A stretch of 60,293 nt of DNA, filler included. It is 5 parts of 5 records of this genome, joined end to end, with 100 filler letters (N's around TTAATTAATTAA, not from the genome) between each part and the next. Parts side by side here need not be neighbours in the genome. Positions count along the whole stretch, not along the records: positions 28,559 to 51,013 come from DRR723986_66968; 4 more parts are not named here. One strand, given 5' to 3'. Position numbers and translations under genes: made by a program. The notes below the pieces were generated by a model. The model saw only the letters and a program-made list of their open reading frames with translations. It did not search any database and was not told the DNA's origin. Positions 1 to 60,293 of this stretch are shown one piece after another (within the stretch, counting starts at the first letter, position 1; each line of letters opens with the position of its first letter).

Positions 1-57
1 GCCTATGCTGAAGCTTCAGCGAAAGCATTATATTTACTTAAATGTTATAATACCAAC

Positions 58-828
58 ATGAAATCGGAATCAATTGATCGCATGTCCAAATCAAAAAGGC
101 TCAAATTGACTTTATGGCAATCTGGAACGCACTATTGGCCAGTAATTTTGACTTCTCTTATTCCGATATTTACCGCTTATTCATTATTGGAAATTTACGT
201 CTTTCATACTTATGATGGAGTGAGATCTGCGGAAGAGTTAATTTCTGGAACATGGGTCTGGATACCAATAAGTATTATCGTTTGGGGAATTCAATGGTAT
301 CGTCTTAGATTTCGAATTATTAATACATCTATATCCTCAGAACAATTTGAAGAGGCGGTTAAAAGAACAGCCACAGAACTCAATTGGAAAATCAATAGTA
401 AAAAGAAGTTTAGTTTGAGAGCAAGAAGGTATGCTGACTTCACAGGGAGTTGGGGTGAAATGATCACAATATTTTATAAAGACAATAAACTGTACCTAAA
501 TGCAATACCCGACCCAGATAATTTAGCAGCAATGACAACATTTGGTGGGTGTAAAAAGGCGCGTGAAACCTTCTTAAGAAATCTAGAAGAAATTCAAGCA
601 AACTTGCCTGCGAAAGAACTTGAGGAAGAAACAGGTTTTATGACTAAATGGACCTTTTGGGCCGTAATTATTCGAATTTTTATTTATCCATTGGCCCTAG
701 GTCTTATATTTCTTGGAGGCTATATAATATATAATGGCGGGAGTTGGGTTATGGGTCTTATCCTATGCTTTGTTGCAATAACTTTTCTTTACAGTGATAT
801 TAAAATTATGTTTGGAAGAAAGCCGTAA
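58..828 (+). CDS. Hypothetical integral membrane protein
   Basis: 256-aa ORF with hydrophobic helices at the N- and C-termini; no recognisable catalytic motif. Confidence 0.7.
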   Translation: MKSESIDRMSKSKRLKLTLWQSGTHYWPVILTSLIPIFTAYSLLEIYVFHTYDGVRSAEELISGTWVWIPISIIVWGIQWYRLRFRIINTSISSEQFEEAVKRTATELNWKINSKKKFSLRARRYADFTGSWGEMITIFYKDNKLYLNAIPDPDNLAAMTTFGGCKKARETFLRNLEEIQANLPAKELEEETGFMTKWTFWAVIIRIFIYPLALGLIFLGGYIIYNGGSWVMGLILCFVAITFLYSDIKIMFGRKP

Positions 829-838
829 TCCAGAGTTT

Positions 839-1324
839 ATGATGATTAATATTCGGACCATAACGTTGAGTTTAGTGATTTTATTTTCATGTAATAACAG
901 AGAATCGAATAGTGAAAAAGAAGAATTTGCTGAACTAAAGACAGAAGAGGAAATTAAAAAACAGCTCACAGGTAGAGCAGAAAAATATCTTCAATTAGTT
1001 ACTAAATTTCCCAATACTCAATCTGAGTATGTCAAACAATTATTCAATTTTTATGACCCTAAAATCAAGAATCGATTATCTTTATGTATTGACTTGTACA
1101 GGCATTGGAGGTCAAATTTTGATGAAGGTCATTATTCTTTTTACAGTGAAGTTGATTCGGTATACCTGGTTCCAAATTACCCAGATAGCGGCATTGTGAT
1201 TATCAAGGACTTTTGGACATCCCCAACATCAGATACTACAGTATTTATGGCAAAACTTCCCTGGATTAAGAGAAATCATAAATGGTACCGAATTAAGGGA
1301 TCTACTGTTTCCGAGATAGAATAA
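839..1324 (+). CDS. Hypothetical lipoprotein
   Basis: Within ORF 794..1324; lipobox-like VILFSC after MMINIRTITLSL suggests a start near 839. Confidence 0.6.
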   Translation: MMINIRTITLSLVILFSCNNRESNSEKEEFAELKTEEEIKKQLTGRAEKYLQLVTKFPNTQSEYVKQLFNFYDPKIKNRLSLCIDLYRHWRSNFDEGHYSFYSEVDSVYLVPNYPDSGIVIIKDFWTSPTSDTTVFMAKLPWIKRNHKWYRIKGSTVSEIE

Positions 1325-1521
1325 AAACAACCATTACTTGATTCATTAAACTGATGCATCTTTCTTTGCCCCTAGCCAACGCGGTATTGTATCACGCGTG
1401 AATAATAAGTTCCATTTTCAGGCGTAGTATCGAGGAACGGCACTGACGGCACCGAGCGTAGTTGCAACTAAAGCAAATTGAGATTCGCGGTTACCTTTTA
1501 AAGGTATTGACATTAAGGTTT

Positions 1522-2085
1522 ATGATTAGAACCGTTATCATCTGTTTGCTTTTTTTGAATTACTTGAAATTCACATCTGCCCAAATTGACTCAATTAATG
1601 TTATAGTAGACTCAACGGACTGCCAAGATTGTTTATATGCAAATTACTCAAAATGCCTTCATCCTTATCGGAAAGTTTCAGCCGGTAAGGGAAGTGGAGG
1701 GTTCATTGACAGTGTTCGCGTTTGTAATCAAGCCATCCTATATGATAGTTCTAAATATTTTTTAACCGTTTTTTCTGACCATGGAATAACACTACTTGAA
1801 GGTGAGTTTTTAGGCAGCTATTCGAATGGAATACTTAAAGAATATGATCGCTTGGGCAGAATTATTTTTGAAGGCAAAAATGAGTATCGTGACCCAGATA
1901 AAAACAGCAGCCTCCCGTATAGCTATGCTATTGACACAAACAAAACCTATACCTATAAAAATTATAAATCGACCACACCGCAAACAACCAGAGAAATAAT
2001 CTATATCCCTGATTCAAGAAAATATTTATTACGGTTATATAACCGTAATGGAGAAATGATAGTCGACAAAAAAGGTAAGAGATGA
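1522..2085 (+). CDS. Hypothetical secreted protein (possible MORN/antitoxin-YwqK-like repeat)
   Basis: Within ORF 1462..2085; signal peptide MIRTVIICLLFL...SAQ; NGILKEYDRLGRIIFEG motif. Confidence 0.55.
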   Translation: MIRTVIICLLFLNYLKFTSAQIDSINVIVDSTDCQDCLYANYSKCLHPYRKVSAGKGSGGFIDSVRVCNQAILYDSSKYFLTVFSDHGITLLEGEFLGSYSNGILKEYDRLGRIIFEGKNEYRDPDKNSSLPYSYAIDTNKTYTYKNYKSTTPQTTREIIYIPDSRKYLLRLYNRNGEMIVDKKGKR

Positions 2086-2170
2086 AAAATAGATTGCATT
2101 TTTAGCCTTTATGTCATCACACTTTCCACCAAAAATAATTTCCGTATTTTTAGCTTTCAACATTCGTCAT

Positions 2171-3049
2171 ATGAAAAAGCTAATCGCCATCATTTGTCTC
2201 GTTTCAATTTCCCTTGTCAGCTGCAAAAAATTTAAAGGGGATTCTTGTGAGGCAAATACGGGAGCAGAAACCCTTTCTCACAATAATGAAACCAGAGAAT
2301 ACATGTTATATGTCCCTTCTTCATATAATGCTGCAAACCCTACACCGGTTGTGATGAATTTTCACGGATTTGGTGGACAAGCATCTGACTATATGAACAC
2401 CGCCGATATGCGAGCTTTAGCGGATGCTGAAAATTTCATTTTGGTTTATCCTCAAGGCACCTGTTTAGACGGATCTTCACACTGGAACACCAGTTTGCCA
2501 GGCGGAGACAACAAAAGTAGCGCAGATGATTTTGGTTTTGTTGAAGCCATGATCAATGATTTGAACGGCGGATACAATATCGATTTTGAACGAATTTATG
2601 CCTGCGGATATTCAAATGGAGGCATGTTTGCTTATGGTTTAGCAAATTATAAAAGTGATTTAGTTGCGGCAGTAGCTTCAGTATCCGGAACAATGCTTGA
2701 TTTTAATGGACCAACTTCACATCCTATGCCGGTCATACATTTACATGGAACCAATGATGGAGTCATTCCTTATAACGGCTCAAGCGATTGGAGTTCAGCT
2801 CAATCTGTTATTGATTATTGGGTAGGATTCAATAATACCGTTACCACTCCCATAACAGATTCTGATGCAAACGGTGGAATGACCATTGAACATTATTTAT
2901 ATGATCAAGGAGATAGCAGTGTCTCGGTGGAGCATTACAAATACATTGGCGGTGATCACATCTGGTTCAACAATACATTTCAAGGTAAAAACGCTGCACA
3001 ATTGATTTGGGACTTTGTTTCAAAATATGACATCAATGGTTTGATGTAG
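2171..3049 (+). CDS. PHB-depolymerase/LpqC-like esterase lipoprotein
   Basis: Lipobox SLVSC; FHGFGG oxyanion region; GYSNGG nucleophile motif; HGTND and GGDH motifs. Confidence 0.85.
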   Translation: MKKLIAIICLVSISLVSCKKFKGDSCEANTGAETLSHNNETREYMLYVPSSYNAANPTPVVMNFHGFGGQASDYMNTADMRALADAENFILVYPQGTCLDGSSHWNTSLPGGDNKSSADDFGFVEAMINDLNGGYNIDFERIYACGYSNGGMFAYGLANYKSDLVAAVASVSGTMLDFNGPTSHPMPVIHLHGTNDGVIPYNGSSDWSSAQSVIDYWVGFNNTVTTPITDSDANGGMTIEHYLYDQGDSSVSVEHYKYIGGDHIWFNNTFQGKNAAQLIWDFVSKYDINGLM

Positions 3050-3053
3050 CAGT

Positions 3054-3680
3054 TTGTGCAGAAATGAAGATTTATACAATGCTTATTCAAATATGAAAGG
3101 TAAGCTTAAGGCAAACACCACAGACAGATACCTCAGTCCTATTCGCAATCAAATTATTGAATTAATTGAAGCTGATAAAACAGTGCTTGAGTTTGGCTGC
3201 GGAAACGGCGATTTACTTTTCAAACTTTCACAAAAAATTGAATCAGGTATTGGATTGGATCATTCCAAACAATTGATTTCTTTTGCTCAGAATCAAAAAG
3301 AAAAACAAAAAATTACCAATCTAGAATTTAGATTGACGGATGTAGTCAACGATAATCTGACCATGTCAACAGTAAACTACTCGGTTAGCAGTTTGCTATT
3401 TCATCTCTTAGAATGGGATGCTGCTCAAAAACTTTTAATGAAACAGCTCGAAATCTCAGAAACGAGTATAATTTGTGCATTCAGTCAACCCCAAAATTGG
3501 AGACAACAATTGCTACTTTGGTTAGATCAGAGATTTTCGAAAACCTACAAGAATTTTAAAACATATGGTAATAATGGGTATTTCGAAGGCTTGATACAAT
3601 CGATAGAAAACATAGAAGTGAATCGAATAGAAACTTTTGATCCTGTAATAAAGATTTACCTACTGAGATATAAACCCTAA
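3054..3680 (+). CDS. Class I SAM-dependent methyltransferase
   Basis: VLEFGCGNG motif I followed by GLDHS. Confidence 0.85.
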   Translation: MCRNEDLYNAYSNMKGKLKANTTDRYLSPIRNQIIELIEADKTVLEFGCGNGDLLFKLSQKIESGIGLDHSKQLISFAQNQKEKQKITNLEFRLTDVVNDNLTMSTVNYSVSSLLFHLLEWDAAQKLLMKQLEISETSIICAFSQPQNWRQQLLLWLDQRFSKTYKNFKTYGNNGYFEGLIQSIENIEVNRIETFDPVIKIYLLRYKP

Positions 3681-3784
3681 TAAGGAAAAGTTCAATCCAT
3701 TTAGGTAGCACTTTCACCGCTCATCAATCGATCGAGAATTGATGATTTATTTCGCTCTTCCATTCCTAAGAGGATTCAAACCGT

Positions 3785-3850
3785 TTAACAACTTTTGGGT
3801 CTGATTAACATGCTTTAACAATTTTTAGAACCTGCATGCCTCTACATTTG
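3785..3850 (+). promoter_or_regulatory. TTAACA direct-repeat boxes plus Bacteroidota -7 promoter element
   Basis: TTAACA at 3785, 3805 and 3815 (10/20-bp phasing); TACATTTG at 3843-3850 matches TAnnTTTG. Confidence 0.5.
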
Positions 3851-3895
3851 CTGTATTCAAATAATTAGTTCAACTAAATTTTTAAACCTTACGAA

Positions 3896-6322
3896 ATGAG
3901 ATCCCTAATTGCCCTACTTCTATTATCTACATCTAACTTACTAGCTCAAAGCACTTATACAATCAGCGGAAAAATTCTTGATGAAAACAACGAAGGAATT
4001 GATTTGGCTTTGCTATCACTTTATAAGGCAGCAGATTCAAGTTTGGTGAAAAATGGCTTTACCGATAAAGACGGTACTTTTATTATAAATGATATTGCTG
4101 CCAACCAATACATCTTTAAAATAAAATATACAGGCTATGAAGATTACAGTGAAATCATTGAACTAAAAGAGTCAATTACTTTGCCAGAAATTAAGCTAAA
4201 GACGGATGAAAATGTTTTACAACAAGTTACTGTAGATGGTTCAATTCCCTTTGTTGAAAGAAAAATCGACCGACTTGTTGTCACTCCAGATGCCATGGTG
4301 GCTGGTGCTGGAACAAATGCACTCGAAATTTTAGAATTAGCGCCAGGTGTTACCATTGATCAAAATGGTCAAATAGTTGTAAAAGGTAGAACTGGTGTAG
4401 CGGTTTATATTAATGATAAACCTTCTTATTTATCAGGAACAGAATTAGAAAACTACCTGCGCTCATTACCAGCCGGGTCAATAAAAAACATTGAAATTAT
4501 TGACAATCCACCGGCAAGTTATGATGCCTCAGGGAATACGGGAATCATCAATATTAACATCAAACGAAATACCTTTAAAGGCGTGTTTGGTAATGCTTCA
4601 GTAAGCTACAGAAGAAGCGTTTATAATGGAAGTAACAACAGCTTAAACTTAAATTATAATCGTGAAAAAATTAGCTTCTCAACCAATTTGAATGCCGGAT
4701 TTTGGGAAAATTTTCAAGATCTGAATATTAACCGCTACTACCTCAATGAGGCCGGTGTTGAACAATCCTCATTTAAGCAAAATTCCTTTAACAATTCAGG
4801 AGGTTTTTACCTTCAGGGAACTGCAGCAATTGATCTTTATCCAACCGACAAAACTTCTCTCGGCATCTCTTACAAAAAATCACAAACGCCAAGAACGGCA
4901 GATATTGACAATACATCTTTGGTTTCGGATGCCAATGAAAATTTATTACAACGCGTAGTGGCTGATAATGTGAGCGAAACGACTTTTGGGAATGATTTGG
5001 TTAGTTTTTACTTTAAGCAAAATCTTGACAGTTTAGGGAGCAAAATTTCTTTTGACGCCGATTATGTGCAATACAAATCTACCAATGATCAAGTTTTTAA
5101 AAACTTTCAATACGACCCTAATGATTCATTAATCTACTCAGATCAAATAGATGGTCAGATACCTTCTCAAATCAGTATTTACGCTGCTAAACTTGATTAT
5201 ACAAAACCTTTTAAAAATGGGTCAACTTTTTCTACTGGAATTAGGTCTGCTTTCACCCAAACAGACAATGAAGCAATTTACTCAACTACGGTTGAGGGCG
5301 TCACCACACCCGACTACAATTTGAGCAACCGTTTTTTATATGATGAATGGATTAACGCGGCCTACCTCAACTTCAATCATGCCTTTGGAAAAGTACAGCT
5401 GCAATTAGGATTAAGAGGCGAATCGACCAACCTAAAGGGTAATCAATTGGGCAATGTTCAAACTCCAGATACCAGTTTTACTAGAAACTATGCTTCTTTG
5501 TTTCCAACTCTCTATGTTGCAAGACCTCTAGATTCTGCAGGAAACAATAACATTAATTTCTCTTATGGAAGAAGAATTGAACGTCCCTACTTTCAAGATT
5601 TAAACCCTTTTATCAGTCCGTTAGACAAGTTTACTTACTATACCGGAAATCCTAATTTGTTGCCTACGTACTCTCATAATCTATCCTTAAGTCATTCTTA
5701 TAAAAACATTATCAACACAGAACTCTCTTATGCCTTAATGGTAGATGGTATTAACGAAACACTAGAGATACAAAATGGTATTTACTATAGTAGACCCGGA
5801 AATATTTCGAACAGTCAGTTTTTAACCTTAGCGATCAACACAAACATTCCTATAGCAAAATGGTATACGGTTAATGCCTACGCTCAAGCATCCTATGTTA
5901 AATTTGAAAGTCAATTGTATACTGAACAACTCAACGCTAGCGGTATAAATGTGTACGCCAGTTTAGACAATACCGTTTCGTTAAATAAAGGTTGGAAAAT
6001 TAGTGTTGGAGGACGCTACCTAAGTGATCAAGTTTATTCACAGCTGTTGATTAAATCATATGCCACCATGCATTGCGGAGTTCAGAAAACTCTTTTTAAA
6101 GGCAAAGGAAACTTGCGCTTAAACGCCAATGATATTTTCTTCTCAAGAAAAGGTGATGGCATTATCAATAACCTGAATCAAACAGAGGCAGACTGGAATA
6201 GTAAATTCAATTCACGAAGCGTCTCACTTGCTTTTTCTTATCGATTTGGTAAACCAACCTCAAATAAACCAAAACACAATGGGTCTGGTTCAGAATCTGA
6301 ACAAAACCGAGTGAAGTCATAA
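3896..6322 (+). CDS. TonB-dependent receptor-like outer-membrane beta-barrel protein
   Basis: Signal peptide; carboxypeptidase-regulatory-like N-domain; plug-like LELAPGVTID...IEIIDNPPASYDASG; C-terminal AFSYRFG. Confidence 0.88.
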   Translation: MRSLIALLLLSTSNLLAQSTYTISGKILDENNEGIDLALLSLYKAADSSLVKNGFTDKDGTFIINDIAANQYIFKIKYTGYEDYSEIIELKESITLPEIKLKTDENVLQQVTVDGSIPFVERKIDRLVVTPDAMVAGAGTNALEILELAPGVTIDQNGQIVVKGRTGVAVYINDKPSYLSGTELENYLRSLPAGSIKNIEIIDNPPASYDASGNTGIININIKRNTFKGVFGNASVSYRRSVYNGSNNSLNLNYNREKISFSTNLNAGFWENFQDLNINRYYLNEAGVEQSSFKQNSFNNSGGFYLQGTAAIDLYPTDKTSLGISYKKSQTPRTADIDNTSLVSDANENLLQRVVADNVSETTFGNDLVSFYFKQNLDSLGSKISFDADYVQYKSTNDQVFKNFQYDPNDSLIYSDQIDGQIPSQISIYAAKLDYTKPFKNGSTFSTGIRSAFTQTDNEAIYSTTVEGVTTPDYNLSNRFLYDEWINAAYLNFNHAFGKVQLQLGLRGESTNLKGNQLGNVQTPDTSFTRNYASLFPTLYVARPLDSAGNNNINFSYGRRIERPYFQDLNPFISPLDKFTYYTGNPNLLPTYSHNLSLSHSYKNIINTELSYALMVDGINETLEIQNGIYYSRPGNISNSQFLTLAINTNIPIAKWYTVNAYAQASYVKFESQLYTEQLNASGINVYASLDNTVSLNKGWKISVGGRYLSDQVYSQLLIKSYATMHCGVQKTLFKGKGNLRLNANDIFFSRKGDGIINNLNQTEADWNSKFNSRSVSLAFSYRFGKPTSNKPKHNGSGSESEQNRVKS

Positions 6323-6360
6323 AAAATCCCACGGTCAAATACATTTTCTTTATTCTATTG

Positions 6361-6389
6361 AATAGACTATCTCAAAAAGATAGTCTATT
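6361..6389. terminator. Hairpin after the receptor gene
   Basis: AATAGACTATCT-caaaa-AGATAGTCTATT followed by T residues. Confidence 0.6.
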
Positions 6390-6421
6390 TTGCTTGGTAT
6401 AATTTAGTAGTTTAGTTGCAG

Positions 6422-6838
6422 ATGTCAGAAATAAACGAAGAACATATCGAAGAACCTAAAGGCAAAAATGCCAAGTACAAATATGCCTTGATTAATCTTG
6501 TCATGATGGGCTTTCTGTTTTGGTCAATTTATAATGGATCAATCCGAACAGTTGTATTTTGGTTCTATCTTATCATGATGTCTGCCATGGTGATTTTTGG
6601 GTCTATAGCCTTAAAAGAGGTGAAAGTAGGCACTCGTCACATTTTTAACCTAACGCTTCAAGTGTTAATAATTGGAACCATCATTTATGGTTTAATTGAG
6701 GATATTCATGCTAGCAAGGTAGCAGTATTGTTGCTGTTTTTACATGTTTTTCAAAGCGTTCAAGCTTTTCTTACCAAAACATTCAAATCTGAACGAAGAA
6801 CTGAAGAAAGAGTTGGAGCCATGCACCGGAAAGAATAA
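6422..6838 (+). CDS. Hypothetical 4-TM membrane protein
   Basis: Four hydrophobic segments in ORF 6416..6838. Confidence 0.65.
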   Translation: MSEINEEHIEEPKGKNAKYKYALINLVMMGFLFWSIYNGSIRTVVFWFYLIMMSAMVIFGSIALKEVKVGTRHIFNLTLQVLIIGTIIYGLIEDIHASKVAVLLLFLHVFQSVQAFLTKTFKSERRTEERVGAMHRKE

Positions 6839-6848
6839 ACCTTAATTT

Positions 6849-7667
6849 ATGAAATTATTTGCCCTTTTTTTCATCCTGATATCTACAGGAATTGTTTCAG
6901 CTCAAAAACCAGCAGAGGTCATCAGTAAACAACCATTTTCAATTGGTGAGCAAGTGACCTTAAAATCTGAAGTGCTATTTGAAGAGCGGATTTTAAATAT
7001 TTATCTCCCGCAAGGATATTCACCTGATTCTTCAAAAACGTATCCTGTGATTTATTTGTTGGATGGGTCAGCAGATGAAGATTTCATTCACATTGCAGGA
7101 TTGGTTCAATTCGGATCATTCTCGTGGATCGATATGTTACCAGAATCCATAGTGGTGGGTATTGCTAACGTAGATAGAAAACGGGACTTTACTTATCCTA
7201 CAACTAACAAGAAAGACAAAAAAGATTTTCCAACTACCGGAGAATCAGCTGCTTTTATGCATTTTTTAAGCTTAGAAGTTCAACCTTTCATTGATGAGCA
7301 TTACAAAACGGACAGCATAAAAACAGTTATTGGACAATCATTGGGTGGTTTATTGGCTACAGAAATCCTTCTCAAACGCCCTCATTTATTCAACAACTAT
7401 ATTATTGTAAGCCCAAGTATTTGGTGGGATGATGAGTCGTTACTCGACTTGAAACCTGAATTATATGAATCCAACAAATCCATTTATATCGCAGTAGGAA
7501 AAGAAGGTGACATAATGGAGCGAACAGCAAAAGAACTCTATGAAAAATTGCTGAAAGATAAAGGAGATAACACCCAACTGTTTTTTGAATTTTTTGAAAA
7601 ACAAAATCATGGGGACGCACTCCACCTAGCTGTTTATAATGCCTTTAGCAAGATTTGGGAAAAATGA
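6849..7667 (+). CDS. Alpha/beta hydrolase esterase (IroE/BesA-like)
   Basis: YPVIYLLDG; GQSLGG nucleophile; SPSIWW; NHG catalytic His region. Confidence 0.88.
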   Translation: MKLFALFFILISTGIVSAQKPAEVISKQPFSIGEQVTLKSEVLFEERILNIYLPQGYSPDSSKTYPVIYLLDGSADEDFIHIAGLVQFGSFSWIDMLPESIVVGIANVDRKRDFTYPTTNKKDKKDFPTTGESAAFMHFLSLEVQPFIDEHYKTDSIKTVIGQSLGGLLATEILLKRPHLFNNYIIVSPSIWWDDESLLDLKPELYESNKSIYIAVGKEGDIMERTAKELYEKLLKDKGDNTQLFFEFFEKQNHGDALHLAVYNAFSKIWEK

Positions 7668-7741
7668 TTTAGCCCCTATACTTTCTGTACCTTCAACCAT
7701 TCGACTTTAATTCCCGTAAATAGAATTACCAAAACAAACGA

Positions 7742-8503
7742 ATGAAAAAGTTACTTTACTTGAGTGCAATTCTATTTGCGTTCACAGCATGCAGAAAAGA
7801 TCAAGCTGAACCAGAGGAAGAAATTATCAATTGCCCACAACCACTTTCGAATACTCCAGACGAACTCACCATTGGAGACACGACTAACTGCCTCTACCTT
7901 ATAATGAACGACACCTTTCATTTAGCAAATGCAGGACAACTTGAAGTTTCTGCTAATTATCCGATCTGGTGCAGTAACACAAACGGATTTGAGATTGAAT
8001 CAAGTTTCACCGAAGGGCCGGGTCCCTCTGATGGAGTGAGTCTTAACCTTGTCAGTACTACAATGTCTTTTTTTCAGGTCAAAGACGGATTTGTACTGCA
8101 TGAAAGAGTTGACACCACCTACTCAGGCAGTAATCCGGTCATTAAAGAGATAAAAGAGGGAGAGTCTTGTAAGGCAGAATATTTGCAAAACCCTGTTTCA
8201 TCAATTCATGATCAACCCATTTATTTTGACTCAGGAGCAATCATTAACAAAAGTGACTACGGCAGCTCAACCGCTCAATTATTGCGGAAAAGTTGGGGTT
8301 ACACCTTACCTCAAGATGGATCAAGCGACACCACAGTTTTTTTATCAGTAAGCTACGAACGCTATTGTGGCAACTTTGAATTCAACCTTAATAAGTATAT
8401 TGGTTTTAAAATGGCAGTTGAAGGAACGGAAAAGTTAGGATGGGTTCAATTAAAGTTAGTTAATGGAGGCTTATTAATTATTGATTACGCGATTCAAAAG
8501 TAG
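7742..8503 (+). CDS. Hypothetical lipoprotein
   Basis: Lipobox FTAC with acidic export signal; C-terminal KYIGFKM...KLGWVQL motif. Confidence 0.7.
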   Translation: MKKLLYLSAILFAFTACRKDQAEPEEEIINCPQPLSNTPDELTIGDTTNCLYLIMNDTFHLANAGQLEVSANYPIWCSNTNGFEIESSFTEGPGPSDGVSLNLVSTTMSFFQVKDGFVLHERVDTTYSGSNPVIKEIKEGESCKAEYLQNPVSSIHDQPIYFDSGAIINKSDYGSSTAQLLRKSWGYTLPQDGSSDTTVFLSVSYERYCGNFEFNLNKYIGFKMAVEGTEKLGWVQLKLVNGGLLIIDYAIQK

Positions 8504-8584
8504 CTATAACCTTAACTATGAGATTAGTATTTTTAAGACAATTGTCATCCGTTTAACGAGTTATAAACTCTAACTTTATTTCCA

Positions 8585-9379
8585 ATGAACAAATTACATG
8601 TCACCCTATTCATAGCACTATCATTATTGCTATTTTCTTGCTTCAAAAAGACAGACTGTGGTACCGAATATATTCTAAACGCACCAGCTGTTGTTAACGA
8701 GGGAGAAACACTTGAACTCAATGTTGATAATTATGAAGGTGCATCAAACACCTATTTTTATTGGAAAGTTCCAGACATGACCCCATATACCAACTTTGTT
8801 GGTGATCGAACACCAGATGATGAAAATTTTGTGATTGAAAATTTCAGCATTAAAGATGTTGGTGAATACTCGGTTGAAGTAAGTATCAATGATGAGGGAT
8901 GTCAAACATTTATTTTAGACCAGACCATTGAAATGACTCCTAAAACCTGTGATTGTCCTGAACCTCCAGAGGTCAATAAAATTTATTATGATGCTAGCTA
9001 TGAATCACAATTTACAGAGGATGCACTTTCGATAACTTATTTTGATAGTCAAGATAACTCACCTTCGCAAATTAACTTTAATGGAGTAAATGATTTCACC
9101 GTTTATTTTGGCAAAAAATTACCTGAACATTCCAGTACTTTCAACATTATTGGTGGCCATAACTATTTTTGGGACAGCGTTGATGATGGAGATCTAGATG
9201 TACATTTCCATTTATGGGGTCACAATCATGGGCTGGAATACTTTGACATTGAGGAAAATAAATCCATGTATTTAACTAGACAGGGCAATCAATTAACTAT
9301 GCAGTTTTGCGACCTTCAAGTTTTCCATTTAGGATCTCCTGTTTTTAAAATGAGCGCTAAATTAGTGGTTGATTTGTAA
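8585..9379 (+). CDS. Hypothetical lipoprotein with Ig/PKD-like domain
   Basis: Lipobox LFSC; VNEGETLEL...YWK...GEYSVEV Ig-like pattern. Confidence 0.7.
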   Translation: MNKLHVTLFIALSLLLFSCFKKTDCGTEYILNAPAVVNEGETLELNVDNYEGASNTYFYWKVPDMTPYTNFVGDRTPDDENFVIENFSIKDVGEYSVEVSINDEGCQTFILDQTIEMTPKTCDCPEPPEVNKIYYDASYESQFTEDALSITYFDSQDNSPSQINFNGVNDFTVYFGKKLPEHSSTFNIIGGHNYFWDSVDDGDLDVHFHLWGHNHGLEYFDIEENKSMYLTRQGNQLTMQFCDLQVFHLGSPVFKMSAKLVVDL

Positions 9380-9447
9380 ACATCAGTCCAGCTTAATTTA
9401 GAAAATGCCATCTCATTTTTGTAACTTATATGTTTAAATAAGATGAA

Positions 9448-9885
9448 ATGGTAATCGAACTTATAAAACCAGATGAAATTGAAAAATTCGTTGAATTGCG
9501 AAATATCTTCATTGATGTTTTTGATTTAAACGTTCCAGCGCTTGATGAAGATCAGTTAAAGTTAGTGCGAGACAATCGGAATTTTGTTGCTATAGGTGCT
9601 ACGGTGGGTTTTGAGCTGGCCGGCGGACTCACTGCGCACATTGTGCCGAATTACTACAGAGGTGGTTTGGATTTATTCGTTTATGATGTAGCCATAAAAC
9701 CCTCGCATCAAGGAAAAGGGGTTGGCGTTGAGCTCTTGAATTTTGCTAAAAAATTCTGCACCGATCACAAAATCAAAGAGATGCATGTAGCCGTAAAAAA
9801 AGATGATCAAAATGCCATGACTTATTACAGTAAAACTGGTGCCAAAGAGATGGAGGGGCGGTTTTTTACTTATCGATTTGAGTGA
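9448..9885 (+). CDS. GNAT family N-acetyltransferase
   Basis: Acetyl-CoA motif YDVAIKPSHQGKGVG. Confidence 0.88.
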   Translation: MVIELIKPDEIEKFVELRNIFIDVFDLNVPALDEDQLKLVRDNRNFVAIGATVGFELAGGLTAHIVPNYYRGGLDLFVYDVAIKPSHQGKGVGVELLNFAKKFCTDHKIKEMHVAVKKDDQNAMTYYSKTGAKEMEGRFFTYRFE

Positions 9886-9987
9886 TCAACGTACGACAAT
9901 TTTTATTTGCTCCTTCTCAATTTTCAAAACATAAACCCCAGCAACAAAGTCTGAAAGTTCAATTGAATTTCCCGACTCAATGGTTCC
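9886..9987 (-). CDS. 3' end of a T9SS type A sorting-domain protein (partial, contig edge)
   Basis: Manual translation GTIESGNSIELSDFVAGVYVLKIEKEQIKIVVR* fits the CTD pattern GxYxL...KIV. Confidence 0.7.
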   Translation of the reverse strand, partial: GTIESGNSIELSDFVAGVYVLKIEKEQIKIVVR

Positions 9988-10087
9988 NNNNNNNNNNNNN
10001 NNNNNNNNNNNNNNNNNNNNNNNNNNNNNNNTTAATTAATTAANNNNNNNNNNNNNNNNNNNNNNNNNNNNNNNNNNNNNNNNNNNN
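9988..10087. other. Artificial contig spacer
   Basis: 100 nt of N around TTAATTAATTAA (six-frame stop linker). Confidence 0.98.
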
Positions 10088-10168
10088 GAACAAATTCTAG
10101 ATTGCTTTTCCCTTTTTGATGGTAGAAAAGAATAGAACAACGGGTATGTCCCATTCAAATTTGTACGC

Positions 10169-10207
10169 AAAAAAAGGCAGACTCAATCCGAAGAAGGGTC
10201 TGCCTTT
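10169..10207 (-). terminator. Rho-independent terminator of the arylsulfatase gene
   Basis: AAAGGCAGAC...GTCTGCCTTT stem with an A7 tract on + (U-tract on -). Confidence 0.7.
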
Positions 10208-10259
10208 AAAATACTGTAGAATTTCAATCAAAAGATCGAAAACACTTACTGCTTACCTG

Positions 10260-11882
10260 TTAATGGACTCCACCAGATGGTTGCTCCATCGCTTTCATTG
10301 CTCTTTCGATAGATGCTTTCATACTTAGTGACTCACCACCTTGACTTGGTGGGTAATCTGCTAGAGATTTCAAGTGTGCTTCCAAGAATGGAACTGCAGC
10401 GGTAGGTGCCCAGAGCTTTTCTGCAACAAACTTTCTACCTATATATCCCCATTCTTCAGAATCTGGAGTCATCTTCTCCATTGGGTCCATCAATAGATTC
10501 ACAATGTAAGGGATACTTGGATAGGACTTCTCGTCAAACCAGTTTCCACCATGTTTCACACCAATGTGCATTTTCCAGGCATCTACTCTAATAGCCATCA
10601 AATCAGATTCATCATAGTAGAATAATTCTCTACGAGCCGACTTGTCAGTTTTGCCTGTCCATAGATCCAAATTATTATACCCATCCAAATGCGTTTTGAA
10701 GGTAGTATTTCCTAATTTTTTACCTGTCAAAAGTTCTTCTTTCAAATTTGGAGCTCCTGCTGCTGCTGCAAGAGTAACATACAAATCCTCGTGACTTTGA
10801 ATACCATTGGAATAAGTCCCAGCTGGGATTTTACCAGGCCATTTTACTAGCATTGGTACTCTTAGACCCCCTTCCCAGGTAGTACCTTTTTCACCACGGA
10901 ATGGAGCATATCCACCATCAGGCCAATACATCAATTCATTTCCGTTATCTGTAGAATAAATAACTATCGTGTTATCCTCTTCACCCATGTCTTTGATCTT
11001 CTGAAGCACTTTTCCGATCAATTCATCATGCTCAATCATTTTTGCACGAACTACATCTTCTTCGGCACGACCTTCGTCCACTGCAGCTTGGATGTATTTA
11101 TTGGTACTATGAGACCAGATATGTGTTGCCGTAGTATTATACCAAACAAAGAACGGCTTGTCTTCTTTGCTTACTTTATCCAAGTATTTCAATGTTTCAT
11201 TAGTAACCTCCACATCGATAGTTTCCATACGCTTACGAGTAAGTGGTCCCGTATCGACGATTCGCTGCTTACCAACTTTACCGAATTTCGGATCAACGGT
11301 AGGATCATCCTTGTCGGTAGCGTAGGTATGCAATACACCTCTTGGGCCGAACTTGTCTTTATATGCTGGATTTTTCTGACCTGGGTAGTCCAATTCTTCC
11401 GGCTCCTCTTCAGCATTTAGGTGGTAAAGATTACCAAACCACTCATCAAAACCGTGCATGGTAGGTAAAAACTCATTGCGGTCACCTAAGTGATTTTTAC
11501 CAAACTGGGCAGTCGCATAACCCTGAGCTTTAAGTACTTGAGCTAGAGTAGGATCTACTGCTTGAATTCCTTGAGTGGAACCAGGTATACCAATAGTAGT
11601 CATACCTGTTCTGATAGGCAACTGTCCCATAATAAATGCTGCTCTACCTGCAGTACAGCTAGGCTGACCGTAATGATCTGTAAACAACATACCATCGCGA
11701 GCGATGCCGTCAATGTTTGGGGTTCTCCCCATCATACCGTGAGTATAAGCGCCCACGTTCCAGTATCCTATATCATCACCCCATATCACGACGATATTTG
11801 GCTTGTCCTGTGCTTCCACCAGAAAAGGTGCAAACACCAGAAACAAAATTGCGGTTTTGAAAAGAGAAAATTTGTTTTTCAT
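10260..11882 (-). CDS. Arylsulfatase (Cys-type, formylglycine-dependent)
   Basis: Signal peptide; KPNIVVIWGDDIG; SCTAGRAAF (CxAxR); GKNHLG; KGTTWEGGLRVP. Confidence 0.93.
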   Translation of the reverse strand: MKNKFSLFKTAILFLVFAPFLVEAQDKPNIVVIWGDDIGYWNVGAYTHGMMGRTPNIDGIARDGMLFTDHYGQPSCTAGRAAFIMGQLPIRTGMTTIGIPGSTQGIQAVDPTLAQVLKAQGYATAQFGKNHLGDRNEFLPTMHGFDEWFGNLYHLNAEEEPEELDYPGQKNPAYKDKFGPRGVLHTYATDKDDPTVDPKFGKVGKQRIVDTGPLTRKRMETIDVEVTNETLKYLDKVSKEDKPFFVWYNTTATHIWSHSTNKYIQAAVDEGRAEEDVVRAKMIEHDELIGKVLQKIKDMGEEDNTIVIYSTDNGNELMYWPDGGYAPFRGEKGTTWEGGLRVPMLVKWPGKIPAGTYSNGIQSHEDLYVTLAAAAGAPNLKEELLTGKKLGNTTFKTHLDGYNNLDLWTGKTDKSARRELFYYDESDLMAIRVDAWKMHIGVKHGGNWFDEKSYPSIPYIVNLLMDPMEKMTPDSEEWGYIGRKFVAEKLWAPTAAVPFLEAHLKSLADYPPSQGGESLSMKASIERAMKAMEQPSGGVH

Positions 11883-12066
11883 TTGAATTAATTAAAAGTG
11901 TTTCAGTCGACTAAGGTAAATTAAAATATAGAGTAAATTATTTAAATACTTCAATTTTTCATCATTTACCTTGATTGAGTTAAAGCATAAAACATTAATT
12001 TACAGTTACATATACAGGCTTATGAAGCTTTTGTTAAATTAATAATTCTAAGCTAAGTGGAGCTGA

Positions 12067-13131
12067 TTATTTTAGCTCGTAAGGATATATGACTTTCCAA
12101 TCCTTCTGCATATCTACCACTAACCAATTGTATTTGGGAGCATCATCCAAGCCTTTATTTAGCTGTCCAATATGGGAATCGCGGTCATAAGCCACTTCGC
12201 GAACAGAATCTGTATGATGCACGATCAACCCGAACCGCGAACCTTCACCTGTGGTAGTGTATTGAAGCATTTGATAATCGCCATCACTATTGCCTCCAGC
12301 GAATACCGGTCTTTTCCCTATGTGTCTATAGATTCCTACCGGCTTTCCTCCCTTGTCATCGTTAAAATATAATTCAGGAGTTTTAATCAATTGAGGGTCT
12401 GGTAGAGAATCTACATAAGAAAGGCCTAATTGTGAACCTACCACCTGATAAGGAGGAATTCCATAAGCTTCCTCGGCCCAGGCACGCATGAAGTCTATGC
12501 CACCGCCAGAAACTATAAAAGTTTTGAAATCATTTGCACGCAGAAATTCCAGCAATTCTAGCATAGGTTGGAAGATCATTTCATTGTAATGCTTCCCTGT
12601 CTTGGGATGAGTAGCTGTTTTCATCCAGTTTTTCACATGAGAATCAAACTCTTCTGCTGACATGCCTGAGTGCGTAATGGCCACCGTTTGCAATAAAGCC
12701 TTTTCGCCTCCTGAAAGGAATCCTTTCATATCTCCATCTAACAGCGCGGCGATAGATGCATTCTTTTTCCATTCAGGATGTTCAGGAGCCATTCGTTTAA
12801 CCTCATCGATGGCAAAGGCCAATTGAAAATACATAGGTTGCTCAGACCATAGTGTTCCATCGTTATCAAAAACTGCAATTCGATCGGCTACCGGTATAAA
12901 ATCCGGAGAGCCTTCTTTGGTAGTGGCATCCACCCAGTCCAGAATGCGAGTTCGGGGCGCTTCTTCCCAAGAGGCCAAATTCATGGTGGCTCCTGAAAGT
13001 TCTTCTTGCTCGGTAGCATTACTTTTACCTTCCTCTGTTGCTTCAGTACAGGAGAAAAACACAAGGGAGAAAAGTGGGGCGGCTAGAACAAAACTGGCTC
13101 GCCTGACAGAAATTAAAAGGTTAATCTTCAT
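12067..13131 (-). CDS. HAD-superfamily hydrolase/phosphatase lipoprotein
   Basis: FDNDGTLW (DxDGT), IVSGG, GNSDGD motifs; lipobox FFSC. Confidence 0.9.
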   Translation of the reverse strand: MKINLLISVRRASFVLAAPLFSLVFFSCTEATEEGKSNATEQEELSGATMNLASWEEAPRTRILDWVDATTKEGSPDFIPVADRIAVFDNDGTLWSEQPMYFQLAFAIDEVKRMAPEHPEWKKNASIAALLDGDMKGFLSGGEKALLQTVAITHSGMSAEEFDSHVKNWMKTATHPKTGKHYNEMIFQPMLELLEFLRANDFKTFIVSGGGIDFMRAWAEEAYGIPPYQVVGSQLGLSYVDSLPDPQLIKTPELYFNDDKGGKPVGIYRHIGKRPVFAGGNSDGDYQMLQYTTTGEGSRFGLIVHHTDSVREVAYDRDSHIGQLNKGLDDAPKYNWLVVDMQKDWKVIYPYELK

Positions 13132-13352
13132 ATGATTTTAATTTATTTTTCAATGGACATCCCGCTATCGGGAGGAGTCTTCAATATTTAAAAATTTGAA
13201 CATTTTGTATCGATTTTGAATTGGTCAGTTTTATAAAACTCTTTTTTAATTGATATTAAATCTAGAAAAAATAGGGAGAAAATTATGGCACTTTAGTTAC
13301 TATAACTCTATTTCGCGGTTTTTTGCCCGCTAACAAAGGCGAGAAGCTGCCC

Positions 13353-14525
13353 TCAATTTCTATTGTTCCACGCAGAACCAAATACGATATACCAGCCAAA
13401 ATCATCGTTTGACCAGGCCACATCTATTCCAGTTCTTATTCCAAATTTCCGAGCGATGAGATAGCGGAATCCTGTACCATAGTTATAGACCAAATCTGCA
13501 TCAGAAAAAGAAACTTCTTTTGTTACAGCTTTGGCAGCGCCTACGAATCCTACTGCACTCCAGCGTTTAGTGAAATCATACCGTTGTTCCGTTTCCACTA
13601 CGTAAGTCTGGTCTCCTTGGTAGCGTGCCATTGGAACCCCACGCAATGCTACCCCAGGCTTCAAGTAAAATGGAGCGTCGTCAAACTGAAGTCTCCCTTC
13701 TGCTCGTAAACCACTTACCCATTTGGGTGCAAATTGAATATATTTAAATGCTGCAATACTCCAGTTTTGATAGGTATAGTCACTTCCTGTCCAACTACCG
13801 TTCATCCTGAAGTCTGATGTGATATACAATCCTTTATTTGGGGTAAACACATTGTCTCTTTTATCAAATTCCATCGCAATCCCCACACTACTCAGATTAT
13901 TGTCCAGCGCTTTGTCATCAAAGAAATCCGGAAGCTCCGCAAAGTCAAAATCAGGCCTTACTTGATTATGAAGGTATAAGTACTCTAGTCCCAGGAAGAG
14001 TTGAGTCTTTCCAATTTGCCGAAGGATGGAGCCAAAGACAGCGGTCGTATTAAAGTTCAAAGCAAACTTTTGCTCGCCTACCACCGGTATATTTCTAAAG
14101 AAATCCATGTTTACATCCCCATAAGCAGCACCAAGCCGATACTTCAAATGTTGCTTTGGGAGGGAGGCTATCCTAAGTGCTCCGGCACCCCAAGTCTTAT
14201 TGCCTGTATAGCCTACAAAGCCGGCGGTAATATCCGGAGGGATATACTTCCCTAAATCCTGATTTTTATTTGGCTTAATAAAAATTGGGGTAAGCATCAC
14301 ACCAATACCTCCAAAGGCTGGTTCAGTCACAATTTGTGCTACCGGTATAAAACCATGGAAATTGATTAAAAAATCACTTAAGTCCAATTTACCATCTATA
14401 GAGTCTTTGAACACCTTCATGCTCAATTTCTCTTTTTCGGGTTTGTCTTGAGCCTGAGTAGAACAAATCGTTAAAACCAATAAAATGAGTACACAATTAA
14501 TTCTCATTAGGATACATTTAAACAA
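13353..14525 (-). CDS. BamA/TamA-like outer-membrane beta-barrel protein
   Basis: Signal peptide; DKRDNVFTPNKG; LRGVPMARYQG; C-terminal YIVFGSAW. Confidence 0.75.
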   Translation of the reverse strand: MFKCILMRINCVLILLVLTICSTQAQDKPEKEKLSMKVFKDSIDGKLDLSDFLINFHGFIPVAQIVTEPAFGGIGVMLTPIFIKPNKNQDLGKYIPPDITAGFVGYTGNKTWGAGALRIASLPKQHLKYRLGAAYGDVNMDFFRNIPVVGEQKFALNFNTTAVFGSILRQIGKTQLFLGLEYLYLHNQVRPDFDFAELPDFFDDKALDNNLSSVGIAMEFDKRDNVFTPNKGLYITSDFRMNGSWTGSDYTYQNWSIAAFKYIQFAPKWVSGLRAEGRLQFDDAPFYLKPGVALRGVPMARYQGDQTYVVETEQRYDFTKRWSAVGFVGAAKAVTKEVSFSDADLVYNYGTGFRYLIARKFGIRTGIDVAWSNDDFGWYIVFGSAWNNRN

Positions 14526-14546
14526 AATGAAAAGCTATTCAATACC

Positions 14547-15119
14547 TTATTTTCCAAATCGCTTCTCTATTCCAATACCAATGGAGGTGACATTATAAGC
14601 GCTCGCACGAAAATCATGAGTCAAAGACCCCAGGACTTCCCAGCCATTACGGATTTCTACCCCATATTCTATCCCTAAGCGGGTGACAAAATACGTTTCA
14701 CCTCCTTTGGCAAATTCCCCTCCGAATCCCAATCCGAAACTCCAATGCTCTCCGGGTTTATATGTCCCCATCAGGGCCGGAGCGATAGGACGCTCTCGCT
14801 CGATTAGCTGACCCTCATCTTCAGTCTCTATAAAGAAATTTTCATTCAAAAAATCCGTGTGAAGTCCCATCGCAAACTTCTCACTAATCCAATAATTATA
14901 GTCTAAGGCAAAAGACGGCACCATCGTGAATTGCTTGTTACCCTCTGCATCTCGTCCTTGACCTATGCGAGAATGAGACAATACAAAAGCCAAACTATGC
15001 TTTCCCTCTGCCTCTTCGAGTTCCTCTTGTTCTATCTCAGCTAATTCTTCCTGAGCCATACAAATTGTGGTAGATAAAAGCATGCCTAGTAGCATCGTAA
15101 AAATTCTGATGTTTTTCAT
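14547..15119 (-). CDS. Putative outer-membrane beta-barrel protein
   Basis: Probable start MKNIRIF within ORF 14547..15185; amphipathic strands; ends GIGIEKRFGK. Confidence 0.65.
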   Translation of the reverse strand: MKNIRIFTMLLGMLLSTTICMAQEELAEIEQEELEEAEGKHSLAFVLSHSRIGQGRDAEGNKQFTMVPSFALDYNYWISEKFAMGLHTDFLNENFFIETEDEGQLIERERPIAPALMGTYKPGEHWSFGLGFGGEFAKGGETYFVTRLGIEYGVEIRNGWEVLGSLTHDFRASAYNVTSIGIGIEKRFGK

Positions 15120-15318
15120 GTGTTTATAGTTTGTTTCAAAGGTCATCCCAATGTGTGTCCCTTTTAGCCTGCTTGTCTGCCTCATGCAGGTTGGACTTCA
15201 TTTCAAATAGCTTTTAAGTCTTTAAAAATCAATCTTACTGAATCAATGAAATGCAAAATTAAAATCTAATGGCTAGTTTTCTAAATCAACTATTGTAGAT
15301 CTAAACCTATTTCTCTAC

Positions 15319-16032
15319 TTACTTATCTGTCTTCCCTCTGCCTATCGGAAGATTTGCATAAATCGCTAGCTGACTATGGTTTTGCTTTCCTGCCAGATTT
15401 TTCATCGCATCAGATAAACCTCCCTGATAACGAAGTCCGAAGGCGTTGACCTTGTCTTTTCCTATATACATGCCAATGCCGGTGGCAAACCCAAAATCAA
15501 ATCTCTGAACCTGATCTCTGATATCTACATCCAACTCCAGATCGCCTTGGGTTAGAGCTGCTTCAAAAACATCCGTAGCCTTCAGCCTAAAAGAAATCTG
15601 TGGGCCTAATTCTACAAAGTAAGTTCCCTGAAACGCATAGCGCATGGTAGCAGGAATACTGAAGTAATTAATTTTCCGTGTCACTTCCGAATCGGCATAA
15701 AACCCATTGAGGCTTGGGTCTTCTAAGTCATAAGCCGCTATTCCTGCCGCTCCTCTTTGGTACTTTGCCATGAGATCTAAATTCAGATGCCAATTTTCAT
15801 CAAACTTGTGCGTATAGAACAAGCCTAGGTTAAATGAATTCAAGGGATCCTGTGCTCCTGACATAGACATGTTGTTCCAGCTATAGTCCAAATGAATCCC
15901 AAAGAGATTGTCTTCATTATTTAGCTTGTCTCCAAAAATCAAACTCATTATCACCTGCCCCTGTGAGACCGTAGCCACAGCCATGCAGAGTCCAAAAAAC
16001 AAACAAAATTTAAAGCGCTTCTTCATAAGCAA
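15319..16032 (-). CDS. Porin-family outer-membrane beta-barrel protein
   Basis: Signal peptide; INYFSIPATMRY...VELGPQISF...RFDFG pattern typical of the PorT/OMP_b-brl_2 family. Confidence 0.75.
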   Translation of the reverse strand: MLMKKRFKFCLFFGLCMAVATVSQGQVIMSLIFGDKLNNEDNLFGIHLDYSWNNMSMSGAQDPLNSFNLGLFYTHKFDENWHLNLDLMAKYQRGAAGIAAYDLEDPSLNGFYADSEVTRKINYFSIPATMRYAFQGTYFVELGPQISFRLKATDVFEAALTQGDLELDVDIRDQVQRFDFGFATGIGMYIGKDKVNAFGLRYQGGLSDAMKNLAGKQNHSQLAIYANLPIGRGKTDK

Positions 16033-16064
16033 TAATTAGAAAAACAAATCAGGAGTTATAGATG

Positions 16065-17117
16065 CTAGGATTTCTTTTTGAAAAAGCCTGGGAATCTATA
16101 GTTAAGATTCAACAAAAACTGGCTTCTTTTCCCAAAAACCCCCAATTCAGACCTAAGCATCCATCGTTTATCAAATTGATACTGAGCTCCTAAAATCAAG
16201 TTAAATGGTGCCGCGACTTTTTTATCCAGCTTATATTCTATCAAGGCACTCCCATCAATTCCCGCTGCAGCATCTTCAATTTTGTCAATAATCTGTTTAG
16301 CGACCACTCGCTGGGCTGGCGGCAGTCCATCAGCCCACTCATTTAGTCTATCTATTGCTGCCCCGTCTCCTAGACCTGGAACCAAGTTCGAGACAGGGAT
16401 GCTTCCTTGGGTATCATTTTGGATCACTTGAAAGAACGTTCCGGCCCACACGGACAGATTTCGCTGGGGATTGGAGATGGATGGAATGGTATGCCCAACT
16501 CTAAAACTACTGTTGAAGGCTGGAACAGGCTCTACCACCACTTCTATATCCGCAAAATTGTAATTATTATCCCAGGCAAACCAGACTGGTCCTGCTGCTG
16601 CAGTCAATGTAGCGCCTAGACCGTAGCTGCTAACTGCGAAATTCTGCTTGGTTTGAAAACCGAAGGGATCAAGAAGTGTCACTTCTGTACTTGTAGTACC
16701 GCCTCCGATTATTCCATAAACATTCAGAAAAGGAAGCACCCAAACATCCGGTCGGAAGGAATAGGCATTTGTGGTAGCTATGGTAGGACCAAACTTGATA
16801 AATTGACTGATATCAACCAGATCAGAGCCTCCGATTCCTACAGAAGTGCTTTCTATCAAAATCTGTTGTTGCTGTGTAAAATAGATCGCACTGGCTCCCC
16901 ATGCATAAGGAAGATCGTACCCTCGCTTGGCCGCCCCTGCACCTAGGATAGGAAATACATAGGGATAATCCATATTCTTCAGACTGTCGAAATACTCCTC
17001 ATAAAGGGGATTGAAAATCTTCTGGGCGCCCTGGGCATAACTCTTGGAGAGAGAAAAATATGCGCAAAGCAAAAGTAAAAGTGATAGTTGGTAGAGCTTA
17101 AAATTCTTCATAGCCAA
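16065..17117 (-). CDS. Putative outer-membrane protein
   Basis: Signal peptide; RPDVWVLPFLNVYG; C-terminal LNLNYRF. Confidence 0.7.
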   Translation of the reverse strand: MAMKNFKLYQLSLLLLLCAYFSLSKSYAQGAQKIFNPLYEEYFDSLKNMDYPYVFPILGAGAAKRGYDLPYAWGASAIYFTQQQQILIESTSVGIGGSDLVDISQFIKFGPTIATTNAYSFRPDVWVLPFLNVYGIIGGGTTSTEVTLLDPFGFQTKQNFAVSSYGLGATLTAAAGPVWFAWDNNYNFADIEVVVEPVPAFNSSFRVGHTIPSISNPQRNLSVWAGTFFQVIQNDTQGSIPVSNLVPGLGDGAAIDRLNEWADGLPPAQRVVAKQIIDKIEDAAAGIDGSALIEYKLDKKVAAPFNLILGAQYQFDKRWMLRSELGVFGKRSQFLLNLNYRFPGFFKKKS

Positions 17118-17476
17118 AGGTTAGGTAACTAGCTGGTGTGAAAATGTCTAGATAAAATTAGATTAAAATCAGAGTACTGACTAAAAATTAAGCGATTAAA
17201 ATCAAAAAAGGGTGATTATTCGCATTTACTACGGGGTCCTATGTACTAGAATTACCTCAATATTCAGATTTTTCAAATTTTAGATATGGATTTTAGCATA
17301 GCTAGCTCAACCAATTTGATCTAAAATCCTATCAGATAATCCCTAATTGATAACTGAACTTTCTTCCAAAAGAGTATACACCTATAATGACTAATCTAAG
17401 GCACTCAGAGGTATTCTCTCATCCCCTTTGCTGCTTGGTTTTAGTAAGAAATTAAAGTCGGCAAATCAGTAGCTTA

Positions 17477-17520
17477 TTCGATGCTTCTCCGATGCTCCTT
17501 CGATGCTCCTTCGATATACT
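17477..17520 (+). repeat. 11-bp tandem repeat (TTCGATGCTCC, about 4 copies)
   Basis: ttcgatgcttc tccgatgctcc ttcgatgctcc ttcgatatact. Confidence 0.8.
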
Positions 17521-17684
17521 ATCGTAGGAAGATCGAAGTTGAATTGATAAAAAATTGGCGTAAAGTTGAATGAAAGCATACTATACGCCGCTCTCTGAGG
17601 CTGTCCGATAAGTTATTCGACAAGGGTAAATAGGGTAAGGCCAACGGGATGACTGCAATCGCTTAATAGCTGATACTAATCACA

Positions 17685-18473
17685 TTACTTTGGAAACAGA
17701 AAGATCACTACAGCTCTCCATCCCCAATCAGCTTTGCCCCCATCAGGAGAGGCCAGATTTAATCTAGGACCTACCACAAATTGAGTTTTCTGCTTACCCA
17801 GACTGGTCACCGCAGAAATGGTCGGATTCAACCAAACTGTAGCAGTTGAGGCTTTCCAATTTTGCGTCCACTCCAAGTTACCTCCTATTCCTGCGCCGGA
17901 TTTCCAGTTATAATTCACAAAAGGCTGAACAAACATCTGGCTTACGTCAGGCCTATCTTCATTTCCAGCAACCGACCAAAGTTGGTTGATCAAGCCACCA
18001 ACAGTCCAGCCATTTACCTGTTTCAGCGCTATAGCGGTTGGTCCCATTCCGAATTTCTTGGTGGTCAGATAATCATTCGTTCCTATAGGCAAAAGCAAGG
18101 CAGGCCCTACACCCCAAGTCAATTTTTCAGAGTTTTTTGGTGAAAAAAAGGCAGACATCACTGCGTCTCCAAGTCCTGATTGCTTCTCTCCCGGAGAAGT
18201 GATATTATATTGTGTGACCACAGGAATCACTATTCTTGTGATCATATTCCAGTCCTTACTCATCGAAATTGGTATCACTGGCTGGATATTCATAGTGTTG
18301 CGGCTGCCTTTGAAATCACCTATCCCATAATCTGTATTGTTCTGAAAAGGAACAGATATCAAGGACGCGATAGGGTTGGCTAGTTTCTTGGCAAGTTCTG
18401 CAGCATCGTCTTGTGCGAAAGAAGCACTGATTCCGAAGGTAAAAATCAGTGCAGAGAGTAGTGTTTTTTTCAT
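17685..18473 (-). CDS. Outer-membrane transporter-like beta-barrel protein
   Basis: ELAKKLANPIASLISVPFQNN; GLGD; WGVGP; ends FLFPK. This family is common beside sulfatases. Confidence 0.75.
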   Translation of the reverse strand: MKKTLLSALIFTFGISASFAQDDAAELAKKLANPIASLISVPFQNNTDYGIGDFKGSRNTMNIQPVIPISMSKDWNMITRIVIPVVTQYNITSPGEKQSGLGDAVMSAFFSPKNSEKLTWGVGPALLLPIGTNDYLTTKKFGMGPTAIALKQVNGWTVGGLINQLWSVAGNEDRPDVSQMFVQPFVNYNWKSGAGIGGNLEWTQNWKASTATVWLNPTISAVTSLGKQKTQFVVGPRLNLASPDGGKADWGWRAVVIFLFPK

Positions 18474-18564
18474 CTGTTGTTTCTTAGGTATCAAAAAAGA
18501 TCTAACTATATTTTAACAAAATAAAAATTTAATTTTATGTATATCCGCTTTTCTACCAGTAAAG

Positions 18565-18664
18565 NNNNNNNNNNNNNNNNNNNNNNNNNNNNNNNNNNNN
18601 NNNNNNNNTTAATTAATTAANNNNNNNNNNNNNNNNNNNNNNNNNNNNNNNNNNNNNNNNNNNN
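18565..18664. other. Artificial contig spacer
   Basis: N-run with TTAATTAATTAA. Confidence 0.98.
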
Positions 18665-18774
18665 GCCATTTCCACTGAATTATTTGAGTAGTCAGCTTCT
18701 GTGACAGGAATTTTCTCTTGTGCCAAAGCAGAAAGACTGAAAACCAAAAGAGCTATTGTTAGTAATTTTTTCAT
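18665..18774 (-). CDS. ccmD: CcmD-family protein (5' part, contig edge)
   Basis: MKKLLTIALLVFSLSALAQEKIPVTEADYSNNSVEM... begins 3 nt after the ccmC stop; call rests on position and resemblance to Cytophagales CcmD. Confidence 0.55.
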
Positions 18775-18777
18775 GAA

Positions 18778-19452
18778 CTAGGAATTAATCATTCTGTCTT
18801 CAATTGTCCTTTCCACCCTACGCATTCTGACGCGTACAGTTGCGATCCAGCTACCTAAAAGTGTCCATCCGATAATCGCCGGATAAAACACTACACGAAG
18901 TTTGGAATCCAAATCATACGCATTGAAGCCGGGGTTTCCACCATTTCCTGGGTGCAAACTGTCTGTTAGTCTTGGCAATACGAAGATAAGGGGAATAAAA
19001 GCAGCGAATGCGAAAATGTTATAGATGGCTCCGATTCTAGCTCTCTGCTGAGAATCAGAAAGAGAATTTCTTAACACTAAATATGCGAAATACATTAGTA
19101 TCCCTATGGCCGCAGCATTTTGCTTGGGATCGCTACTCCAGTAATCTCCCCAGGTAAATTTCGCCCAGAGCATTCCGGTTACTATTCCCAAAACTCCAAA
19201 AAGAATTGCTGAGTTGGTGAATTCTATAGCCAAATCATCATTTCTAATGTCATTAGTTCGGAGATACTTGATGCTGTAGTACACTGAGATCACCAGCATC
19301 AGGATCATTCCAAACCACATGGTCACGTGGAAGTGAAGAGCACGGATTGTTTCGTTGAGGATAGGAAGTCGAGGTGCTTCCATCAGCAAGCCTGCGATTA
19401 GCGTGTACAGCAGCAGGGCGATTGCAAGAATTTTCCACCAGGATTGGCGCAT
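18778..19452 (-). CDS. ccmC: Cytochrome c biogenesis haem exporter CcmC
   Basis: Trp-rich WAKFTWGDYWSSDPK motif; conserved His residues (HFHV, SLHP). Confidence 0.9.
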   Translation of the reverse strand: MRQSWWKILAIALLLYTLIAGLLMEAPRLPILNETIRALHFHVTMWFGMILMLVISVYYSIKYLRTNDIRNDDLAIEFTNSAILFGVLGIVTGMLWAKFTWGDYWSSDPKQNAAAIGILMYFAYLVLRNSLSDSQQRARIGAIYNIFAFAAFIPLIFVLPRLTDSLHPGNGGNPGFNAYDLDSKLRVVFYPAIIGWTLLGSWIATVRVRMRRVERTIEDRMINS

Positions 19453-19661
19453 AGGGTATTTTTGCTAATTCAAGCGCAAAAATAAGTCATAAGTTCCTGA
19501 AAACGGCGCTTTTTGTGAGTTCTTTTACCACGGAGGTCGCTGAGATTTTCGCGGAGTTCGCTAATTAGGGAACATTTAAATTGTTGATTGGAATTGCTGC
19601 TTTAAAAACCCTTGTTTAAATACTCTTTAATATGTGTATATTTAGTGAAATCGTACACATT

Positions 19662-19856
19662 ATGAGAACGAATATTGAAATAGATGAAAAGTTAATGGAT
19701 GAGGCCATGAAGGCTTCTGGTTTGACTACAAAAAAGGCCACTGTAGAAGAAGGTTTGCGGTTAATTCTTAGGTTGAAAAAGCAGAAACGAATCAAAGAGT
19801 TTCGCGGAAAAATGAAGTGGGAAGGTGATTTGGATAAAATGAGAATCGATTCATGA
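19662..19856 (+). CDS. vapB: Type II TA antitoxin, VapB family
   Basis: MRTNIEIDEKLM...TKKATVEEGL...WEGDLDKMR; overlaps the vapC start (ATGA). Confidence 0.9.
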   Translation: MRTNIEIDEKLMDEAMKASGLTTKKATVEEGLRLILRLKKQKRIKEFRGKMKWEGDLDKMRIDS

Positions 19857-20245
19857 TTTTGGTGGATTCTTCTGTTTGGATAGATTACTTCAACGGGCAA
19901 GAGAATGCACAAACTGATTTTTTGCATAAGTCACTTGGGACGGAAATTATCTGTACAGGTGATTTGATTATGACGGAAGTCCTTCAGGGTTTCTCCGCTG
20001 ACAAAAACTTTAGGGAAGCAAGAGCCTTTTTTGAAGATTTACATTTCTTCAATTTAGGAGGAAAAGAAATAGCGATTGCAAGCGCTGAGAATTTTAGGCT
20101 ATTGAGGAAAAGAGGAGTTAAAATCCACAAAACAATCGATTCTGTTATTGCTGCTTTTTGCATCAAATCTGAAATTGAACTCTTACACAACGACAAAGAC
20201 TTTGAGCCTTTTGTGGCTTATCTTGGGTTGAAGTCGATTTTCTGA
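19853..20245 (+). CDS. vapC: PIN-domain toxin VapC
   Basis: MILVDSSVWIDYF; EVLQG; TIDSVIA; LLHNDKDF. Confidence 0.93.
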   Translation: MILVDSSVWIDYFNGQENAQTDFLHKSLGTEIICTGDLIMTEVLQGFSADKNFREARAFFEDLHFFNLGGKEIAIASAENFRLLRKRGVKIHKTIDSVIAAFCIKSEIELLHNDKDFEPFVAYLGLKSIF

Positions 20246-20300
20246 TCATGTTTTAGAACGATTGTAGCGTTCTAAGACAAACCAACGTCATGTTGAAAAA

Positions 20301-21608
20301 TTGATCGCTATGAGAACATTCTTTGCCAAAACCCAAACGTATCCAAAGCTTTTAGTAAGGATGTCGCTTCTTTTCGCATTTATACTCTGCTTTAGCTGTA
20401 TAACCAGTGAGGATGACGATCCTTCAGGAAAGGTCGAGGCAAATCTGAGAACGCTTTCCTTAGATGAAAACACCCTCTCAGAAGCAAATACCCAATTTGC
20501 AATCAATCTTTTTCAGCAAATTGCTACAAATGGGCAATCGGAAAATCTCTTTTTTAGCCCATATTCAGTTCACCAAGCATTGGCTATGGCGATGAACGGC
20601 AATGATGGGGAGGTTTTAGAAGAATTTATCCAAGTTTTGCAAATAGAGGGCATGAATCTGGAAGAAGCAAATCAGGCCGTCAAAGATCTCACATCATTCT
20701 TGCTGGAGGTAGATCCAAAAGTAGAGTTAAACATTGCTAATGGGATTTGGTATAAAGAAGAGTATCAAGTACAGGTCCCGTTTAAGAATACTTCGCAGGA
20801 ATACTTCAATGCTGAGATTGCTCCGCTTGATATGGCAGACCCAAATTCTCTGGATATCATCAATCACTGGATAGAAAAACAGACCAACAACCTCATCAAA
20901 GATATGCTGGACTTTATTCCGGAAGATGCTGTGATGTATTTAGTCAATGCGATTTACTTTAAAGGAGACTGGACCTATAATTTTCCAAAAGAGAATACCC
21001 GAAAAGAGAAATTCACGCTCGTCAATGGGCAAGAAATCATGGTAGATATGATGAATTTGGGTGAGTCGGCAGGGTTCAAAGCTTATGGCACAGAAGACTA
21101 TACTTACTTAGAGATACCTTATAGTTCAGAACAGTATTCAATGGGGATTCTAATCAATGAAAGCGGCGATCTTTCGGAACTTTATCCTCACCTCACCTTG
21201 GAAAATTTGAATCTATGGAGAAGTAATCCCAGGGACGTGAATCTGATTTTGAAAATGCCGAAATTTAAGATTGAATATAAAATCGATAACCTTTCGAATG
21301 ACTTACAAGACATGGGCTTGGTGAGACCATTTAGTTTCCATCGAGACAACTTCACCCAATTATTCTCCAACCCAACTAATCTTTTGAAAATCGACAGGGT
21401 AATCCACCAAGCGCTTATCGAAGTAGATGAAAAGGGTACAGAAGCAGCAGCAGCAACGATCGTTGAAGTGGTCGAATATACCAGTTTACCTCCCAATTCG
21501 ACGCCAACAATCTTCACCTTGGACAGACCTTTTGTCTTCTTTATTCAAGAGAAACACAGTGGGGCAATATTGTTTATGGGGAAATTGGAGAATCCTTTGG
21601 AAAGTTAA
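20301..21608 (+). CDS. Serpin family protein (lipoprotein)
   Basis: NLFFSPYS; LVNAIYFKGDW; hinge EKGTEAAAAT; DRPFVFFI; lipobox CFSC (true start probably further downstream). Confidence 0.95.
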   Translation: MIAMRTFFAKTQTYPKLLVRMSLLFAFILCFSCITSEDDDPSGKVEANLRTLSLDENTLSEANTQFAINLFQQIATNGQSENLFFSPYSVHQALAMAMNGNDGEVLEEFIQVLQIEGMNLEEANQAVKDLTSFLLEVDPKVELNIANGIWYKEEYQVQVPFKNTSQEYFNAEIAPLDMADPNSLDIINHWIEKQTNNLIKDMLDFIPEDAVMYLVNAIYFKGDWTYNFPKENTRKEKFTLVNGQEIMVDMMNLGESAGFKAYGTEDYTYLEIPYSSEQYSMGILINESGDLSELYPHLTLENLNLWRSNPRDVNLILKMPKFKIEYKIDNLSNDLQDMGLVRPFSFHRDNFTQLFSNPTNLLKIDRVIHQALIEVDEKGTEAAAATIVEVVEYTSLPPNSTPTIFTLDRPFVFFIQEKHSGAILFMGKLENPLES

Positions 21609-21775
21609 GCAATTACGCAAGAATAGGGACTTCGAGTCTTTTGCGACTTACTTTAGGATTGAGGTCTGTTTTCTGAGATAATTAGGTGTAGTTGGAAAAT
21701 TTTTCAATCTATCAATCTATCAATGTTTCAATTTTGAATCACGAATGATGAATCCTGAATTAAGAATAAAGAAGA

Positions 21776-22441
21776 CTACGATCTCCACAAATAAGGAAAC
21801 AGAATATATCCTGTCACGGCAACTATCGCATTAATCGCTAAAAGTGTAAAAAGATAATCCATACTTACACTCCAATCTAATCCGTCCATCGCATTTTTGG
21901 AAATGCGGATGGCCATAAGCAAAATTGGGATAATTACAGGAAAGCTCAGAATCGCCATTAGCGTCGCATTATTCCCTGCTTTGGAAGCAATTCCACTAAC
22001 CATCGTCAAACTTGCTGAAAAGCCTAATGCACCCAAAACTAAATTCAGGATAAATAAGCCTTGGTCCTGAACTGGATTTCCCAAGATCACTGAAAAAACT
22101 CCATAACCCAGAAGTGCTAGTATGAGAGTTAGACCGGTATTATAGATTATTTTAGAAAGGATGATTGATTCAGGAGAAGCAATCATATAGTAATAGAGTT
22201 GGCGACCTTGATGCTCCTGGACAAAGCTTTTGGCAACTGCATTCACAGCAGAAAACAGAATAATGATCCAATACAAGGCATTCCAAGTGGGTTCTGAAAT
22301 ATTCCCCTCTCTAGCTCCTACACTTAAATACGTGATAAAAACTGCCGAAACCACATAAAGCAAAATCCCATTCAGCGCGAATTTCTGTCGCCACTCTAAG
22401 GTGACTTCCTTGCTAATCAGAACTGAGATTTCTTTCCACAT
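21776..22441 (-). CDS. ccmB: Haem exporter CcmB
   Basis: KEVTLEWRQK; LMAILSFPVIIPIL; multi-TM profile. Confidence 0.9.
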   Translation of the reverse strand: MWKEISVLISKEVTLEWRQKFALNGILLYVVSAVFITYLSVGAREGNISEPTWNALYWIIILFSAVNAVAKSFVQEHQGRQLYYYMIASPESIILSKIIYNTGLTLILALLGYGVFSVILGNPVQDQGLFILNLVLGALGFSASLTMVSGIASKAGNNATLMAILSFPVIIPILLMAIRISKNAMDGLDWSVSMDYLFTLLAINAIVAVTGYILFPYLWRS

Positions 22442-22617
22442 CGCCCAAAGGTAAGTCAGAAGTATGAAGTGAGAAATCTAAAATCGTGAAATTTCAGTTT
22501 TTTCACTTTTGATTTCTGACTTTCGTTTCTGCCAAATTGACATCAATTCTCCTTTGGAACAACAGTTGCAATTCTGTGCCCGACAAACATTGTGTTTAAC
22601 TAAACTAATTTATAGCC

Positions 22618-24504
22618 ATGCAGGAAAAAGGCACGATCTCGATCCATACCGAGAACATTTTCCCGATTATCAAGAAGTTTCTCTATTCTGATAACGAGAT
22701 TTTTCTAAGAGAACTCGTTTCTAACGCTGTCGATGCGACTCAAAAAATTAAGCGTTTAGCGACATTAGGTCAGTACACAGGCGAACTTGGTGACACTACG
22801 GTGGAAGTAAGTTTCGATGAGAAAAAGAAAACCATTACCATCTCTGACCATGGTCTTGGGATGACTGCTGAGGAGATTAAAAAGTATATCAACCAGGTGG
22901 CATTCTCCGGAGCAGAGGAATTTGTCGAGAAATTCAAAGACGCTAAAGATGCCAATGAGATCATCGGTAAGTTTGGTTTAGGTTTCTATTCGGCATTTAT
23001 GGTCGCTGATACTGTAGAAATTGATACACTTTCATACCAAGAAGGAGCAGAAGCTGCTAAGTGGACTTGTGATGGTTCTACCTCTTTCGAAATTTCCAAA
23101 GGAAAGAGAAAAGAGCGCGGGACGACTATTACCCTTCATATCAATAAAGATTCTGAGGAATTCCTGGATAAATGGAAGCTTCAGGGAATTTTGGACAAGT
23201 ACGCGAAGTTCCTTCCTGTTCCGATCAAATTTGGTACTAAAACCGAATCTGTAGAAGATGGAGTGGATGACAAAGGCGAGAAGAAATGGAAGTCAGTAGA
23301 AGTTGACAACTTTATTAATACTACTGCTCCGATCTGGACTAAGTCTCCAAGTGATCTGACTGATGAGGATTACCTTAAATTTTACAAGGAGCTGTATCCA
23401 ATGTCCGAGGATCCACTTTTCTGGATTCACCTGAATGTGGATTATCCATTCAACTTGACGGGGGTGTTGTATTTCCCGAAAGTGAAAAACGAATTCGAAC
23501 TTCAGCGAAACAAGATCAAATTATTCAGCCGTCAGGTGTTTATCACAGACGAAGTGAAAGACATCGTTCCTGAGTTCCTGATGTTGCTTCATGGGGTGAT
23601 TGACTCTCCGGATATTCCACTGAACGTATCCCGAAGCTTCTTGCAGGCCGATAGCAACGTGAAAAAAATCAACTCGTACATCACGAAGAAAGTAGCGGAT
23701 AAGCTTGCTGAGCTTTATAAAAAAGATAGAACGGCTTACGAGCAAAAATGGGGGGATATCGGACTTTTCGTGAAATACGGAATGATCTCTGAGGAGAAAT
23801 TTTACGAGAAAGGGAAAGACTTCGCATTACTTAAAAATACAAATGGCGAATTCTTCACTATCGAAGAATACCAGTCCAAAGTGAAGCCAAATCAAACAGA
23901 CAAGAATGAGCAAACGGTCATTTTGTATGCAACTGATTTGGAAAAGCAGGATGGATTTATCCAATCTGCCAATAAGAAAGACTACGATGTCTTGGTGATG
24001 GATTCACCGATTGACAGTCACTTTATCCAAAACTTAGAATCCAAACTGGAAAAAACTCAGCTAAAGCGTGTGGATGCTGATGTGGTTGAGAAGCTGATTC
24101 AAAAGGATGAAACTTACGCCAACTTGCTGACTGAAGATCAAAGCAAGGAAGTGAAGGAAATCTTCGATAAGGCTATCAACAACAAGACTTATACAGTAGA
24201 AGTGGAAGGTTTGAGCCCAGAGGAACTTCCAGTGACGATCACCATGGAAGAATTCATGCGCAGAATGAAGGAAATGGCTGCTACTGGTGGCGGAGGAATG
24301 GGCTTCTACGGTTCCCTTCCTGATGCCTACAAAGTAGCCATCAACGGAAATCACCCTGCAGTGGACAAAGTCCTGAAAGCAGAAACCGAAGAAGAAAAGA
24401 TCAAGATTGCTAAGCAGTCATTTGATCTGGCATTGCTTTCCCAAGGCTTGCTTACAGGTAAGGACCTGACTGCCTTTGTAAAGAGAAGTGTGGAATTGTT
24501 ATAA
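22618..24504 (+). CDS. htpG: Chaperone HtpG (Hsp90)
   Basis: FLRELVSNAVDA; IGKFGLGFYSAF; IPLNVSRSFLQ. Confidence 0.97.
   Translation: MQEKGTISIHTENIFPIIKKFLYSDNEIFLRELVSNAVDATQKIKRLATLGQYTGELGDTTVEVSFDEKKKTITISDHGLGMTAEEIKKYINQVAFSGAEEFVEKFKDAKDANEIIGKFGLGFYSAFMVADTVEIDTLSYQEGAEAAKWTCDGSTSFEISKGKRKERGTTITLHINKDSEEFLDKWKLQGILDKYAKFLPVPIKFGTKTESVEDGVDDKGEKKWKSVEVDNFINTTAPIWTKSPSDLTDEDYLKFYKELYPMSEDPLFWIHLNVDYPFNLTGVLYFPKVKNEFELQRNKIKLFSRQVFITDEVKDIVPEFLMLLHGVIDSPDIPLNVSRSFLQADSNVKKINSYITKKVADKLAELYKKDRTAYEQKWGDIGLFVKYGMISEEKFYEKGKDFALLKNTNGEFFTIEEYQSKVKPNQTDKNEQTVILYATDLEKQDGFIQSANKKDYDVLVMDSPIDSHFIQNLESKLEKTQLKRVDADVVEKLIQKDETYANLLTEDQSKEVKEIFDKAINNKTYTVEVEGLSPEELPVTITMEEFMRRMKEMAATGGGGMGFYGSLPDAYKVAINGNHPAVDKVLKAETEEEKIKIAKQSFDLALLSQGLLTGKDLTAFVKRSVELL
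24469..24504 (+). repeat. htpG 3'-end direct repeat, copy 1
   Basis: ACTGCCTTTGTAAAGAGAAGTGTGGAATTGTTATAA; 33/36 identical to 25702-25737. Confidence 0.9.
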
Positions 24505-24557
24505 TAGATACCGGTAAATCTCCAAAGGTTTTGAACCCTTGGAGAGTTTGATTATCT

Positions 24558-24587
24558 AAAAATCCCCGAGAAGCTCGGGGATTTTTT
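24558..24587 (+). terminator. htpG terminator
   Basis: AAAAATCCCCGAG-aag-CTCGGGGATTTTTT. Confidence 0.85.
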
Positions 24588-24849
24588 GTTGTATTGATTT
24601 TTCAAACTTAAAACTATGCAGTTTAAAACCGGTTTTGTGTTTTTGTTAATTAATTGAACTATAATAGGTTATGAATATCATTATACTGTGAACTAAAAAT
24701 AAAATTGCTGATTATCAGCTGGTTAACTAAAACTCTAAAATATTTTTAAACTAAAATTTGGTTTTATAAATGGGGGGGGTATGTTTAGTTCAGGTTTAAG
24801 GCGCTGAGGACTTTTTAATCAATCTTTGTAATTTTTAATCAATGAGTCT

Positions 24850-25527
24850 ATGTTAAACGAACTAAGAAAAACATTTGTTATTTGTGGAATTTACGTGACC
24901 TTCATTCTATCATTTTCTTTTATTCAATCTTGTTCGATCTCAGAAGAAGTAGAATTTGAGTCGTCAATGGATGAAAGAAAAAGGTTAGAATTGTTTGATA
25001 CTTTTAAAAGAAGCATTAGTGTAGCACACAATGAAATTATGGCGTCAAATAATGTAAGTAATGTTTCCCGTTTGAATCAAGAAGAGCTTGCTATGGCATT
25101 AGAAGGAGAAATCAGACCTGTGGCAACTAATATTTTGTACTATTACGGATTTTCTGACCAAGAGATCATTGAAGAATTTGGTAGCCTCGATTCACCTGAT
25201 ATTTCATTGACAGCACAAGTAATTGTTCTTCTGGAAGAAGAATTGGCTCAAAATAGGTTGATTTATTTTTTAGATGAATCTGATATATACTATTCCAGTT
25301 TATTTGGAATAAGTTCTGCACTTGCTCAATCAGATACAATTGGAGGTTGCTTAGCTGATGCAGTAGGCATATCCGCTGTTTTCGCTGTTCTGGAAGGTGG
25401 AGCAAACAAAAAAATGAAAAAGGCAGCAATCAGAAAGGCAATCCGGAAGGTGGTTGGTAGGAGTCTGGGGGTTATTGGAGCTGCCTTAGCTGTATATGAC
25501 TTTTCAGACTGTATGGGTTGGTTATGA
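24850..25527 (+). CDS. Lipoprotein with cationic, Gly/Ala-rich bacteriocin-like C-terminal domain
   Basis: Lipobox IQSC; acidic middle region; C-terminus GGCLADAVGISAV...KKAAIRKAIRKVVGRSLGVIGAALAVYDFSDCMGWL. Confidence 0.6.
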   Translation: MLNELRKTFVICGIYVTFILSFSFIQSCSISEEVEFESSMDERKRLELFDTFKRSISVAHNEIMASNNVSNVSRLNQEELAMALEGEIRPVATNILYYYGFSDQEIIEEFGSLDSPDISLTAQVIVLLEEELAQNRLIYFLDESDIYYSSLFGISSALAQSDTIGGCLADAVGISAVFAVLEGGANKKMKKAAIRKAIRKVVGRSLGVIGAALAVYDFSDCMGWL

Positions 25528-25694
25528 TTGAGTATATGAATTGGGAAAATTTTAAGTTGATACTTTTTATAATTGGATTGATTCTTTCGTCAATTCAGCT
25601 GTATGAAAGAAAAAAGGAAAAAAAGAAGGTTTCATTTCTTTCCATTTCTCTAGTTATCTTATTCTTAGCTTTGATCCTAGGGAGATTTTTATAA
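25524..25694 (+). CDS. Small 2-TM protein (56 aa), candidate immunity partner
   Basis: Manual translation MIEYMNWENFKLILFIIGLILSSIQLYERKKEKKKVSFLSISLVILFLALILGRFL*; ATGA overlap with the upstream stop. Confidence 0.6.
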   Translation: MIEYMNWENFKLILFIIGLILSSIQLYERKKEKKKVSFLSISLVILFLALILGRFL

Positions 25695-25701
25695 AATGGT
25701 T

Positions 25702-25737
25702 ACTGCTTTTGTAAAGAGAAGTGTGGAATTGCTTTAA
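25702..25737 (+). repeat. htpG 3'-end direct repeat, copy 2 (orphan)
   Basis: ACTGCTTTTGTAAAGAGAAGTGTGGAATTGCTTTAA also encodes TAFVKRSVELL*. Confidence 0.9.
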
Positions 25738-25762
25738 GAACAAGCTATTATTTATAAATATT

Positions 25763-25794
25763 AAAACGGGTATGGTTTCATACCCGTTTTTTTT
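25763..25794 (+). terminator. Terminator after the orphan htpG end
   Basis: AAAACGGGTATG-gttt-CATACCCGTTTTTTTT. Confidence 0.8.
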
Positions 25795-25810
25795 GCCATA
25801 TTTATTAAAG

Positions 25811-25827
25811 CCTAGTACGGTACTAGG
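25811..25827. promoter_or_regulatory. Candidate Rrf2 operator 1 (CCTA-N9-TAGG)
   Basis: Palindrome CCTAGTAC-g-GTACTAGG upstream of a TATTTTTG -7 element. Confidence 0.55.
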
Positions 25828-25857
25828 GTATTCCACGAAAAAGAGTATTTTTGATCT

Positions 25858-26274
25858 ATGCTTTCTAAAAAGACCAAATACGCCCTACATGCCCTGACTT
25901 ATCTTGGAAGACACAAAGATGAGAAGACAGTTCTTATTCAGGAGATTGCCGAAGAGCATGGGATTTCCCATAAGTTTTTGGAGAATATCCTTTTGGAACT
26001 CAAAAAAGCAGGAATGCTCGGAAGTAAAAAAGGAAAAGGCGGAGGCTATTACTTAATCAAGGAACCCAAAGATATTCCGCTTTCGCGGGTGATCCGCTTA
26101 TTGGATGGCCCAATTGCTTTACTTCCTTGTGTGAGTTTAAACTACTACGAACCATGCGATGAGTGCAAAAATGAGGCAGTTTGTGGGATAAATCGGGTGA
26201 TGATTCAAGTGAGAGACGAGACTCTTAAAATACTGGAAAACAAAACCTTAGAGGATATTTTGAACGAGGAGTAA
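25858..26274 (+). CDS. Rrf2 family transcriptional regulator (CymR-like context)
   Basis: KFLENILLELKKAG..SKKGKGGGYYL; Cys cluster PCVS..PCDECK..C. Confidence 0.92.
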   Translation: MLSKKTKYALHALTYLGRHKDEKTVLIQEIAEEHGISHKFLENILLELKKAGMLGSKKGKGGGYYLIKEPKDIPLSRVIRLLDGPIALLPCVSLNYYEPCDECKNEAVCGINRVMIQVRDETLKILENKTLEDILNEE

Positions 26275-26286
26275 AATTTTTTTACC

Positions 26287-26315
26287 ATAAACCCTATATA
26301 TTTTATAGGGTTTAT
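26287..26315. promoter_or_regulatory. Candidate Rrf2 operator 2 (CCTA-N9-TAGG)
   Basis: Palindrome ATAAACCCTATA-tattt-TATAGGGTTTAT directly before a TACTTTTG -7 element. Confidence 0.6.
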
Positions 26316-26349
26316 ATACTTTTGTGCTTTACGCTCGTAATAAACCTGT

Positions 26350-26622
26350 ATGATTTTAGACCAGCCACTCAAAAAGCTATTCACTAGCAAGTCCGGAAGG
26401 GACAGCAACGCCAAGAGCTTGCTTAAGTCTATTTCTTGGAGAATTGTCGGGACCATTGATACCATGATCATATCCTATTTCGTCACAGGCGAATTAGTAA
26501 TGGCCATTTCTATCGGTTCGGTAGAAGTCTTCTCCAAGATCATCCTGTATTATTTCCACGAGAGAGCATGGGAAAGCACTCCAAAAGCACAAGCGAATGA
26601 CACTGAAAAAAAATATGCATGA
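26350..26622 (+). CDS. DUF2061 membrane protein
   Basis: KSISWRIVGTIDT...KIILYYFHERAW. Confidence 0.88.
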   Translation: MILDQPLKKLFTSKSGRDSNAKSLLKSISWRIVGTIDTMIISYFVTGELVMAISIGSVEVFSKIILYYFHERAWESTPKAQANDTEKKYA

Positions 26623-27301
26623 ACTGGAAGCTCAGCTGTCTCAGTTGAGCGCGCAGGAAGGATTGGCTTTGATAGCTGATCTTTTTCCGGGTAAAGTGAC
26701 TTTTTCCACTTCCCTAGGTCAGGAGGATCAGGTAATCACTCAATTGATTGCTGATGCTCATTTGCCTATTTCTATCTTTTCTTTGGATACTGGTAGGCTT
26801 TTTCCAGAAACCCTAGACTTACTTTCCAGAACAGAAGCTAAATACAAGCAGAATATAAAAGTTTACTATCCAACTACTTCCTCTGTGGAGAACTTGGTAA
26901 GTGAGATTGGAATAAACGGGTTTTATGACTCTGTTGAAAATAGAAAATCCTGCTGCTTTGTGCGCAAAGTGGAGCCACTAAGAAGAGCTCTTGCTGGAAA
27001 TGAAGTGTGGGTGACCGGGCTTCGCGCTGAGCAATCAGCCAATAGATCAGACATGAAGCGCGTCGAGTGGGATGAGGTAAACCAAATCCTAAAATTCAAC
27101 CCGCTTTTGGATTGGACTTTTGATGATATGATTGCCTACATCAGCGAAAAGAATATCCCTTACAATCCACTCCACGACAAAGGTTTCATCAGCATAGGTT
27201 GCGCGCCATGTACTCGCGCTATTATGGAAGGTGAAGATGCCCGAGCAGGCCGCTGGTGGTGGGAAGATTCGAAGAAAGAGTGTGGCTTGCATGCTAAGTA
27301 A
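26597..27301 (+). CDS. cysH: (Phospho)adenylyl-sulfate reductase
   Basis: SLDTGRLFPET; CCFVRKVEPL; SIGCAPCT; KECGLH. The Cys pairs are typical of Fe-S APS reductases. Confidence 0.95.
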   Translation: MTLKKNMHELEAQLSQLSAQEGLALIADLFPGKVTFSTSLGQEDQVITQLIADAHLPISIFSLDTGRLFPETLDLLSRTEAKYKQNIKVYYPTTSSVENLVSEIGINGFYDSVENRKSCCFVRKVEPLRRALAGNEVWVTGLRAEQSANRSDMKRVEWDEVNQILKFNPLLDWTFDDMIAYISEKNIPYNPLHDKGFISIGCAPCTRAIMEGEDARAGRWWWEDSKKECGLHAK

Positions 27302-27444
27302 GACTCAAGATTTTAGACACAAGACATTAGAACTTCAACATTCATTATTCATCATTTTTCATTCGATATTAAAAGATTAATTAAGAATGACGAACACCGA
27401 ATAGCGAATAATGAAGTCAATCAAAAGACATAAATAGTAAGGAA

Positions 27445-28344
27445 ATGAACAGCCTATTAATACCTAATCCGAAAGAAGCAGAATCGATCCACATCATCCG
27501 TGAAGTGGCAGCGCAATTTGAGCGTCCGGTTTTGCTTTTTTCCGGAGGAAAGGACTCTATTACACTAGTGAGACTGGCCCAAAAAGCCTTTTATCCAGCT
27601 AAAATTCCTTTCCCTTTGTTGCACGTAGATACGGGGCATAATTTTCCTGAGACTATAGAATTCCGGGATAGGCTGGTGGAAGAATTAGGATTGGAGCTAA
27701 TCGTACGAAATGTACAGGACGCAATCGATCAGGGGAAAGTTCGTGAGGAAAGAGGAAGATATTCTAGTAGAAATTCCCTTCAGACTACCACGCTTTTGGA
27801 TGCCATCGAAGAATTCAAATTCGATGCTTGTATCGGTGGAGCGAGAAGAGATGAGGAAAAAGCCAGGGCAAAAGAAAGAGTATTCTCGGTAAGAGATGAC
27901 TTTGGTCAGTGGGATGAGAAAAATCAACGTCCAGAGCTTTTTGACATGCTAAATGGTAAAATCCATAATGGACAAAATGTTCGTTGTTTCCCGATTTCCA
28001 ACTGGACGGAACTGGACGTTTGGGAATATATCAAAACTGAAAATATTGAGATTCCATCGATCTACTTTGCACATGAGCGTGAGGTATTCCTTCGTGATGG
28101 GTTGATCTGGACTGCCAATGAGCATGTATTCAGAGAGGAACACGAAGAAGTGATGGTGAAAATGGTGAGATTCAGAACGGTAGGAGACATGACCTGTACT
28201 GCTGCTGTGCTTTCGGAAGCTGTGTCGCTGGATGATGTAGTAGGTGAAATCAGAGACTCTTCCATCTCCGAGCGAGGTGCGAGAATAGACGATAAGCGAT
28301 CCGAAGCAGCAATGGAGACGAGGAAGAAAGTCGGATACTTTTAG
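27445..28344 (+). CDS. cysD: Sulfate adenylyltransferase subunit 2
   Basis: LLFSGGKDS; GGARRDEEKARAKER; VRFRTVG. Confidence 0.96.
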   Translation: MNSLLIPNPKEAESIHIIREVAAQFERPVLLFSGGKDSITLVRLAQKAFYPAKIPFPLLHVDTGHNFPETIEFRDRLVEELGLELIVRNVQDAIDQGKVREERGRYSSRNSLQTTTLLDAIEEFKFDACIGGARRDEEKARAKERVFSVRDDFGQWDEKNQRPELFDMLNGKIHNGQNVRCFPISNWTELDVWEYIKTENIEIPSIYFAHEREVFLRDGLIWTANEHVFREEHEEVMVKMVRFRTVGDMTCTAAVLSEAVSLDDVVGEIRDSSISERGARIDDKRSEAAMETRKKVGYF

Positions 28345-28394
28345 AAAAAGTACAAGGTCTCAAGTACAAAGTACCAAGTAGGCACGGCTCACAC

Positions 28395-28457
28395 GTTATG
28401 CTGCTTTTCCAAAAGCAGCATTAAAATCGAGTCCAGCTTCTGGAGAAGCAGGACAAC
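28395..28457. repeat. Inverted pair of REP-like palindromes
   Basis: GTTATGCTGCTTTTCCAAAAGCAGCAT (reverse copy) and TCCAGCTTCTGGAGAAGCAGGACAAC (forward copy). Confidence 0.75.
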
Positions 28458-28458
28458 A

Positions 28459-28558
28459 NNNNNNNNNNNNNNNNNNNNNNNNNNNNNNNNNNNNNNNNNN
28501 NNTTAATTAATTAANNNNNNNNNNNNNNNNNNNNNNNNNNNNNNNNNNNNNNNNNNNN
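28459..28558. other. Artificial contig spacer
   Basis: N-run with TTAATTAATTAA. Confidence 0.98.
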
Positions 28559-28825
28559 ATAAGCAAAGAATCTAAGGTGACTGGCAACTTTGCGGTTAAT
28601 CATGAATTTCTTTTATCAAAGTTTAAATAAAGAAGCCTGTCCTAGATTTCTTATCCTATTTACCGTTAGGAAAGCGGATATACGGAATAAATACATTTGG
28701 CCTTTATTCACATCGTACTAAAACCATTAGATGCACTAGTATTTTAGCTACTTTGGTCCCCGAATTAGGAAAACAAAATTATTGCTATTCGCATCATTGC
28801 GGATAATTTTTAAAATAAATAAGCT

Positions 28826-29590
28826 ATGTCAATCACTAAAGAAACCGAACTAATCGGAATGAAAAAAATCTCTGAAGTAGTGGGAACTACACTCAGACTT
28901 ATGACAGAATTCGCCAAAATCGGCATGTCTACCAAGGAACTAGACGAATATGGAGGAGAAATCTTGAAAAGCTACGGTGCCAAATCTGCGCCGTATGAAA
29001 CCTATAAATTCCCTGGTTACACCTGTATCAGCGTAAATCAAGTTGCTGCTCACGGCATTCCTTCAGAGAAAATCATATTAAAAGAAGGTGACCTGATCAA
29101 TATTGACGTCTCTGCCGAACTCAATGGTTTTTGGTCGGATAACGGCGGTTCTTTTGTCCTTGGGGAAGATATTTATAATCATCAGCCTCTAGTGGATGCT
29201 TCTAAAAACATTCTTCACAAAGCAATAAGTGCCATTAAGGGTGGAGTGAAAATCGCTGATATCGGGTATTTGATAGAAACTGAAGCTAGAAAATCGGGTT
29301 ATAAAGTAATCAAAAATCTGGCTGGTCACGGCGTAGGAAGAAGTTTACATGAAGAGCCATCCGATATTTTGAATTATAGAGTCAGAAGCAACAGAGAGCG
29401 GTTTAAGAAAAATACTACAGTCGCAATTGAGACATTCATTTCAACCAATTCTACCTATGCTGTAGAGCAGAATGACGGCTGGACACTCGTAGGGAATAGA
29501 GGCGGATTTGTCACCCAACACGAACAGACTATTTTAATCACTGATGAGGCTCCAGTTATTTTGACTGAGGCAAATGGACTTTGGGATTAA
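28826..29590 (+). CDS. map: Type I methionine aminopeptidase
   Basis: HGIP; NIDVS; GHGVGRSLHEEP; AIETF; QHEQT. Confidence 0.95.
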   Translation: MSITKETELIGMKKISEVVGTTLRLMTEFAKIGMSTKELDEYGGEILKSYGAKSAPYETYKFPGYTCISVNQVAAHGIPSEKIILKEGDLINIDVSAELNGFWSDNGGSFVLGEDIYNHQPLVDASKNILHKAISAIKGGVKIADIGYLIETEARKSGYKVIKNLAGHGVGRSLHEEPSDILNYRVRSNRERFKKNTTVAIETFISTNSTYAVEQNDGWTLVGNRGGFVTQHEQTILITDEAPVILTEANGLWD

Positions 29591-29868
29591 TGTCTTTAAA
29601 CTCTCAATTAGGAGAGTTTAAAAACTTCTATTTTTTGAATACTTCCTCTGCGTAACCCCATAATACCAAGGAAGCATATCCCTTATTTTTGATTTCTAAT
29701 CCTACCTCAATTCAGTCTAATTTATCTGAATGAAATCCTTATTTTAGTCTAAGAGAAACCTCAAATACCTGATGTAAGCAACTGCAAAAAAGAAAGTTGC
29801 GAATTGCGTTTATACTGGTCGTTGTGCTTTATCTCGAATATCTAATTGTATTTTTAACATAACTAAAA

Positions 29869-30666
29869 ATGGCAAACGCAAAAGAAAAGGTAGTCTGGAT
29901 AACAGGTGCTTCGTCCGGGATTGGCAAAGCTATGGCCTTTGAATGGGCAAGCTTAGGATACAAAGTGGTGCTTTCAGCCAGACGCAAAGAACTTTTAGAA
30001 GAGATTGCTCTTGAAATTAAGAATTCCGGTGGCGAAGCATTGGTTGTTCCTGTTGATATTTTGGAAGAGAAATCCATAGAAAATGCCGTTCAAAGCATAA
30101 TAGACCACTGGGGACGCTTAGATGTCGCTGTTGCCAATGCTGGGTTTGGTGTTTTTGGAGGCATAGATAAGTTGACTGCCAAAGATTGGAATAGGCAATT
30201 GAACGGAAATGTCACAGGTTTAGCCCTGACTGTAAAATACGCGCTGCCACATTTGAAGCAAAACCAAGGTCGCATTGGATTGGTAGGTAGTGTTGGAGCC
30301 TATCTTCCTAATCCTAATGTCGGGGCTTATGGCGCATCAAAAGCAGCAGTTCACTCCATTGGTCTGACCCTGCAGGTAGAATTAAAGGGTACCGGTGTGA
30401 GTTGTACAACCATTCATCCAGGCTTTGTGGAATCGGAAATTGCGAAAATTGATAATGATGGAGTTTGGCATCCTGAACGAAACGACCCGCGTCCTTCAAA
30501 TTTAATGTGGCCTACAGATAAAGCCGCGAAAGTTATGGTAAAGGCTATTATTAAGCGGAAGAGAAATTATATTTTCACAGCCCACGGAAGGATTTTGGTA
30601 TGGCTGCAAGGTTGGTTTCCCGGCTTGGTGAGAACAATTGTTTCAAAAGGTCCAAAACCAGAATAA
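29869..30666 (+). CDS. SDR family oxidoreductase
   Basis: TGASSGIG; NAG; YGASK. Confidence 0.95.
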   Translation: MANAKEKVVWITGASSGIGKAMAFEWASLGYKVVLSARRKELLEEIALEIKNSGGEALVVPVDILEEKSIENAVQSIIDHWGRLDVAVANAGFGVFGGIDKLTAKDWNRQLNGNVTGLALTVKYALPHLKQNQGRIGLVGSVGAYLPNPNVGAYGASKAAVHSIGLTLQVELKGTGVSCTTIHPGFVESEIAKIDNDGVWHPERNDPRPSNLMWPTDKAAKVMVKAIIKRKRNYIFTAHGRILVWLQGWFPGLVRTIVSKGPKPE

Positions 30667-30810
30667 AAAGGTTAGCGAATTTACAGGTGTTACCCAATTT
30701 TACTGACGCATACCTCCCAGCCTTTGACGTTTTTAGACCTCACCTATTTTGTGCCTAATCAGTAGATTTGAATAGGTAAAAATCAAAGACACTACAAATT
30801 CAAAATAACT

Positions 30811-31248
30811 ATGGCACTGATTAATCCATACATCAACTTTAACGGGAATGCAGAGGAAGCATTCAATTTTTACAAATCTGTCTTTGGCGGGGAATTCGCA
30901 AATATCACACGCTTTAAAGACATGGACATCCCAGGGAATCCAATAGCAGATCATGAAAAAGAAAAGATCATGCACATTGCCTTACCCATCGGTCCAAATA
31001 TCCTGATGGGCAACGACGTCCCTGAAAGAATGGGTAGGGTAAATGAAAATGAACACAGGTCTAAAATATCAATTGCCGCAGAAAGCAAGGAAGAAGCTGA
31101 ACGCATTTTTAATGGACTTACTGTTGGAGGCACTATCGAAGTCCCTATGGATGAAAGTCCTTGGAGCTCTTATTTTGGGATGTTCCGTGACAAATACGGG
31201 ATTGAATGGATGGTGGATTTTGACCCAAGACACAAAGGAAAAGTCTAA
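30811..31248 (+). CDS. VOC/PhnB-like glyoxalase family protein
   Basis: NPYINFNGNAEEAFNFYKSVFGG; FGMFRDKYGIEWMV. Confidence 0.92.
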   Translation: MALINPYINFNGNAEEAFNFYKSVFGGEFANITRFKDMDIPGNPIADHEKEKIMHIALPIGPNILMGNDVPERMGRVNENEHRSKISIAAESKEEAERIFNGLTVGGTIEVPMDESPWSSYFGMFRDKYGIEWMVDFDPRHKGKV

Positions 31249-31465
31249 GTTGTAATCACCTAAATCAGTACCAATAGTATGCTCCCAATAAGCCTAGTCT
31301 TGTTGGGAGTGTTAATTTTTAATCCTTTCTTCGAGTTAAGATAATTTGCTAAATGCATAACCAAAGCTCTATCCTAGAATAAAGAATCACTCAATATTCC
31401 TGAGAATTAAAATCTTATCAACCAAACGCTACCTAGACATAATTCTTAATTTAGAATACAAATCA

Positions 31466-31984
31466 GAAGCCACAGCGAATTGGGGCAAAAGAAACTTTAC
31501 CAATCGAGATCGCCATGTACGGTTTTACGAAGCCATACATAGCAAAAGTGAAGGCGAGTTTCGGGCAAAACTTGAATATTTCGAGCATGAAAACCATGGC
31601 ACAGTACCTCCTATCGCATTTCACAATGGCATTTCCGCAATTTTTGAAGGGTATGGCCTTACCTACCGGGATGTAGAAAGCATAGAACAACTGAAGGAAC
31701 ATTTCCAATCTATTTCCAATCGACTATCCTATGATTTTAGCCCGCCTGAGTATCTGGTCAATCAACTAGGCTACCAAATGGCACAAAATGATAAGGCTAA
31801 GGCAATGGATTTCTTTATTCTGAATACAGAAAACTATCCTAATTCATTTAATGCCTTTGACAGCTTAGGAGAGTTTTATGAAGTCACTGGGGAAAAAGAA
31901 AAAGCAATAGAAAACTATACAAAATCTCTGGAACTCAATCCTGATAATGAACACGCCAGAATGAATATAGAAGTCTTAAATTAG
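31466..31984 (+). pseudogene. 5'-truncated alpha/beta esterase-TPR gene remnant
   Basis: The frame of ORF 31778..31984 extends upstream with no start (...YFEHENHGTVPP...LVNQLGYQ...YPNSFNAFDSLGE...SLELNP). The catalytic-His region and TPR remain; the nucleophile half is missing. Confidence 0.75.
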
Positions 31985-32009
31985 GTAAGGATTCATTTTG
32001 CCTTACAAT
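31982..32009 (+). repeat. 28-bp direct repeat, left copy (att-like)
   Basis: TAGGTAAGGATTCATTTTGCCTTACAAT; 27/28 identical to 35802-35829; internal dyad GTAAGG/CCTTAC. Confidence 0.85.
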
Positions 32010-32122
32010 CTGGAATCCCACAAGAAATCTATCGAATCCGTCCAGAAAGCCACCGAACTTCTAGTCGCCTCCGTCCTAAAAGAGATCAAAGACCAAACAA
32101 AGAAAGTGGCTTAGCTCCGCTT

Positions 32123-32872
32123 TCAATCTTCTCTAAGACCATAATTATAGAGATAAAATGAAATGTCAGTTAAGGCAATGTTTGAAATTGCGTCTTTAAA
32201 AGCATTAATTACTACACGCATTTCTTTAAGATCACCACGTAAATTGTTCCATAAATTTTTCTCTACTAAAAAACCATGGGAAATTAAGGTAGATCTATCT
32301 TGAATATTCAGTATTTCAAACCTATTATTAAAAGTGCTTGTAAAAATTAATTTCTCTATTTCTATAGAATATTCTTTTCCTTGATTCATCTTATGTAAAT
32401 CAACGAAGTCCTTTAATAACATCAAGTCGTCAAAATAGACATTTTGAACCTTTTGAATTAAAGATAAAAATTTGCTAGGTGACAGTTTTTTTCTCGCCAT
32501 TGCCACTCCCAATTTCCCGCAAATTTGTGCCTTCCTCTTATCGTTCAATTGAGAAATATAATAGAACATTTTTTCAGTAAAATCCTCCTCAGCATTTTGA
32601 ATCAAATAGGAAAACTCACTCCTTTCATTCTGACTAAGGGTTTCAAAGTATTTAAAAAAGTATGCTATTTGTTTTAGCTCTACTCTTGATTTCCAATTTC
32701 TAAGATCTTCAATGAAAGGCTTAAGTAAGGAATATGCAGGGATTCCTAAAAAGACCGTCGTTGCTAAATCAAAGCCGGACCCAATTATTTCCTCGGTGTT
32801 TTTTACTAGCTCAGCAGAGGATTTTTCGAATTCCTTTGAGGCGATAAACTCTCCAAGCTCTTGATTTGTCAT
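32123..32872 (-). CDS. Hypothetical protein (accessory; possibly defence-related)
   Basis: Probable start MTNQELGEF within ORF 32123..32995; AT-rich; helical LNDKRKAQICGKL region. Confidence 0.6.
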   Translation of the reverse strand: MTNQELGEFIASKEFEKSSAELVKNTEEIIGSGFDLATTVFLGIPAYSLLKPFIEDLRNWKSRVELKQIAYFFKYFETLSQNERSEFSYLIQNAEEDFTEKMFYYISQLNDKRKAQICGKLGVAMARKKLSPSKFLSLIQKVQNVYFDDLMLLKDFVDLHKMNQGKEYSIEIEKLIFTSTFNNRFEILNIQDRSTLISHGFLVEKNLWNNLRGDLKEMRVVINAFKDAISNIALTDISFYLYNYGLRED

Positions 32873-33045
32873 TTCTTTTTTTGTGATCTTATAAATCCTT
32901 TTTCCTGAGGTTACATTACTTCGGTTACACCGATATTTTACTTTAACCAGACTGCTAAAATCAGCATAATAAAAGCTATCAAACAATAATACCACGGCTT
33001 ATCCATACCCTTAATTTACGAAGAAATCGCCTATTCTTGAAAGTC

Positions 33046-33275
33046 TTACCATATCTTCTCCAGCTCCCACAGAGCATCACTCATTAGGGAGAACCTTCGA
33101 AGTTCCAGGTTATGGATTGCATCCACCACAGACGCTCGGATCTCATGGCCTTTCATCTTATGCTCTTCCCAGCAAGCAGAACACTTAATCCGCTCCAGCT
33201 TCGCAGCTATCCGGGCATTCAGGACTTCCAGTTCATTCAGAATGCTTGATTCTTCGGTGATAGTGATCTATCCAT
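33046..33275 (-). pseudogene. Small ORF remnant lacking an in-frame start (phage-like)
   Basis: Reads ITITEESSILNELEVLNARIAAKLERIKCSACWEEHK...LWELEKIW*; the ATG at 33275 is out of frame; visibly GC-richer than its neighbours. Confidence 0.35.
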
Positions 33276-33418
33276 GGCACGACAATACAGAGCCCATATT
33301 TGCCTTTTGTTCTTTTTGACTCAGGATTACATAGTTTGACAGGAATTGAGTAAATTTTAAAAAGAATAAGAAACGTGTAAACATTTAAGCTTTCAAGATC
33401 TCTCAATAATTATCAAGT

Positions 33419-34039
33419 ATGGATAAATTAGTTTTATTCTTTATTTTCATTTTAGCATCACATCATTCTTTTGCTCAAAGTGGAAGTATTACCTCACTTC
33501 CAAACTCAATTTCTATCCAATCAAATTCGCCTATTAGAGCTCAGCCTAATCATTCAGGCAATTTGATTTTAAGAACTAATGGAATCACCAAAGCATTACT
33601 ATTAGATAGAATTGGAGAATATTTGGAGATTAAGATTGACTCCCTGAATGCATTTGTCAGCTATGCTTTCTTAGTTCAGGACTCAGAGGAAATAAAACAA
33701 TTTGCATACAACATCAGATATGAGTCAAAAGTAAAAGCCGAAGAAATTAAAGACTCCATTTTTAAGGTAAAGTTTAGGTTAGAACAAGTTGAACAGAATG
33801 AAATTTTTCAACAGAAACTAACACAAATGATAGAAAAGTATGGCGAAACAATTGGAAAGAAAATAGCTTTTGGGAATGTTTGGATCGGTATGACTGAAGA
33901 AATGCTATTGGAAAGCTGGGGACATCCAAATGATATAAATCGAACTGCTGTCGCTGGAATGATTAAAAAGCAATATGTTTATCCAAACTATCGATATGTT
34001 TATGTTGAAAACGGAAAAGTCACTGCTTGGCAAGATTAA
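33419..34039 (+). CDS. Secreted hypothetical protein with BamE/DUF2845-like C-terminus
   Basis: Signal peptide; VWIGMTEEMLLESWGHP...YVYVENGKVTAWQD. Confidence 0.65.
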   Translation: MDKLVLFFIFILASHHSFAQSGSITSLPNSISIQSNSPIRAQPNHSGNLILRTNGITKALLLDRIGEYLEIKIDSLNAFVSYAFLVQDSEEIKQFAYNIRYESKVKAEEIKDSIFKVKFRLEQVEQNEIFQQKLTQMIEKYGETIGKKIAFGNVWIGMTEEMLLESWGHPNDINRTAVAGMIKKQYVYPNYRYVYVENGKVTAWQD

Positions 34040-34082
34040 GGATCAAATTTTTAGTTTGATCGGAATTAACTAGCTTTTAAGG

Positions 34083-34928
34083 ATGGATATAGCTTCAGCA
34101 AAAGAAAAACTCAATTCTAGAATCAAGCTCTTCACGTGGATAGGTGGTATTTCTGCCATATTTGCAATAATCCCTCTTATCTGGGCTGGTATCCAAGTTA
34201 TTCAAGTCCAATCCTTTTTTAAGGAAAACGAATTGGGCGACTTCATTGGAGGAACATCAGGGACGTTCGCATCATTTGCAGGTCTTGCCTTTGTATATGT
34301 TGGGTTTCTAGGACAACAACTTCAAATATTAATGCAGCAGGAGGAGCTTGAGATGAACCGTAAAGAAATGCAGGCTACACGTTTAGAGATCCAGGGCCAA
34401 AAGAGACAACTTGAGCTACAAAATAAACAGTTTGAAAACCAACTATTCGAAACAACATTTTTCAATCTTATAAACGTCTACAAGACTTCATTATCAACAA
34501 GTATCAGACCTTCATGGGAAGTTGATTTAAACAGAAAACTAAATTCTGCATTAATAGTAACTGAACCTGATGGGACTGGAGGCTATCAACAAATAGGACC
34601 TACAAAATCCTTCGATGAAATTCCGATTGAGGTAATAATAGAAGCAATAATGACCTTCCCTTTTGATTTAATTCTAGGGTTTAGAGAAGCAATTGAACCT
34701 GTTATTGCAATACTTCTACATATACAGCATAAAGAAAAAACTCATCATCTAACAACCTTGTTGTATAGTATTCCAAAAAGAGATAAGGTAATTTTTATAT
34801 ATTACTATATCGCTCAAAAAGATCACCTAACTAAAACTGAAAAAGCTCTGGTAAAAGAGCTATTATTGATTTTTCCAGAAGAAATTTTTAAATCTAATAC
34901 ACACAAACTGTGGATTGAAAAAAGTTAG
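34083..34928 (+). CDS. Putative phage abortive-infection-like membrane protein
   Basis: Two TM helices, LGDFIGG, Gln-rich coiled coil, then QLFETTFFNLI; architecture recalls putAbiC-type proteins (not searched). Confidence 0.5.
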   Translation: MDIASAKEKLNSRIKLFTWIGGISAIFAIIPLIWAGIQVIQVQSFFKENELGDFIGGTSGTFASFAGLAFVYVGFLGQQLQILMQQEELEMNRKEMQATRLEIQGQKRQLELQNKQFENQLFETTFFNLINVYKTSLSTSIRPSWEVDLNRKLNSALIVTEPDGTGGYQQIGPTKSFDEIPIEVIIEAIMTFPFDLILGFREAIEPVIAILLHIQHKEKTHHLTTLLYSIPKRDKVIFIYYYIAQKDHLTKTEKALVKELLLIFPEEIFKSNTHKLWIEKS

Positions 34929-34959
34929 TCGTTCGAAACATATAGATAATGTAATCATT

Positions 34960-35610
34960 TTACCAATCATCTTCAAGCTCCTTGGAGAAATATGGTTCCA
35001 AGCCTAAGAGAAAACCATAGGCATTGATATGCATCTCGTGAAGCAATGCACTTCGATTCACTTGACCAAGCATTTCTCTTTTATTAGGCTTCTTGAATGT
35101 CTCATAGATTCCGTATTGTTCAATCATGTAAGTAATCGGCGTTTCCGTTCGAGAAAGTCCGAGGCTCGCATTGGCTTCAGTAACAGCCAATAAATTATCG
35201 ATAGTTATCCTAATCTTCTTGTCTTTGCACTCAATCTTAAGTGTGTGATAGGTCAAATACTCATAAGTTGTTTTCTGAGTACCAAAAAATTTGAAATACA
35301 CATCAGAACTAATTGGAAATATCCCCTTTACGATCACCAATCCATTAACTGGGTCAGAGATATCAATCACTGACTTAGCACTTTTATAGTAGTCACTAAC
35401 ATATTTCAGAGCTATTCCATACAAAGCTTGCTGATTAGCATCAAACTCAAGAATTGTCTGATAAACTACCTCCCCATCTTGAAAAGGGAAATCAGGCAAT
35501 GGATATATTTCTGGGACATCAGGTTTCTGTTCCGATGAATACATATTGTCTTGTGCCCTTACAGTAAAACAAGTCACAAGCCCTAAAAGTAATAAAAGTC
35601 TGAATTTCAT
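34960..35610 (-). CDS. DUF4468-like secreted protein
   Basis: Start MKFRLLL; YKSAKSVIDISD..GLVIVKG...LKIECKDKKIRITI. Confidence 0.7.
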   Translation of the reverse strand: MKFRLLLLLGLVTCFTVRAQDNMYSSEQKPDVPEIYPLPDFPFQDGEVVYQTILEFDANQQALYGIALKYVSDYYKSAKSVIDISDPVNGLVIVKGIFPISSDVYFKFFGTQKTTYEYLTYHTLKIECKDKKIRITIDNLLAVTEANASLGLSRTETPITYMIEQYGIYETFKKPNKREMLGQVNRSALLHEMHINAYGFLLGLEPYFSKELEDDW

Positions 35611-35801
35611 ATGGCTGAGATTAGTACACGTACAATTTAGGTAAATTCTTACTTTCTCCATTCTTGGCTTTGCGACTCTGCTCTTCGAGTCCCTATAAAT
35701 ATCGCGAATGTAATTTCGAAGTTATACCCTAGGATTTGCACTCCTTCAAAGTATACTCAGAATTAGAAATTCTTCACCAAGTTCATTATCCTAAAACCAT
35801 C

Positions 35802-35829
35802 TAGGTAAGGGTTCATTTTGCCTTACAAT
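35802..35829 (+). repeat. 28-bp direct repeat, right copy (att-like)
   Basis: TAGGTAAGGGTTCATTTTGCCTTACAAT. Confidence 0.85.
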
Positions 35830-36097
35830 AAGGAGTCAAACACATTAGCTAAAGTCCCAAAGACTTTAATTATAGACTCAAACATATTAAGGAAGGACTC
35901 AATCACTCAACTGAAAGTCCCAAAGACTTTAATTAAAGAGAAAATCACTCGGCGGAAAGTCCCAAAGACTATAGTTAAAGAAAAAATCACTCTACGTAAG
36001 GACTCAGGGACTTTAATTAATGACTCAAACACATTATTGAGAGTCACAGGCACTATAATTATAGACTCAAACATATTATGGAAGGACTCTGAGTCCT
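35830..36097 (+). repeat. Degenerate 21-bp tandem array (12 units plus a terminal palindrome)
   Basis: Units include AAAGTCCCAAAGACTTTAATT (35851, 35914) and ATAGACTCAAACATATTA(a/t)GG (35872, 36061); exact 21-nt register. Confidence 0.9.
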
Positions 36098-36166
36098 AAA
36101 AAGAACCTTTTCGGCCCAAACATCAGTTAGAGAAATCAACTGAGTTTAACAAGATAATACAGCTAT

Positions 36167-37180
36167 ATGGAAATAGGAATTGATAGTTTCGCAGCTTCTC
36201 CCGACAATCAGTTGGACGGTTCTAAATCACTAAGGGAACTGTTGGAGAGAATAGAATTGGCAGACCAAGTGGGTTTGAGTTATTTCGGCATTGGAGAGCA
36301 TCATCGCAAGGACTTTTTGGACTCCGCTCCCTCTATGATTTTAGCCGCAGCTGCTGCCAGAACCAAAAACATCCGACTTGGAAGTGCCGTCACCGTACTG
36401 AGTGCTTCCGATCCCGTTCGTGTATTTCAAAACTATGCTACGCTGGATTTGCTTTCCGAGGGTCGTGCAGAAATAGTAGCCGGGAGAGGTTCTTTTACCG
36501 ATGCATTCCCATTATTTGGTTTAAATCTTCAGGATTACAATGAGTTATTTGAAGAGAAACTGAATCTACTTTTAAAAATCAGAGACAATGAGGTGGTCAC
36601 CTGGTCAGGGAAATTTAGGCCTGCACTTCGCAACCAAGCGATCTATCCTCGTCCTAAACAGGAGAAGTTGCCTATATGGGTTGGAGTGGGTGGTACCCCC
36701 TCCTCTTTTGAAAGAGCTGGCAAGCTAGGTTTGCCTTTGATGGTGGCGATCATTGGCGGTGAGACGCATCGTTTTGCGCCTTTGGTAGACTTATACCGAA
36801 GAGCTGGAGAAAGATCAGGATTTGCCAAAAGTGACCTGAAAGTAGGATTGCATTCTATAGGATTTGTTGGCAAAACCAGGCAGGAAGCCATCGCAGACTT
36901 CTACCCTAGCTATAAGGAAATGTTTGATAAAATAGGCAGAGAAAGAGGCTTTGGTCCTGTGACAAAAGCAGGATTTGATGCTCAAAACACCGAAACTGGA
37001 GCTTTATTGGTAGGAGAACCAAGAGAGATCGTGGATAAAATCTTGAGACACAGCGAATCCTTAGGTGGCCTGGAAAGAGTAACATTCCAAATGGATGCCG
37101 TTAAGGACCATCAAAAATTGATGAAAGCAATCGAGCTTATTGGTTCCGAGATTGTCCCTTTTGTAAAAGATAAAAATTGA
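36167..37180 (+). CDS. LLM-class (luciferase-like) flavin-dependent oxidoreductase
   Basis: FGIGEHHR; IRLGSAVTVLS..DPVRV; GRGSF. Confidence 0.93.
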   Translation: MEIGIDSFAASPDNQLDGSKSLRELLERIELADQVGLSYFGIGEHHRKDFLDSAPSMILAAAAARTKNIRLGSAVTVLSASDPVRVFQNYATLDLLSEGRAEIVAGRGSFTDAFPLFGLNLQDYNELFEEKLNLLLKIRDNEVVTWSGKFRPALRNQAIYPRPKQEKLPIWVGVGGTPSSFERAGKLGLPLMVAIIGGETHRFAPLVDLYRRAGERSGFAKSDLKVGLHSIGFVGKTRQEAIADFYPSYKEMFDKIGRERGFGPVTKAGFDAQNTETGALLVGEPREIVDKILRHSESLGGLERVTFQMDAVKDHQKLMKAIELIGSEIVPFVKDKN

Positions 37181-37310
37181 GTTTATCACACCTTCATTAA
37201 TGCGTAATTAGTAAGTTAGTATTAGAGATCTCCTGAGGGTTGGGGGAATTAGTGTATAGTAGTATTACGAGAGAGTGAATTAGATGAATTCGGGATGATA
37301 TTACAATATT

Positions 37311-37805
37311 ATGAGTAGAATTTTTAGTACTCTTCTTATTACAAGTTTTGCGCTGTTTGGATTCATTCAAGATTCAAGCCCTACTAAATCGAAGCTGAAA
37401 AGTCTATTTCGCCAAAGCATCCTTCAGGAAAGTAAAGACTTATTAAGTACTGTCTCTAATCCTTGGGAAACTGATAACACCAATGGTCAATATTATACTG
37501 CGGATACCATAAAAATGGTGAACGTAAAGAAACGACCATTTGATTACCGGTATTGTGAAACAATGAATTGGACATTTTATAAAAGTGATTGGTTTTTCCT
37601 CGTAGAAACTCAAACCTGCAAAGAACCATCTTCACAAAAAGTAAGCAAAAATGAATTTCGATTTAAAACTAAAATTAAGAACTCACCAAGTGGTTTAATC
37701 CTTGAGACTTACAAAGCAAATGAATTAATGGAAAGGTTCTTAGTAGTATCTATTATTGAAACTGAACAATATGACGAAGTGACTTTATATAGATTAAAAA
37801 AATAA
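37311..37805 (+). CDS. Hypothetical secreted protein (cassette-like)
   Basis: 164-aa ORF with signal peptide, followed by a degenerate attC-like site. Confidence 0.65.
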   Translation: MSRIFSTLLITSFALFGFIQDSSPTKSKLKSLFRQSILQESKDLLSTVSNPWETDNTNGQYYTADTIKMVNVKKRPFDYRYCETMNWTFYKSDWFFLVETQTCKEPSSQKVSKNEFRFKTKIKNSPSGLILETYKANELMERFLVVSIIETEQYDEVTLYRLKK

Positions 37806-37811
37806 AAAGTG

Positions 37812-37864
37812 GCCAACACCACTTAAACTGCATTAAAACGGCGCTTAGCTAACCTTTATAAGGC
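37812..37864 (+). other. Degenerate short attC-like site
   Basis: GGCCAAC just after the stop, then an imperfect inverted repeat, ending tTTATAAGGC (GTTRRRY-like with G lost). Confidence 0.35.
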
Positions 37865-37897
37865 ATTAAAAAGTAAACCTGCACTAAACCTTGAACT

Positions 37898-38200
37898 TTG
37901 AGGATATCAGAAAAAAATAAGATAGTAAGTAGCAAGGAACAGTTAAAGAATATGATAAGTCACATTATCTTATCATCGTCCGGCCTCATTCTTCTTTATG
38001 GATTCTATAGAATTGACAATTCTGAAACAGTATCACATTATTTTAACCTTGCTGCAGGAGACCCATCCGGTTTTAGATTTATAGTCTTCCTGGGAATTCT
38101 TAAATATGGAATACTCCTAATAGGGACAGTTTTGACACTTATGTCAGCTATAATGCTGGTAAAAAAATTGAAAATAAGAATGACACAGAACAACGTTTAA
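37898..38200 (+). CDS. Hypothetical 2-TM membrane protein
   Basis: 100-aa ORF with two hydrophobic segments. Confidence 0.5.
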   Translation: MRISEKNKIVSSKEQLKNMISHIILSSSGLILLYGFYRIDNSETVSHYFNLAAGDPSGFRFIVFLGILKYGILLIGTVLTLMSAIMLVKKLKIRMTQNNV

Positions 38201-38287
38201 GAAAATATATTCGAGAGACAAGTTTTAAAGCCGAACCTATAGCCAAAACAGCCAAGTCAATTACACCAATTAAAAATTATAGAATCA

Positions 38288-39064
38288 ATGCACAGTTCAC
38301 GAAGGAAGTTTTTTTTGAATTTGGGAGTAACTGGATTAGGCATCATTAGTTCACCAAGTATTCTTTCAGCTAATAACCACAGCAAAAATTACGGTATGAA
38401 TAAAAGTAGAAAGAGGGTAACAATTCTGTTTCAAGGAGACTCCATAACTGATGGAAACCGCTCGCGAAACCAAGACTGGAATCATGTCATGGGGCATGGA
38501 TACCCCTACATTATTTCAAGTCGTCTTTGGTTCGACTATTTGGATAAAGGCTTAATGTTTTATAACAGAGGCATTAGCGGAAATACCATTCAGGATTTAA
38601 ATGCTCGCTGGCAAGAAGATACCATTGACTTGGCTCCCGACGTGCTAAGTATTTTGATTGGTGTGAATGATGTATCCAGAATAATAGAAAATGAATACTC
38701 TGTTAAAACTTGGGAAGAGACCTATATTCAGGTTTTAGACAAAACAAAAAAAGCATTGCCAATCACTCAGCTTATTCTGTGTGAACCATTTGTTCTGCCT
38801 GCTGATGATATGATCAGAATTGAATGGACCAAGGAAAAGACAGAATCCTATCAAAGCGTAGTTGCAGAAATGCGAAAAACAGTAAAGAAATTAGCTGAAA
38901 CCTACGATGCCATTTTTATTGAATTGCAACAGCCCTTTTTGGATGCCTGCGAAAAAGCTCCTGCCAACTATTGGATTTGGGATGGAATTCATCCCATGCC
39001 TGCCGGTCATGAATTAATTGCTCGTCAATGGATAAAAGTAGTGAGTGAAAGATTGGAGTTCTAA
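38288..39064 (+). CDS. SGNH/GDSL hydrolase with Tat signal
   Basis: SRRKFFL; FQGDSITD; NRGISG; IGVND; DGIHP. Confidence 0.93.
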   Translation: MHSSRRKFFLNLGVTGLGIISSPSILSANNHSKNYGMNKSRKRVTILFQGDSITDGNRSRNQDWNHVMGHGYPYIISSRLWFDYLDKGLMFYNRGISGNTIQDLNARWQEDTIDLAPDVLSILIGVNDVSRIIENEYSVKTWEETYIQVLDKTKKALPITQLILCEPFVLPADDMIRIEWTKEKTESYQSVVAEMRKTVKKLAETYDAIFIELQQPFLDACEKAPANYWIWDGIHPMPAGHELIARQWIKVVSERLEF

Positions 39065-39138
39065 GAGCTTAATTAACTAACTCGCGTCTGCCCTGTAGAA
39101 ACTCAACCCTTTTTAGCCAATAAATTCAAAGCCATAGC

Positions 39139-39723
39139 ATGACTCAAGAAATCTGGTATACTGTAAGAAACACCTATGACCCTGATTTTGAAAAGGACTT
39201 TAGTTGGGAAAAGTATATCGATTGGTCAAAATTGACTCATTTAAAAGAACTAGTTTCATTAGATGGAATGCTTAACGAGCTGTGTTTTGAGCCTGATTAC
39301 AACAGTGAATACGATTGGAAATTTATAATAACGGATGAAGACTATGTGACGAATTTCTTCAATTCTATTGACTTTGTTCTAGAGAGAGTTCATGGAGAGA
39401 AACACTTCAATTTGATTGCAGCAATTAAAGAACCTTCAAATGAAAAATCTAAGGTTTTAGAAAAGGATTTTGAATTTGTGGGATATGAATTGCTGGACTT
39501 GGATTATGGAACAAGTGCCCTTACAAATTGTGGTGGATTTGATGAATCCTTTAACCCAAGTGATCTAAACGAATACGGTTTAGTCGATAACTTTCAACGA
39601 GCAAGGAAAATTCAAAAAGACTTGCTTGAGAACAATCCCAGAGAACACCATGCTCACTGTAATTTGTTTGAAGTTTGGCGGCACAAAACCATTGGAAGAA
39701 AAATTATAGCCGACTTAAAATAA
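39139..39723 (+). CDS. Hypothetical protein
   Basis: 194-aa ORF; SALTNCGGF...LNEYGL...EHHAHC motif. Confidence 0.7.
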   Translation: MTQEIWYTVRNTYDPDFEKDFSWEKYIDWSKLTHLKELVSLDGMLNELCFEPDYNSEYDWKFIITDEDYVTNFFNSIDFVLERVHGEKHFNLIAAIKEPSNEKSKVLEKDFEFVGYELLDLDYGTSALTNCGGFDESFNPSDLNEYGLVDNFQRARKIQKDLLENNPREHHAHCNLFEVWRHKTIGRKIIADLK

Positions 39724-39857
39724 AATTGACCTATCCAATCCTATTTTACTGTCTTTAAGTTTAACGAGAAGTACATGAATTTAACAAACTACATGAAATT
39801 TGTTTTTGCAGCATGGATAGTTTTAACCAGTTTACAATTCATAAAAATACTTATTGA

Positions 39858-40202
39858 GTGAACGATAGGCCAAACATTCTGGTAGTTTGTGGAAGAAACA
39901 AACGAAGAAGCAGAACCGCTGAATATATATTTAAGAACGATCAACGGTTCAATATCCGATCTGTTGGACTTAGCCCTAAAAGTGAACGTCAAATTAAAGA
40001 GCGTGATATTGAATGGTCCGATTTGATATTTGTGATGGAAGATGGACAAGGCAACCGGATTTCAGGAACATTTCGACACTTAGAAATTCCTGAAATTGAA
40101 GTTCTCCAAATTGCAGATGAGTACGAATATCTGGATGAAGAATTAATAGAAATGCTGACTGACAGGATTAACTCAACGCTGGAAGTGGTCTATAAAATCT
40201 AA
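39858..40202 (+). CDS. Low-molecular-weight protein-tyrosine-phosphatase-like protein
   Basis: VVCGRNKRRSRTAE (CX5R); WSDLIFVME; IADEYEYLD. Confidence 0.85.
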   Translation: MNDRPNILVVCGRNKRRSRTAEYIFKNDQRFNIRSVGLSPKSERQIKERDIEWSDLIFVMEDGQGNRISGTFRHLEIPEIEVLQIADEYEYLDEELIEMLTDRINSTLEVVYKI

Positions 40203-40280
40203 GAAAAAAGCAGCTAATCAGAAAGACGGCTATTAAACCACAGTTCAACGGTTTCAAAAATCAATCTCAGCAGGCATACC

Positions 40281-40307
40281 ATCCTGCTTCTGGAGAAGCA
40301 GGATAAC
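40281..40307 (+). repeat. REP-like palindrome
   Basis: ATCCTGCTTCT-gg-AGAAGCAGGAT-AAC; related copies at 28432, 42273 and 44333. Confidence 0.8.
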
Positions 40308-40479
40308 ACTAGTCTATTTTTTTTGGAAGTATGCAACAAAGAAATTCCCCTCTCCTATAGATGCTCTTGACGAAATCCTTAATTTAGGATCATTTAAACC
40401 TGAAGACCTGTGAACAATCCCGATATAGACGCAATGGGGTTAGGTGAGTTGCGTATAGACAAGTGTTAGTGCCAAGCGT

Positions 40480-40983
40480 ATGACAACAGATAAACAATAC
40501 TACCAAATCGACTTTTTGACCAGCGTTGTTGAACAATGTCCAGACAATTGTGTGGTACAATTACAGTGCAACTGGACATCAACTGCTTTTTCGGACAATG
40601 ACTTAGCTGAAATAAAAAATCAATCTATTAATTCCATAAAAGACTGCAAGACAGACAGACAAGTGGAAGTTTTTAAATCTTCTCATTTTGACAGTTATAA
40701 ATATCAAAACACAAAACTCGGACAGTTTCCTATTTGGGACGGTGGACTGAATTTGCTTATCAGGGCTGACAGCAAAAATGAAATTATAGAAAGAATATCT
40801 AAATACCTTGACAATAGTGATGTTTGCCATTGCCAAATTTATACGCAACACAAACACATTGCAAAGTGCTATGACAGTTTTATGCATTGCTGGCTCGACA
40901 GCAGTGCGTTTAAATTTACGACAGAACAAAAAGAAAAATTCGCAGCCAAAGACATTGACATTTATTTCGATAATGAAGGATAG
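40480..40983 (+). CDS. Hypothetical protein in an integron-type gene cassette
   Basis: Preceded by GTTAGTGCC (40465) and followed by its reverse complement GGCACTAAC (40991). Confidence 0.75.
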   Translation: MTTDKQYYQIDFLTSVVEQCPDNCVVQLQCNWTSTAFSDNDLAEIKNQSINSIKDCKTDRQVEVFKSSHFDSYKYQNTKLGQFPIWDGGLNLLIRADSKNEIIERISKYLDNSDVCHCQIYTQHKHIAKCYDSFMHCWLDSSAFKFTTEQKEKFAAKDIDIYFDNEG

Positions 40984-40990
40984 AACGCCA

Positions 40991-41124
40991 GGCACTAACA
41001 CTGGTTTTGCGTCAGGCGGGCTGACGTGCAAGCTTGGAGCTTTGTGCTTCTATTCAAGTTCAGTACAGGTTGACAGCTTTGTACTCCGAAACCCGCCCGA
41101 ACACAAAGCCCGAAACCGTTAGAT
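40991..41124 (+). other. attC-like recombination site (about 130 bp)
   Basis: Starts ...CTAAC and ends GTTAGAT (GTTRRRY); arms GGTTTTGCGTCAGGCGGG and CCCGCCCGAACACAAAGCC pair imperfectly, with an extra base. Confidence 0.75.
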
Positions 41125-41137
41125 GCAATACACGGAC

Positions 41138-41560
41138 ATGAAAAAGTGGATTAAAGAACGACTGGACTACTGGGACTTAAAATCATTCTTCGGGACAGTG
41201 ATTTTTATTTCAATTTGCCTTTACGGACTTTACTACTTTTCTGACATCCGAGATCGATTCCGACAGACGGACTTAGAAACTTTCAAAGGACACACTACAG
41301 GAGAAATTATTTCAATTGAACCAATTGTAAGGAATAAACAAACAAAGTGGAAAGGGACCGAGATTTATACCGACAGTTATAAGATCCGATACACTTATAC
41401 TGTCAATGGACAAAGTTTTGAAAAAACAGACTTTATTCAACTTAGTCCCAAGAATGAGAATTTATTAACGAGGATACTGGAAAGAAAAACGACCGACACT
41501 TTCGAAATACATTTCGACTTGGACGACCCAGAGAAAAGTATTGTGGCTACCGTGCACTGA
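41138..41560 (+). CDS. Membrane-anchored hypothetical protein (DUF3592-like) in a gene cassette
   Basis: One TM, then TTGEII...YKIRYTYTVNGQSF...IHFDLDDPEKS; bounded by GTTAGATGCA and a degenerate TGCAGCTAAA. Confidence 0.7.
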   Translation: MKKWIKERLDYWDLKSFFGTVIFISICLYGLYYFSDIRDRFRQTDLETFKGHTTGEIISIEPIVRNKQTKWKGTEIYTDSYKIRYTYTVNGQSFEKTDFIQLSPKNENLLTRILERKTTDTFEIHFDLDDPEKSIVATVH

Positions 41561-41707
41561 AGTGATGCAGCTAAAAACTAGGTTTTCGTTGCGTGCAAAG
41601 CACGAACAACCAGCTCTTCCAGCTCTTCGAGATTTGTAATCTCGAAGCTTATCCGTTGAATGTCTAATTCTTACTCAGCAATACCTCTCTAGTAAACATT
41701 TGCATAA

Positions 41708-41727
41708 TTGGTGTATATTTACACCAA
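41708..41727. promoter_or_regulatory. parDE operator palindrome
   Basis: TTGGTGTA-tatt-TACACCAA 11 nt before the antitoxin ATG. Confidence 0.6.
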
Positions 41728-41738
41728 ACTAGTTAATC

Positions 41739-41975
41739 ATGGGAAGACAGAGCATTTCATTAACCGATCCAAATGACAATTGGCTACAAGAAAAAGTAGC
41801 TGCTAAGGAATATGCTAGCAAAAGTGAATTGGTAAATGACCTGATTCGACAAGAACGAAAACGGCAGGAAAGTATAGCCTTGCTTCGACTAGAATTGATA
41901 AAAGGTGAAGAAAGTGGCTACTCCAAGAAAACTAAAGACGAGATTTTAGCCTTAGCAAAAAACGGCCTGAAATGA
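41739..41975 (+). CDS. parD: ParD-family (RHH) antitoxin
   Basis: EYASKSELVNDLIRQ...LIKGEESG. Confidence 0.88.
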   Translation: MGRQSISLTDPNDNWLQEKVAAKEYASKSELVNDLIRQERKRQESIALLRLELIKGEESGYSKKTKDEILALAKNGLK

Positions 41976-42247
41976 CTTACCTGCTCAGTCAAGAAGCAGA
42001 AGATGATATTGTTCGAATATACAGATTAGGCTTTATGAACTTTGGGGAAGCGCAGGCTGATAAATATTTCGAAGCACTTTTCAACTGTTTTGAACGAATT
42101 GGTGAGAATCCATATCAATTCCCGCAAGCATCACATATTCGAAAATCTTATCATTATTGTGTTTGTGGATCAGATACAATCTATTTCAAACTAACTACTG
42201 ATGAAATACCGGAAATAATCCGAATAATAGGAAGGCAAGAATTCTAG
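41972..42247 (+). CDS. parE: RelE/ParE-family toxin
   Basis: YLLSQEAEDDIVRIY..G..NFGEAQADKY; ATGA overlap with the antitoxin. Confidence 0.9.
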   Translation: MTYLLSQEAEDDIVRIYRLGFMNFGEAQADKYFEALFNCFERIGENPYQFPQASHIRKSYHYCVCGSDTIYFKLTTDEIPEIIRIIGRQEF

Positions 42248-42568
42248 AATAACCATAACAAAATCAACCTTCATCCTACATCTGGAAAAGCCAGGCAACA
42301 CAAATTGTTTTTTTAAGTATGAAACTACCCCCTCCTCTCCTGTAGCTGCTCTTAACAAAATCCTTTATTTAGACTGAACACAAAAAAAAGGCTGGTTGCT
42401 TTTGAAAACCTGATAGAAATCTGAAAAGTAAATACATCAAACTATTTAAAAGGACTGGCCTATCTGCCTTTTAGCAAGAGCCATTTTTACTTTAGAGACT
42501 AGCGAAAGTAAAATTAGCTCCTCTGGATTTGCAATCTCCAGCCTACAAACAAGCGAAAACATGAAATC

Positions 42569-42618
42569 TTTCGATCGTAACCGAGAATTAACATGTTAAT
42601 TTTCGGTTACGATCGAAA
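42569..42618. promoter_or_regulatory. 50-bp near-perfect palindrome upstream of the ATPase gene
   Basis: TTTCGATCGTAACCGAGAATTAACA|TGTTAATTTTCGGTTACGATCGAAA (24/25 complementary). Confidence 0.75.
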
Positions 42619-42637
42619 ATTTACATATTTTTAACTC

Positions 42638-43765
42638 ATGATAACTCGTCAAATAGAATCTGAGCTGCGAAAAAGGATTCATCAAGGAAAGCTTTTGGTA
42701 ATCATCGGTCCTAGGCAGGTAGGGAAAACTACGCTCATGAAGCAGGTCTTAGATTTCCCCAATGAAAAGGTATTATGGCTGAATTGTGATAACCCAGATG
42801 ATCGTCAGACCCTTTTTGAAGTTACAACTTCAGCCCTAAAGTCCCTTATCGGAGGTTATAAATTGGTAGTAATTGACGAAGCTCAACGCGTACCAAATAT
42901 TGGTCTTACGTTGAAAATATTGGCAGATGAATTTCCCGAAGTTCAAGTCATAGCTTCAGGTTCATCAGCATTAGACTTAGCCAACTCAATTAAAGAGCCG
43001 TTGACAGGTCGCAAACGAGAGTTTCAACTTTACCCAATTTCTATAGAAGAACTTTGCTTGCATACTTCTCCTAGGGAAGAGAAACGGCTTTTGGAGCGGC
43101 GGATGATCTTTGGCTTTTATCCAGAAGTAATCAACCATCCAAGCGAAGCACAAGAAGCACTTCAGGAAATTACCAGCAGCTATCTCTACAAAGATATTTT
43201 GAGTTTGGCGGATGTTCGTATGCCTACAGCTTTACAGAAGTTATTACTGGCTTTGGCACTTCAGGTCGGTTCAGAGGTTACATTCAACGACCTGGGAAAT
43301 ACAATTGGGATAGATAAGGAAACAGCAGAAAAGTATCTAGACTTGCTAGAGAAGGCATTTGTGATTTTTCGTCTGAACTCGTTTAGCAGGAATATGCGTC
43401 GAGAGCTCAAAAAAAGCAGAAAGATCTACTTTTGGGACAATGGCGTGCGAAATGCCATTATCAATAATTTCAACTCCCTGGATTTACGAAATGACAAAGG
43501 AGCGCTTTGGGAGAATTTCATAATCAGTGAGCGAATGAAATACCTGAGCTACAATCGCATTCATTCTAACGTTTATTTTTGGAGGACAACGACAGGAAAA
43601 GAACTGGACTGGCTGGAAGAGCGTGAAGGGAAGTTATTTGCTTTTGAGGCGAAATGGAATCCAGAGCGAAGGGCCAAATTGCCTCTGGGTTTTGAAGAGG
43701 CATATCCAGAAACTGAGTTTCGAGTTGTTAATCGAGAAAATTATTTGGATGTGCTGACTCAATAA
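42638..43765 (+). CDS. AAA_14 ATPase with DUF4143 (PD-(D/E)XK-like) C-terminal domain
   Basis: GPRQVGKTT; IDEAQ; KIYFWDNG; LWENF; YFWRT..KELD..FEAKW. Confidence 0.92.
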   Translation: MITRQIESELRKRIHQGKLLVIIGPRQVGKTTLMKQVLDFPNEKVLWLNCDNPDDRQTLFEVTTSALKSLIGGYKLVVIDEAQRVPNIGLTLKILADEFPEVQVIASGSSALDLANSIKEPLTGRKREFQLYPISIEELCLHTSPREEKRLLERRMIFGFYPEVINHPSEAQEALQEITSSYLYKDILSLADVRMPTALQKLLLALALQVGSEVTFNDLGNTIGIDKETAEKYLDLLEKAFVIFRLNSFSRNMRRELKKSRKIYFWDNGVRNAIINNFNSLDLRNDKGALWENFIISERMKYLSYNRIHSNVYFWRTTTGKELDWLEEREGKLFAFEAKWNPERRAKLPLGFEEAYPETEFRVVNRENYLDVLTQ

Positions 43766-43888
43766 AGGGAATTCTGGAAAGCTGAAAATTTCATTTTATT
43801 TATTGCAATTAAATCTAGGTAAACATGACGAAATTCTTAATTTAGAATCAACTTTTCCATACGTTTATAAATTAACTAATCACTTAAA

Positions 43889-44323
43889 ATGAAGAGACAA
43901 TTAACTTTTATTGGGGCCATATTTTTCCTAATCTCATGCTCATCCACTCAGCCACTCTCCAAGAACGTAAAGCAACAGCTAAAGGATAATGATACATTTG
44001 TTGTGAATGAAATTTCGACCGACAAATCCTATGGACTTTCTCCTAAAAATCCTGTAGAAGTGGGAGGAGCTAAAGACTCTGAAGGCCCTTTAAACGAGAG
44101 ACGTTACTTAAATGCATTGACAGGCCCAAATGGAGAAAAAATCTACTATTATCGACAAGGAAGTTGCTGCCCTGTTAAAAGTGAAAACGGCCTAATGGGA
44201 ACCGCGATGTTGGACAATTATAGAGTCACTTGGGCGAATTCAAAAGATACAGTGTCCATCTACATAAACATGTATGATTCAGGTTTATTAAAAGCTCCAT
44301 TTGGATTCGGCATTAAAAAATAA
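43889..44323 (+). CDS. Conserved hypothetical lipoprotein
   Basis: Lipobox LISC; GPLNERRYLNALTGPNGE..GSCCP..LDNY..YINMYD. Confidence 0.75.
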   Translation: MKRQLTFIGAIFFLISCSSTQPLSKNVKQQLKDNDTFVVNEISTDKSYGLSPKNPVEVGGAKDSEGPLNERRYLNALTGPNGEKIYYYRQGSCCPVKSENGLMGTAMLDNYRVTWANSKDTVSIYINMYDSGLLKAPFGFGIKK

Positions 44324-44411
44324 TACTTAAATATCCAGCTTTTGGAGAAGCAGGATAACCAAATTTGCGCTCTCCACGAAAACCTCCGTGCTCTCTGCGG
44401 TTAATCAAAAA

Positions 44412-44450
44412 AAATGCCCCCATCAAGTTCATCACTTTCTGGGGGCATTT
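44412..44450 (-). terminator. Terminator of the RND operon
   Basis: AAATGCCCCCA...TGGGGGCATTT preceded by an A-tract. Confidence 0.7.
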
Positions 44451-44472
44451 CAATTATAATTAGAGAAACTAC

Positions 44473-47400
44473 TTAATGATGCTCATGCTGTGTTGGATCA
44501 TAATTAGCTTCTAACTCTGCCAAGCCTTTTTTACCGTAAGCAATTTTAGTAATCACCACATATAAGACTGGCACAAAGAAGATCGCCAAGAAGGTAGCTG
44601 CAAGCATCCCTCCGATCACGGTAAAACCAATTGTCTGTCTTGCTACAGCACCAGCTCCATTCGAAATAGCCAATGGAACCACACCGAGGATGAAGGCAAG
44701 AGAAGTCATGATAATCGGTCGAAGTCTCAATTTTACCGCTTCCAAGGTTGCCTGGAGTAGTGGCATTCCTACGTCAACACGTTCCTTGGCAAACTCTACA
44801 ATCAAGATGGCGTTTTTCGCCGCCAAACCAATCAGGGTAATCAAACCAATCTGTGCATAAATATTATTATCCAACTTCGGCAAGAAGTGAAGGGCGATGA
44901 TCGCACCAAAAGCACCCAGTGGCAAAGCCAATAGAACTGAGAATGGGACTGACCAGCTTTCATACAAGGCTGCCAATAGCAAGGAAACCAACACAATCGC
45001 CAAGGCAAAAATCAGAATAGTACTACTTCCAGAGGAAAGTTCCTCTCTACTCAAGCCGGAAAAGTCATAGCCATATCCCGCCGGTAAGGTTTGAGCTGCA
45101 ACTTCCTCCAAGGCTGCCAAGGCTTGACCCGAACTATAGCCAGGAGCGGCATTACCATTTACTTCCGCAGATCGAAACAAGTTATAGTGAGAAATAACTG
45201 GCGCATTTTCTACCACCTCATAGCTAATCAACGCACTCAAAGGCACTGCCTCTCCTCCACTACTTTGTACATAAAATTGTTCTAAGTTGTTCATTCCAGC
45301 TCGGTAAGCTGTATCCGCTTGTGCTACCACACGGAAGTTTCGGCCATATCTGGTGAAGTCATTCACATAGGAGCTTCCCATGTAATTCGACATAGTCGTA
45401 AAGATCTCAGTAAGCGGAACTCCCAATTTCTTAGCTTTCTCTCGATCCACTGTCACATGATATCCGGGAGTTTTGGCAGTAAAGAAGCTATACGCCATTG
45501 CGATTTCCGGACGCTGATTGGCCGCAGCTAGGAACTGCCCAAGTGCTCCTTCAAACTCCTTGATATCTCCAGTAGCAGATCGCTGCTCCAGCATAAAGCT
45601 AAATCCACCTGTGCTACCCAATCCTGGAATCGCAGGAGGAGGTACCACCACAATACTGCCTTCGGTAATTGAAGCAAACTTTTGATTCAAAGTTGCCAAC
45701 ATACCTCCAAGTTGCAGAGAAGGGTCTTTTCTATCATCCCAAGGATCCATCTGTACGAAGAAAGTAGCCGCGTTTGGCTTGAAGGAGAAGTTGATCACGT
45801 TCAGCCCTCCGATACCAGTTACGTGATTGATGCCCTCGGTTTCTTCCAAAATAGCGTTCATCTTCTGCATCACGGCCTGCGTTCTGTTACTCGCAGCACC
45901 TTCAGGAAGCTGAAGAGTCACATAAAGTCTTCCCTCATCCTCAGTAGGTAAGAAACCGGTTGGTTTGGTTTGGAAAAGCCCGAAAGTACCAGCGAAAACA
46001 CAAACGAGTAAAATCAATACAAGTGGTGCTCTTTTGATGCTTGTTCTCACCCCATTGGTATAGCTTGCAGTAGTACGCTCAAACCACAAGTTGAACTTGT
46101 AGAAGAACTTATTCAGTCCTTTACCATTTTCATTTACTTCAGAAGGCTTCAGCAAGAGAACGCACAAAGCAGGTGTCAAACTCAACGCTACAAAGGCCGA
46201 AAGCAATACTGAGATCGCTATGGTAATGGCAAACTGCTGATACATTCTACCTACAATACCTGGGATAAAACCTACCGGAATAAATACCGCCGCCAAAATC
46301 AAGGCAATCGCTATAACCGGCGCAGTGATATCTTTCATCGCAAGACGAGTAGCTTCTTTTGCAGATATCTTTCTGGAATCTATGTAATGCTGAACTGCTT
46401 CCACTACCACAATCGCATCATCCACCACTATACCGATAGCCAATACGAAACCAAAAAGCGTCAGCGTATTGATCGTAAATCCGAGCAAAGGGAAGAAAAT
46501 AAACGTTCCAATAATAGATACAGGAATCGCCAAAACAGGCACTAAAGTCGCTCTCCAGCTCTGCAAGAAAAGGAATACTACAATAATCACGAGAATCAAT
46601 GCCTCCACAAACGTGTGCATCACCTCATTGATGGATACTTCTACTACAGATACAGATTCAAAAGGAACTGTATATTTCATATCTGTAGGAAAGCTCTTCT
46701 GCAATTCATCCAAAGCTGCATATACACCTTCGGCTGTCTCCAGGGCATTACTTCCCGGAGCTTGATAAATCAACAAAATCGCAGCTTCTTCCCCGTCCAA
46801 AGTAGAATATCTACCATAGTCGAATTGTCCCAATTCCGTTCTAGCGACGTCTTTCAGGTAAACTATTGAACCATCCTCAGGATTTGTTCTTAATACGATA
46901 TCATCAAATTCTTCTGCCCTTTCCAATCGGCCATTTACGGTAATAGGATATTCAAATGCCTGTGTATCGTATTGAGGCATACTTCCCACTGTACCTGCTG
47001 CTACTTGTAAGTTTTGTTCTTGAATGGCAGCAGTCACTTCGCGAGCTGTGATTCCGTATTGAGCAAGTTTATCAGGTTTCAGCCAAACACGCATACTGAA
47101 ATCCTGACCGATCGCTGTAATATCACCTACACCGTTTACACGAAGAAGTGCATCTTTGATAAAGATGTTAGCGTAATTGGAGAGAAACTTAGAATCATGA
47201 GTTCTTTCCGGAGAAGTGATACTTAATACCATCATGATCGATGGATTCCTTTTTCTTACCGTTACCCCCAATCGACGCACAGCCTCCGGAAGAGAGGGTT
47301 CGGCGATGGACACTCTATTCTGTACATCCAGTGTCGCGATGTTAATGTCTGTCCCTACTTCAAAGGTGACGTTCATCTGCATCTGTCCCGTACTGGTGTT

Positions 47401-47646
47401 ATTCGAGGAAATATAAGTCATCCCAGGAGTACCATTCACTTGGGTTTCTATGGGAGTAGCTACAGTCTGCTCCACCGTCTTTGCATCTGCACCCGTGTAG
47501 TTGGCTGACACCGATACTACCGGAGGCGTGATGTCAGGATACTGTGTAACGGGGAGATTTAATATAGCTAAAACACCGACCAGCACGATGACGATAGAAA
47601 TCACCATTGCGGTTACTGGCCGTTTTATAAATACGTCTGATATCAT
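44473..47646 (-). CDS. RND efflux permease (HAE1/AcrB family)
   Basis: FIKRPV; GIVVDDAIVVVE; GLAAKNAILIVEFA; RLRPIIMTS. Confidence 0.97.
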   Translation of the reverse strand: MISDVFIKRPVTAMVISIVIVLVGVLAILNLPVTQYPDITPPVVSVSANYTGADAKTVEQTVATPIETQVNGTPGMTYISSNNTSTGQMQMNVTFEVGTDINIATLDVQNRVSIAEPSLPEAVRRLGVTVRKRNPSIMMVLSITSPERTHDSKFLSNYANIFIKDALLRVNGVGDITAIGQDFSMRVWLKPDKLAQYGITAREVTAAIQEQNLQVAAGTVGSMPQYDTQAFEYPITVNGRLERAEEFDDIVLRTNPEDGSIVYLKDVARTELGQFDYGRYSTLDGEEAAILLIYQAPGSNALETAEGVYAALDELQKSFPTDMKYTVPFESVSVVEVSINEVMHTFVEALILVIIVVFLFLQSWRATLVPVLAIPVSIIGTFIFFPLLGFTINTLTLFGFVLAIGIVVDDAIVVVEAVQHYIDSRKISAKEATRLAMKDITAPVIAIALILAAVFIPVGFIPGIVGRMYQQFAITIAISVLLSAFVALSLTPALCVLLLKPSEVNENGKGLNKFFYKFNLWFERTTASYTNGVRTSIKRAPLVLILLVCVFAGTFGLFQTKPTGFLPTEDEGRLYVTLQLPEGAASNRTQAVMQKMNAILEETEGINHVTGIGGLNVINFSFKPNAATFFVQMDPWDDRKDPSLQLGGMLATLNQKFASITEGSIVVVPPPAIPGLGSTGGFSFMLEQRSATGDIKEFEGALGQFLAAANQRPEIAMAYSFFTAKTPGYHVTVDREKAKKLGVPLTEIFTTMSNYMGSSYVNDFTRYGRNFRVVAQADTAYRAGMNNLEQFYVQSSGGEAVPLSALISYEVVENAPVISHYNLFRSAEVNGNAAPGYSSGQALAALEEVAAQTLPAGYGYDFSGLSREELSSGSSTILIFALAIVLVSLLLAALYESWSVPFSVLLALPLGAFGAIIALHFLPKLDNNIYAQIGLITLIGLAAKNAILIVEFAKERVDVGMPLLQATLEAVKLRLRPIIMTSLAFILGVVPLAISNGAGAVARQTIGFTVIGGMLAATFLAIFFVPVLYVVITKIAYGKKGLAELEANYDPTQHEHH

Positions 47647-47678
47647 TAGTAATTAATCAAGTCTTATTAATAAACGGT

Positions 47679-48791
47679 TTATTGGACTGTAGTCTGCTCA
47701 GTAATCTGAACTCCATCTCGTAGCTTTTGAATACCAGTATCCACAATTTTGGCTCCTTCGCTCAATCCAGATCTCACGACGATTTTGTCCCCTATTTGTG
47801 TTCCAAGCAGCACATTCTGCTGTTTTACAGTATTATCATCCTGCACCACATACACGAAGTATTCTCCCATTTGCTCAGTTACTGCTCTAAAGGGAATTAC
47901 CACTTGTTCACCTAAATCCTGATTCAGAACCATCAAGTTTACGGTCATTCCTGCTATTAGCTCATTGTTTGGATTTGGAAATTGAACTCGCAGTGCAATT
48001 GTGCCAGATTGACGCCCTACTGCCCTGTCCATTGTAGTAAGGGTGCCATTGAAAGGATAAATACTATTATCACTAAATCGGATTCTGAAGAGTGAATCTG
48101 GGTTATCTTCTGCTCTCAGCAGTTTGTTGAACCTTGGAATCTCCCGCTCATTGATCACAAAATTCAAAGACATGGGATCATTGGAAGAAAGGGTATTCAA
48201 TAATGGCTGACCTGGAGAAACCTGTGCCCCCAATCTAACTTGTGATATCCCGACTGTACCATCAAATGGCGCAGTCAATACAGAATATTGGTAATCTGTA
48301 TTTGCTGATTCTAACTGTGCTTTCGCCGAACTCAGTTGAGCTTTGGCATCCAAAACCGCACTCTCAGCATGATCTAGTTGCTGCTTTGCGATAGCATCCT
48401 GCTCATCCAATCTCTTATAGCGATCGAAATCCTTGCTTAATCTGGCAAGGTTAGCTTCAGCACTTTCCACCATTGCTTTTGCCTGCTGCTGTGATGCAGC
48501 ATATTTGCTTCTATCTATTTCATACAGTCTCTGACCTTTTTTAACTTCCTGGCCATCTTTCACATAAATGTTTGTGATGTATCCACCAATCTGCGGTCTG
48601 ATTTCTACTTCATTCAGTGGCACAATGGAAGAAGGGTATTCGTCTATGCCTGTTACAGATTTATTTACCACAGTATAAGTTGTGACGGCTACTGCAGCCG
48701 GTGCCTGTTGTCCCGCCTGTTCTTTTTGACCGCAAGAAAACCCTGCATAAATCAAGGCCGAAAAAGCTATGAGTTTGTATGATATGTTCAT
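47679..48791 (-). CDS. RND periplasmic adaptor (MFP)
   Basis: Lipobox GFSC; VEIRPQIGGYI; APFDGTVG. Confidence 0.95.
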   Translation of the reverse strand: MNISYKLIAFSALIYAGFSCGQKEQAGQQAPAAVAVTTYTVVNKSVTGIDEYPSSIVPLNEVEIRPQIGGYITNIYVKDGQEVKKGQRLYEIDRSKYAASQQQAKAMVESAEANLARLSKDFDRYKRLDEQDAIAKQQLDHAESAVLDAKAQLSSAKAQLESANTDYQYSVLTAPFDGTVGISQVRLGAQVSPGQPLLNTLSSNDPMSLNFVINEREIPRFNKLLRAEDNPDSLFRIRFSDNSIYPFNGTLTTMDRAVGRQSGTIALRVQFPNPNNELIAGMTVNLMVLNQDLGEQVVIPFRAVTEQMGEYFVYVVQDDNTVKQQNVLLGTQIGDKIVVRSGLSEGAKIVDTGIQKLRDGVQITEQTTVQ

Positions 48792-48819
48792 ATAGTATAA
48801 AATTTAAAAGGGATTCGAA

Positions 48820-50139
48820 TTAGTTGATGGTACCTAATGCTCGCTCTAGATCAAGCTTGTCTTCCAAGACCTGATAGAATGCATTAATGTGGTTGATTTG
48901 GGCGGTTTGGAGGTCGGTTTCAGCCACGACTAGTTCCACGTAAGCTTTGATTCCTTCATCGTATTGCAGCTTGATGATGTCATAAACATTCTCAGCCATC
49001 TCCATATTTTCTCTGATCAGTTGCCATTCATAGACGCTACTGTTATAGTCAGCAAGTGCAGTGGAATATTCAGTCTGAATCTGGTTACTTAGATTTTCAA
49101 TTTCTATTTTTCCACGATCCACCTGCAGTTCTGCAGCTTTTACTTTATGAACTCTTTTACCCCCCTGAAAAATAGGAATAGCAAGATTGACACCTACCGA
49201 AGAAATAGGAAAAGCAGCTCTGTAGAGATCTGAAAAGTTATTATTGAAGTAATTCCAATTGTATCTATAATAAGCAGACAATTCTGGAAGATAATTCCAC
49301 TTTTCATAGCTAGTCTGAATCTCATTTAGTGTTTGCTGAGTCTGCAAAAGCTGATATTCAATCCGATTTTCCAGAACCAAAGGATCCGCGGTATCCTCAC
49401 CGATTTTGCCGGCTGCTCCCTGCACATCAAACTCAATTACAAAGTCTAGACTATCCGGATATCCCATCAGTTGCTTGAGGTAATCATACTTTGCCTCAAA
49501 GGAATTTGCGACTCTATTTCGATCACTTTTCACATTGGTCAAAGCAATCGAAGCACGCTGATAATCCGTCTTGTCTACTAGCCCAGCTTCAAATCTGCTG
49601 TACGCATCAGTATATTGCTTCTCCAGACGATCTAGATTTTGGTCAAGAATTTTTATTTGCTCCTCTGAAAGAAGTATAGAATAAAAAGCCTTACTGACAT
49701 CTACGACCGTGTTGATCTTAGCATTCTCGATGACTTGCTGCAATTGCTGCCGATAGTACTTAGAAGACTTGGAAGCAAAAAGCTGATCCCTATTGAAGAG
49801 AGTCTGGTCAGCCTGAAGTAACACATTGGAATTATACTTTTGTCCGAAAGTAATCAACTGGTCTCCGATGATCTGCTGCTGAAGTTTAATATTATAGGCT
49901 CCTGCTGCAGAGGCTGTGATTTGAGGATACCATTCGGCCAGATTTGATTTGATATCTCTGTCTCCGATTTCCTCATCTATCTGAGCTTGCCGGATAATCG
50001 GACTTTGCACCAGAGCGAATTCAATCACCTGATCCAGAGTCAAAACTCCTCGTGGCACAGTACTTTCTTCCTGACTGTAGGCGGCTTTGGACATGAGTAT
50101 AGCACTCAGTCCCACTAACAGTAAACGTTTCTTAAACAT
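48820..50139 (-). CDS. TolC family outer-membrane efflux protein
   Basis: Signal peptide; OEP repeats (WYPQIT, YLPELS, IPIFQGG). Confidence 0.92.
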   Translation of the reverse strand: MFKKRLLLVGLSAILMSKAAYSQEESTVPRGVLTLDQVIEFALVQSPIIRQAQIDEEIGDRDIKSNLAEWYPQITASAAGAYNIKLQQQIIGDQLITFGQKYNSNVLLQADQTLFNRDQLFASKSSKYYRQQLQQVIENAKINTVVDVSKAFYSILLSEEQIKILDQNLDRLEKQYTDAYSRFEAGLVDKTDYQRASIALTNVKSDRNRVANSFEAKYDYLKQLMGYPDSLDFVIEFDVQGAAGKIGEDTADPLVLENRIEYQLLQTQQTLNEIQTSYEKWNYLPELSAYYRYNWNYFNNNFSDLYRAAFPISSVGVNLAIPIFQGGKRVHKVKAAELQVDRGKIEIENLSNQIQTEYSTALADYNSSVYEWQLIRENMEMAENVYDIIKLQYDEGIKAYVELVVAETDLQTAQINHINAFYQVLEDKLDLERALGTIN

Positions 50140-50182
50140 GCAATCAATAATTAGTTGGTAAGAAATTAAAAAGGTTATAGGG

Positions 50183-50761
50183 TTAGTCAGCTTTTATCCC
50201 AGCCCAAATGAGATGAGATATTTCTTCTAGATTCACATTAGTTCTAGCAAGTTTTGTTTTGAAATTCTTTTTGATCCGTACCGTCGAGGCGATATTGGTA
50301 TTGACCAAAATGGATAGAACCACCGGATTAGTTACCCGTATCGCTCCCTTATCCATACCTGACTGAAAAAACTTATGAGCCCATTCATGCCATATGTTTG
50401 GTTTATTTTGGATCTCCTCCGAATTAAAAGGTGAATTCAAAAACTGGTCATAAAACCCATGAATTGCAGGGTACTTCTCATAGAATTCAGTGAAATTTCG
50501 CCAGTAATCGAAAAATCTATTTTCAAATTCCAAGGAGGCATCATCTCTTTCCGATATGTAGTTCATGATTTTTTGAGCCACATGTTCATAAATACCTACG
50601 ATCAAATCCTCCTTATTTTCAAAATAAGTATAGATGGTTCCAGCAGCTACACCTGCGTTTTTTGCAACCTGACTTACTGGGCAGCCATGAAATCCATTTT
50701 CATACACCAATTCCAGAGCGCTTTCAATAATGCTTTGCTTCTTGTCTATTAAGTTCTCCAT
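50183..50761 (-). CDS. TetR/AcrR family regulator
   Basis: GFHGCPVSQVAKNAGVAAGTIYTYFENKEDL HTH. Confidence 0.94.
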   Translation of the reverse strand: MENLIDKKQSIIESALELVYENGFHGCPVSQVAKNAGVAAGTIYTYFENKEDLIVGIYEHVAQKIMNYISERDDASLEFENRFFDYWRNFTEFYEKYPAIHGFYDQFLNSPFNSEEIQNKPNIWHEWAHKFFQSGMDKGAIRVTNPVVLSILVNTNIASTVRIKKNFKTKLARTNVNLEEISHLIWAGIKAD

Positions 50762-50768
50762 AAATAAC

Positions 50769-50786
50769 TGAATGAACGTTCAATCA
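50769..50786. promoter_or_regulatory. TetR operator candidate
   Basis: Palindrome TGAATGAACGTTCAATCA immediately upstream of the tetR start. Confidence 0.65.
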
Positions 50787-50983
50787 TTCTAAGCTGGCAT
50801 TAGTTCCAGTATTTGAAAAAAATTCTTCAGAAATTTTAGGAGAGAAAAAATCCTGCACAGAATTGAAAAATAAAACAGGTGAAAATGAATGGGTTCTGTG
50901 AAATCAAACTCCATCCATACATTTAAACCTCCATTTTAATATTATTTCAAAGTTAGAATCACTAACATTGCATTCCAATTGAA

Positions 50984-51013
50984 GCGGATGTGGCGAAATT
51001 GGTAGACGCACTA
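50984..51013 (+). tRNA. tRNA-Leu 5' fragment (truncated by contig end)
   Basis: GCGGATGTGGCGAAATTGGTAGACGCACTA matches a tRNA-Leu acceptor stem and D-arm; anticodon not visible. Confidence 0.8.
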
Positions 51014-51113
51014 NNNNNNNNNNNNNNNNNNNNNNNNNNNNNNNNNNNNNNNNNNNNTTAATTAATTAANNNNNNNNNNNNNNNNNNNNNNNNNNNNNNN
51101 NNNNNNNNNNNNN
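51014..51113. other. Artificial contig spacer
   Basis: N-run with TTAATTAATTAA. Confidence 0.98.
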
Positions 51114-51817
51114 TCGCTAAATTGGTTCGAAATAGAGCAAAAGAAATTGCCATGAAGGAAAAGTTCACGGTAAAAATATCACCTCAGCAATTACTAGATA
51201 TTTTAGGGCCTTCGCATTCAAAAGCTAAATATATTGGGAATGAATTTGCAGGAGTTGTTACAGGTTTAGCTTGGACTTCAATTGGTGGTGACATCTTAAA
51301 CATTGAGACTAGTTTAACCAAAGGGAAAGGTAAATTGACTTTGACCGGTAGCTTGGGAGACGTTATGAAAGAGTCGGCTGTACTTGCTCATCAATATTTA
51401 AAAGCAAATGCTGAAGAATTTGGTTTAAAACAAGAATTGTTTGATCGTTATGATGTGCACTTGCACGTGCCTGAAGGAGCCACTCCTAAAGACGGTCCGT
51501 CAGCCGGAATCACAATGTTAACAGCTATGGCTTCTGCCTTTACTCAACGAAAAGTAAAGTCAAATTTGGCCATGACCGGCGAAATCACGCTAAGAGGTGC
51601 GGTATTGCCAGTTGGTGGAATAAAAGAGAAAATTCTTGCAGCAAAACGAGCAAATATTACCGAGATTATTTTGTGTTATAAAAATGAAAAAGACATCCTA
51701 GATATTAATGAAAGATATTTGAAAGGATTGAAATTTCATTATGTTAAAACAATGGATGAAGTTGTAAAAATTGCACTGCTTAAGCAAAGGGTGAAGAATC
51801 CGAAGTCTATTAAGTAG
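51114..51817 (+). CDS. lon: Lon protease, C-terminal proteolytic domain (partial)
   Basis: [34 protein letters not shown]. Confidence 0.95.
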
Positions 51818-51900
51818 ACCTGTATAGGATTAATCAATAATTACTGGACTGGTGTTTGGTTTTTCAATAAATTGCATTGAAATGAAAAAAACCAAAACAT

Positions 51901-52809
51901 ATGAAAGCAGTAATTCTATTTACTCTGATTGCATTTACTCAATGCATTCACGGCCAATATTGGACACAATACTTTGACGGGAATGACACCATTCAAAGTC
52001 AGTCTATTCTTATACAATTAGACACTTCTGTTAGTAATATTTGGCAAGTTGGACCACCTCAAAAAAATATTTTTGATGACGCCTACTCGGGAAGCAATGT
52101 TCTTGTCACTGATACGATAAATTCTCTACCAGACTCAAACTATTCTTATTTTGAATTCACTTATGATCACCACGTATTATGGGGGATATTAGCCATTCAA
52201 TGGGCACAAAAAATAGACTTAGATTCGAGTAAAGAAATTGGCAAAATCGAATATTCTTTAGACACAGGTAATACATGGATTAATGTTTTTGGCGACCCTA
52301 TGGTGTATAATTTCTATGGATATCAATCATCAAATGTAGCGAATCATCATATTAGCGGAAATCAAGGATTTTCGGGTACCGACTCTTCTTGGAGAGACAT
52401 TTGGTTATGTTTTGATGGATCATATTTTCAAACGCAAGACACAGTAACTTTTCGTTTTTCTATAGAAACTGATTCTATTACTCACGGCTCTGAAGGTTGG
52501 ATGATTGACAACATGTCCATTCATGAAACTTGGTTTCATACACTAATCGAAAACTCTAAAGAATTCTCATTTAAAGCCTTTCCTACTACAACGTCTGGGC
52601 CGATAAAAGTGGTCTGTTTAAAGAATGAAGATCCGCCGACAATTAAAAGTGTTGAATTGTACAGCCTCGAAGGAAAACTTGTCGCACAATTCAGGCCTGA
52701 ATCAAATGACTTTGACCTTGACCTTAGTCCATACTTTGCTGGGCACTATAAATTAAAGATTGTAACAGATCAGGGATTTGACCTGTGTGATATCATCATT
52801 CAACATTAG
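51901..52809 (+). CDS. Secreted protein with T9SS C-terminal sorting domain
   Basis: Signal peptide; WQVGPPQK; EGWMIDN jelly-roll/MAM-like motif; CTD-like AFPT...LEGKLV...GHYKLKI. Confidence 0.75.
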   Translation: MKAVILFTLIAFTQCIHGQYWTQYFDGNDTIQSQSILIQLDTSVSNIWQVGPPQKNIFDDAYSGSNVLVTDTINSLPDSNYSYFEFTYDHHVLWGILAIQWAQKIDLDSSKEIGKIEYSLDTGNTWINVFGDPMVYNFYGYQSSNVANHHISGNQGFSGTDSSWRDIWLCFDGSYFQTQDTVTFRFSIETDSITHGSEGWMIDNMSIHETWFHTLIENSKEFSFKAFPTTTSGPIKVVCLKNEDPPTIKSVELYSLEGKLVAQFRPESNDFDLDLSPYFAGHYKLKIVTDQGFDLCDIIIQH

Positions 52810-53870
52810 TGAAAAAAAAGCTGTTATTCGTTCTAATCGGAACCGGTTGTTTCTCATTTTATCAAATCAGAAACAATCTCGAACCTTATGAATTCTCTAT
52901 TCCAAAAGGTTTCACCCCAATGCCGACTAACAACCAAAATCCTGTGTCAGTTGAAGGCGCAGACTTAGGACGTCATTTATTCTATGACCCGATATTATCA
53001 AGAGACAGTACGATTTCTTGTGCGAGTTGTCACAAACAAGAATTCGCCTTTAGTGACGGCGGAAATCAATTCAGCCTTGGCGTAAACGGAAAAAAAACAC
53101 CGAGAAACACACCTGGTTTATTCAATCTAGCTTGGAACGAAAAATTGTTCTATGATGGCCGCGCCTCTAGTATTGAAGACCAAGTATTTTTTCCGGTGCG
53201 TGATCACAGTGAAATGGATTTAGATTGGGAAACGGCATCAACACGCATTAGTAACTCCAGTTTCTATCGAGAAAAATTTCTCAACGTTTTTAAAACCACA
53301 AGTATCGATAGCGTGTTGATTTCAATGGCAATAGGGCAGTTTGAGAGAACATTGATTTCGTCAAACAGCAAGATAGATCGTGTTGTTCTAGGCTTAGATA
53401 AATTAACCTCCGAAGAAATACGAGGCTATGAAATTATGAATGATCAAACACTAGGCAATTGTTTACATTGTCACACAACTGATGCTAATTTGATGGGCAC
53501 AACTTTTCAGTTCAGTAACAATGGTCTCGATTCTGCCAAGTCAATTGATGATTTTAAGGATCCCGGATTAGGTCAAATAACAGGGAAAAATGAGGACTTC
53601 GGCAAATTCAAAATACCCAGTATTAGAAATATTGCTCTAACGGCTCCTTATATGCATGATGGAAGATTCGAGACCTTAACAGAAGTAATCGATTTTTACT
53701 CGGAAGGAATGAATAATTGTGTCAATGTTGATAGCAGAATGAAAGGTATAAATGAAGGAGGAGTTCATCTTAGCGATCAAGATAAAATTGCTTTGCTCGC
53801 ATTTCTAAACTGCTTTACTGATAGCACTTTCATTACTAACGAAGAATTCTCTAATCCATTTAAAGAATAA
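52809..53870 (+). CDS. Di-haem cytochrome c peroxidase (MauG/MbnH-like)
   Basis: CASCH and CLHCH haem motifs; FKIPSIRNIALTAPYMHDGRF. Confidence 0.92.
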   Translation: MKKKLLFVLIGTGCFSFYQIRNNLEPYEFSIPKGFTPMPTNNQNPVSVEGADLGRHLFYDPILSRDSTISCASCHKQEFAFSDGGNQFSLGVNGKKTPRNTPGLFNLAWNEKLFYDGRASSIEDQVFFPVRDHSEMDLDWETASTRISNSSFYREKFLNVFKTTSIDSVLISMAIGQFERTLISSNSKIDRVVLGLDKLTSEEIRGYEIMNDQTLGNCLHCHTTDANLMGTTFQFSNNGLDSAKSIDDFKDPGLGQITGKNEDFGKFKIPSIRNIALTAPYMHDGRFETLTEVIDFYSEGMNNCVNVDSRMKGINEGGVHLSDQDKIALLAFLNCFTDSTFITNEEFSNPFKE

Positions 53871-53908
53871 ATTCTCTTGATGAAAAGTAAACTTTTTTAT
53901 CTTTGAAT

Positions 53909-54319
53909 ATGGCAAAAACCCTTCTTTACCGCTTATTCAAAGTTGGAAAACTTCCGGATGCTCTTGCCCAAAAAATCAAGAAAGAAGAAGTTATTGAGCG
54001 ACAAGAAGGAATGCCTGCAATCATCCATTACCGGGACTTTGAAGCAGATGGTAAAAAGTTCAAAAACAAATTGGTGAAGGCCGTTGGTGCTTTTTGTTTA
54101 ACCAACCAAGGAATTTACGTGAGTATTTTCAGAACTGTAGCCATTCAGTTTTCATGGCCCGACCCACGGCTAAAACAGATTCATTTTGACGTTAAAAAGA
54201 AGCACATTTCAATGAGTTTCGAGGCATCAATTTTTGATCCAGCGGCAAAGGGGAAAGTGGATTACCAATTTAAATGTAAAAACCCAGAAGCTGTTCTGGC
54301 ACTAATAAATTCAAAATGA
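53909..54319 (+). CDS. Hypothetical protein
   Basis: ORF coupled to the downstream ferredoxin-like gene. Confidence 0.65.
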   Translation: MAKTLLYRLFKVGKLPDALAQKIKKEEVIERQEGMPAIIHYRDFEADGKKFKNKLVKAVGAFCLTNQGIYVSIFRTVAIQFSWPDPRLKQIHFDVKKKHISMSFEASIFDPAAKGKVDYQFKCKNPEAVLALINSK

Positions 54320-54519
54320 AAGAGTATCAAAAAGATGACATCAAAATAGTTTGGAATCAAGAACTGTGCAAGCATGCTGCTGAATGCGTGAAAGGATCTC
54401 CAGGGGTTTTTAAACCAAAAGATCGTCCATGGATTAATCCGGAAGGAGCCAGCAAAGAAGAAATCATAGCAACGGTTGCTAAGTGCCCATCTGGAGCATT
54501 ATCAATAAAAAAGGACTAG
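54316..54519 (+). CDS. Divergent (4Fe-4S)-binding protein (Fer4_19/YjdI-like)
   Basis: CKHAAECV..P.VF....RPWI...CPSGAL. Confidence 0.88.
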   Translation: MKEYQKDDIKIVWNQELCKHAAECVKGSPGVFKPKDRPWINPEGASKEEIIATVAKCPSGALSIKKD

Positions 54520-54522
54520 TTA

Positions 54523-55299
54523 ATGGCCTTTAAAGAAAAACTGAAGCGGTTCAGAGCAAATTTGCTTGGTATTGATCCGGGCTTAATGTCGGTAAAATAT
54601 AAATTAAGCTATAAGCCAAAGCCGGAAACTATTGAGCACCTTATTAACGAACACGCCAAAGGCAAAAAACCTTTTTATTTTTTACAAATTGGTGGAAATG
54701 ACGGATTCATCAAGGACCCTATTTTTAAATTCGTAAAGAAATATCCCTGGAAGGGCATTATCGTAGAGCCTCAAAAGGAGGTGTTCAATGGTAATCTCAA
54801 AAAAACTTATCGTTTTGAAAAAAAGGTGATTTTAGAAAATCTCGCCATTGCAGATAAAACTGGTCCTAAAAAGTTATGGAAAATAGCATTAAGCGACTCG
54901 CGGTGGGCAACAGGTTTGGCCTCATTTAATAGAGACACTTTGGTTTATCAAATAGAACGAAATTATGTGAGTGATCGCTTAAAACGAGAAGGAATAGCCA
55001 TACCTGATAAAGTCGAGGACTTTTTAACTTATGAAGAAGTGAACTGCACCACGATTTCAGATTTATTAAAAAAACATCAATTTGAAAAGTTGGATCTGCT
55101 TCAAATAGATACTGAAGGATATGATTTCGAAATCATTAAAACAATCGATTTTTCTGAACTCAAACCTTCAATGATCTCTTTTGAGTCGGAGCATCTTTCT
55201 GATTCAGATTACAAGGCATGTAAAGATTTACTTTCTTCACATGGCTATCAAATCAAACGAATCGACCGCGATTCAGTGGCCTGGTTAACCAAGAATTAA
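54523..55299 (+). CDS. FkbM family methyltransferase
   Basis: QIGGNDG; IVEPQ; DLLQIDTEGYD. Confidence 0.9.
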   Translation: MAFKEKLKRFRANLLGIDPGLMSVKYKLSYKPKPETIEHLINEHAKGKKPFYFLQIGGNDGFIKDPIFKFVKKYPWKGIIVEPQKEVFNGNLKKTYRFEKKVILENLAIADKTGPKKLWKIALSDSRWATGLASFNRDTLVYQIERNYVSDRLKREGIAIPDKVEDFLTYEEVNCTTISDLLKKHQFEKLDLLQIDTEGYDFEIIKTIDFSELKPSMISFESEHLSDSDYKACKDLLSSHGYQIKRIDRDSVAWLTKN

Positions 55300-55313
55300 G
55301 GGAAATTAACCAA

Positions 55314-55568
55314 CTACTCACCTACTTTGATAACGACCCCATCTTCAAATTCAATTTTTCCTTGGCCATCATATTCCCAGGTCCCTGTTGAATGAATCTC
55401 TTCAATACCTCCTGAAGTAAATGAATTTGAACTTTCTGATTTGTGATTTGGTGTTCCCATTACCTTTTCAACTTCTGGCTCTGTCATTCCTACTTTCACA
55501 TCAGAAAGTGATGGTCCACAGCTCAATAAAGTCAAGCACAGACCTACTAATACTATAAGATTTTTCAT
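55314..55568 (-). CDS. Small BamE/SmpA-like lipoprotein
   Basis: Lipobox LLSC; VKVGMTEPEVEKVMGTP; WEY; FEDGVV. Confidence 0.7.
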   Translation of the reverse strand: MKNLIVLVGLCLTLLSCGPSLSDVKVGMTEPEVEKVMGTPNHKSESSNSFTSGGIEEIHSTGTWEYDGQGKIEFEDGVVIKVGE

Positions 55569-55584
55569 AAATTGAAGATAAAAT

Positions 55585-55968
55585 TTATTTTGACTTAAGG
55601 GCTGTTACCTCAATTTCAATTTTCATCTTTTCATCAGCCAATCCAGCTTCTAGCATAGTTGCAGCTGGTTTAATTTCACCAAAATATTTTCTTAGGACTG
55701 GCCAACAAGTTTCAAAATCAGCTTTATTGGGCAAAATATAGGTCACCCTTACAATATCTTGCATTTGCGCATCTGCTTTTTGCAGAGCATCTTTGATATT
55801 CAACAAACACTGCTCAGTTTGTTCAGCAGCATTTTCTGAAATGCTCATATCTCTATAATCATACCCAGTAGTGCCAGCTACAAACACCCAATCTCCTTGA
55901 ACAACAGCCCTCGAATAACCAATTTTTTCTTCAAAAGAAGATCCTGATGAGATAAGTTTTCTAGCCAT
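55585..55968 (-). CDS. RidA/YjgF family protein
   Basis: IGYSRAV; VAGTTG; PAATM; IEIEVTA. Confidence 0.92.
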   Translation of the reverse strand: MARKLISSGSSFEEKIGYSRAVVQGDWVFVAGTTGYDYRDMSISENAAEQTEQCLLNIKDALQKADAQMQDIVRVTYILPNKADFETCWPVLRKYFGEIKPAATMLEAGLADEKMKIEIEVTALKSK

Positions 55969-55974
55969 AAATAT

Positions 55975-56394
55975 TTACCATTGAGACTCATGTTTTACAC
56001 TAATTTCCTTTTGGTCATGCTCCCCATAAAGCGCAATTTCAAATACAAAATTACCGTTAATACGCTCAGGTGTTTGTAAATCATCATAGTTAAATTCTCC
56101 TGATGGACTTGGGTACAGAGTCGTAAAATATTGCTTATTCCATTTTCGGATTTTTAAGGTGTAGTCTTGTTTTCTGTCGATCAAATCCTGGTTCAATAAC
56201 CTAAACTTTAAATCATAAAAATAAAATGAACCTACGATTTGAGTAGAATCAATTCCTACCTCTTCATACCAAATTGGTCCATCATAAATAGGATCAAAAA
56301 CATTGGTTCTAAATTCTGGAGGATCCACAGATTTTAAACATGATGTCATGACACCAAGAAAAATAAATAGGTATGAAATTTTTAAATGGTGCAT
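55975..56394 (-). CDS. Hypothetical lipoprotein (paralogue of 57866..58279)
   Basis: MTSCLKS..PEFRTNVFDPIYDG..W. Confidence 0.7.
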   Translation of the reverse strand: MHHLKISYLFIFLGVMTSCLKSVDPPEFRTNVFDPIYDGPIWYEEVGIDSTQIVGSFYFYDLKFRLLNQDLIDRKQDYTLKIRKWNKQYFTTLYPSPSGEFNYDDLQTPERINGNFVFEIALYGEHDQKEISVKHESQW

Positions 56395-57098
56395 GTTAAA
56401 TTGAAAGAGTTAAACGAAACATTGAAATTAAGCGAATATTCTTTGCCAGAAAAAGGGCTCATATAATACTTTTTAAGATCTGGCTTGACGTTGTTTTTGT
56501 TGAATAACCGATAGGTGAAAACGGTGATAACAGCTGTAGAAATTGTCGCAGTTAATAAGGAATAGAACAGAGTTCTAGAATTATTATAAAGTCTTTTCTT
56601 ATCAGCAAAAGTTGATGAATAACCATTAAGAAAAACACTTGAGCTACTTGATTCGTATTGGTTAGAATATGCCAGCAAATCGTCATACTGATCCTTCGCT
56701 CTCCCATATTGAATGTAACTTCCAACGCCAAGGCCAACACCTATCATGATAGGCAAAACTTTGGCTACAAACCTTTTAGACTTGAAGTATTGTAACTCAT
56801 TTCTTGTATTTACAAAATTTGTATCGACCGCCACCACATAGTCAAATCGGGGTAAAAAATCTTTTCTGATTAAAACTGTATCAACAATGGGCCTAATTCC
56901 AGGACTCCAAATCTCAACAAGGTGCTCCCCGTAATTTAAGTGAAATGAGTTGGTTGTGTACACAGAATCTTTATCAATTCTAATTTCGTAGCTACCGTTA
57001 TTCTGAAAATTAAATGAAGCGGTCTGACTACGGGAGTTTAAAGGCACATTGAATGCGATTATAATTATTAGAAGACTTTTTATTAGCGTCCATCTCAT
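56382..57098 (-). CDS. PEGA-like domain membrane protein (paralogue of 57165..57869)
   Basis: Within ORF 56382..57134; NGSYEIRI...GEHLVEIWSP; two C-terminal hydrophobic helices. Confidence 0.65.
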   Translation of the reverse strand: MRWTLIKSLLIIIIAFNVPLNSRSQTASFNFQNNGSYEIRIDKDSVYTTNSFHLNYGEHLVEIWSPGIRPIVDTVLIRKDFLPRFDYVVAVDTNFVNTRNELQYFKSKRFVAKVLPIMIGVGLGVGSYIQYGRAKDQYDDLLAYSNQYESSSSSVFLNGYSSTFADKKRLYNNSRTLFYSLLTATISTAVITVFTYRLFNKNNVKPDLKKYYMSPFSGKEYSLNFNVSFNSFNLTCTI

Positions 57099-57164
57099 AA
57101 TCAAATATAAGACTCTATTCGAATTAATGCTCACCAGAATTTACAGTTTTATTATCTTAGCCTT

Positions 57165-57869
57165 ATGTTTAACCCAAAACTTTTGCTGATAAGTCTATGC
57201 CTTTTACTCAGCTATAATAGTCTCTCTCAGAAAACTGGAATCATTCGTTTTGCTATAGAAGTTGATAATGGTTACTTTGAAATTTTTCTAAATGACACCT
57301 TGTTAGAAAAAAGATTCAAAGATACGCTTCCTGTAGGTCATTATGAAGGAAAAGTATGGTCACCCACTTATAAAGTAAAGGAGATATCTTTTGATATCAT
57401 TGAAGGTGATAACGGAACATTCTATACAAAATTAGAGCACAATGATGCTTACTATGAAGACATTAAGGCCTCTATTTTATATGACAAGAAAAGAAATTTG
57501 TACAAGAGGCTACCCGTTTTTTTAATTGTATCCGGACTAATAACAAGTGGAGTCTGTCTTCCGTTTTTAAGAAAGAGTAAAAACGTATTGGACAATCGCA
57601 TTAATGTATACCCAGCTTATTACTCTCCATGGGAATTGAGAAGTTTTAAAACTTCTTTTTTACAATACGAAAAACAATATAATAAACGGAGATTTGTATT
57701 CTATTCAGGTATTGGGGTGGCCTCCACAGCTTTCCTCGCTTCTTTTTTTACATTCAAATATTTCAACAACAACTTCTCCTACTCTAGACTCAAGGAAACA
57801 AGTCCATGGGCAGATAAATTTAGTTTTTATTTTACCGGAAATACAACGGGATTAATCATTAACATATGA
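57165..57869 (+). CDS. PEGA-like domain membrane protein
   Basis: NGYFEIFL...GHYEGKVWSP; two hydrophobic helices. Confidence 0.65.
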   Translation: MFNPKLLLISLCLLLSYNSLSQKTGIIRFAIEVDNGYFEIFLNDTLLEKRFKDTLPVGHYEGKVWSPTYKVKEISFDIIEGDNGTFYTKLEHNDAYYEDIKASILYDKKRNLYKRLPVFLIVSGLITSGVCLPFLRKSKNVLDNRINVYPAYYSPWELRSFKTSFLQYEKQYNKRRFVFYSGIGVASTAFLASFFTFKYFNNNFSYSRLKETSPWADKFSFYFTGNTTGLIINI

Positions 57870-58279
57870 AACAACTTTTTATTTTTAGTCTCTTCATTCT
57901 CGGTATTTCATCTTGTTTCAAGAAGTCGAATGAAATTCCAAATTTTACAACTAATATTTTTGATGAAAACTATTCCGGAGATAAATGGTTTAATTTTGAT
58001 GGATATCAAAAGCTTATGTTAATAGACTCAACTCAGTTCTTGAGGTTTTACTTTAGCATAAAAGAAGAATCTATGCCCACACAAGTTAGCGGATTGAATC
58101 CAGGTGTAGCAACTGTTAGTGTAACAAACAATGGAAATGCTGTTGCTCGTAGCCCTTTCAACATTTACTATGATATTTTTAATTTGAATATTGGTCAATC
58201 TCATTGTTTCAGCATTGGAATAAATGATGTAGATGCGGTTATCAACGAATTTGACGAATGCGTTAGCTATGACGGCTAA
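57866..58279 (+). CDS. Hypothetical lipoprotein
   Basis: ISSCFKK..PNFTTNIFDENYSG..W. Confidence 0.7.
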   Translation: MKQLFIFSLFILGISSCFKKSNEIPNFTTNIFDENYSGDKWFNFDGYQKLMLIDSTQFLRFYFSIKEESMPTQVSGLNPGVATVSVTNNGNAVARSPFNIYYDIFNLNIGQSHCFSIGINDVDAVINEFDECVSYDG

Positions 58280-58287
58280 TCTAATAG

Positions 58288-59019
58288 CTAGCCCTTATGA
58301 ACAAAAATGAAATTCTGCTTGTTTTTAATTTCCGGATTGAACTCGATTAATCCGCTATTTGAATTCACGAAAGCCTTATACCCTAAAGATTTTAGAAAGT
58401 CAAAACACAAATCTCGATTTTCATTTTCCCATAACTCTAAATAGACTACTGGATGATCTTTTTCTAGCAATTTTATAGCTCCCTTTAGAGCGAAAATTTC
58501 GTAATTCTCAATATCCATCTTAATACCTGCAACTGTTCTTCCTTCACAGACTTTATCTAATGTATCTGACGAAATCTTGAATTTCTCACCTTCATTCCAT
58601 TCAGTAATTGAATCGTGAACTACATGAGCAAGTCCTTGCATTTTAACTTTTCCGTTAAGTGGCAATACCATCTCAATTTCTTGATTGTCTTTATCGCCTA
58701 CAGCTGTTGGAACTATCTCAACATTATCTAATTGAAAATGCTGTTTCACTTTCATTAAAATAGAGAGGTTTGAAGGCATAGGTTCAATTGCTAAAACCTG
58801 ACTTTTAGGAAAAGTTTTACTTAAATGGTAAGACATTACACCTATATTTGCCCCAACATCAAGTAAATCTCCTTCTCCCTTCACAGCTCCCATGAATGCA
58901 AAAAAATCGCCTTCCTTCTTATCAGTTTTCAGGGTTTTTATTTTTCTTTTAGCAAATACGAAAAGATAACGTTGATACCCCAGCAGTTTCTGCAATATGT
59001 ATTTAATTGCGTTTTTCAT
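58288..59019 (-). CDS. FkbM family methyltransferase
   Basis: LDVGANIG; AIEP; IKMDIENYE..ALKGA. Confidence 0.9.
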   Translation of the reverse strand: MKNAIKYILQKLLGYQRYLFVFAKRKIKTLKTDKKEGDFFAFMGAVKGEGDLLDVGANIGVMSYHLSKTFPKSQVLAIEPMPSNLSILMKVKQHFQLDNVEIVPTAVGDKDNQEIEMVLPLNGKVKMQGLAHVVHDSITEWNEGEKFKISSDTLDKVCEGRTVAGIKMDIENYEIFALKGAIKLLEKDHPVVYLELWENENRDLCFDFLKSLGYKAFVNSNSGLIEFNPEIKNKQNFIFVHKG

Positions 59020-59089
59020 TAGGCCCGTAAAAATACACATAAGATTTGAGCAATGAGATTCGTTATGGATAAAGATTTATCTTTACACC

Positions 59090-60226
59090 ATGCGCATTGC
59101 GATAAATACACGATTCCTTTTAAAATCTAAGATGGAAGGATTTGGTTGGTTTACTTATGAAACCGTAAAGCGCATAGTTTTAGCTCATCCAGAGCATGAA
59201 TTCGTGTTTTTTTTTGATAGACCCTATGATGCGAAATTCATTTTTGCCAACAATGTTACCGGTGTCGTCTTAAAACCTCAAGCAAGACGTCCACTCTTGT
59301 TTAAAATCTGGTTTAATTACTCTTTGAAAAAAGCGTTTAAGAAACATCAAATAGACTTATTTTTCTCACCAGATGGATACCTCTCATTGACTACCGAACT
59401 TCCTCAGATAGGCGTTATTCACGATTTAAATTTCGAACATTACCCAGAAGACCTGCCTGGTTGGGCACTCAGATATTTGAAAAAATACTTTCCGAAGTTT
59501 GCTAAAAAAGCCAAGCACATCATAACGGTTTCAGAATATTCACGACAGGATATTATCAATACCTATAACATAGATCCTAATAAAATTACTGTTGCACACA
59601 ATGGTGCTTCGGAACTTTTCAAGCCGCTTAAAGAACTTAGTAAAGTTGCCGTTCAACAACAATACGCAAAAGGTAATTCCTATTTCGTATTTGTTGGCGC
59701 CCTACATGCCAGAAAAAACGTGCAACGATTGTTCAAGGCCTATGACATTTTCAAATCTAATTCTAACTCTACAACGCAATTGGTAATTGTCGGTGAAAAA
59801 CTATGGAGAGACCCTTCATTAGAAAAAACCTATCAACAGCTTCAATTCAAAAATGAAATCCATTTTACTGGACATTTACCTATGGATGAATTGGTAAAAG
59901 TAGTTGGAGCCGCAAAAGCTATGATTTTCCCTTCTTATTTTGAAGGATTTGGTATCCCCCTTGTAGAGGCCATGCAATCCGGAGTACCTGTAGTATGCGG
60001 CGATAGAACAGCTTTACCCGAAGTAGTTCAAAATGCTGGATTATTAGTAGACCCCTTTGATGATCGAAGTATAGCGGATGGCATGACAATCGTTGATACT
60101 GAAGATGAATTCAGAGCCAAAATGATCGAAAAAGGGCTAGAAAGAGCCGAACAATTTAGCTGGGATTTTACAGCAGATAAAATTTGGTCGGTCCTTGAAA
60201 GGGAGCTTGAGGAATTGAAAAAGTAA
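59090..60226 (+). CDS. Glycosyltransferase family 4 (GT4)
   Basis: VIHDL; ITVSEYS; RKN; FPSYFEGFGIPLVEAM. Confidence 0.94.
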   Translation: MRIAINTRFLLKSKMEGFGWFTYETVKRIVLAHPEHEFVFFFDRPYDAKFIFANNVTGVVLKPQARRPLLFKIWFNYSLKKAFKKHQIDLFFSPDGYLSLTTELPQIGVIHDLNFEHYPEDLPGWALRYLKKYFPKFAKKAKHIITVSEYSRQDIINTYNIDPNKITVAHNGASELFKPLKELSKVAVQQQYAKGNSYFVFVGALHARKNVQRLFKAYDIFKSNSNSTTQLVIVGEKLWRDPSLEKTYQQLQFKNEIHFTGHLPMDELVKVVGAAKAMIFPSYFEGFGIPLVEAMQSGVPVVCGDRTALPEVVQNAGLLVDPFDDRSIADGMTIVDTEDEFRAKMIEKGLERAEQFSWDFTADKIWSVLERELEELKK

Positions 60227-60233
60227 AGTCTGT

Positions 60234-60293
60234 TCTCGATTTTCGATTTTCGATTCTCGTTTTTCGATTCTCGATTCTCGATTTTCGATTTTC
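60234..60293 (+). repeat. 7-bp tandem repeat (CGATTTT/CGATTCT)
   Basis: About 8 copies running to the end of the window. Confidence 0.9.

Follow-up and report, generated by a model that had tools for sequence, protein, structure and literature searches.

The stretch between positions 40324 and 41661 of the window (the whole 60,293 nucleotides of DNA analysed here) is very probably the integrase-less relic of an integron-like cassette array, of a kind common in the Cyclobacteriaceae and other Bacteroidota. The initial annotation had proposed a Bacteroidota cassette system at this place. Our analysis supports that proposal and refines it, adding a non-canonical recombinase, an attI-like site next to a remnant of the recombinase gene, and a degenerate second site. 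The relic would run, in order, from the recombinase 3´-end remnant through the attI-like site, cassette 1, an attC of ~130 nt and cassette 2 to a degenerate attC, with the following features.

40324-40413, + strand: tyrosine-recombinase 3´-end remnant, 30 codons including the stop that follows ..WKYATKKFPSPIDALDEILNLGSFKPEDL
40424-40467, + strand: attI-like site, inverted repeat, then 10 nt, then inferred crossover G40465^T40466
40466-41118, + strand: cassette 1, from TT to G, ORF 40480-40983 plus attC
40480-40983, + strand: cassette 1 ORF, 167 aa, stop TAG at 40981-40983
40991-41124, + strand: attC-like site "type A", R´´ GGCACTAAC, covarying arms, R´ G^TTAGAT
41119-41655, + strand: cassette 2, ORF 41123 (or 41138)-41560 plus degenerate site
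41566-41661, + strand: degenerate attC-like site "type C", R´´ AAC mutated to AAA

The coordinates first given for ORF 40480-40983 and its flanking complements all hold. The ORF is preceded by GTTAGTGCC (40465-40473), which as G^TTAGTGCC (40465) is the exact complement of the R´´ GGCACTAAC (40991-40999), 7 nt past the stop; put in terms of the cassette, its start TTAGTGCC is exactly complementary to GGCACTAA^C at its own attC. Complementarity had also been claimed to extend beyond this 9-mer, and a repeat search indeed lengthens the 40465/40991 pair to 21 nt at 86%. The ~130-nt element 3´ of the ORF ends in G^TTAGAT at 41118-41124, just where it had been placed, and the next ORF start "20 nt after that G" is the ATG at 41138, with a further ATG at 41123. 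The reported richness in GAC and ACA codons is real in both cassette ORFs when compared with 13 long ORFs of the window (GAC, 8.3% and 7.5% vs 1.8%; ACA, 3.6% and 2.7% vs 1.5%). The stem of the type-A element, predicted with RNAalifold, is slightly decayed in the window, with two mismatches relative to the family consensus and an arm duplex energy of -13.3 kcal/mol against a family mean of -17.8. A Pfam search placed the 167-aa protein in no family; among 201 genomes of the bacterial family, it has a match in one (G114:C23), a C-terminal fragment with three stops just upstream of a type-A element.

Cassette 2 encodes a 145-aa DUF3592 protein (Pfam PF12158, 27.1 bits). It begins at TTAGATGCA, and the R´´ expected from that start, TGCATCTAAC, appears as TGCAGCTAAA at 41566-41575, the 8/10 match that had been noted before. 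GTTGAAT (41655-61) is a possible R´ for this type-C site, in which end-to-end arm pairing is absent and the fold gives only local hairpins. Forty of its nucleotides (41570-41609) match four places in the related genome G001 at 90% identity, and there the block directly follows an intact R´´, GTTGCCAAC in G001:C5 and GTGTGCCAAC in G001:C19. Both cassettes of the window would now be stranded, with movement possible in trans at best; for cassette 2, whose R´´ no longer has AAC, even that is improbable.

Ahead of the first GTT lies an attI-like site, which follows a remnant of the 3´ end of an integrase gene. The partial hairpin described there is present (ACGCAA, 40429-34; TTGCGT, 40449-54), and its fold taken alone is not significant (z = -1.46). 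The same layout, an inverted repeat and then ..CG^TT, recurs after the recombinase stop in complete loci, where the arms of the repeat covary between species, and TTGCGTATAG..GTTAG of the window's site is common to G001:C5 and to L002. The remnant DNA has homology with intact recombinase genes, at their 3´ end and the flank that follows it, in G001:C2 (L010, ~2320-2410) and in G051:C11, where the match (29683-29784) abuts a recombinase hit (28606-29685). That the window lacks an integrase was correctly observed, as tblastn with the full integrase finds nothing in it beyond this remnant. A true REP-like hairpin family occurs nearby, at 40281-40307.

Taken alone, the window gives nothing significant, and the signal exceeds chance only together with relatives. 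The 9-mer complementarity and the hairpin on which the cassette proposal was built are both present, but neither beats chance within the window: it contains 26 exact GTT+6/complement pairs with a spacing of 150-3500 nt, compared with 20.4 in shuffles, and the suggested check of bottom-strand folding, run on 40985-41130, proved uninformative (z = -0.94; top strand, -1.08). A generic scan for AAC...GTT hairpins gave 7 hits vs 1-5 in five shuffles and missed the type-C site at 41566-41661; only the hit at 40997-41120 is credible, and the scan points to no further well-formed attC. We also considered a run of small co-oriented ORFs at 24850-31248 as a cassette array and rejected it, since it is not recognisable as one.

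The type-A element occurs in 53 of the 201 genomes, spread over 43 of 132 genera of the family, with identity of up to 94%. It is conserved precisely from AAC to CG^TT; beyond these limits the flanks vary, and those of 30 aligned copies are mutually unrelated. Nonetheless, for 16 of 28 copies an exact GTT+6 complement of the R´´ flank lies within ≤3 kb upstream, vs 3 of 718 mismatched pairs used as a control, which bears out the claim of R´´/R´ complementarity across a gene; the other 12 copies are without an exact upstream partner. In other genomes, as had been predicted, the site separates variable, co-oriented single genes.

These data also bear on whether the ~130-nt element could be a MITE or REP repeat, a structured RNA or a terminator, with flank complementarity that is incidental. 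The high identity across genera, the position of the element in 3´ intergenic regions and the REP-like family close by would all suit such an element. We consider it exceedingly improbable, given the exact G^TT junctions, the physical linkage of the elements to a recombinase, and flanks that reverse-complement the start of the preceding unit at the frequency given above. The outcomes that the initial annotation named as fatal to its proposal did not materialise. There are no direct target-site duplications, the left flank being the reverse complement of the site upstream of the gene rather than a direct repeat of the right flank, and the boundaries are AAC and GTT, not transposon ends. Likewise, in an Rfam 15 search of window positions 36000-45000, neither 40985-41130 nor 41561-41665 matched any family at E ≤ 1.

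In relatives, arrays begin ~45-110 nt past a co-oriented tyrosine recombinase. A complete locus comprises this recombinase upstream and in the same orientation, an attI just past its stop codon, and cassettes joined at G^TT; a cassette consists of one promoter-less ORF, or a few, with an imperfect-hairpin site after it. The locus in G001:C5 reads recombinase stop, 45 nt, G^TTAGCGGT, cassette, ACCGCTAAC, attC, G^TTGGCAAC, cassette, GTTGCCAAC. Counting recombinase loci with at least 1 kb of downstream sequence (n = 40), we found an exact cassette chain within 220 nt of the recombinase stop in 19, compared with 2 of 38 in the control; chains are up to five links long, and 21 loci gave none. Two loci, L101 and L102, stay collinear as far as the G of G^TT, past which each has a cassette of its own; that of L102 recurs in G001:C2 (L012), where another attC precedes it and the junction falls at the same G^TT. 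Thus, crossover between G and TT, as in integrons, is observed in relatives and not in the window itself; similarly, relatives have the array beside an integrase gene and attI, of which the window keeps the remnant and the attI-like site.

Co-occurrence with a tyrosine recombinase, a further expectation of the initial annotation, is seen in at least 11 genomes (G089, G045, G030, G175, G128, G168, G177, G135, G149, G035 and G120), in which the recombinase shares a contig and an orientation with the type-A element and lies upstream of it. A comparison of lists at the genome level shows only weak co-occurrence (recombinase in 42 of 53 genomes with type A vs 87 of 148), to which we give no weight because the recombinase family is broad and the relatives are not independent.

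In principle the cassettes could belong to a CALIN, a cluster of ordinary integron cassettes on which a canonical IntI encoded elsewhere in the genome would act. The AAC...GTT architecture of the site is compatible with this, and canonical IntI (TIGR02249 over the cut-off) does exist in the family. It is rare there (4 of 201 genomes), however, with none over the cut-off in six array-bearing genomes; two canonical IntI loci are without a cassette chain, and the arrays begin directly behind the non-canonical recombinase. In addition, the part of the IntegronFinder 2.0 table at hand lists no complete integron, CALIN or In0 in its Cyclobacteriaceae rows, which include Belliella baltica DSM 15883 (Table S1). 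We therefore regard a cluster of this type as very unlikely, and return to the integron-like array with its own recombinase.

The recombinase, of a 454-aa type, has its best solved match, by both sequence and fold, in VchIntIA (PDB 2a3v; phmmer E = 1.2e-38, Foldseek E = 2e-17), followed by archaeal XerA (PDB 5hxy, 4a8e; NCBIfam NF040815) at 9e-34 for sequence and 9.6e-16 for fold. The catalytic residues R, K, H-x-x-R, H and Y, common to VchIntIA and XerA, vary little or not at all among 50 homologues. Scores fall below the cut-off for both families, 216.3 bits for TIGR02249 (cut-off 265) and 208.5 bits for archaeal XerA (cut-off 220). The match to TIGR02249 splits into 7-184 and 239-315; 66 residues of the VchIntIA chain (180-245) correspond to 28 in the recombinase, whereas the alignment to XerA is continuous. 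An alignment with a canonical IntI from within the family leaves ~36 gapped residues in segment 188-249, and the structural model has no helix in this region. The recombinase is without ~36-38 aa of the IntI-specific additional domain (I2 region) and is not a canonical IntI. At its other end it carries an extra N-terminal duplication of ~175 aa; this domain has no Pfam hit at E ≤ 10, and its Atlas neighbours are unnamed Bacteroidota clusters with scores ≤0.84.

In VchIntIA, the IntI-specific segment holds the extrahelical bases of the folded attC. Recombination of a folded single strand is consequently not a given for an enzyme without it, and we weighed the reading in which the cassettes are real and the sites recombine as duplex DNA, with paired inverted recombinase-binding arms of the Xer/dif type. 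In its favor are the missing insertion, the near-equality of the XerA and IntI scores, and an attI that is a short near-palindrome, as in duplex core sites. The structure of the attC-like sites points the other way. Across 25 sites of different sequence families, the mean pairing energy is -17.8 kcal/mol for a site's own arms vs -9.3 for foreign arms, and in 23 of them no foreign arm is better than the own arm. Arm sequences are not conserved across site families, so that, as in integrons, structure is conserved and sequence is not; covarying, unconserved arms fit pairing within a strand rather than a sequence-specific duplex binding site. The sites vary from 55 to 197 nt, with a variable middle (43 of 67 measure 133-138 nt), and are not the short ~28-bp duplex sites of conserved sequence seen in Xer/dif systems. 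A consistent asymmetry marks their unpaired spacers, which measure 0-3 nt at the 5´ side and 3-6 nt at the 3´ side (24 of 25 sites each), and for 21 of 25 it is the bottom strand that gives the better fold. On this evidence we think recombination as duplex DNA unlikely.

The data plainly show the cassette signature, covarying site arms, an exact G^TT junction and linkage to this recombinase family. By analogy with IntI, the recombinase would excise and insert cassettes through folded single-stranded attC x attI. Given that it is without the IntI-specific insertion, its recognition of the site must differ from that of IntI, and we speculate that the duplicated N-terminal domain may take part.

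The arrays share much with chromosomal integrons, of which the Vibrio superintegron, a sedentary chromosomal integron with a long family-specific attC and ~120-nt repeats, is an example. Both are chromosomal arrays of mostly promoter-less, co-oriented ORFs that are rare accessory genes, each followed by an imperfect hairpin running from ..AAC to G^TT..; a cassette begins with the complement of its own R´´, crossover falls at G^TT, conservation lies in structure and not in sequence, and one attC type dominates per lineage. Unlike chromosomal integrons, they have a recombinase that is shortened in the IntI segment, extended by the N-terminal duplication and below the TIGR02249 cut-off. Its gene points the same way as the cassettes, with attI directly against the stop codon; R´ is GTT[A/G][G/T]nnn instead of GTTRRRY, and the spacers are asymmetric (about 1 nt vs 4-5 nt). 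The "inverted integrase" integrons (Treponema denticola, for example) also have the integrase in the orientation of the cassettes, and the integrases known from that group belong to the canonical IntI type, additional domain included. XerA works on a duplex dif site and is not known to be accompanied by a cassette array. The pdif modules of Acinetobacter plasmids are likewise discrete gene modules bounded by sites for Xer-like tyrosine recombinases, but their sites are ~28-bp duplexes on which the host's XerC/XerD act; in the arrays described here each site is a hairpin whose arms covary, and attI has a dedicated recombinase beside it.

We found no description of this cassette system in the literature searched. 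Surveys describe integrons as nearly absent from Bacteroidetes; IntegronFinder 2.0 states that only In0 had been seen there earlier and then adds one complete integron, in Salinibacter ruber. Belliella baltica DSM 15883, with zero in every class, encodes a full-length orthologue of the recombinase (P0100, 58% identical). The absence of the IntI-defining segment may be the reason that standard integron searches report nothing in these bacteria.

Evenly balanced, in our estimation, is the broader reading that Bacteroidota (Cytophagales, with records from Bacteroidales, Flavobacteriales and Sphingobacteriales as well) harbor a large, separate integron-like lineage. Its recombinase, a relative of IntI and Xer, would never have had, or would have lost, the I2 thought to be indispensable for attC recognition, and would read folded sites of ~135 nt in another way, perhaps via the duplicated N-terminal domain. 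As integron finders require the IntI signature, such a lineage would be counted as "no integrons". If the arrays are active, the bacteria of a major phylum, found in soil, sea and gut, possess cassette-capture machinery of their own that current tools miss, and the pool of cassette genes exceeds present counts. A natural counter-example would also make the need for the IntI-specific domain in folded-attC recombination testable, and a second, differently built structure-specific recombination system could become a genetic tool.

For the window itself the meaning is modest: two orphan genes (167 aa and the 145-aa DUF3592 gene) would be stranded cassettes in a strain-variable region. The block 39068-41708 is missing from the syntenic region of G001, which is otherwise 91-98% identical. 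Cassette recombination was considered as the origin of this insertion and rejected; the junctions in G001 are not at attC sites, so the presence or absence of the block did not arise in that way. As a separate observation, G001:C19 and G001:C2 carry a 307-aa recombinase that is multi-copy at contig ends, beside attC-like sites.

The stretch at 40324-41661 holds two gene cassettes of a system that works like an integron and falls outside the canonical integrons by its integrase. In this system, cassette architecture, covarying hairpin arms and exact G|TT junctions go together with linkage to one tyrosine recombinase family lacking the IntI insertion. The initial annotation, which proposed integron-type cassettes, was right in kind as to the cassette signature, the G|TT junctions and, in relatives, the recombinase linkage, and its coordinates all proved correct on re-reading the sequence.

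Features of the cassette region (window positions)
40324-40413: recombinase 3´-end remnant, reading ..SPIDALDEILNLGSFKPEDL up to the stop
40429-40434 and 40449-40454: inverted repeat ACGCAA / TTGCGT
40465-40473: GTTAGTGCC, left of the ORF at 40480-40983
40991-40999: GGCACTAAC, exact reverse complement of GTTAGTGCC, 7 nt past the stop of that ORF
41118-41124: GTTAGAT, end of the type-A element
41123 and 41138: ATG codons of cassette 2
41566-41575: TGCAGCTAAA

The segment 40324-40413 and its downstream flank share homology with the 3´ terminus of intact recombinase genes on G001:C2 (contig 2 of G001, the nearest relative genome compared) and G051:C11. Downstream of the remnant come an attI-like inverted repeat and then G40465|TT. 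The order in the window is therefore integrase remnant, attI, cassette 1, type-A attC (the ~130-nt site at 40991-41124), cassette 2 and a degenerate site. The GTTAGTGCC/GGCACTAAC pair can be extended to 21 nt at 86% by repeat search. Cassette 1 encodes a 167-aa protein without an assigned family, whose one homologue in 201 genomes is a C-terminal fragment full of stops adjoining a type-A element; the product of cassette 2 is a DUF3592 protein. In the last site the AAC of R´´ has become AAA and end-to-end pairing is lost, and cassette 2 is probably immobile, fixed at its present position. As initially proposed, the window has no integrase: a tblastn search of its whole length with the recombinase as query found no such gene, and this copy of the system is probably inactive in cis. 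The noted GAC richness of both ORFs is real (8.3% and 7.5%, versus 1.8% in 13 long window ORFs). GAC is favored over GAT in cassette ORFs: the ratio GAC/(GAC+GAT) is 0.52 in 24 of them from other arrays (loci L101-L175) versus 0.30 in 50 flanking ORFs. The cassette ORFs also have more A at third codon positions.

Taken alone, the signature in the window is not beyond chance. Exact pairs of GTT plus 6 nt and the complement number 26, versus 20.4 in shuffles, and a generic scan for AAC...GTT hairpins gave 7 matches versus 1-5 in shuffles. The imperfect hairpin of the initial annotation, folded as 40985-41130, has z-scores of only -0.94 and -1.08, no excess over chance, and no Rfam family matched the window sites.

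The relatives carry the argument. A 146-nt query (40985-41130) matched 53 of the 201 genomes sampled from the family, the Cyclobacteriaceae, in 43 of 132 genera and at up to 94% identity (a count that includes the unpublished genome G112). Across 30 aligned copies the conserved block runs exactly from AAC to CG|TT, with unrelated flanks on either side, and RNAalifold pairs the two ends, with compensatory changes in the most divergent copy. The copies separate variable co-oriented ORFs and co-occur with a tyrosine recombinase, two points that the initial annotation proposed to check. For example, one lies between two unrelated co-oriented ORFs on G001:C3, and G037:C3 has three copies in 3.7 kb, where the right end of one (GTTGGGCGCA) and the left end of the following copy (TGCGCCCAAC) are complementary. 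The proposed R´´/R´ complementarity across a gene was scored in 28 copies by comparing the 6 nt before AAC with GTT plus the complement upstream (1.5-3 kb or less available). An exact partner was found in 16/28, and one with at most one mismatch in 20/28, versus 3/718 exact when upstream regions were paired with the flank of other copies. The same rule is obeyed in an array of at least 10 cassettes on G001:C1, whose attC sites span 70 to 197 nt and are unrelated in sequence.

Two consecutive exact signatures defined 67 sites, 43 of them 133-138 nt long, with the consensus nnn[C/A][T/C]AAC-A...AAA[A/C]C-GTT[A/G][G/T]nnn, a motif whose AAC, GTT and C ahead of GTT come from the selection itself, which also barred G after AAC. 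For 25 sites of different sequence families, including that of the window, we computed duplex energies (DNA parameters) of each 5´ with each 3´ arm. Own arms averaged -17.8 kcal/mol (sd 3.7) versus -9.3 (sd 2.9) for foreign arms, and no foreign arm beat the own arm in 23/25 sites; the window's site, at -13.3 and with two stem mismatches relative to the type-A consensus, is one of the two exceptions. The unpaired spacer after AAC measures 0-3 nt in 24/25 sites, and the one preceding GTT, mostly 4-5 nt long, measures 3-6 nt in 24/25. By minimum free energy, the bottom strand folds more stably than the top in 21/25.

Junctions at G|TT are seen by comparing two 97.5% identical loci, L101 (titled Algoriphagus winogradskyi DSM 15360) and L102 (a MAG). 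They are collinear through recombinase, attI, cassette 1 and attC to the G of G|TT, and carry different cassettes beyond; the L102 cassette (TTACCAGCAATG...) also occurs on G001:C2 behind another attC, starting exactly at TT. Such junctions are what integron-type recombination predicts.

An intact recombinase gene, encoding 454 aa, follows polA and radA on the minus strand of G001:C5. Past it by 45 nt come TTGCGTATAGCGACTC-G|TTAGCGGT, a 247-aa ORF, ACCGCTAAC, a 136-nt site, G|TTGGCAAC, a 269-aa ORF, GTTGCCAAC and a further site before the contig end. Pfam recognizes Phage_integrase and Phage_int_SAM_4 domains in the protein. Among solved structures its closest match is VchIntIA (2a3v), an integron integrase, both by sequence (E = 1.2e-38) and by fold (Foldseek E = 2e-17; model mean pLDDT 90.2), with archaeal XerA ranked next. 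The IntIA match falls in two pieces (query 184-349 to chain 14-179, query 378-452 to chain 246-320), and therefore 66 IntIA residues correspond to 28 in the recombinase. The I2 region of IntI holds extrahelical bases. The TIGR02249 match (216.3 bits, cut-off 265) splits at model positions 184 and 239; XerA NF040815 gives 208.5 bits versus a cut-off of 220. The protein is 30% identical to a canonical IntI from another member of the family (G121; 327 bits), with about 36 residues gapped in the canonical segment 188-249, where the predicted model has no helix. Catalytic R305, K330, R402, H425 and Y434 are invariant in 50 homologues, and H399 nearly so. Residues 1-175 form two beta-beta-alpha-beta-beta-alpha repeats that match no family in a Pfam search and have only unnamed Bacteroidota clusters as atlas neighbors. 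Database names read "tyrosine-type recombinase/integrase" and "site-specific recombinase XerD", and in a few cases "site-specific tyrosine recombinase/integron integrase".

Canonical integron integrases (TIGR02249 over cut-off) occur in 4/201 family genomes (G121:C1:365627-366592, G039:C13:43538-44470, G164:C261 and G129:C64). Two of these loci were inspected and have no exact cassette chain, and therefore may be In0-like. In G001, contig ends carry several copies of a different tyrosine recombinase of ~307 aa, next to attC-like sites and a cassette (L013, G001:C19, 787-1640; L012, G001:C2, 95-940); this recombinase may be an array-targeting insertion element.

Homologues of the 454-aa protein (E <= 1e-60) are found in 129/201 family genomes, G112 included; the 2979 clusters at E <= 1e-30 in the representative library surely take in other Xer-like proteins too. 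Co-occurrence was counted in 11 genomes (G089, G045, G030, G175, G128, G168, G177, G135, G149, G035 and G120, the last with a gene fragment), where a recombinase lies upstream of a type-A element on the same contig, co-oriented, at 0.6 to 29 kb. We assembled 80 named loci, titled Algoriphagus, Belliella, Mongoliitalea, Aquiflexum, Roseivirga and Solitalea or as MAGs labelled Bacteroidales, Flavobacteriales and others. Among the 40 with at least 1 kb past the gene, 19 have an exact cassette signature within 220 nt of the recombinase stop, in chains of up to 5, versus 2/38 from a control start 3.4 kb upstream of the gene. The longest ORF (median 867 nt) is co-oriented with the recombinase in 67/77 unfiltered signature pairs, nested and chance pairs included, downstream of 19 recombinases. 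The inverted-repeat arms of attI covary across species (ATACGCAA/TTGCGTAT, ATACCCGCAA/TTGCGGGTAT, AATAACCGCAA/TTGCGGTTAT) and lead into ..CG|TT.

Further copies of the recombinase 3´-tail motif (..GAAATCCTTAATTTAG..) lie at ~29733-29830, ~31437-31470, 42310-42380 and 43826-43850. Behind the copy at 29733 come an attI-like inverted repeat and GTTGTGCTT; a search for its partner R´´ found none. Three tail+attI units occur within one array on G001:C1. Arm sites or a promoter may lie in this ~100-nt unit, which is often kept without the gene.

We infer catalysis of the exchanges by the recombinase, action of the sites as folded single strands, the strand used and the role of the N-terminal domain. 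"Inverted integrase" integrons and pdif modules are known systems for comparison. Within the papers that a full-text literature search covered, no account turned up of cassette arrays that depend on a recombinase of this kind. The relevant part of the IntegronFinder 2.0 paper (PMC9024848) gives Bacteroidetes as earlier having In0 elements only, with one complete integron then in Salinibacter ruber. The Table S1 row for Belliella baltica DSM 15883 has 0 complete, 0 CALIN and 0 In0, the Cyclobacterium and Echinicola rows retrieved are also all zero, and Algoriphagus is absent from that table. B. baltica, compared by this gene alone, encodes a full-length recombinase orthologue (P0100; 58% identical). 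Passages of PMC9668308 and PMC8618304 name Bacteroidota, giving no detail, as one of the phyla that have integrons, and one in a 2024 preprint (10.1101/2024.07.02.601686) on clades "previously found without any integrons" cites a Bacteroidota system.

The region from 28.5 to 42 kb as a whole is a strain-variable zone. In the syntenic region of G001:C1 (91-98% identity), 39068-41708 is replaced by 90 nt, with junctions that are not at attC sites, and two more blocks differ (31984-36093 and 37284-38249). Directly past the degenerate site, a ParD/ParE-type toxin-antitoxin pair (41739-42247) is 98% identical in G001, where it occurs without the two cassettes. A 27-nt hairpin (ATCCTGCTTCTGGAGAAGCAGGATAAC) follows genes at 40281-40307, 28432-28458, 42273-42299 and 44333-44359. 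It is multi-copy in family genomes, in tandem at ~115 nt in places (G045:C10:12478-13084; G189:C26:54120-54611), and resembles a REP-like or terminator repeat apart from the cassette system. At 28459-28555, N runs around a linker-like ttaattaattaa represent an assembly gap or masked stretch. A 42-nt tandem repeat (D3, 35818-36099) gives a repetitive 93-aa ORF (..KVPKTLI..). Finally, a 76-nt palindrome (42556-42631; 38-nt arms, 87% complementary, no loop), for which Rfam returned only spurious miRNA matches, lies just upstream of an AAA_14/DUF4143 ATPase gene (42638-43765) and is kept in G001.
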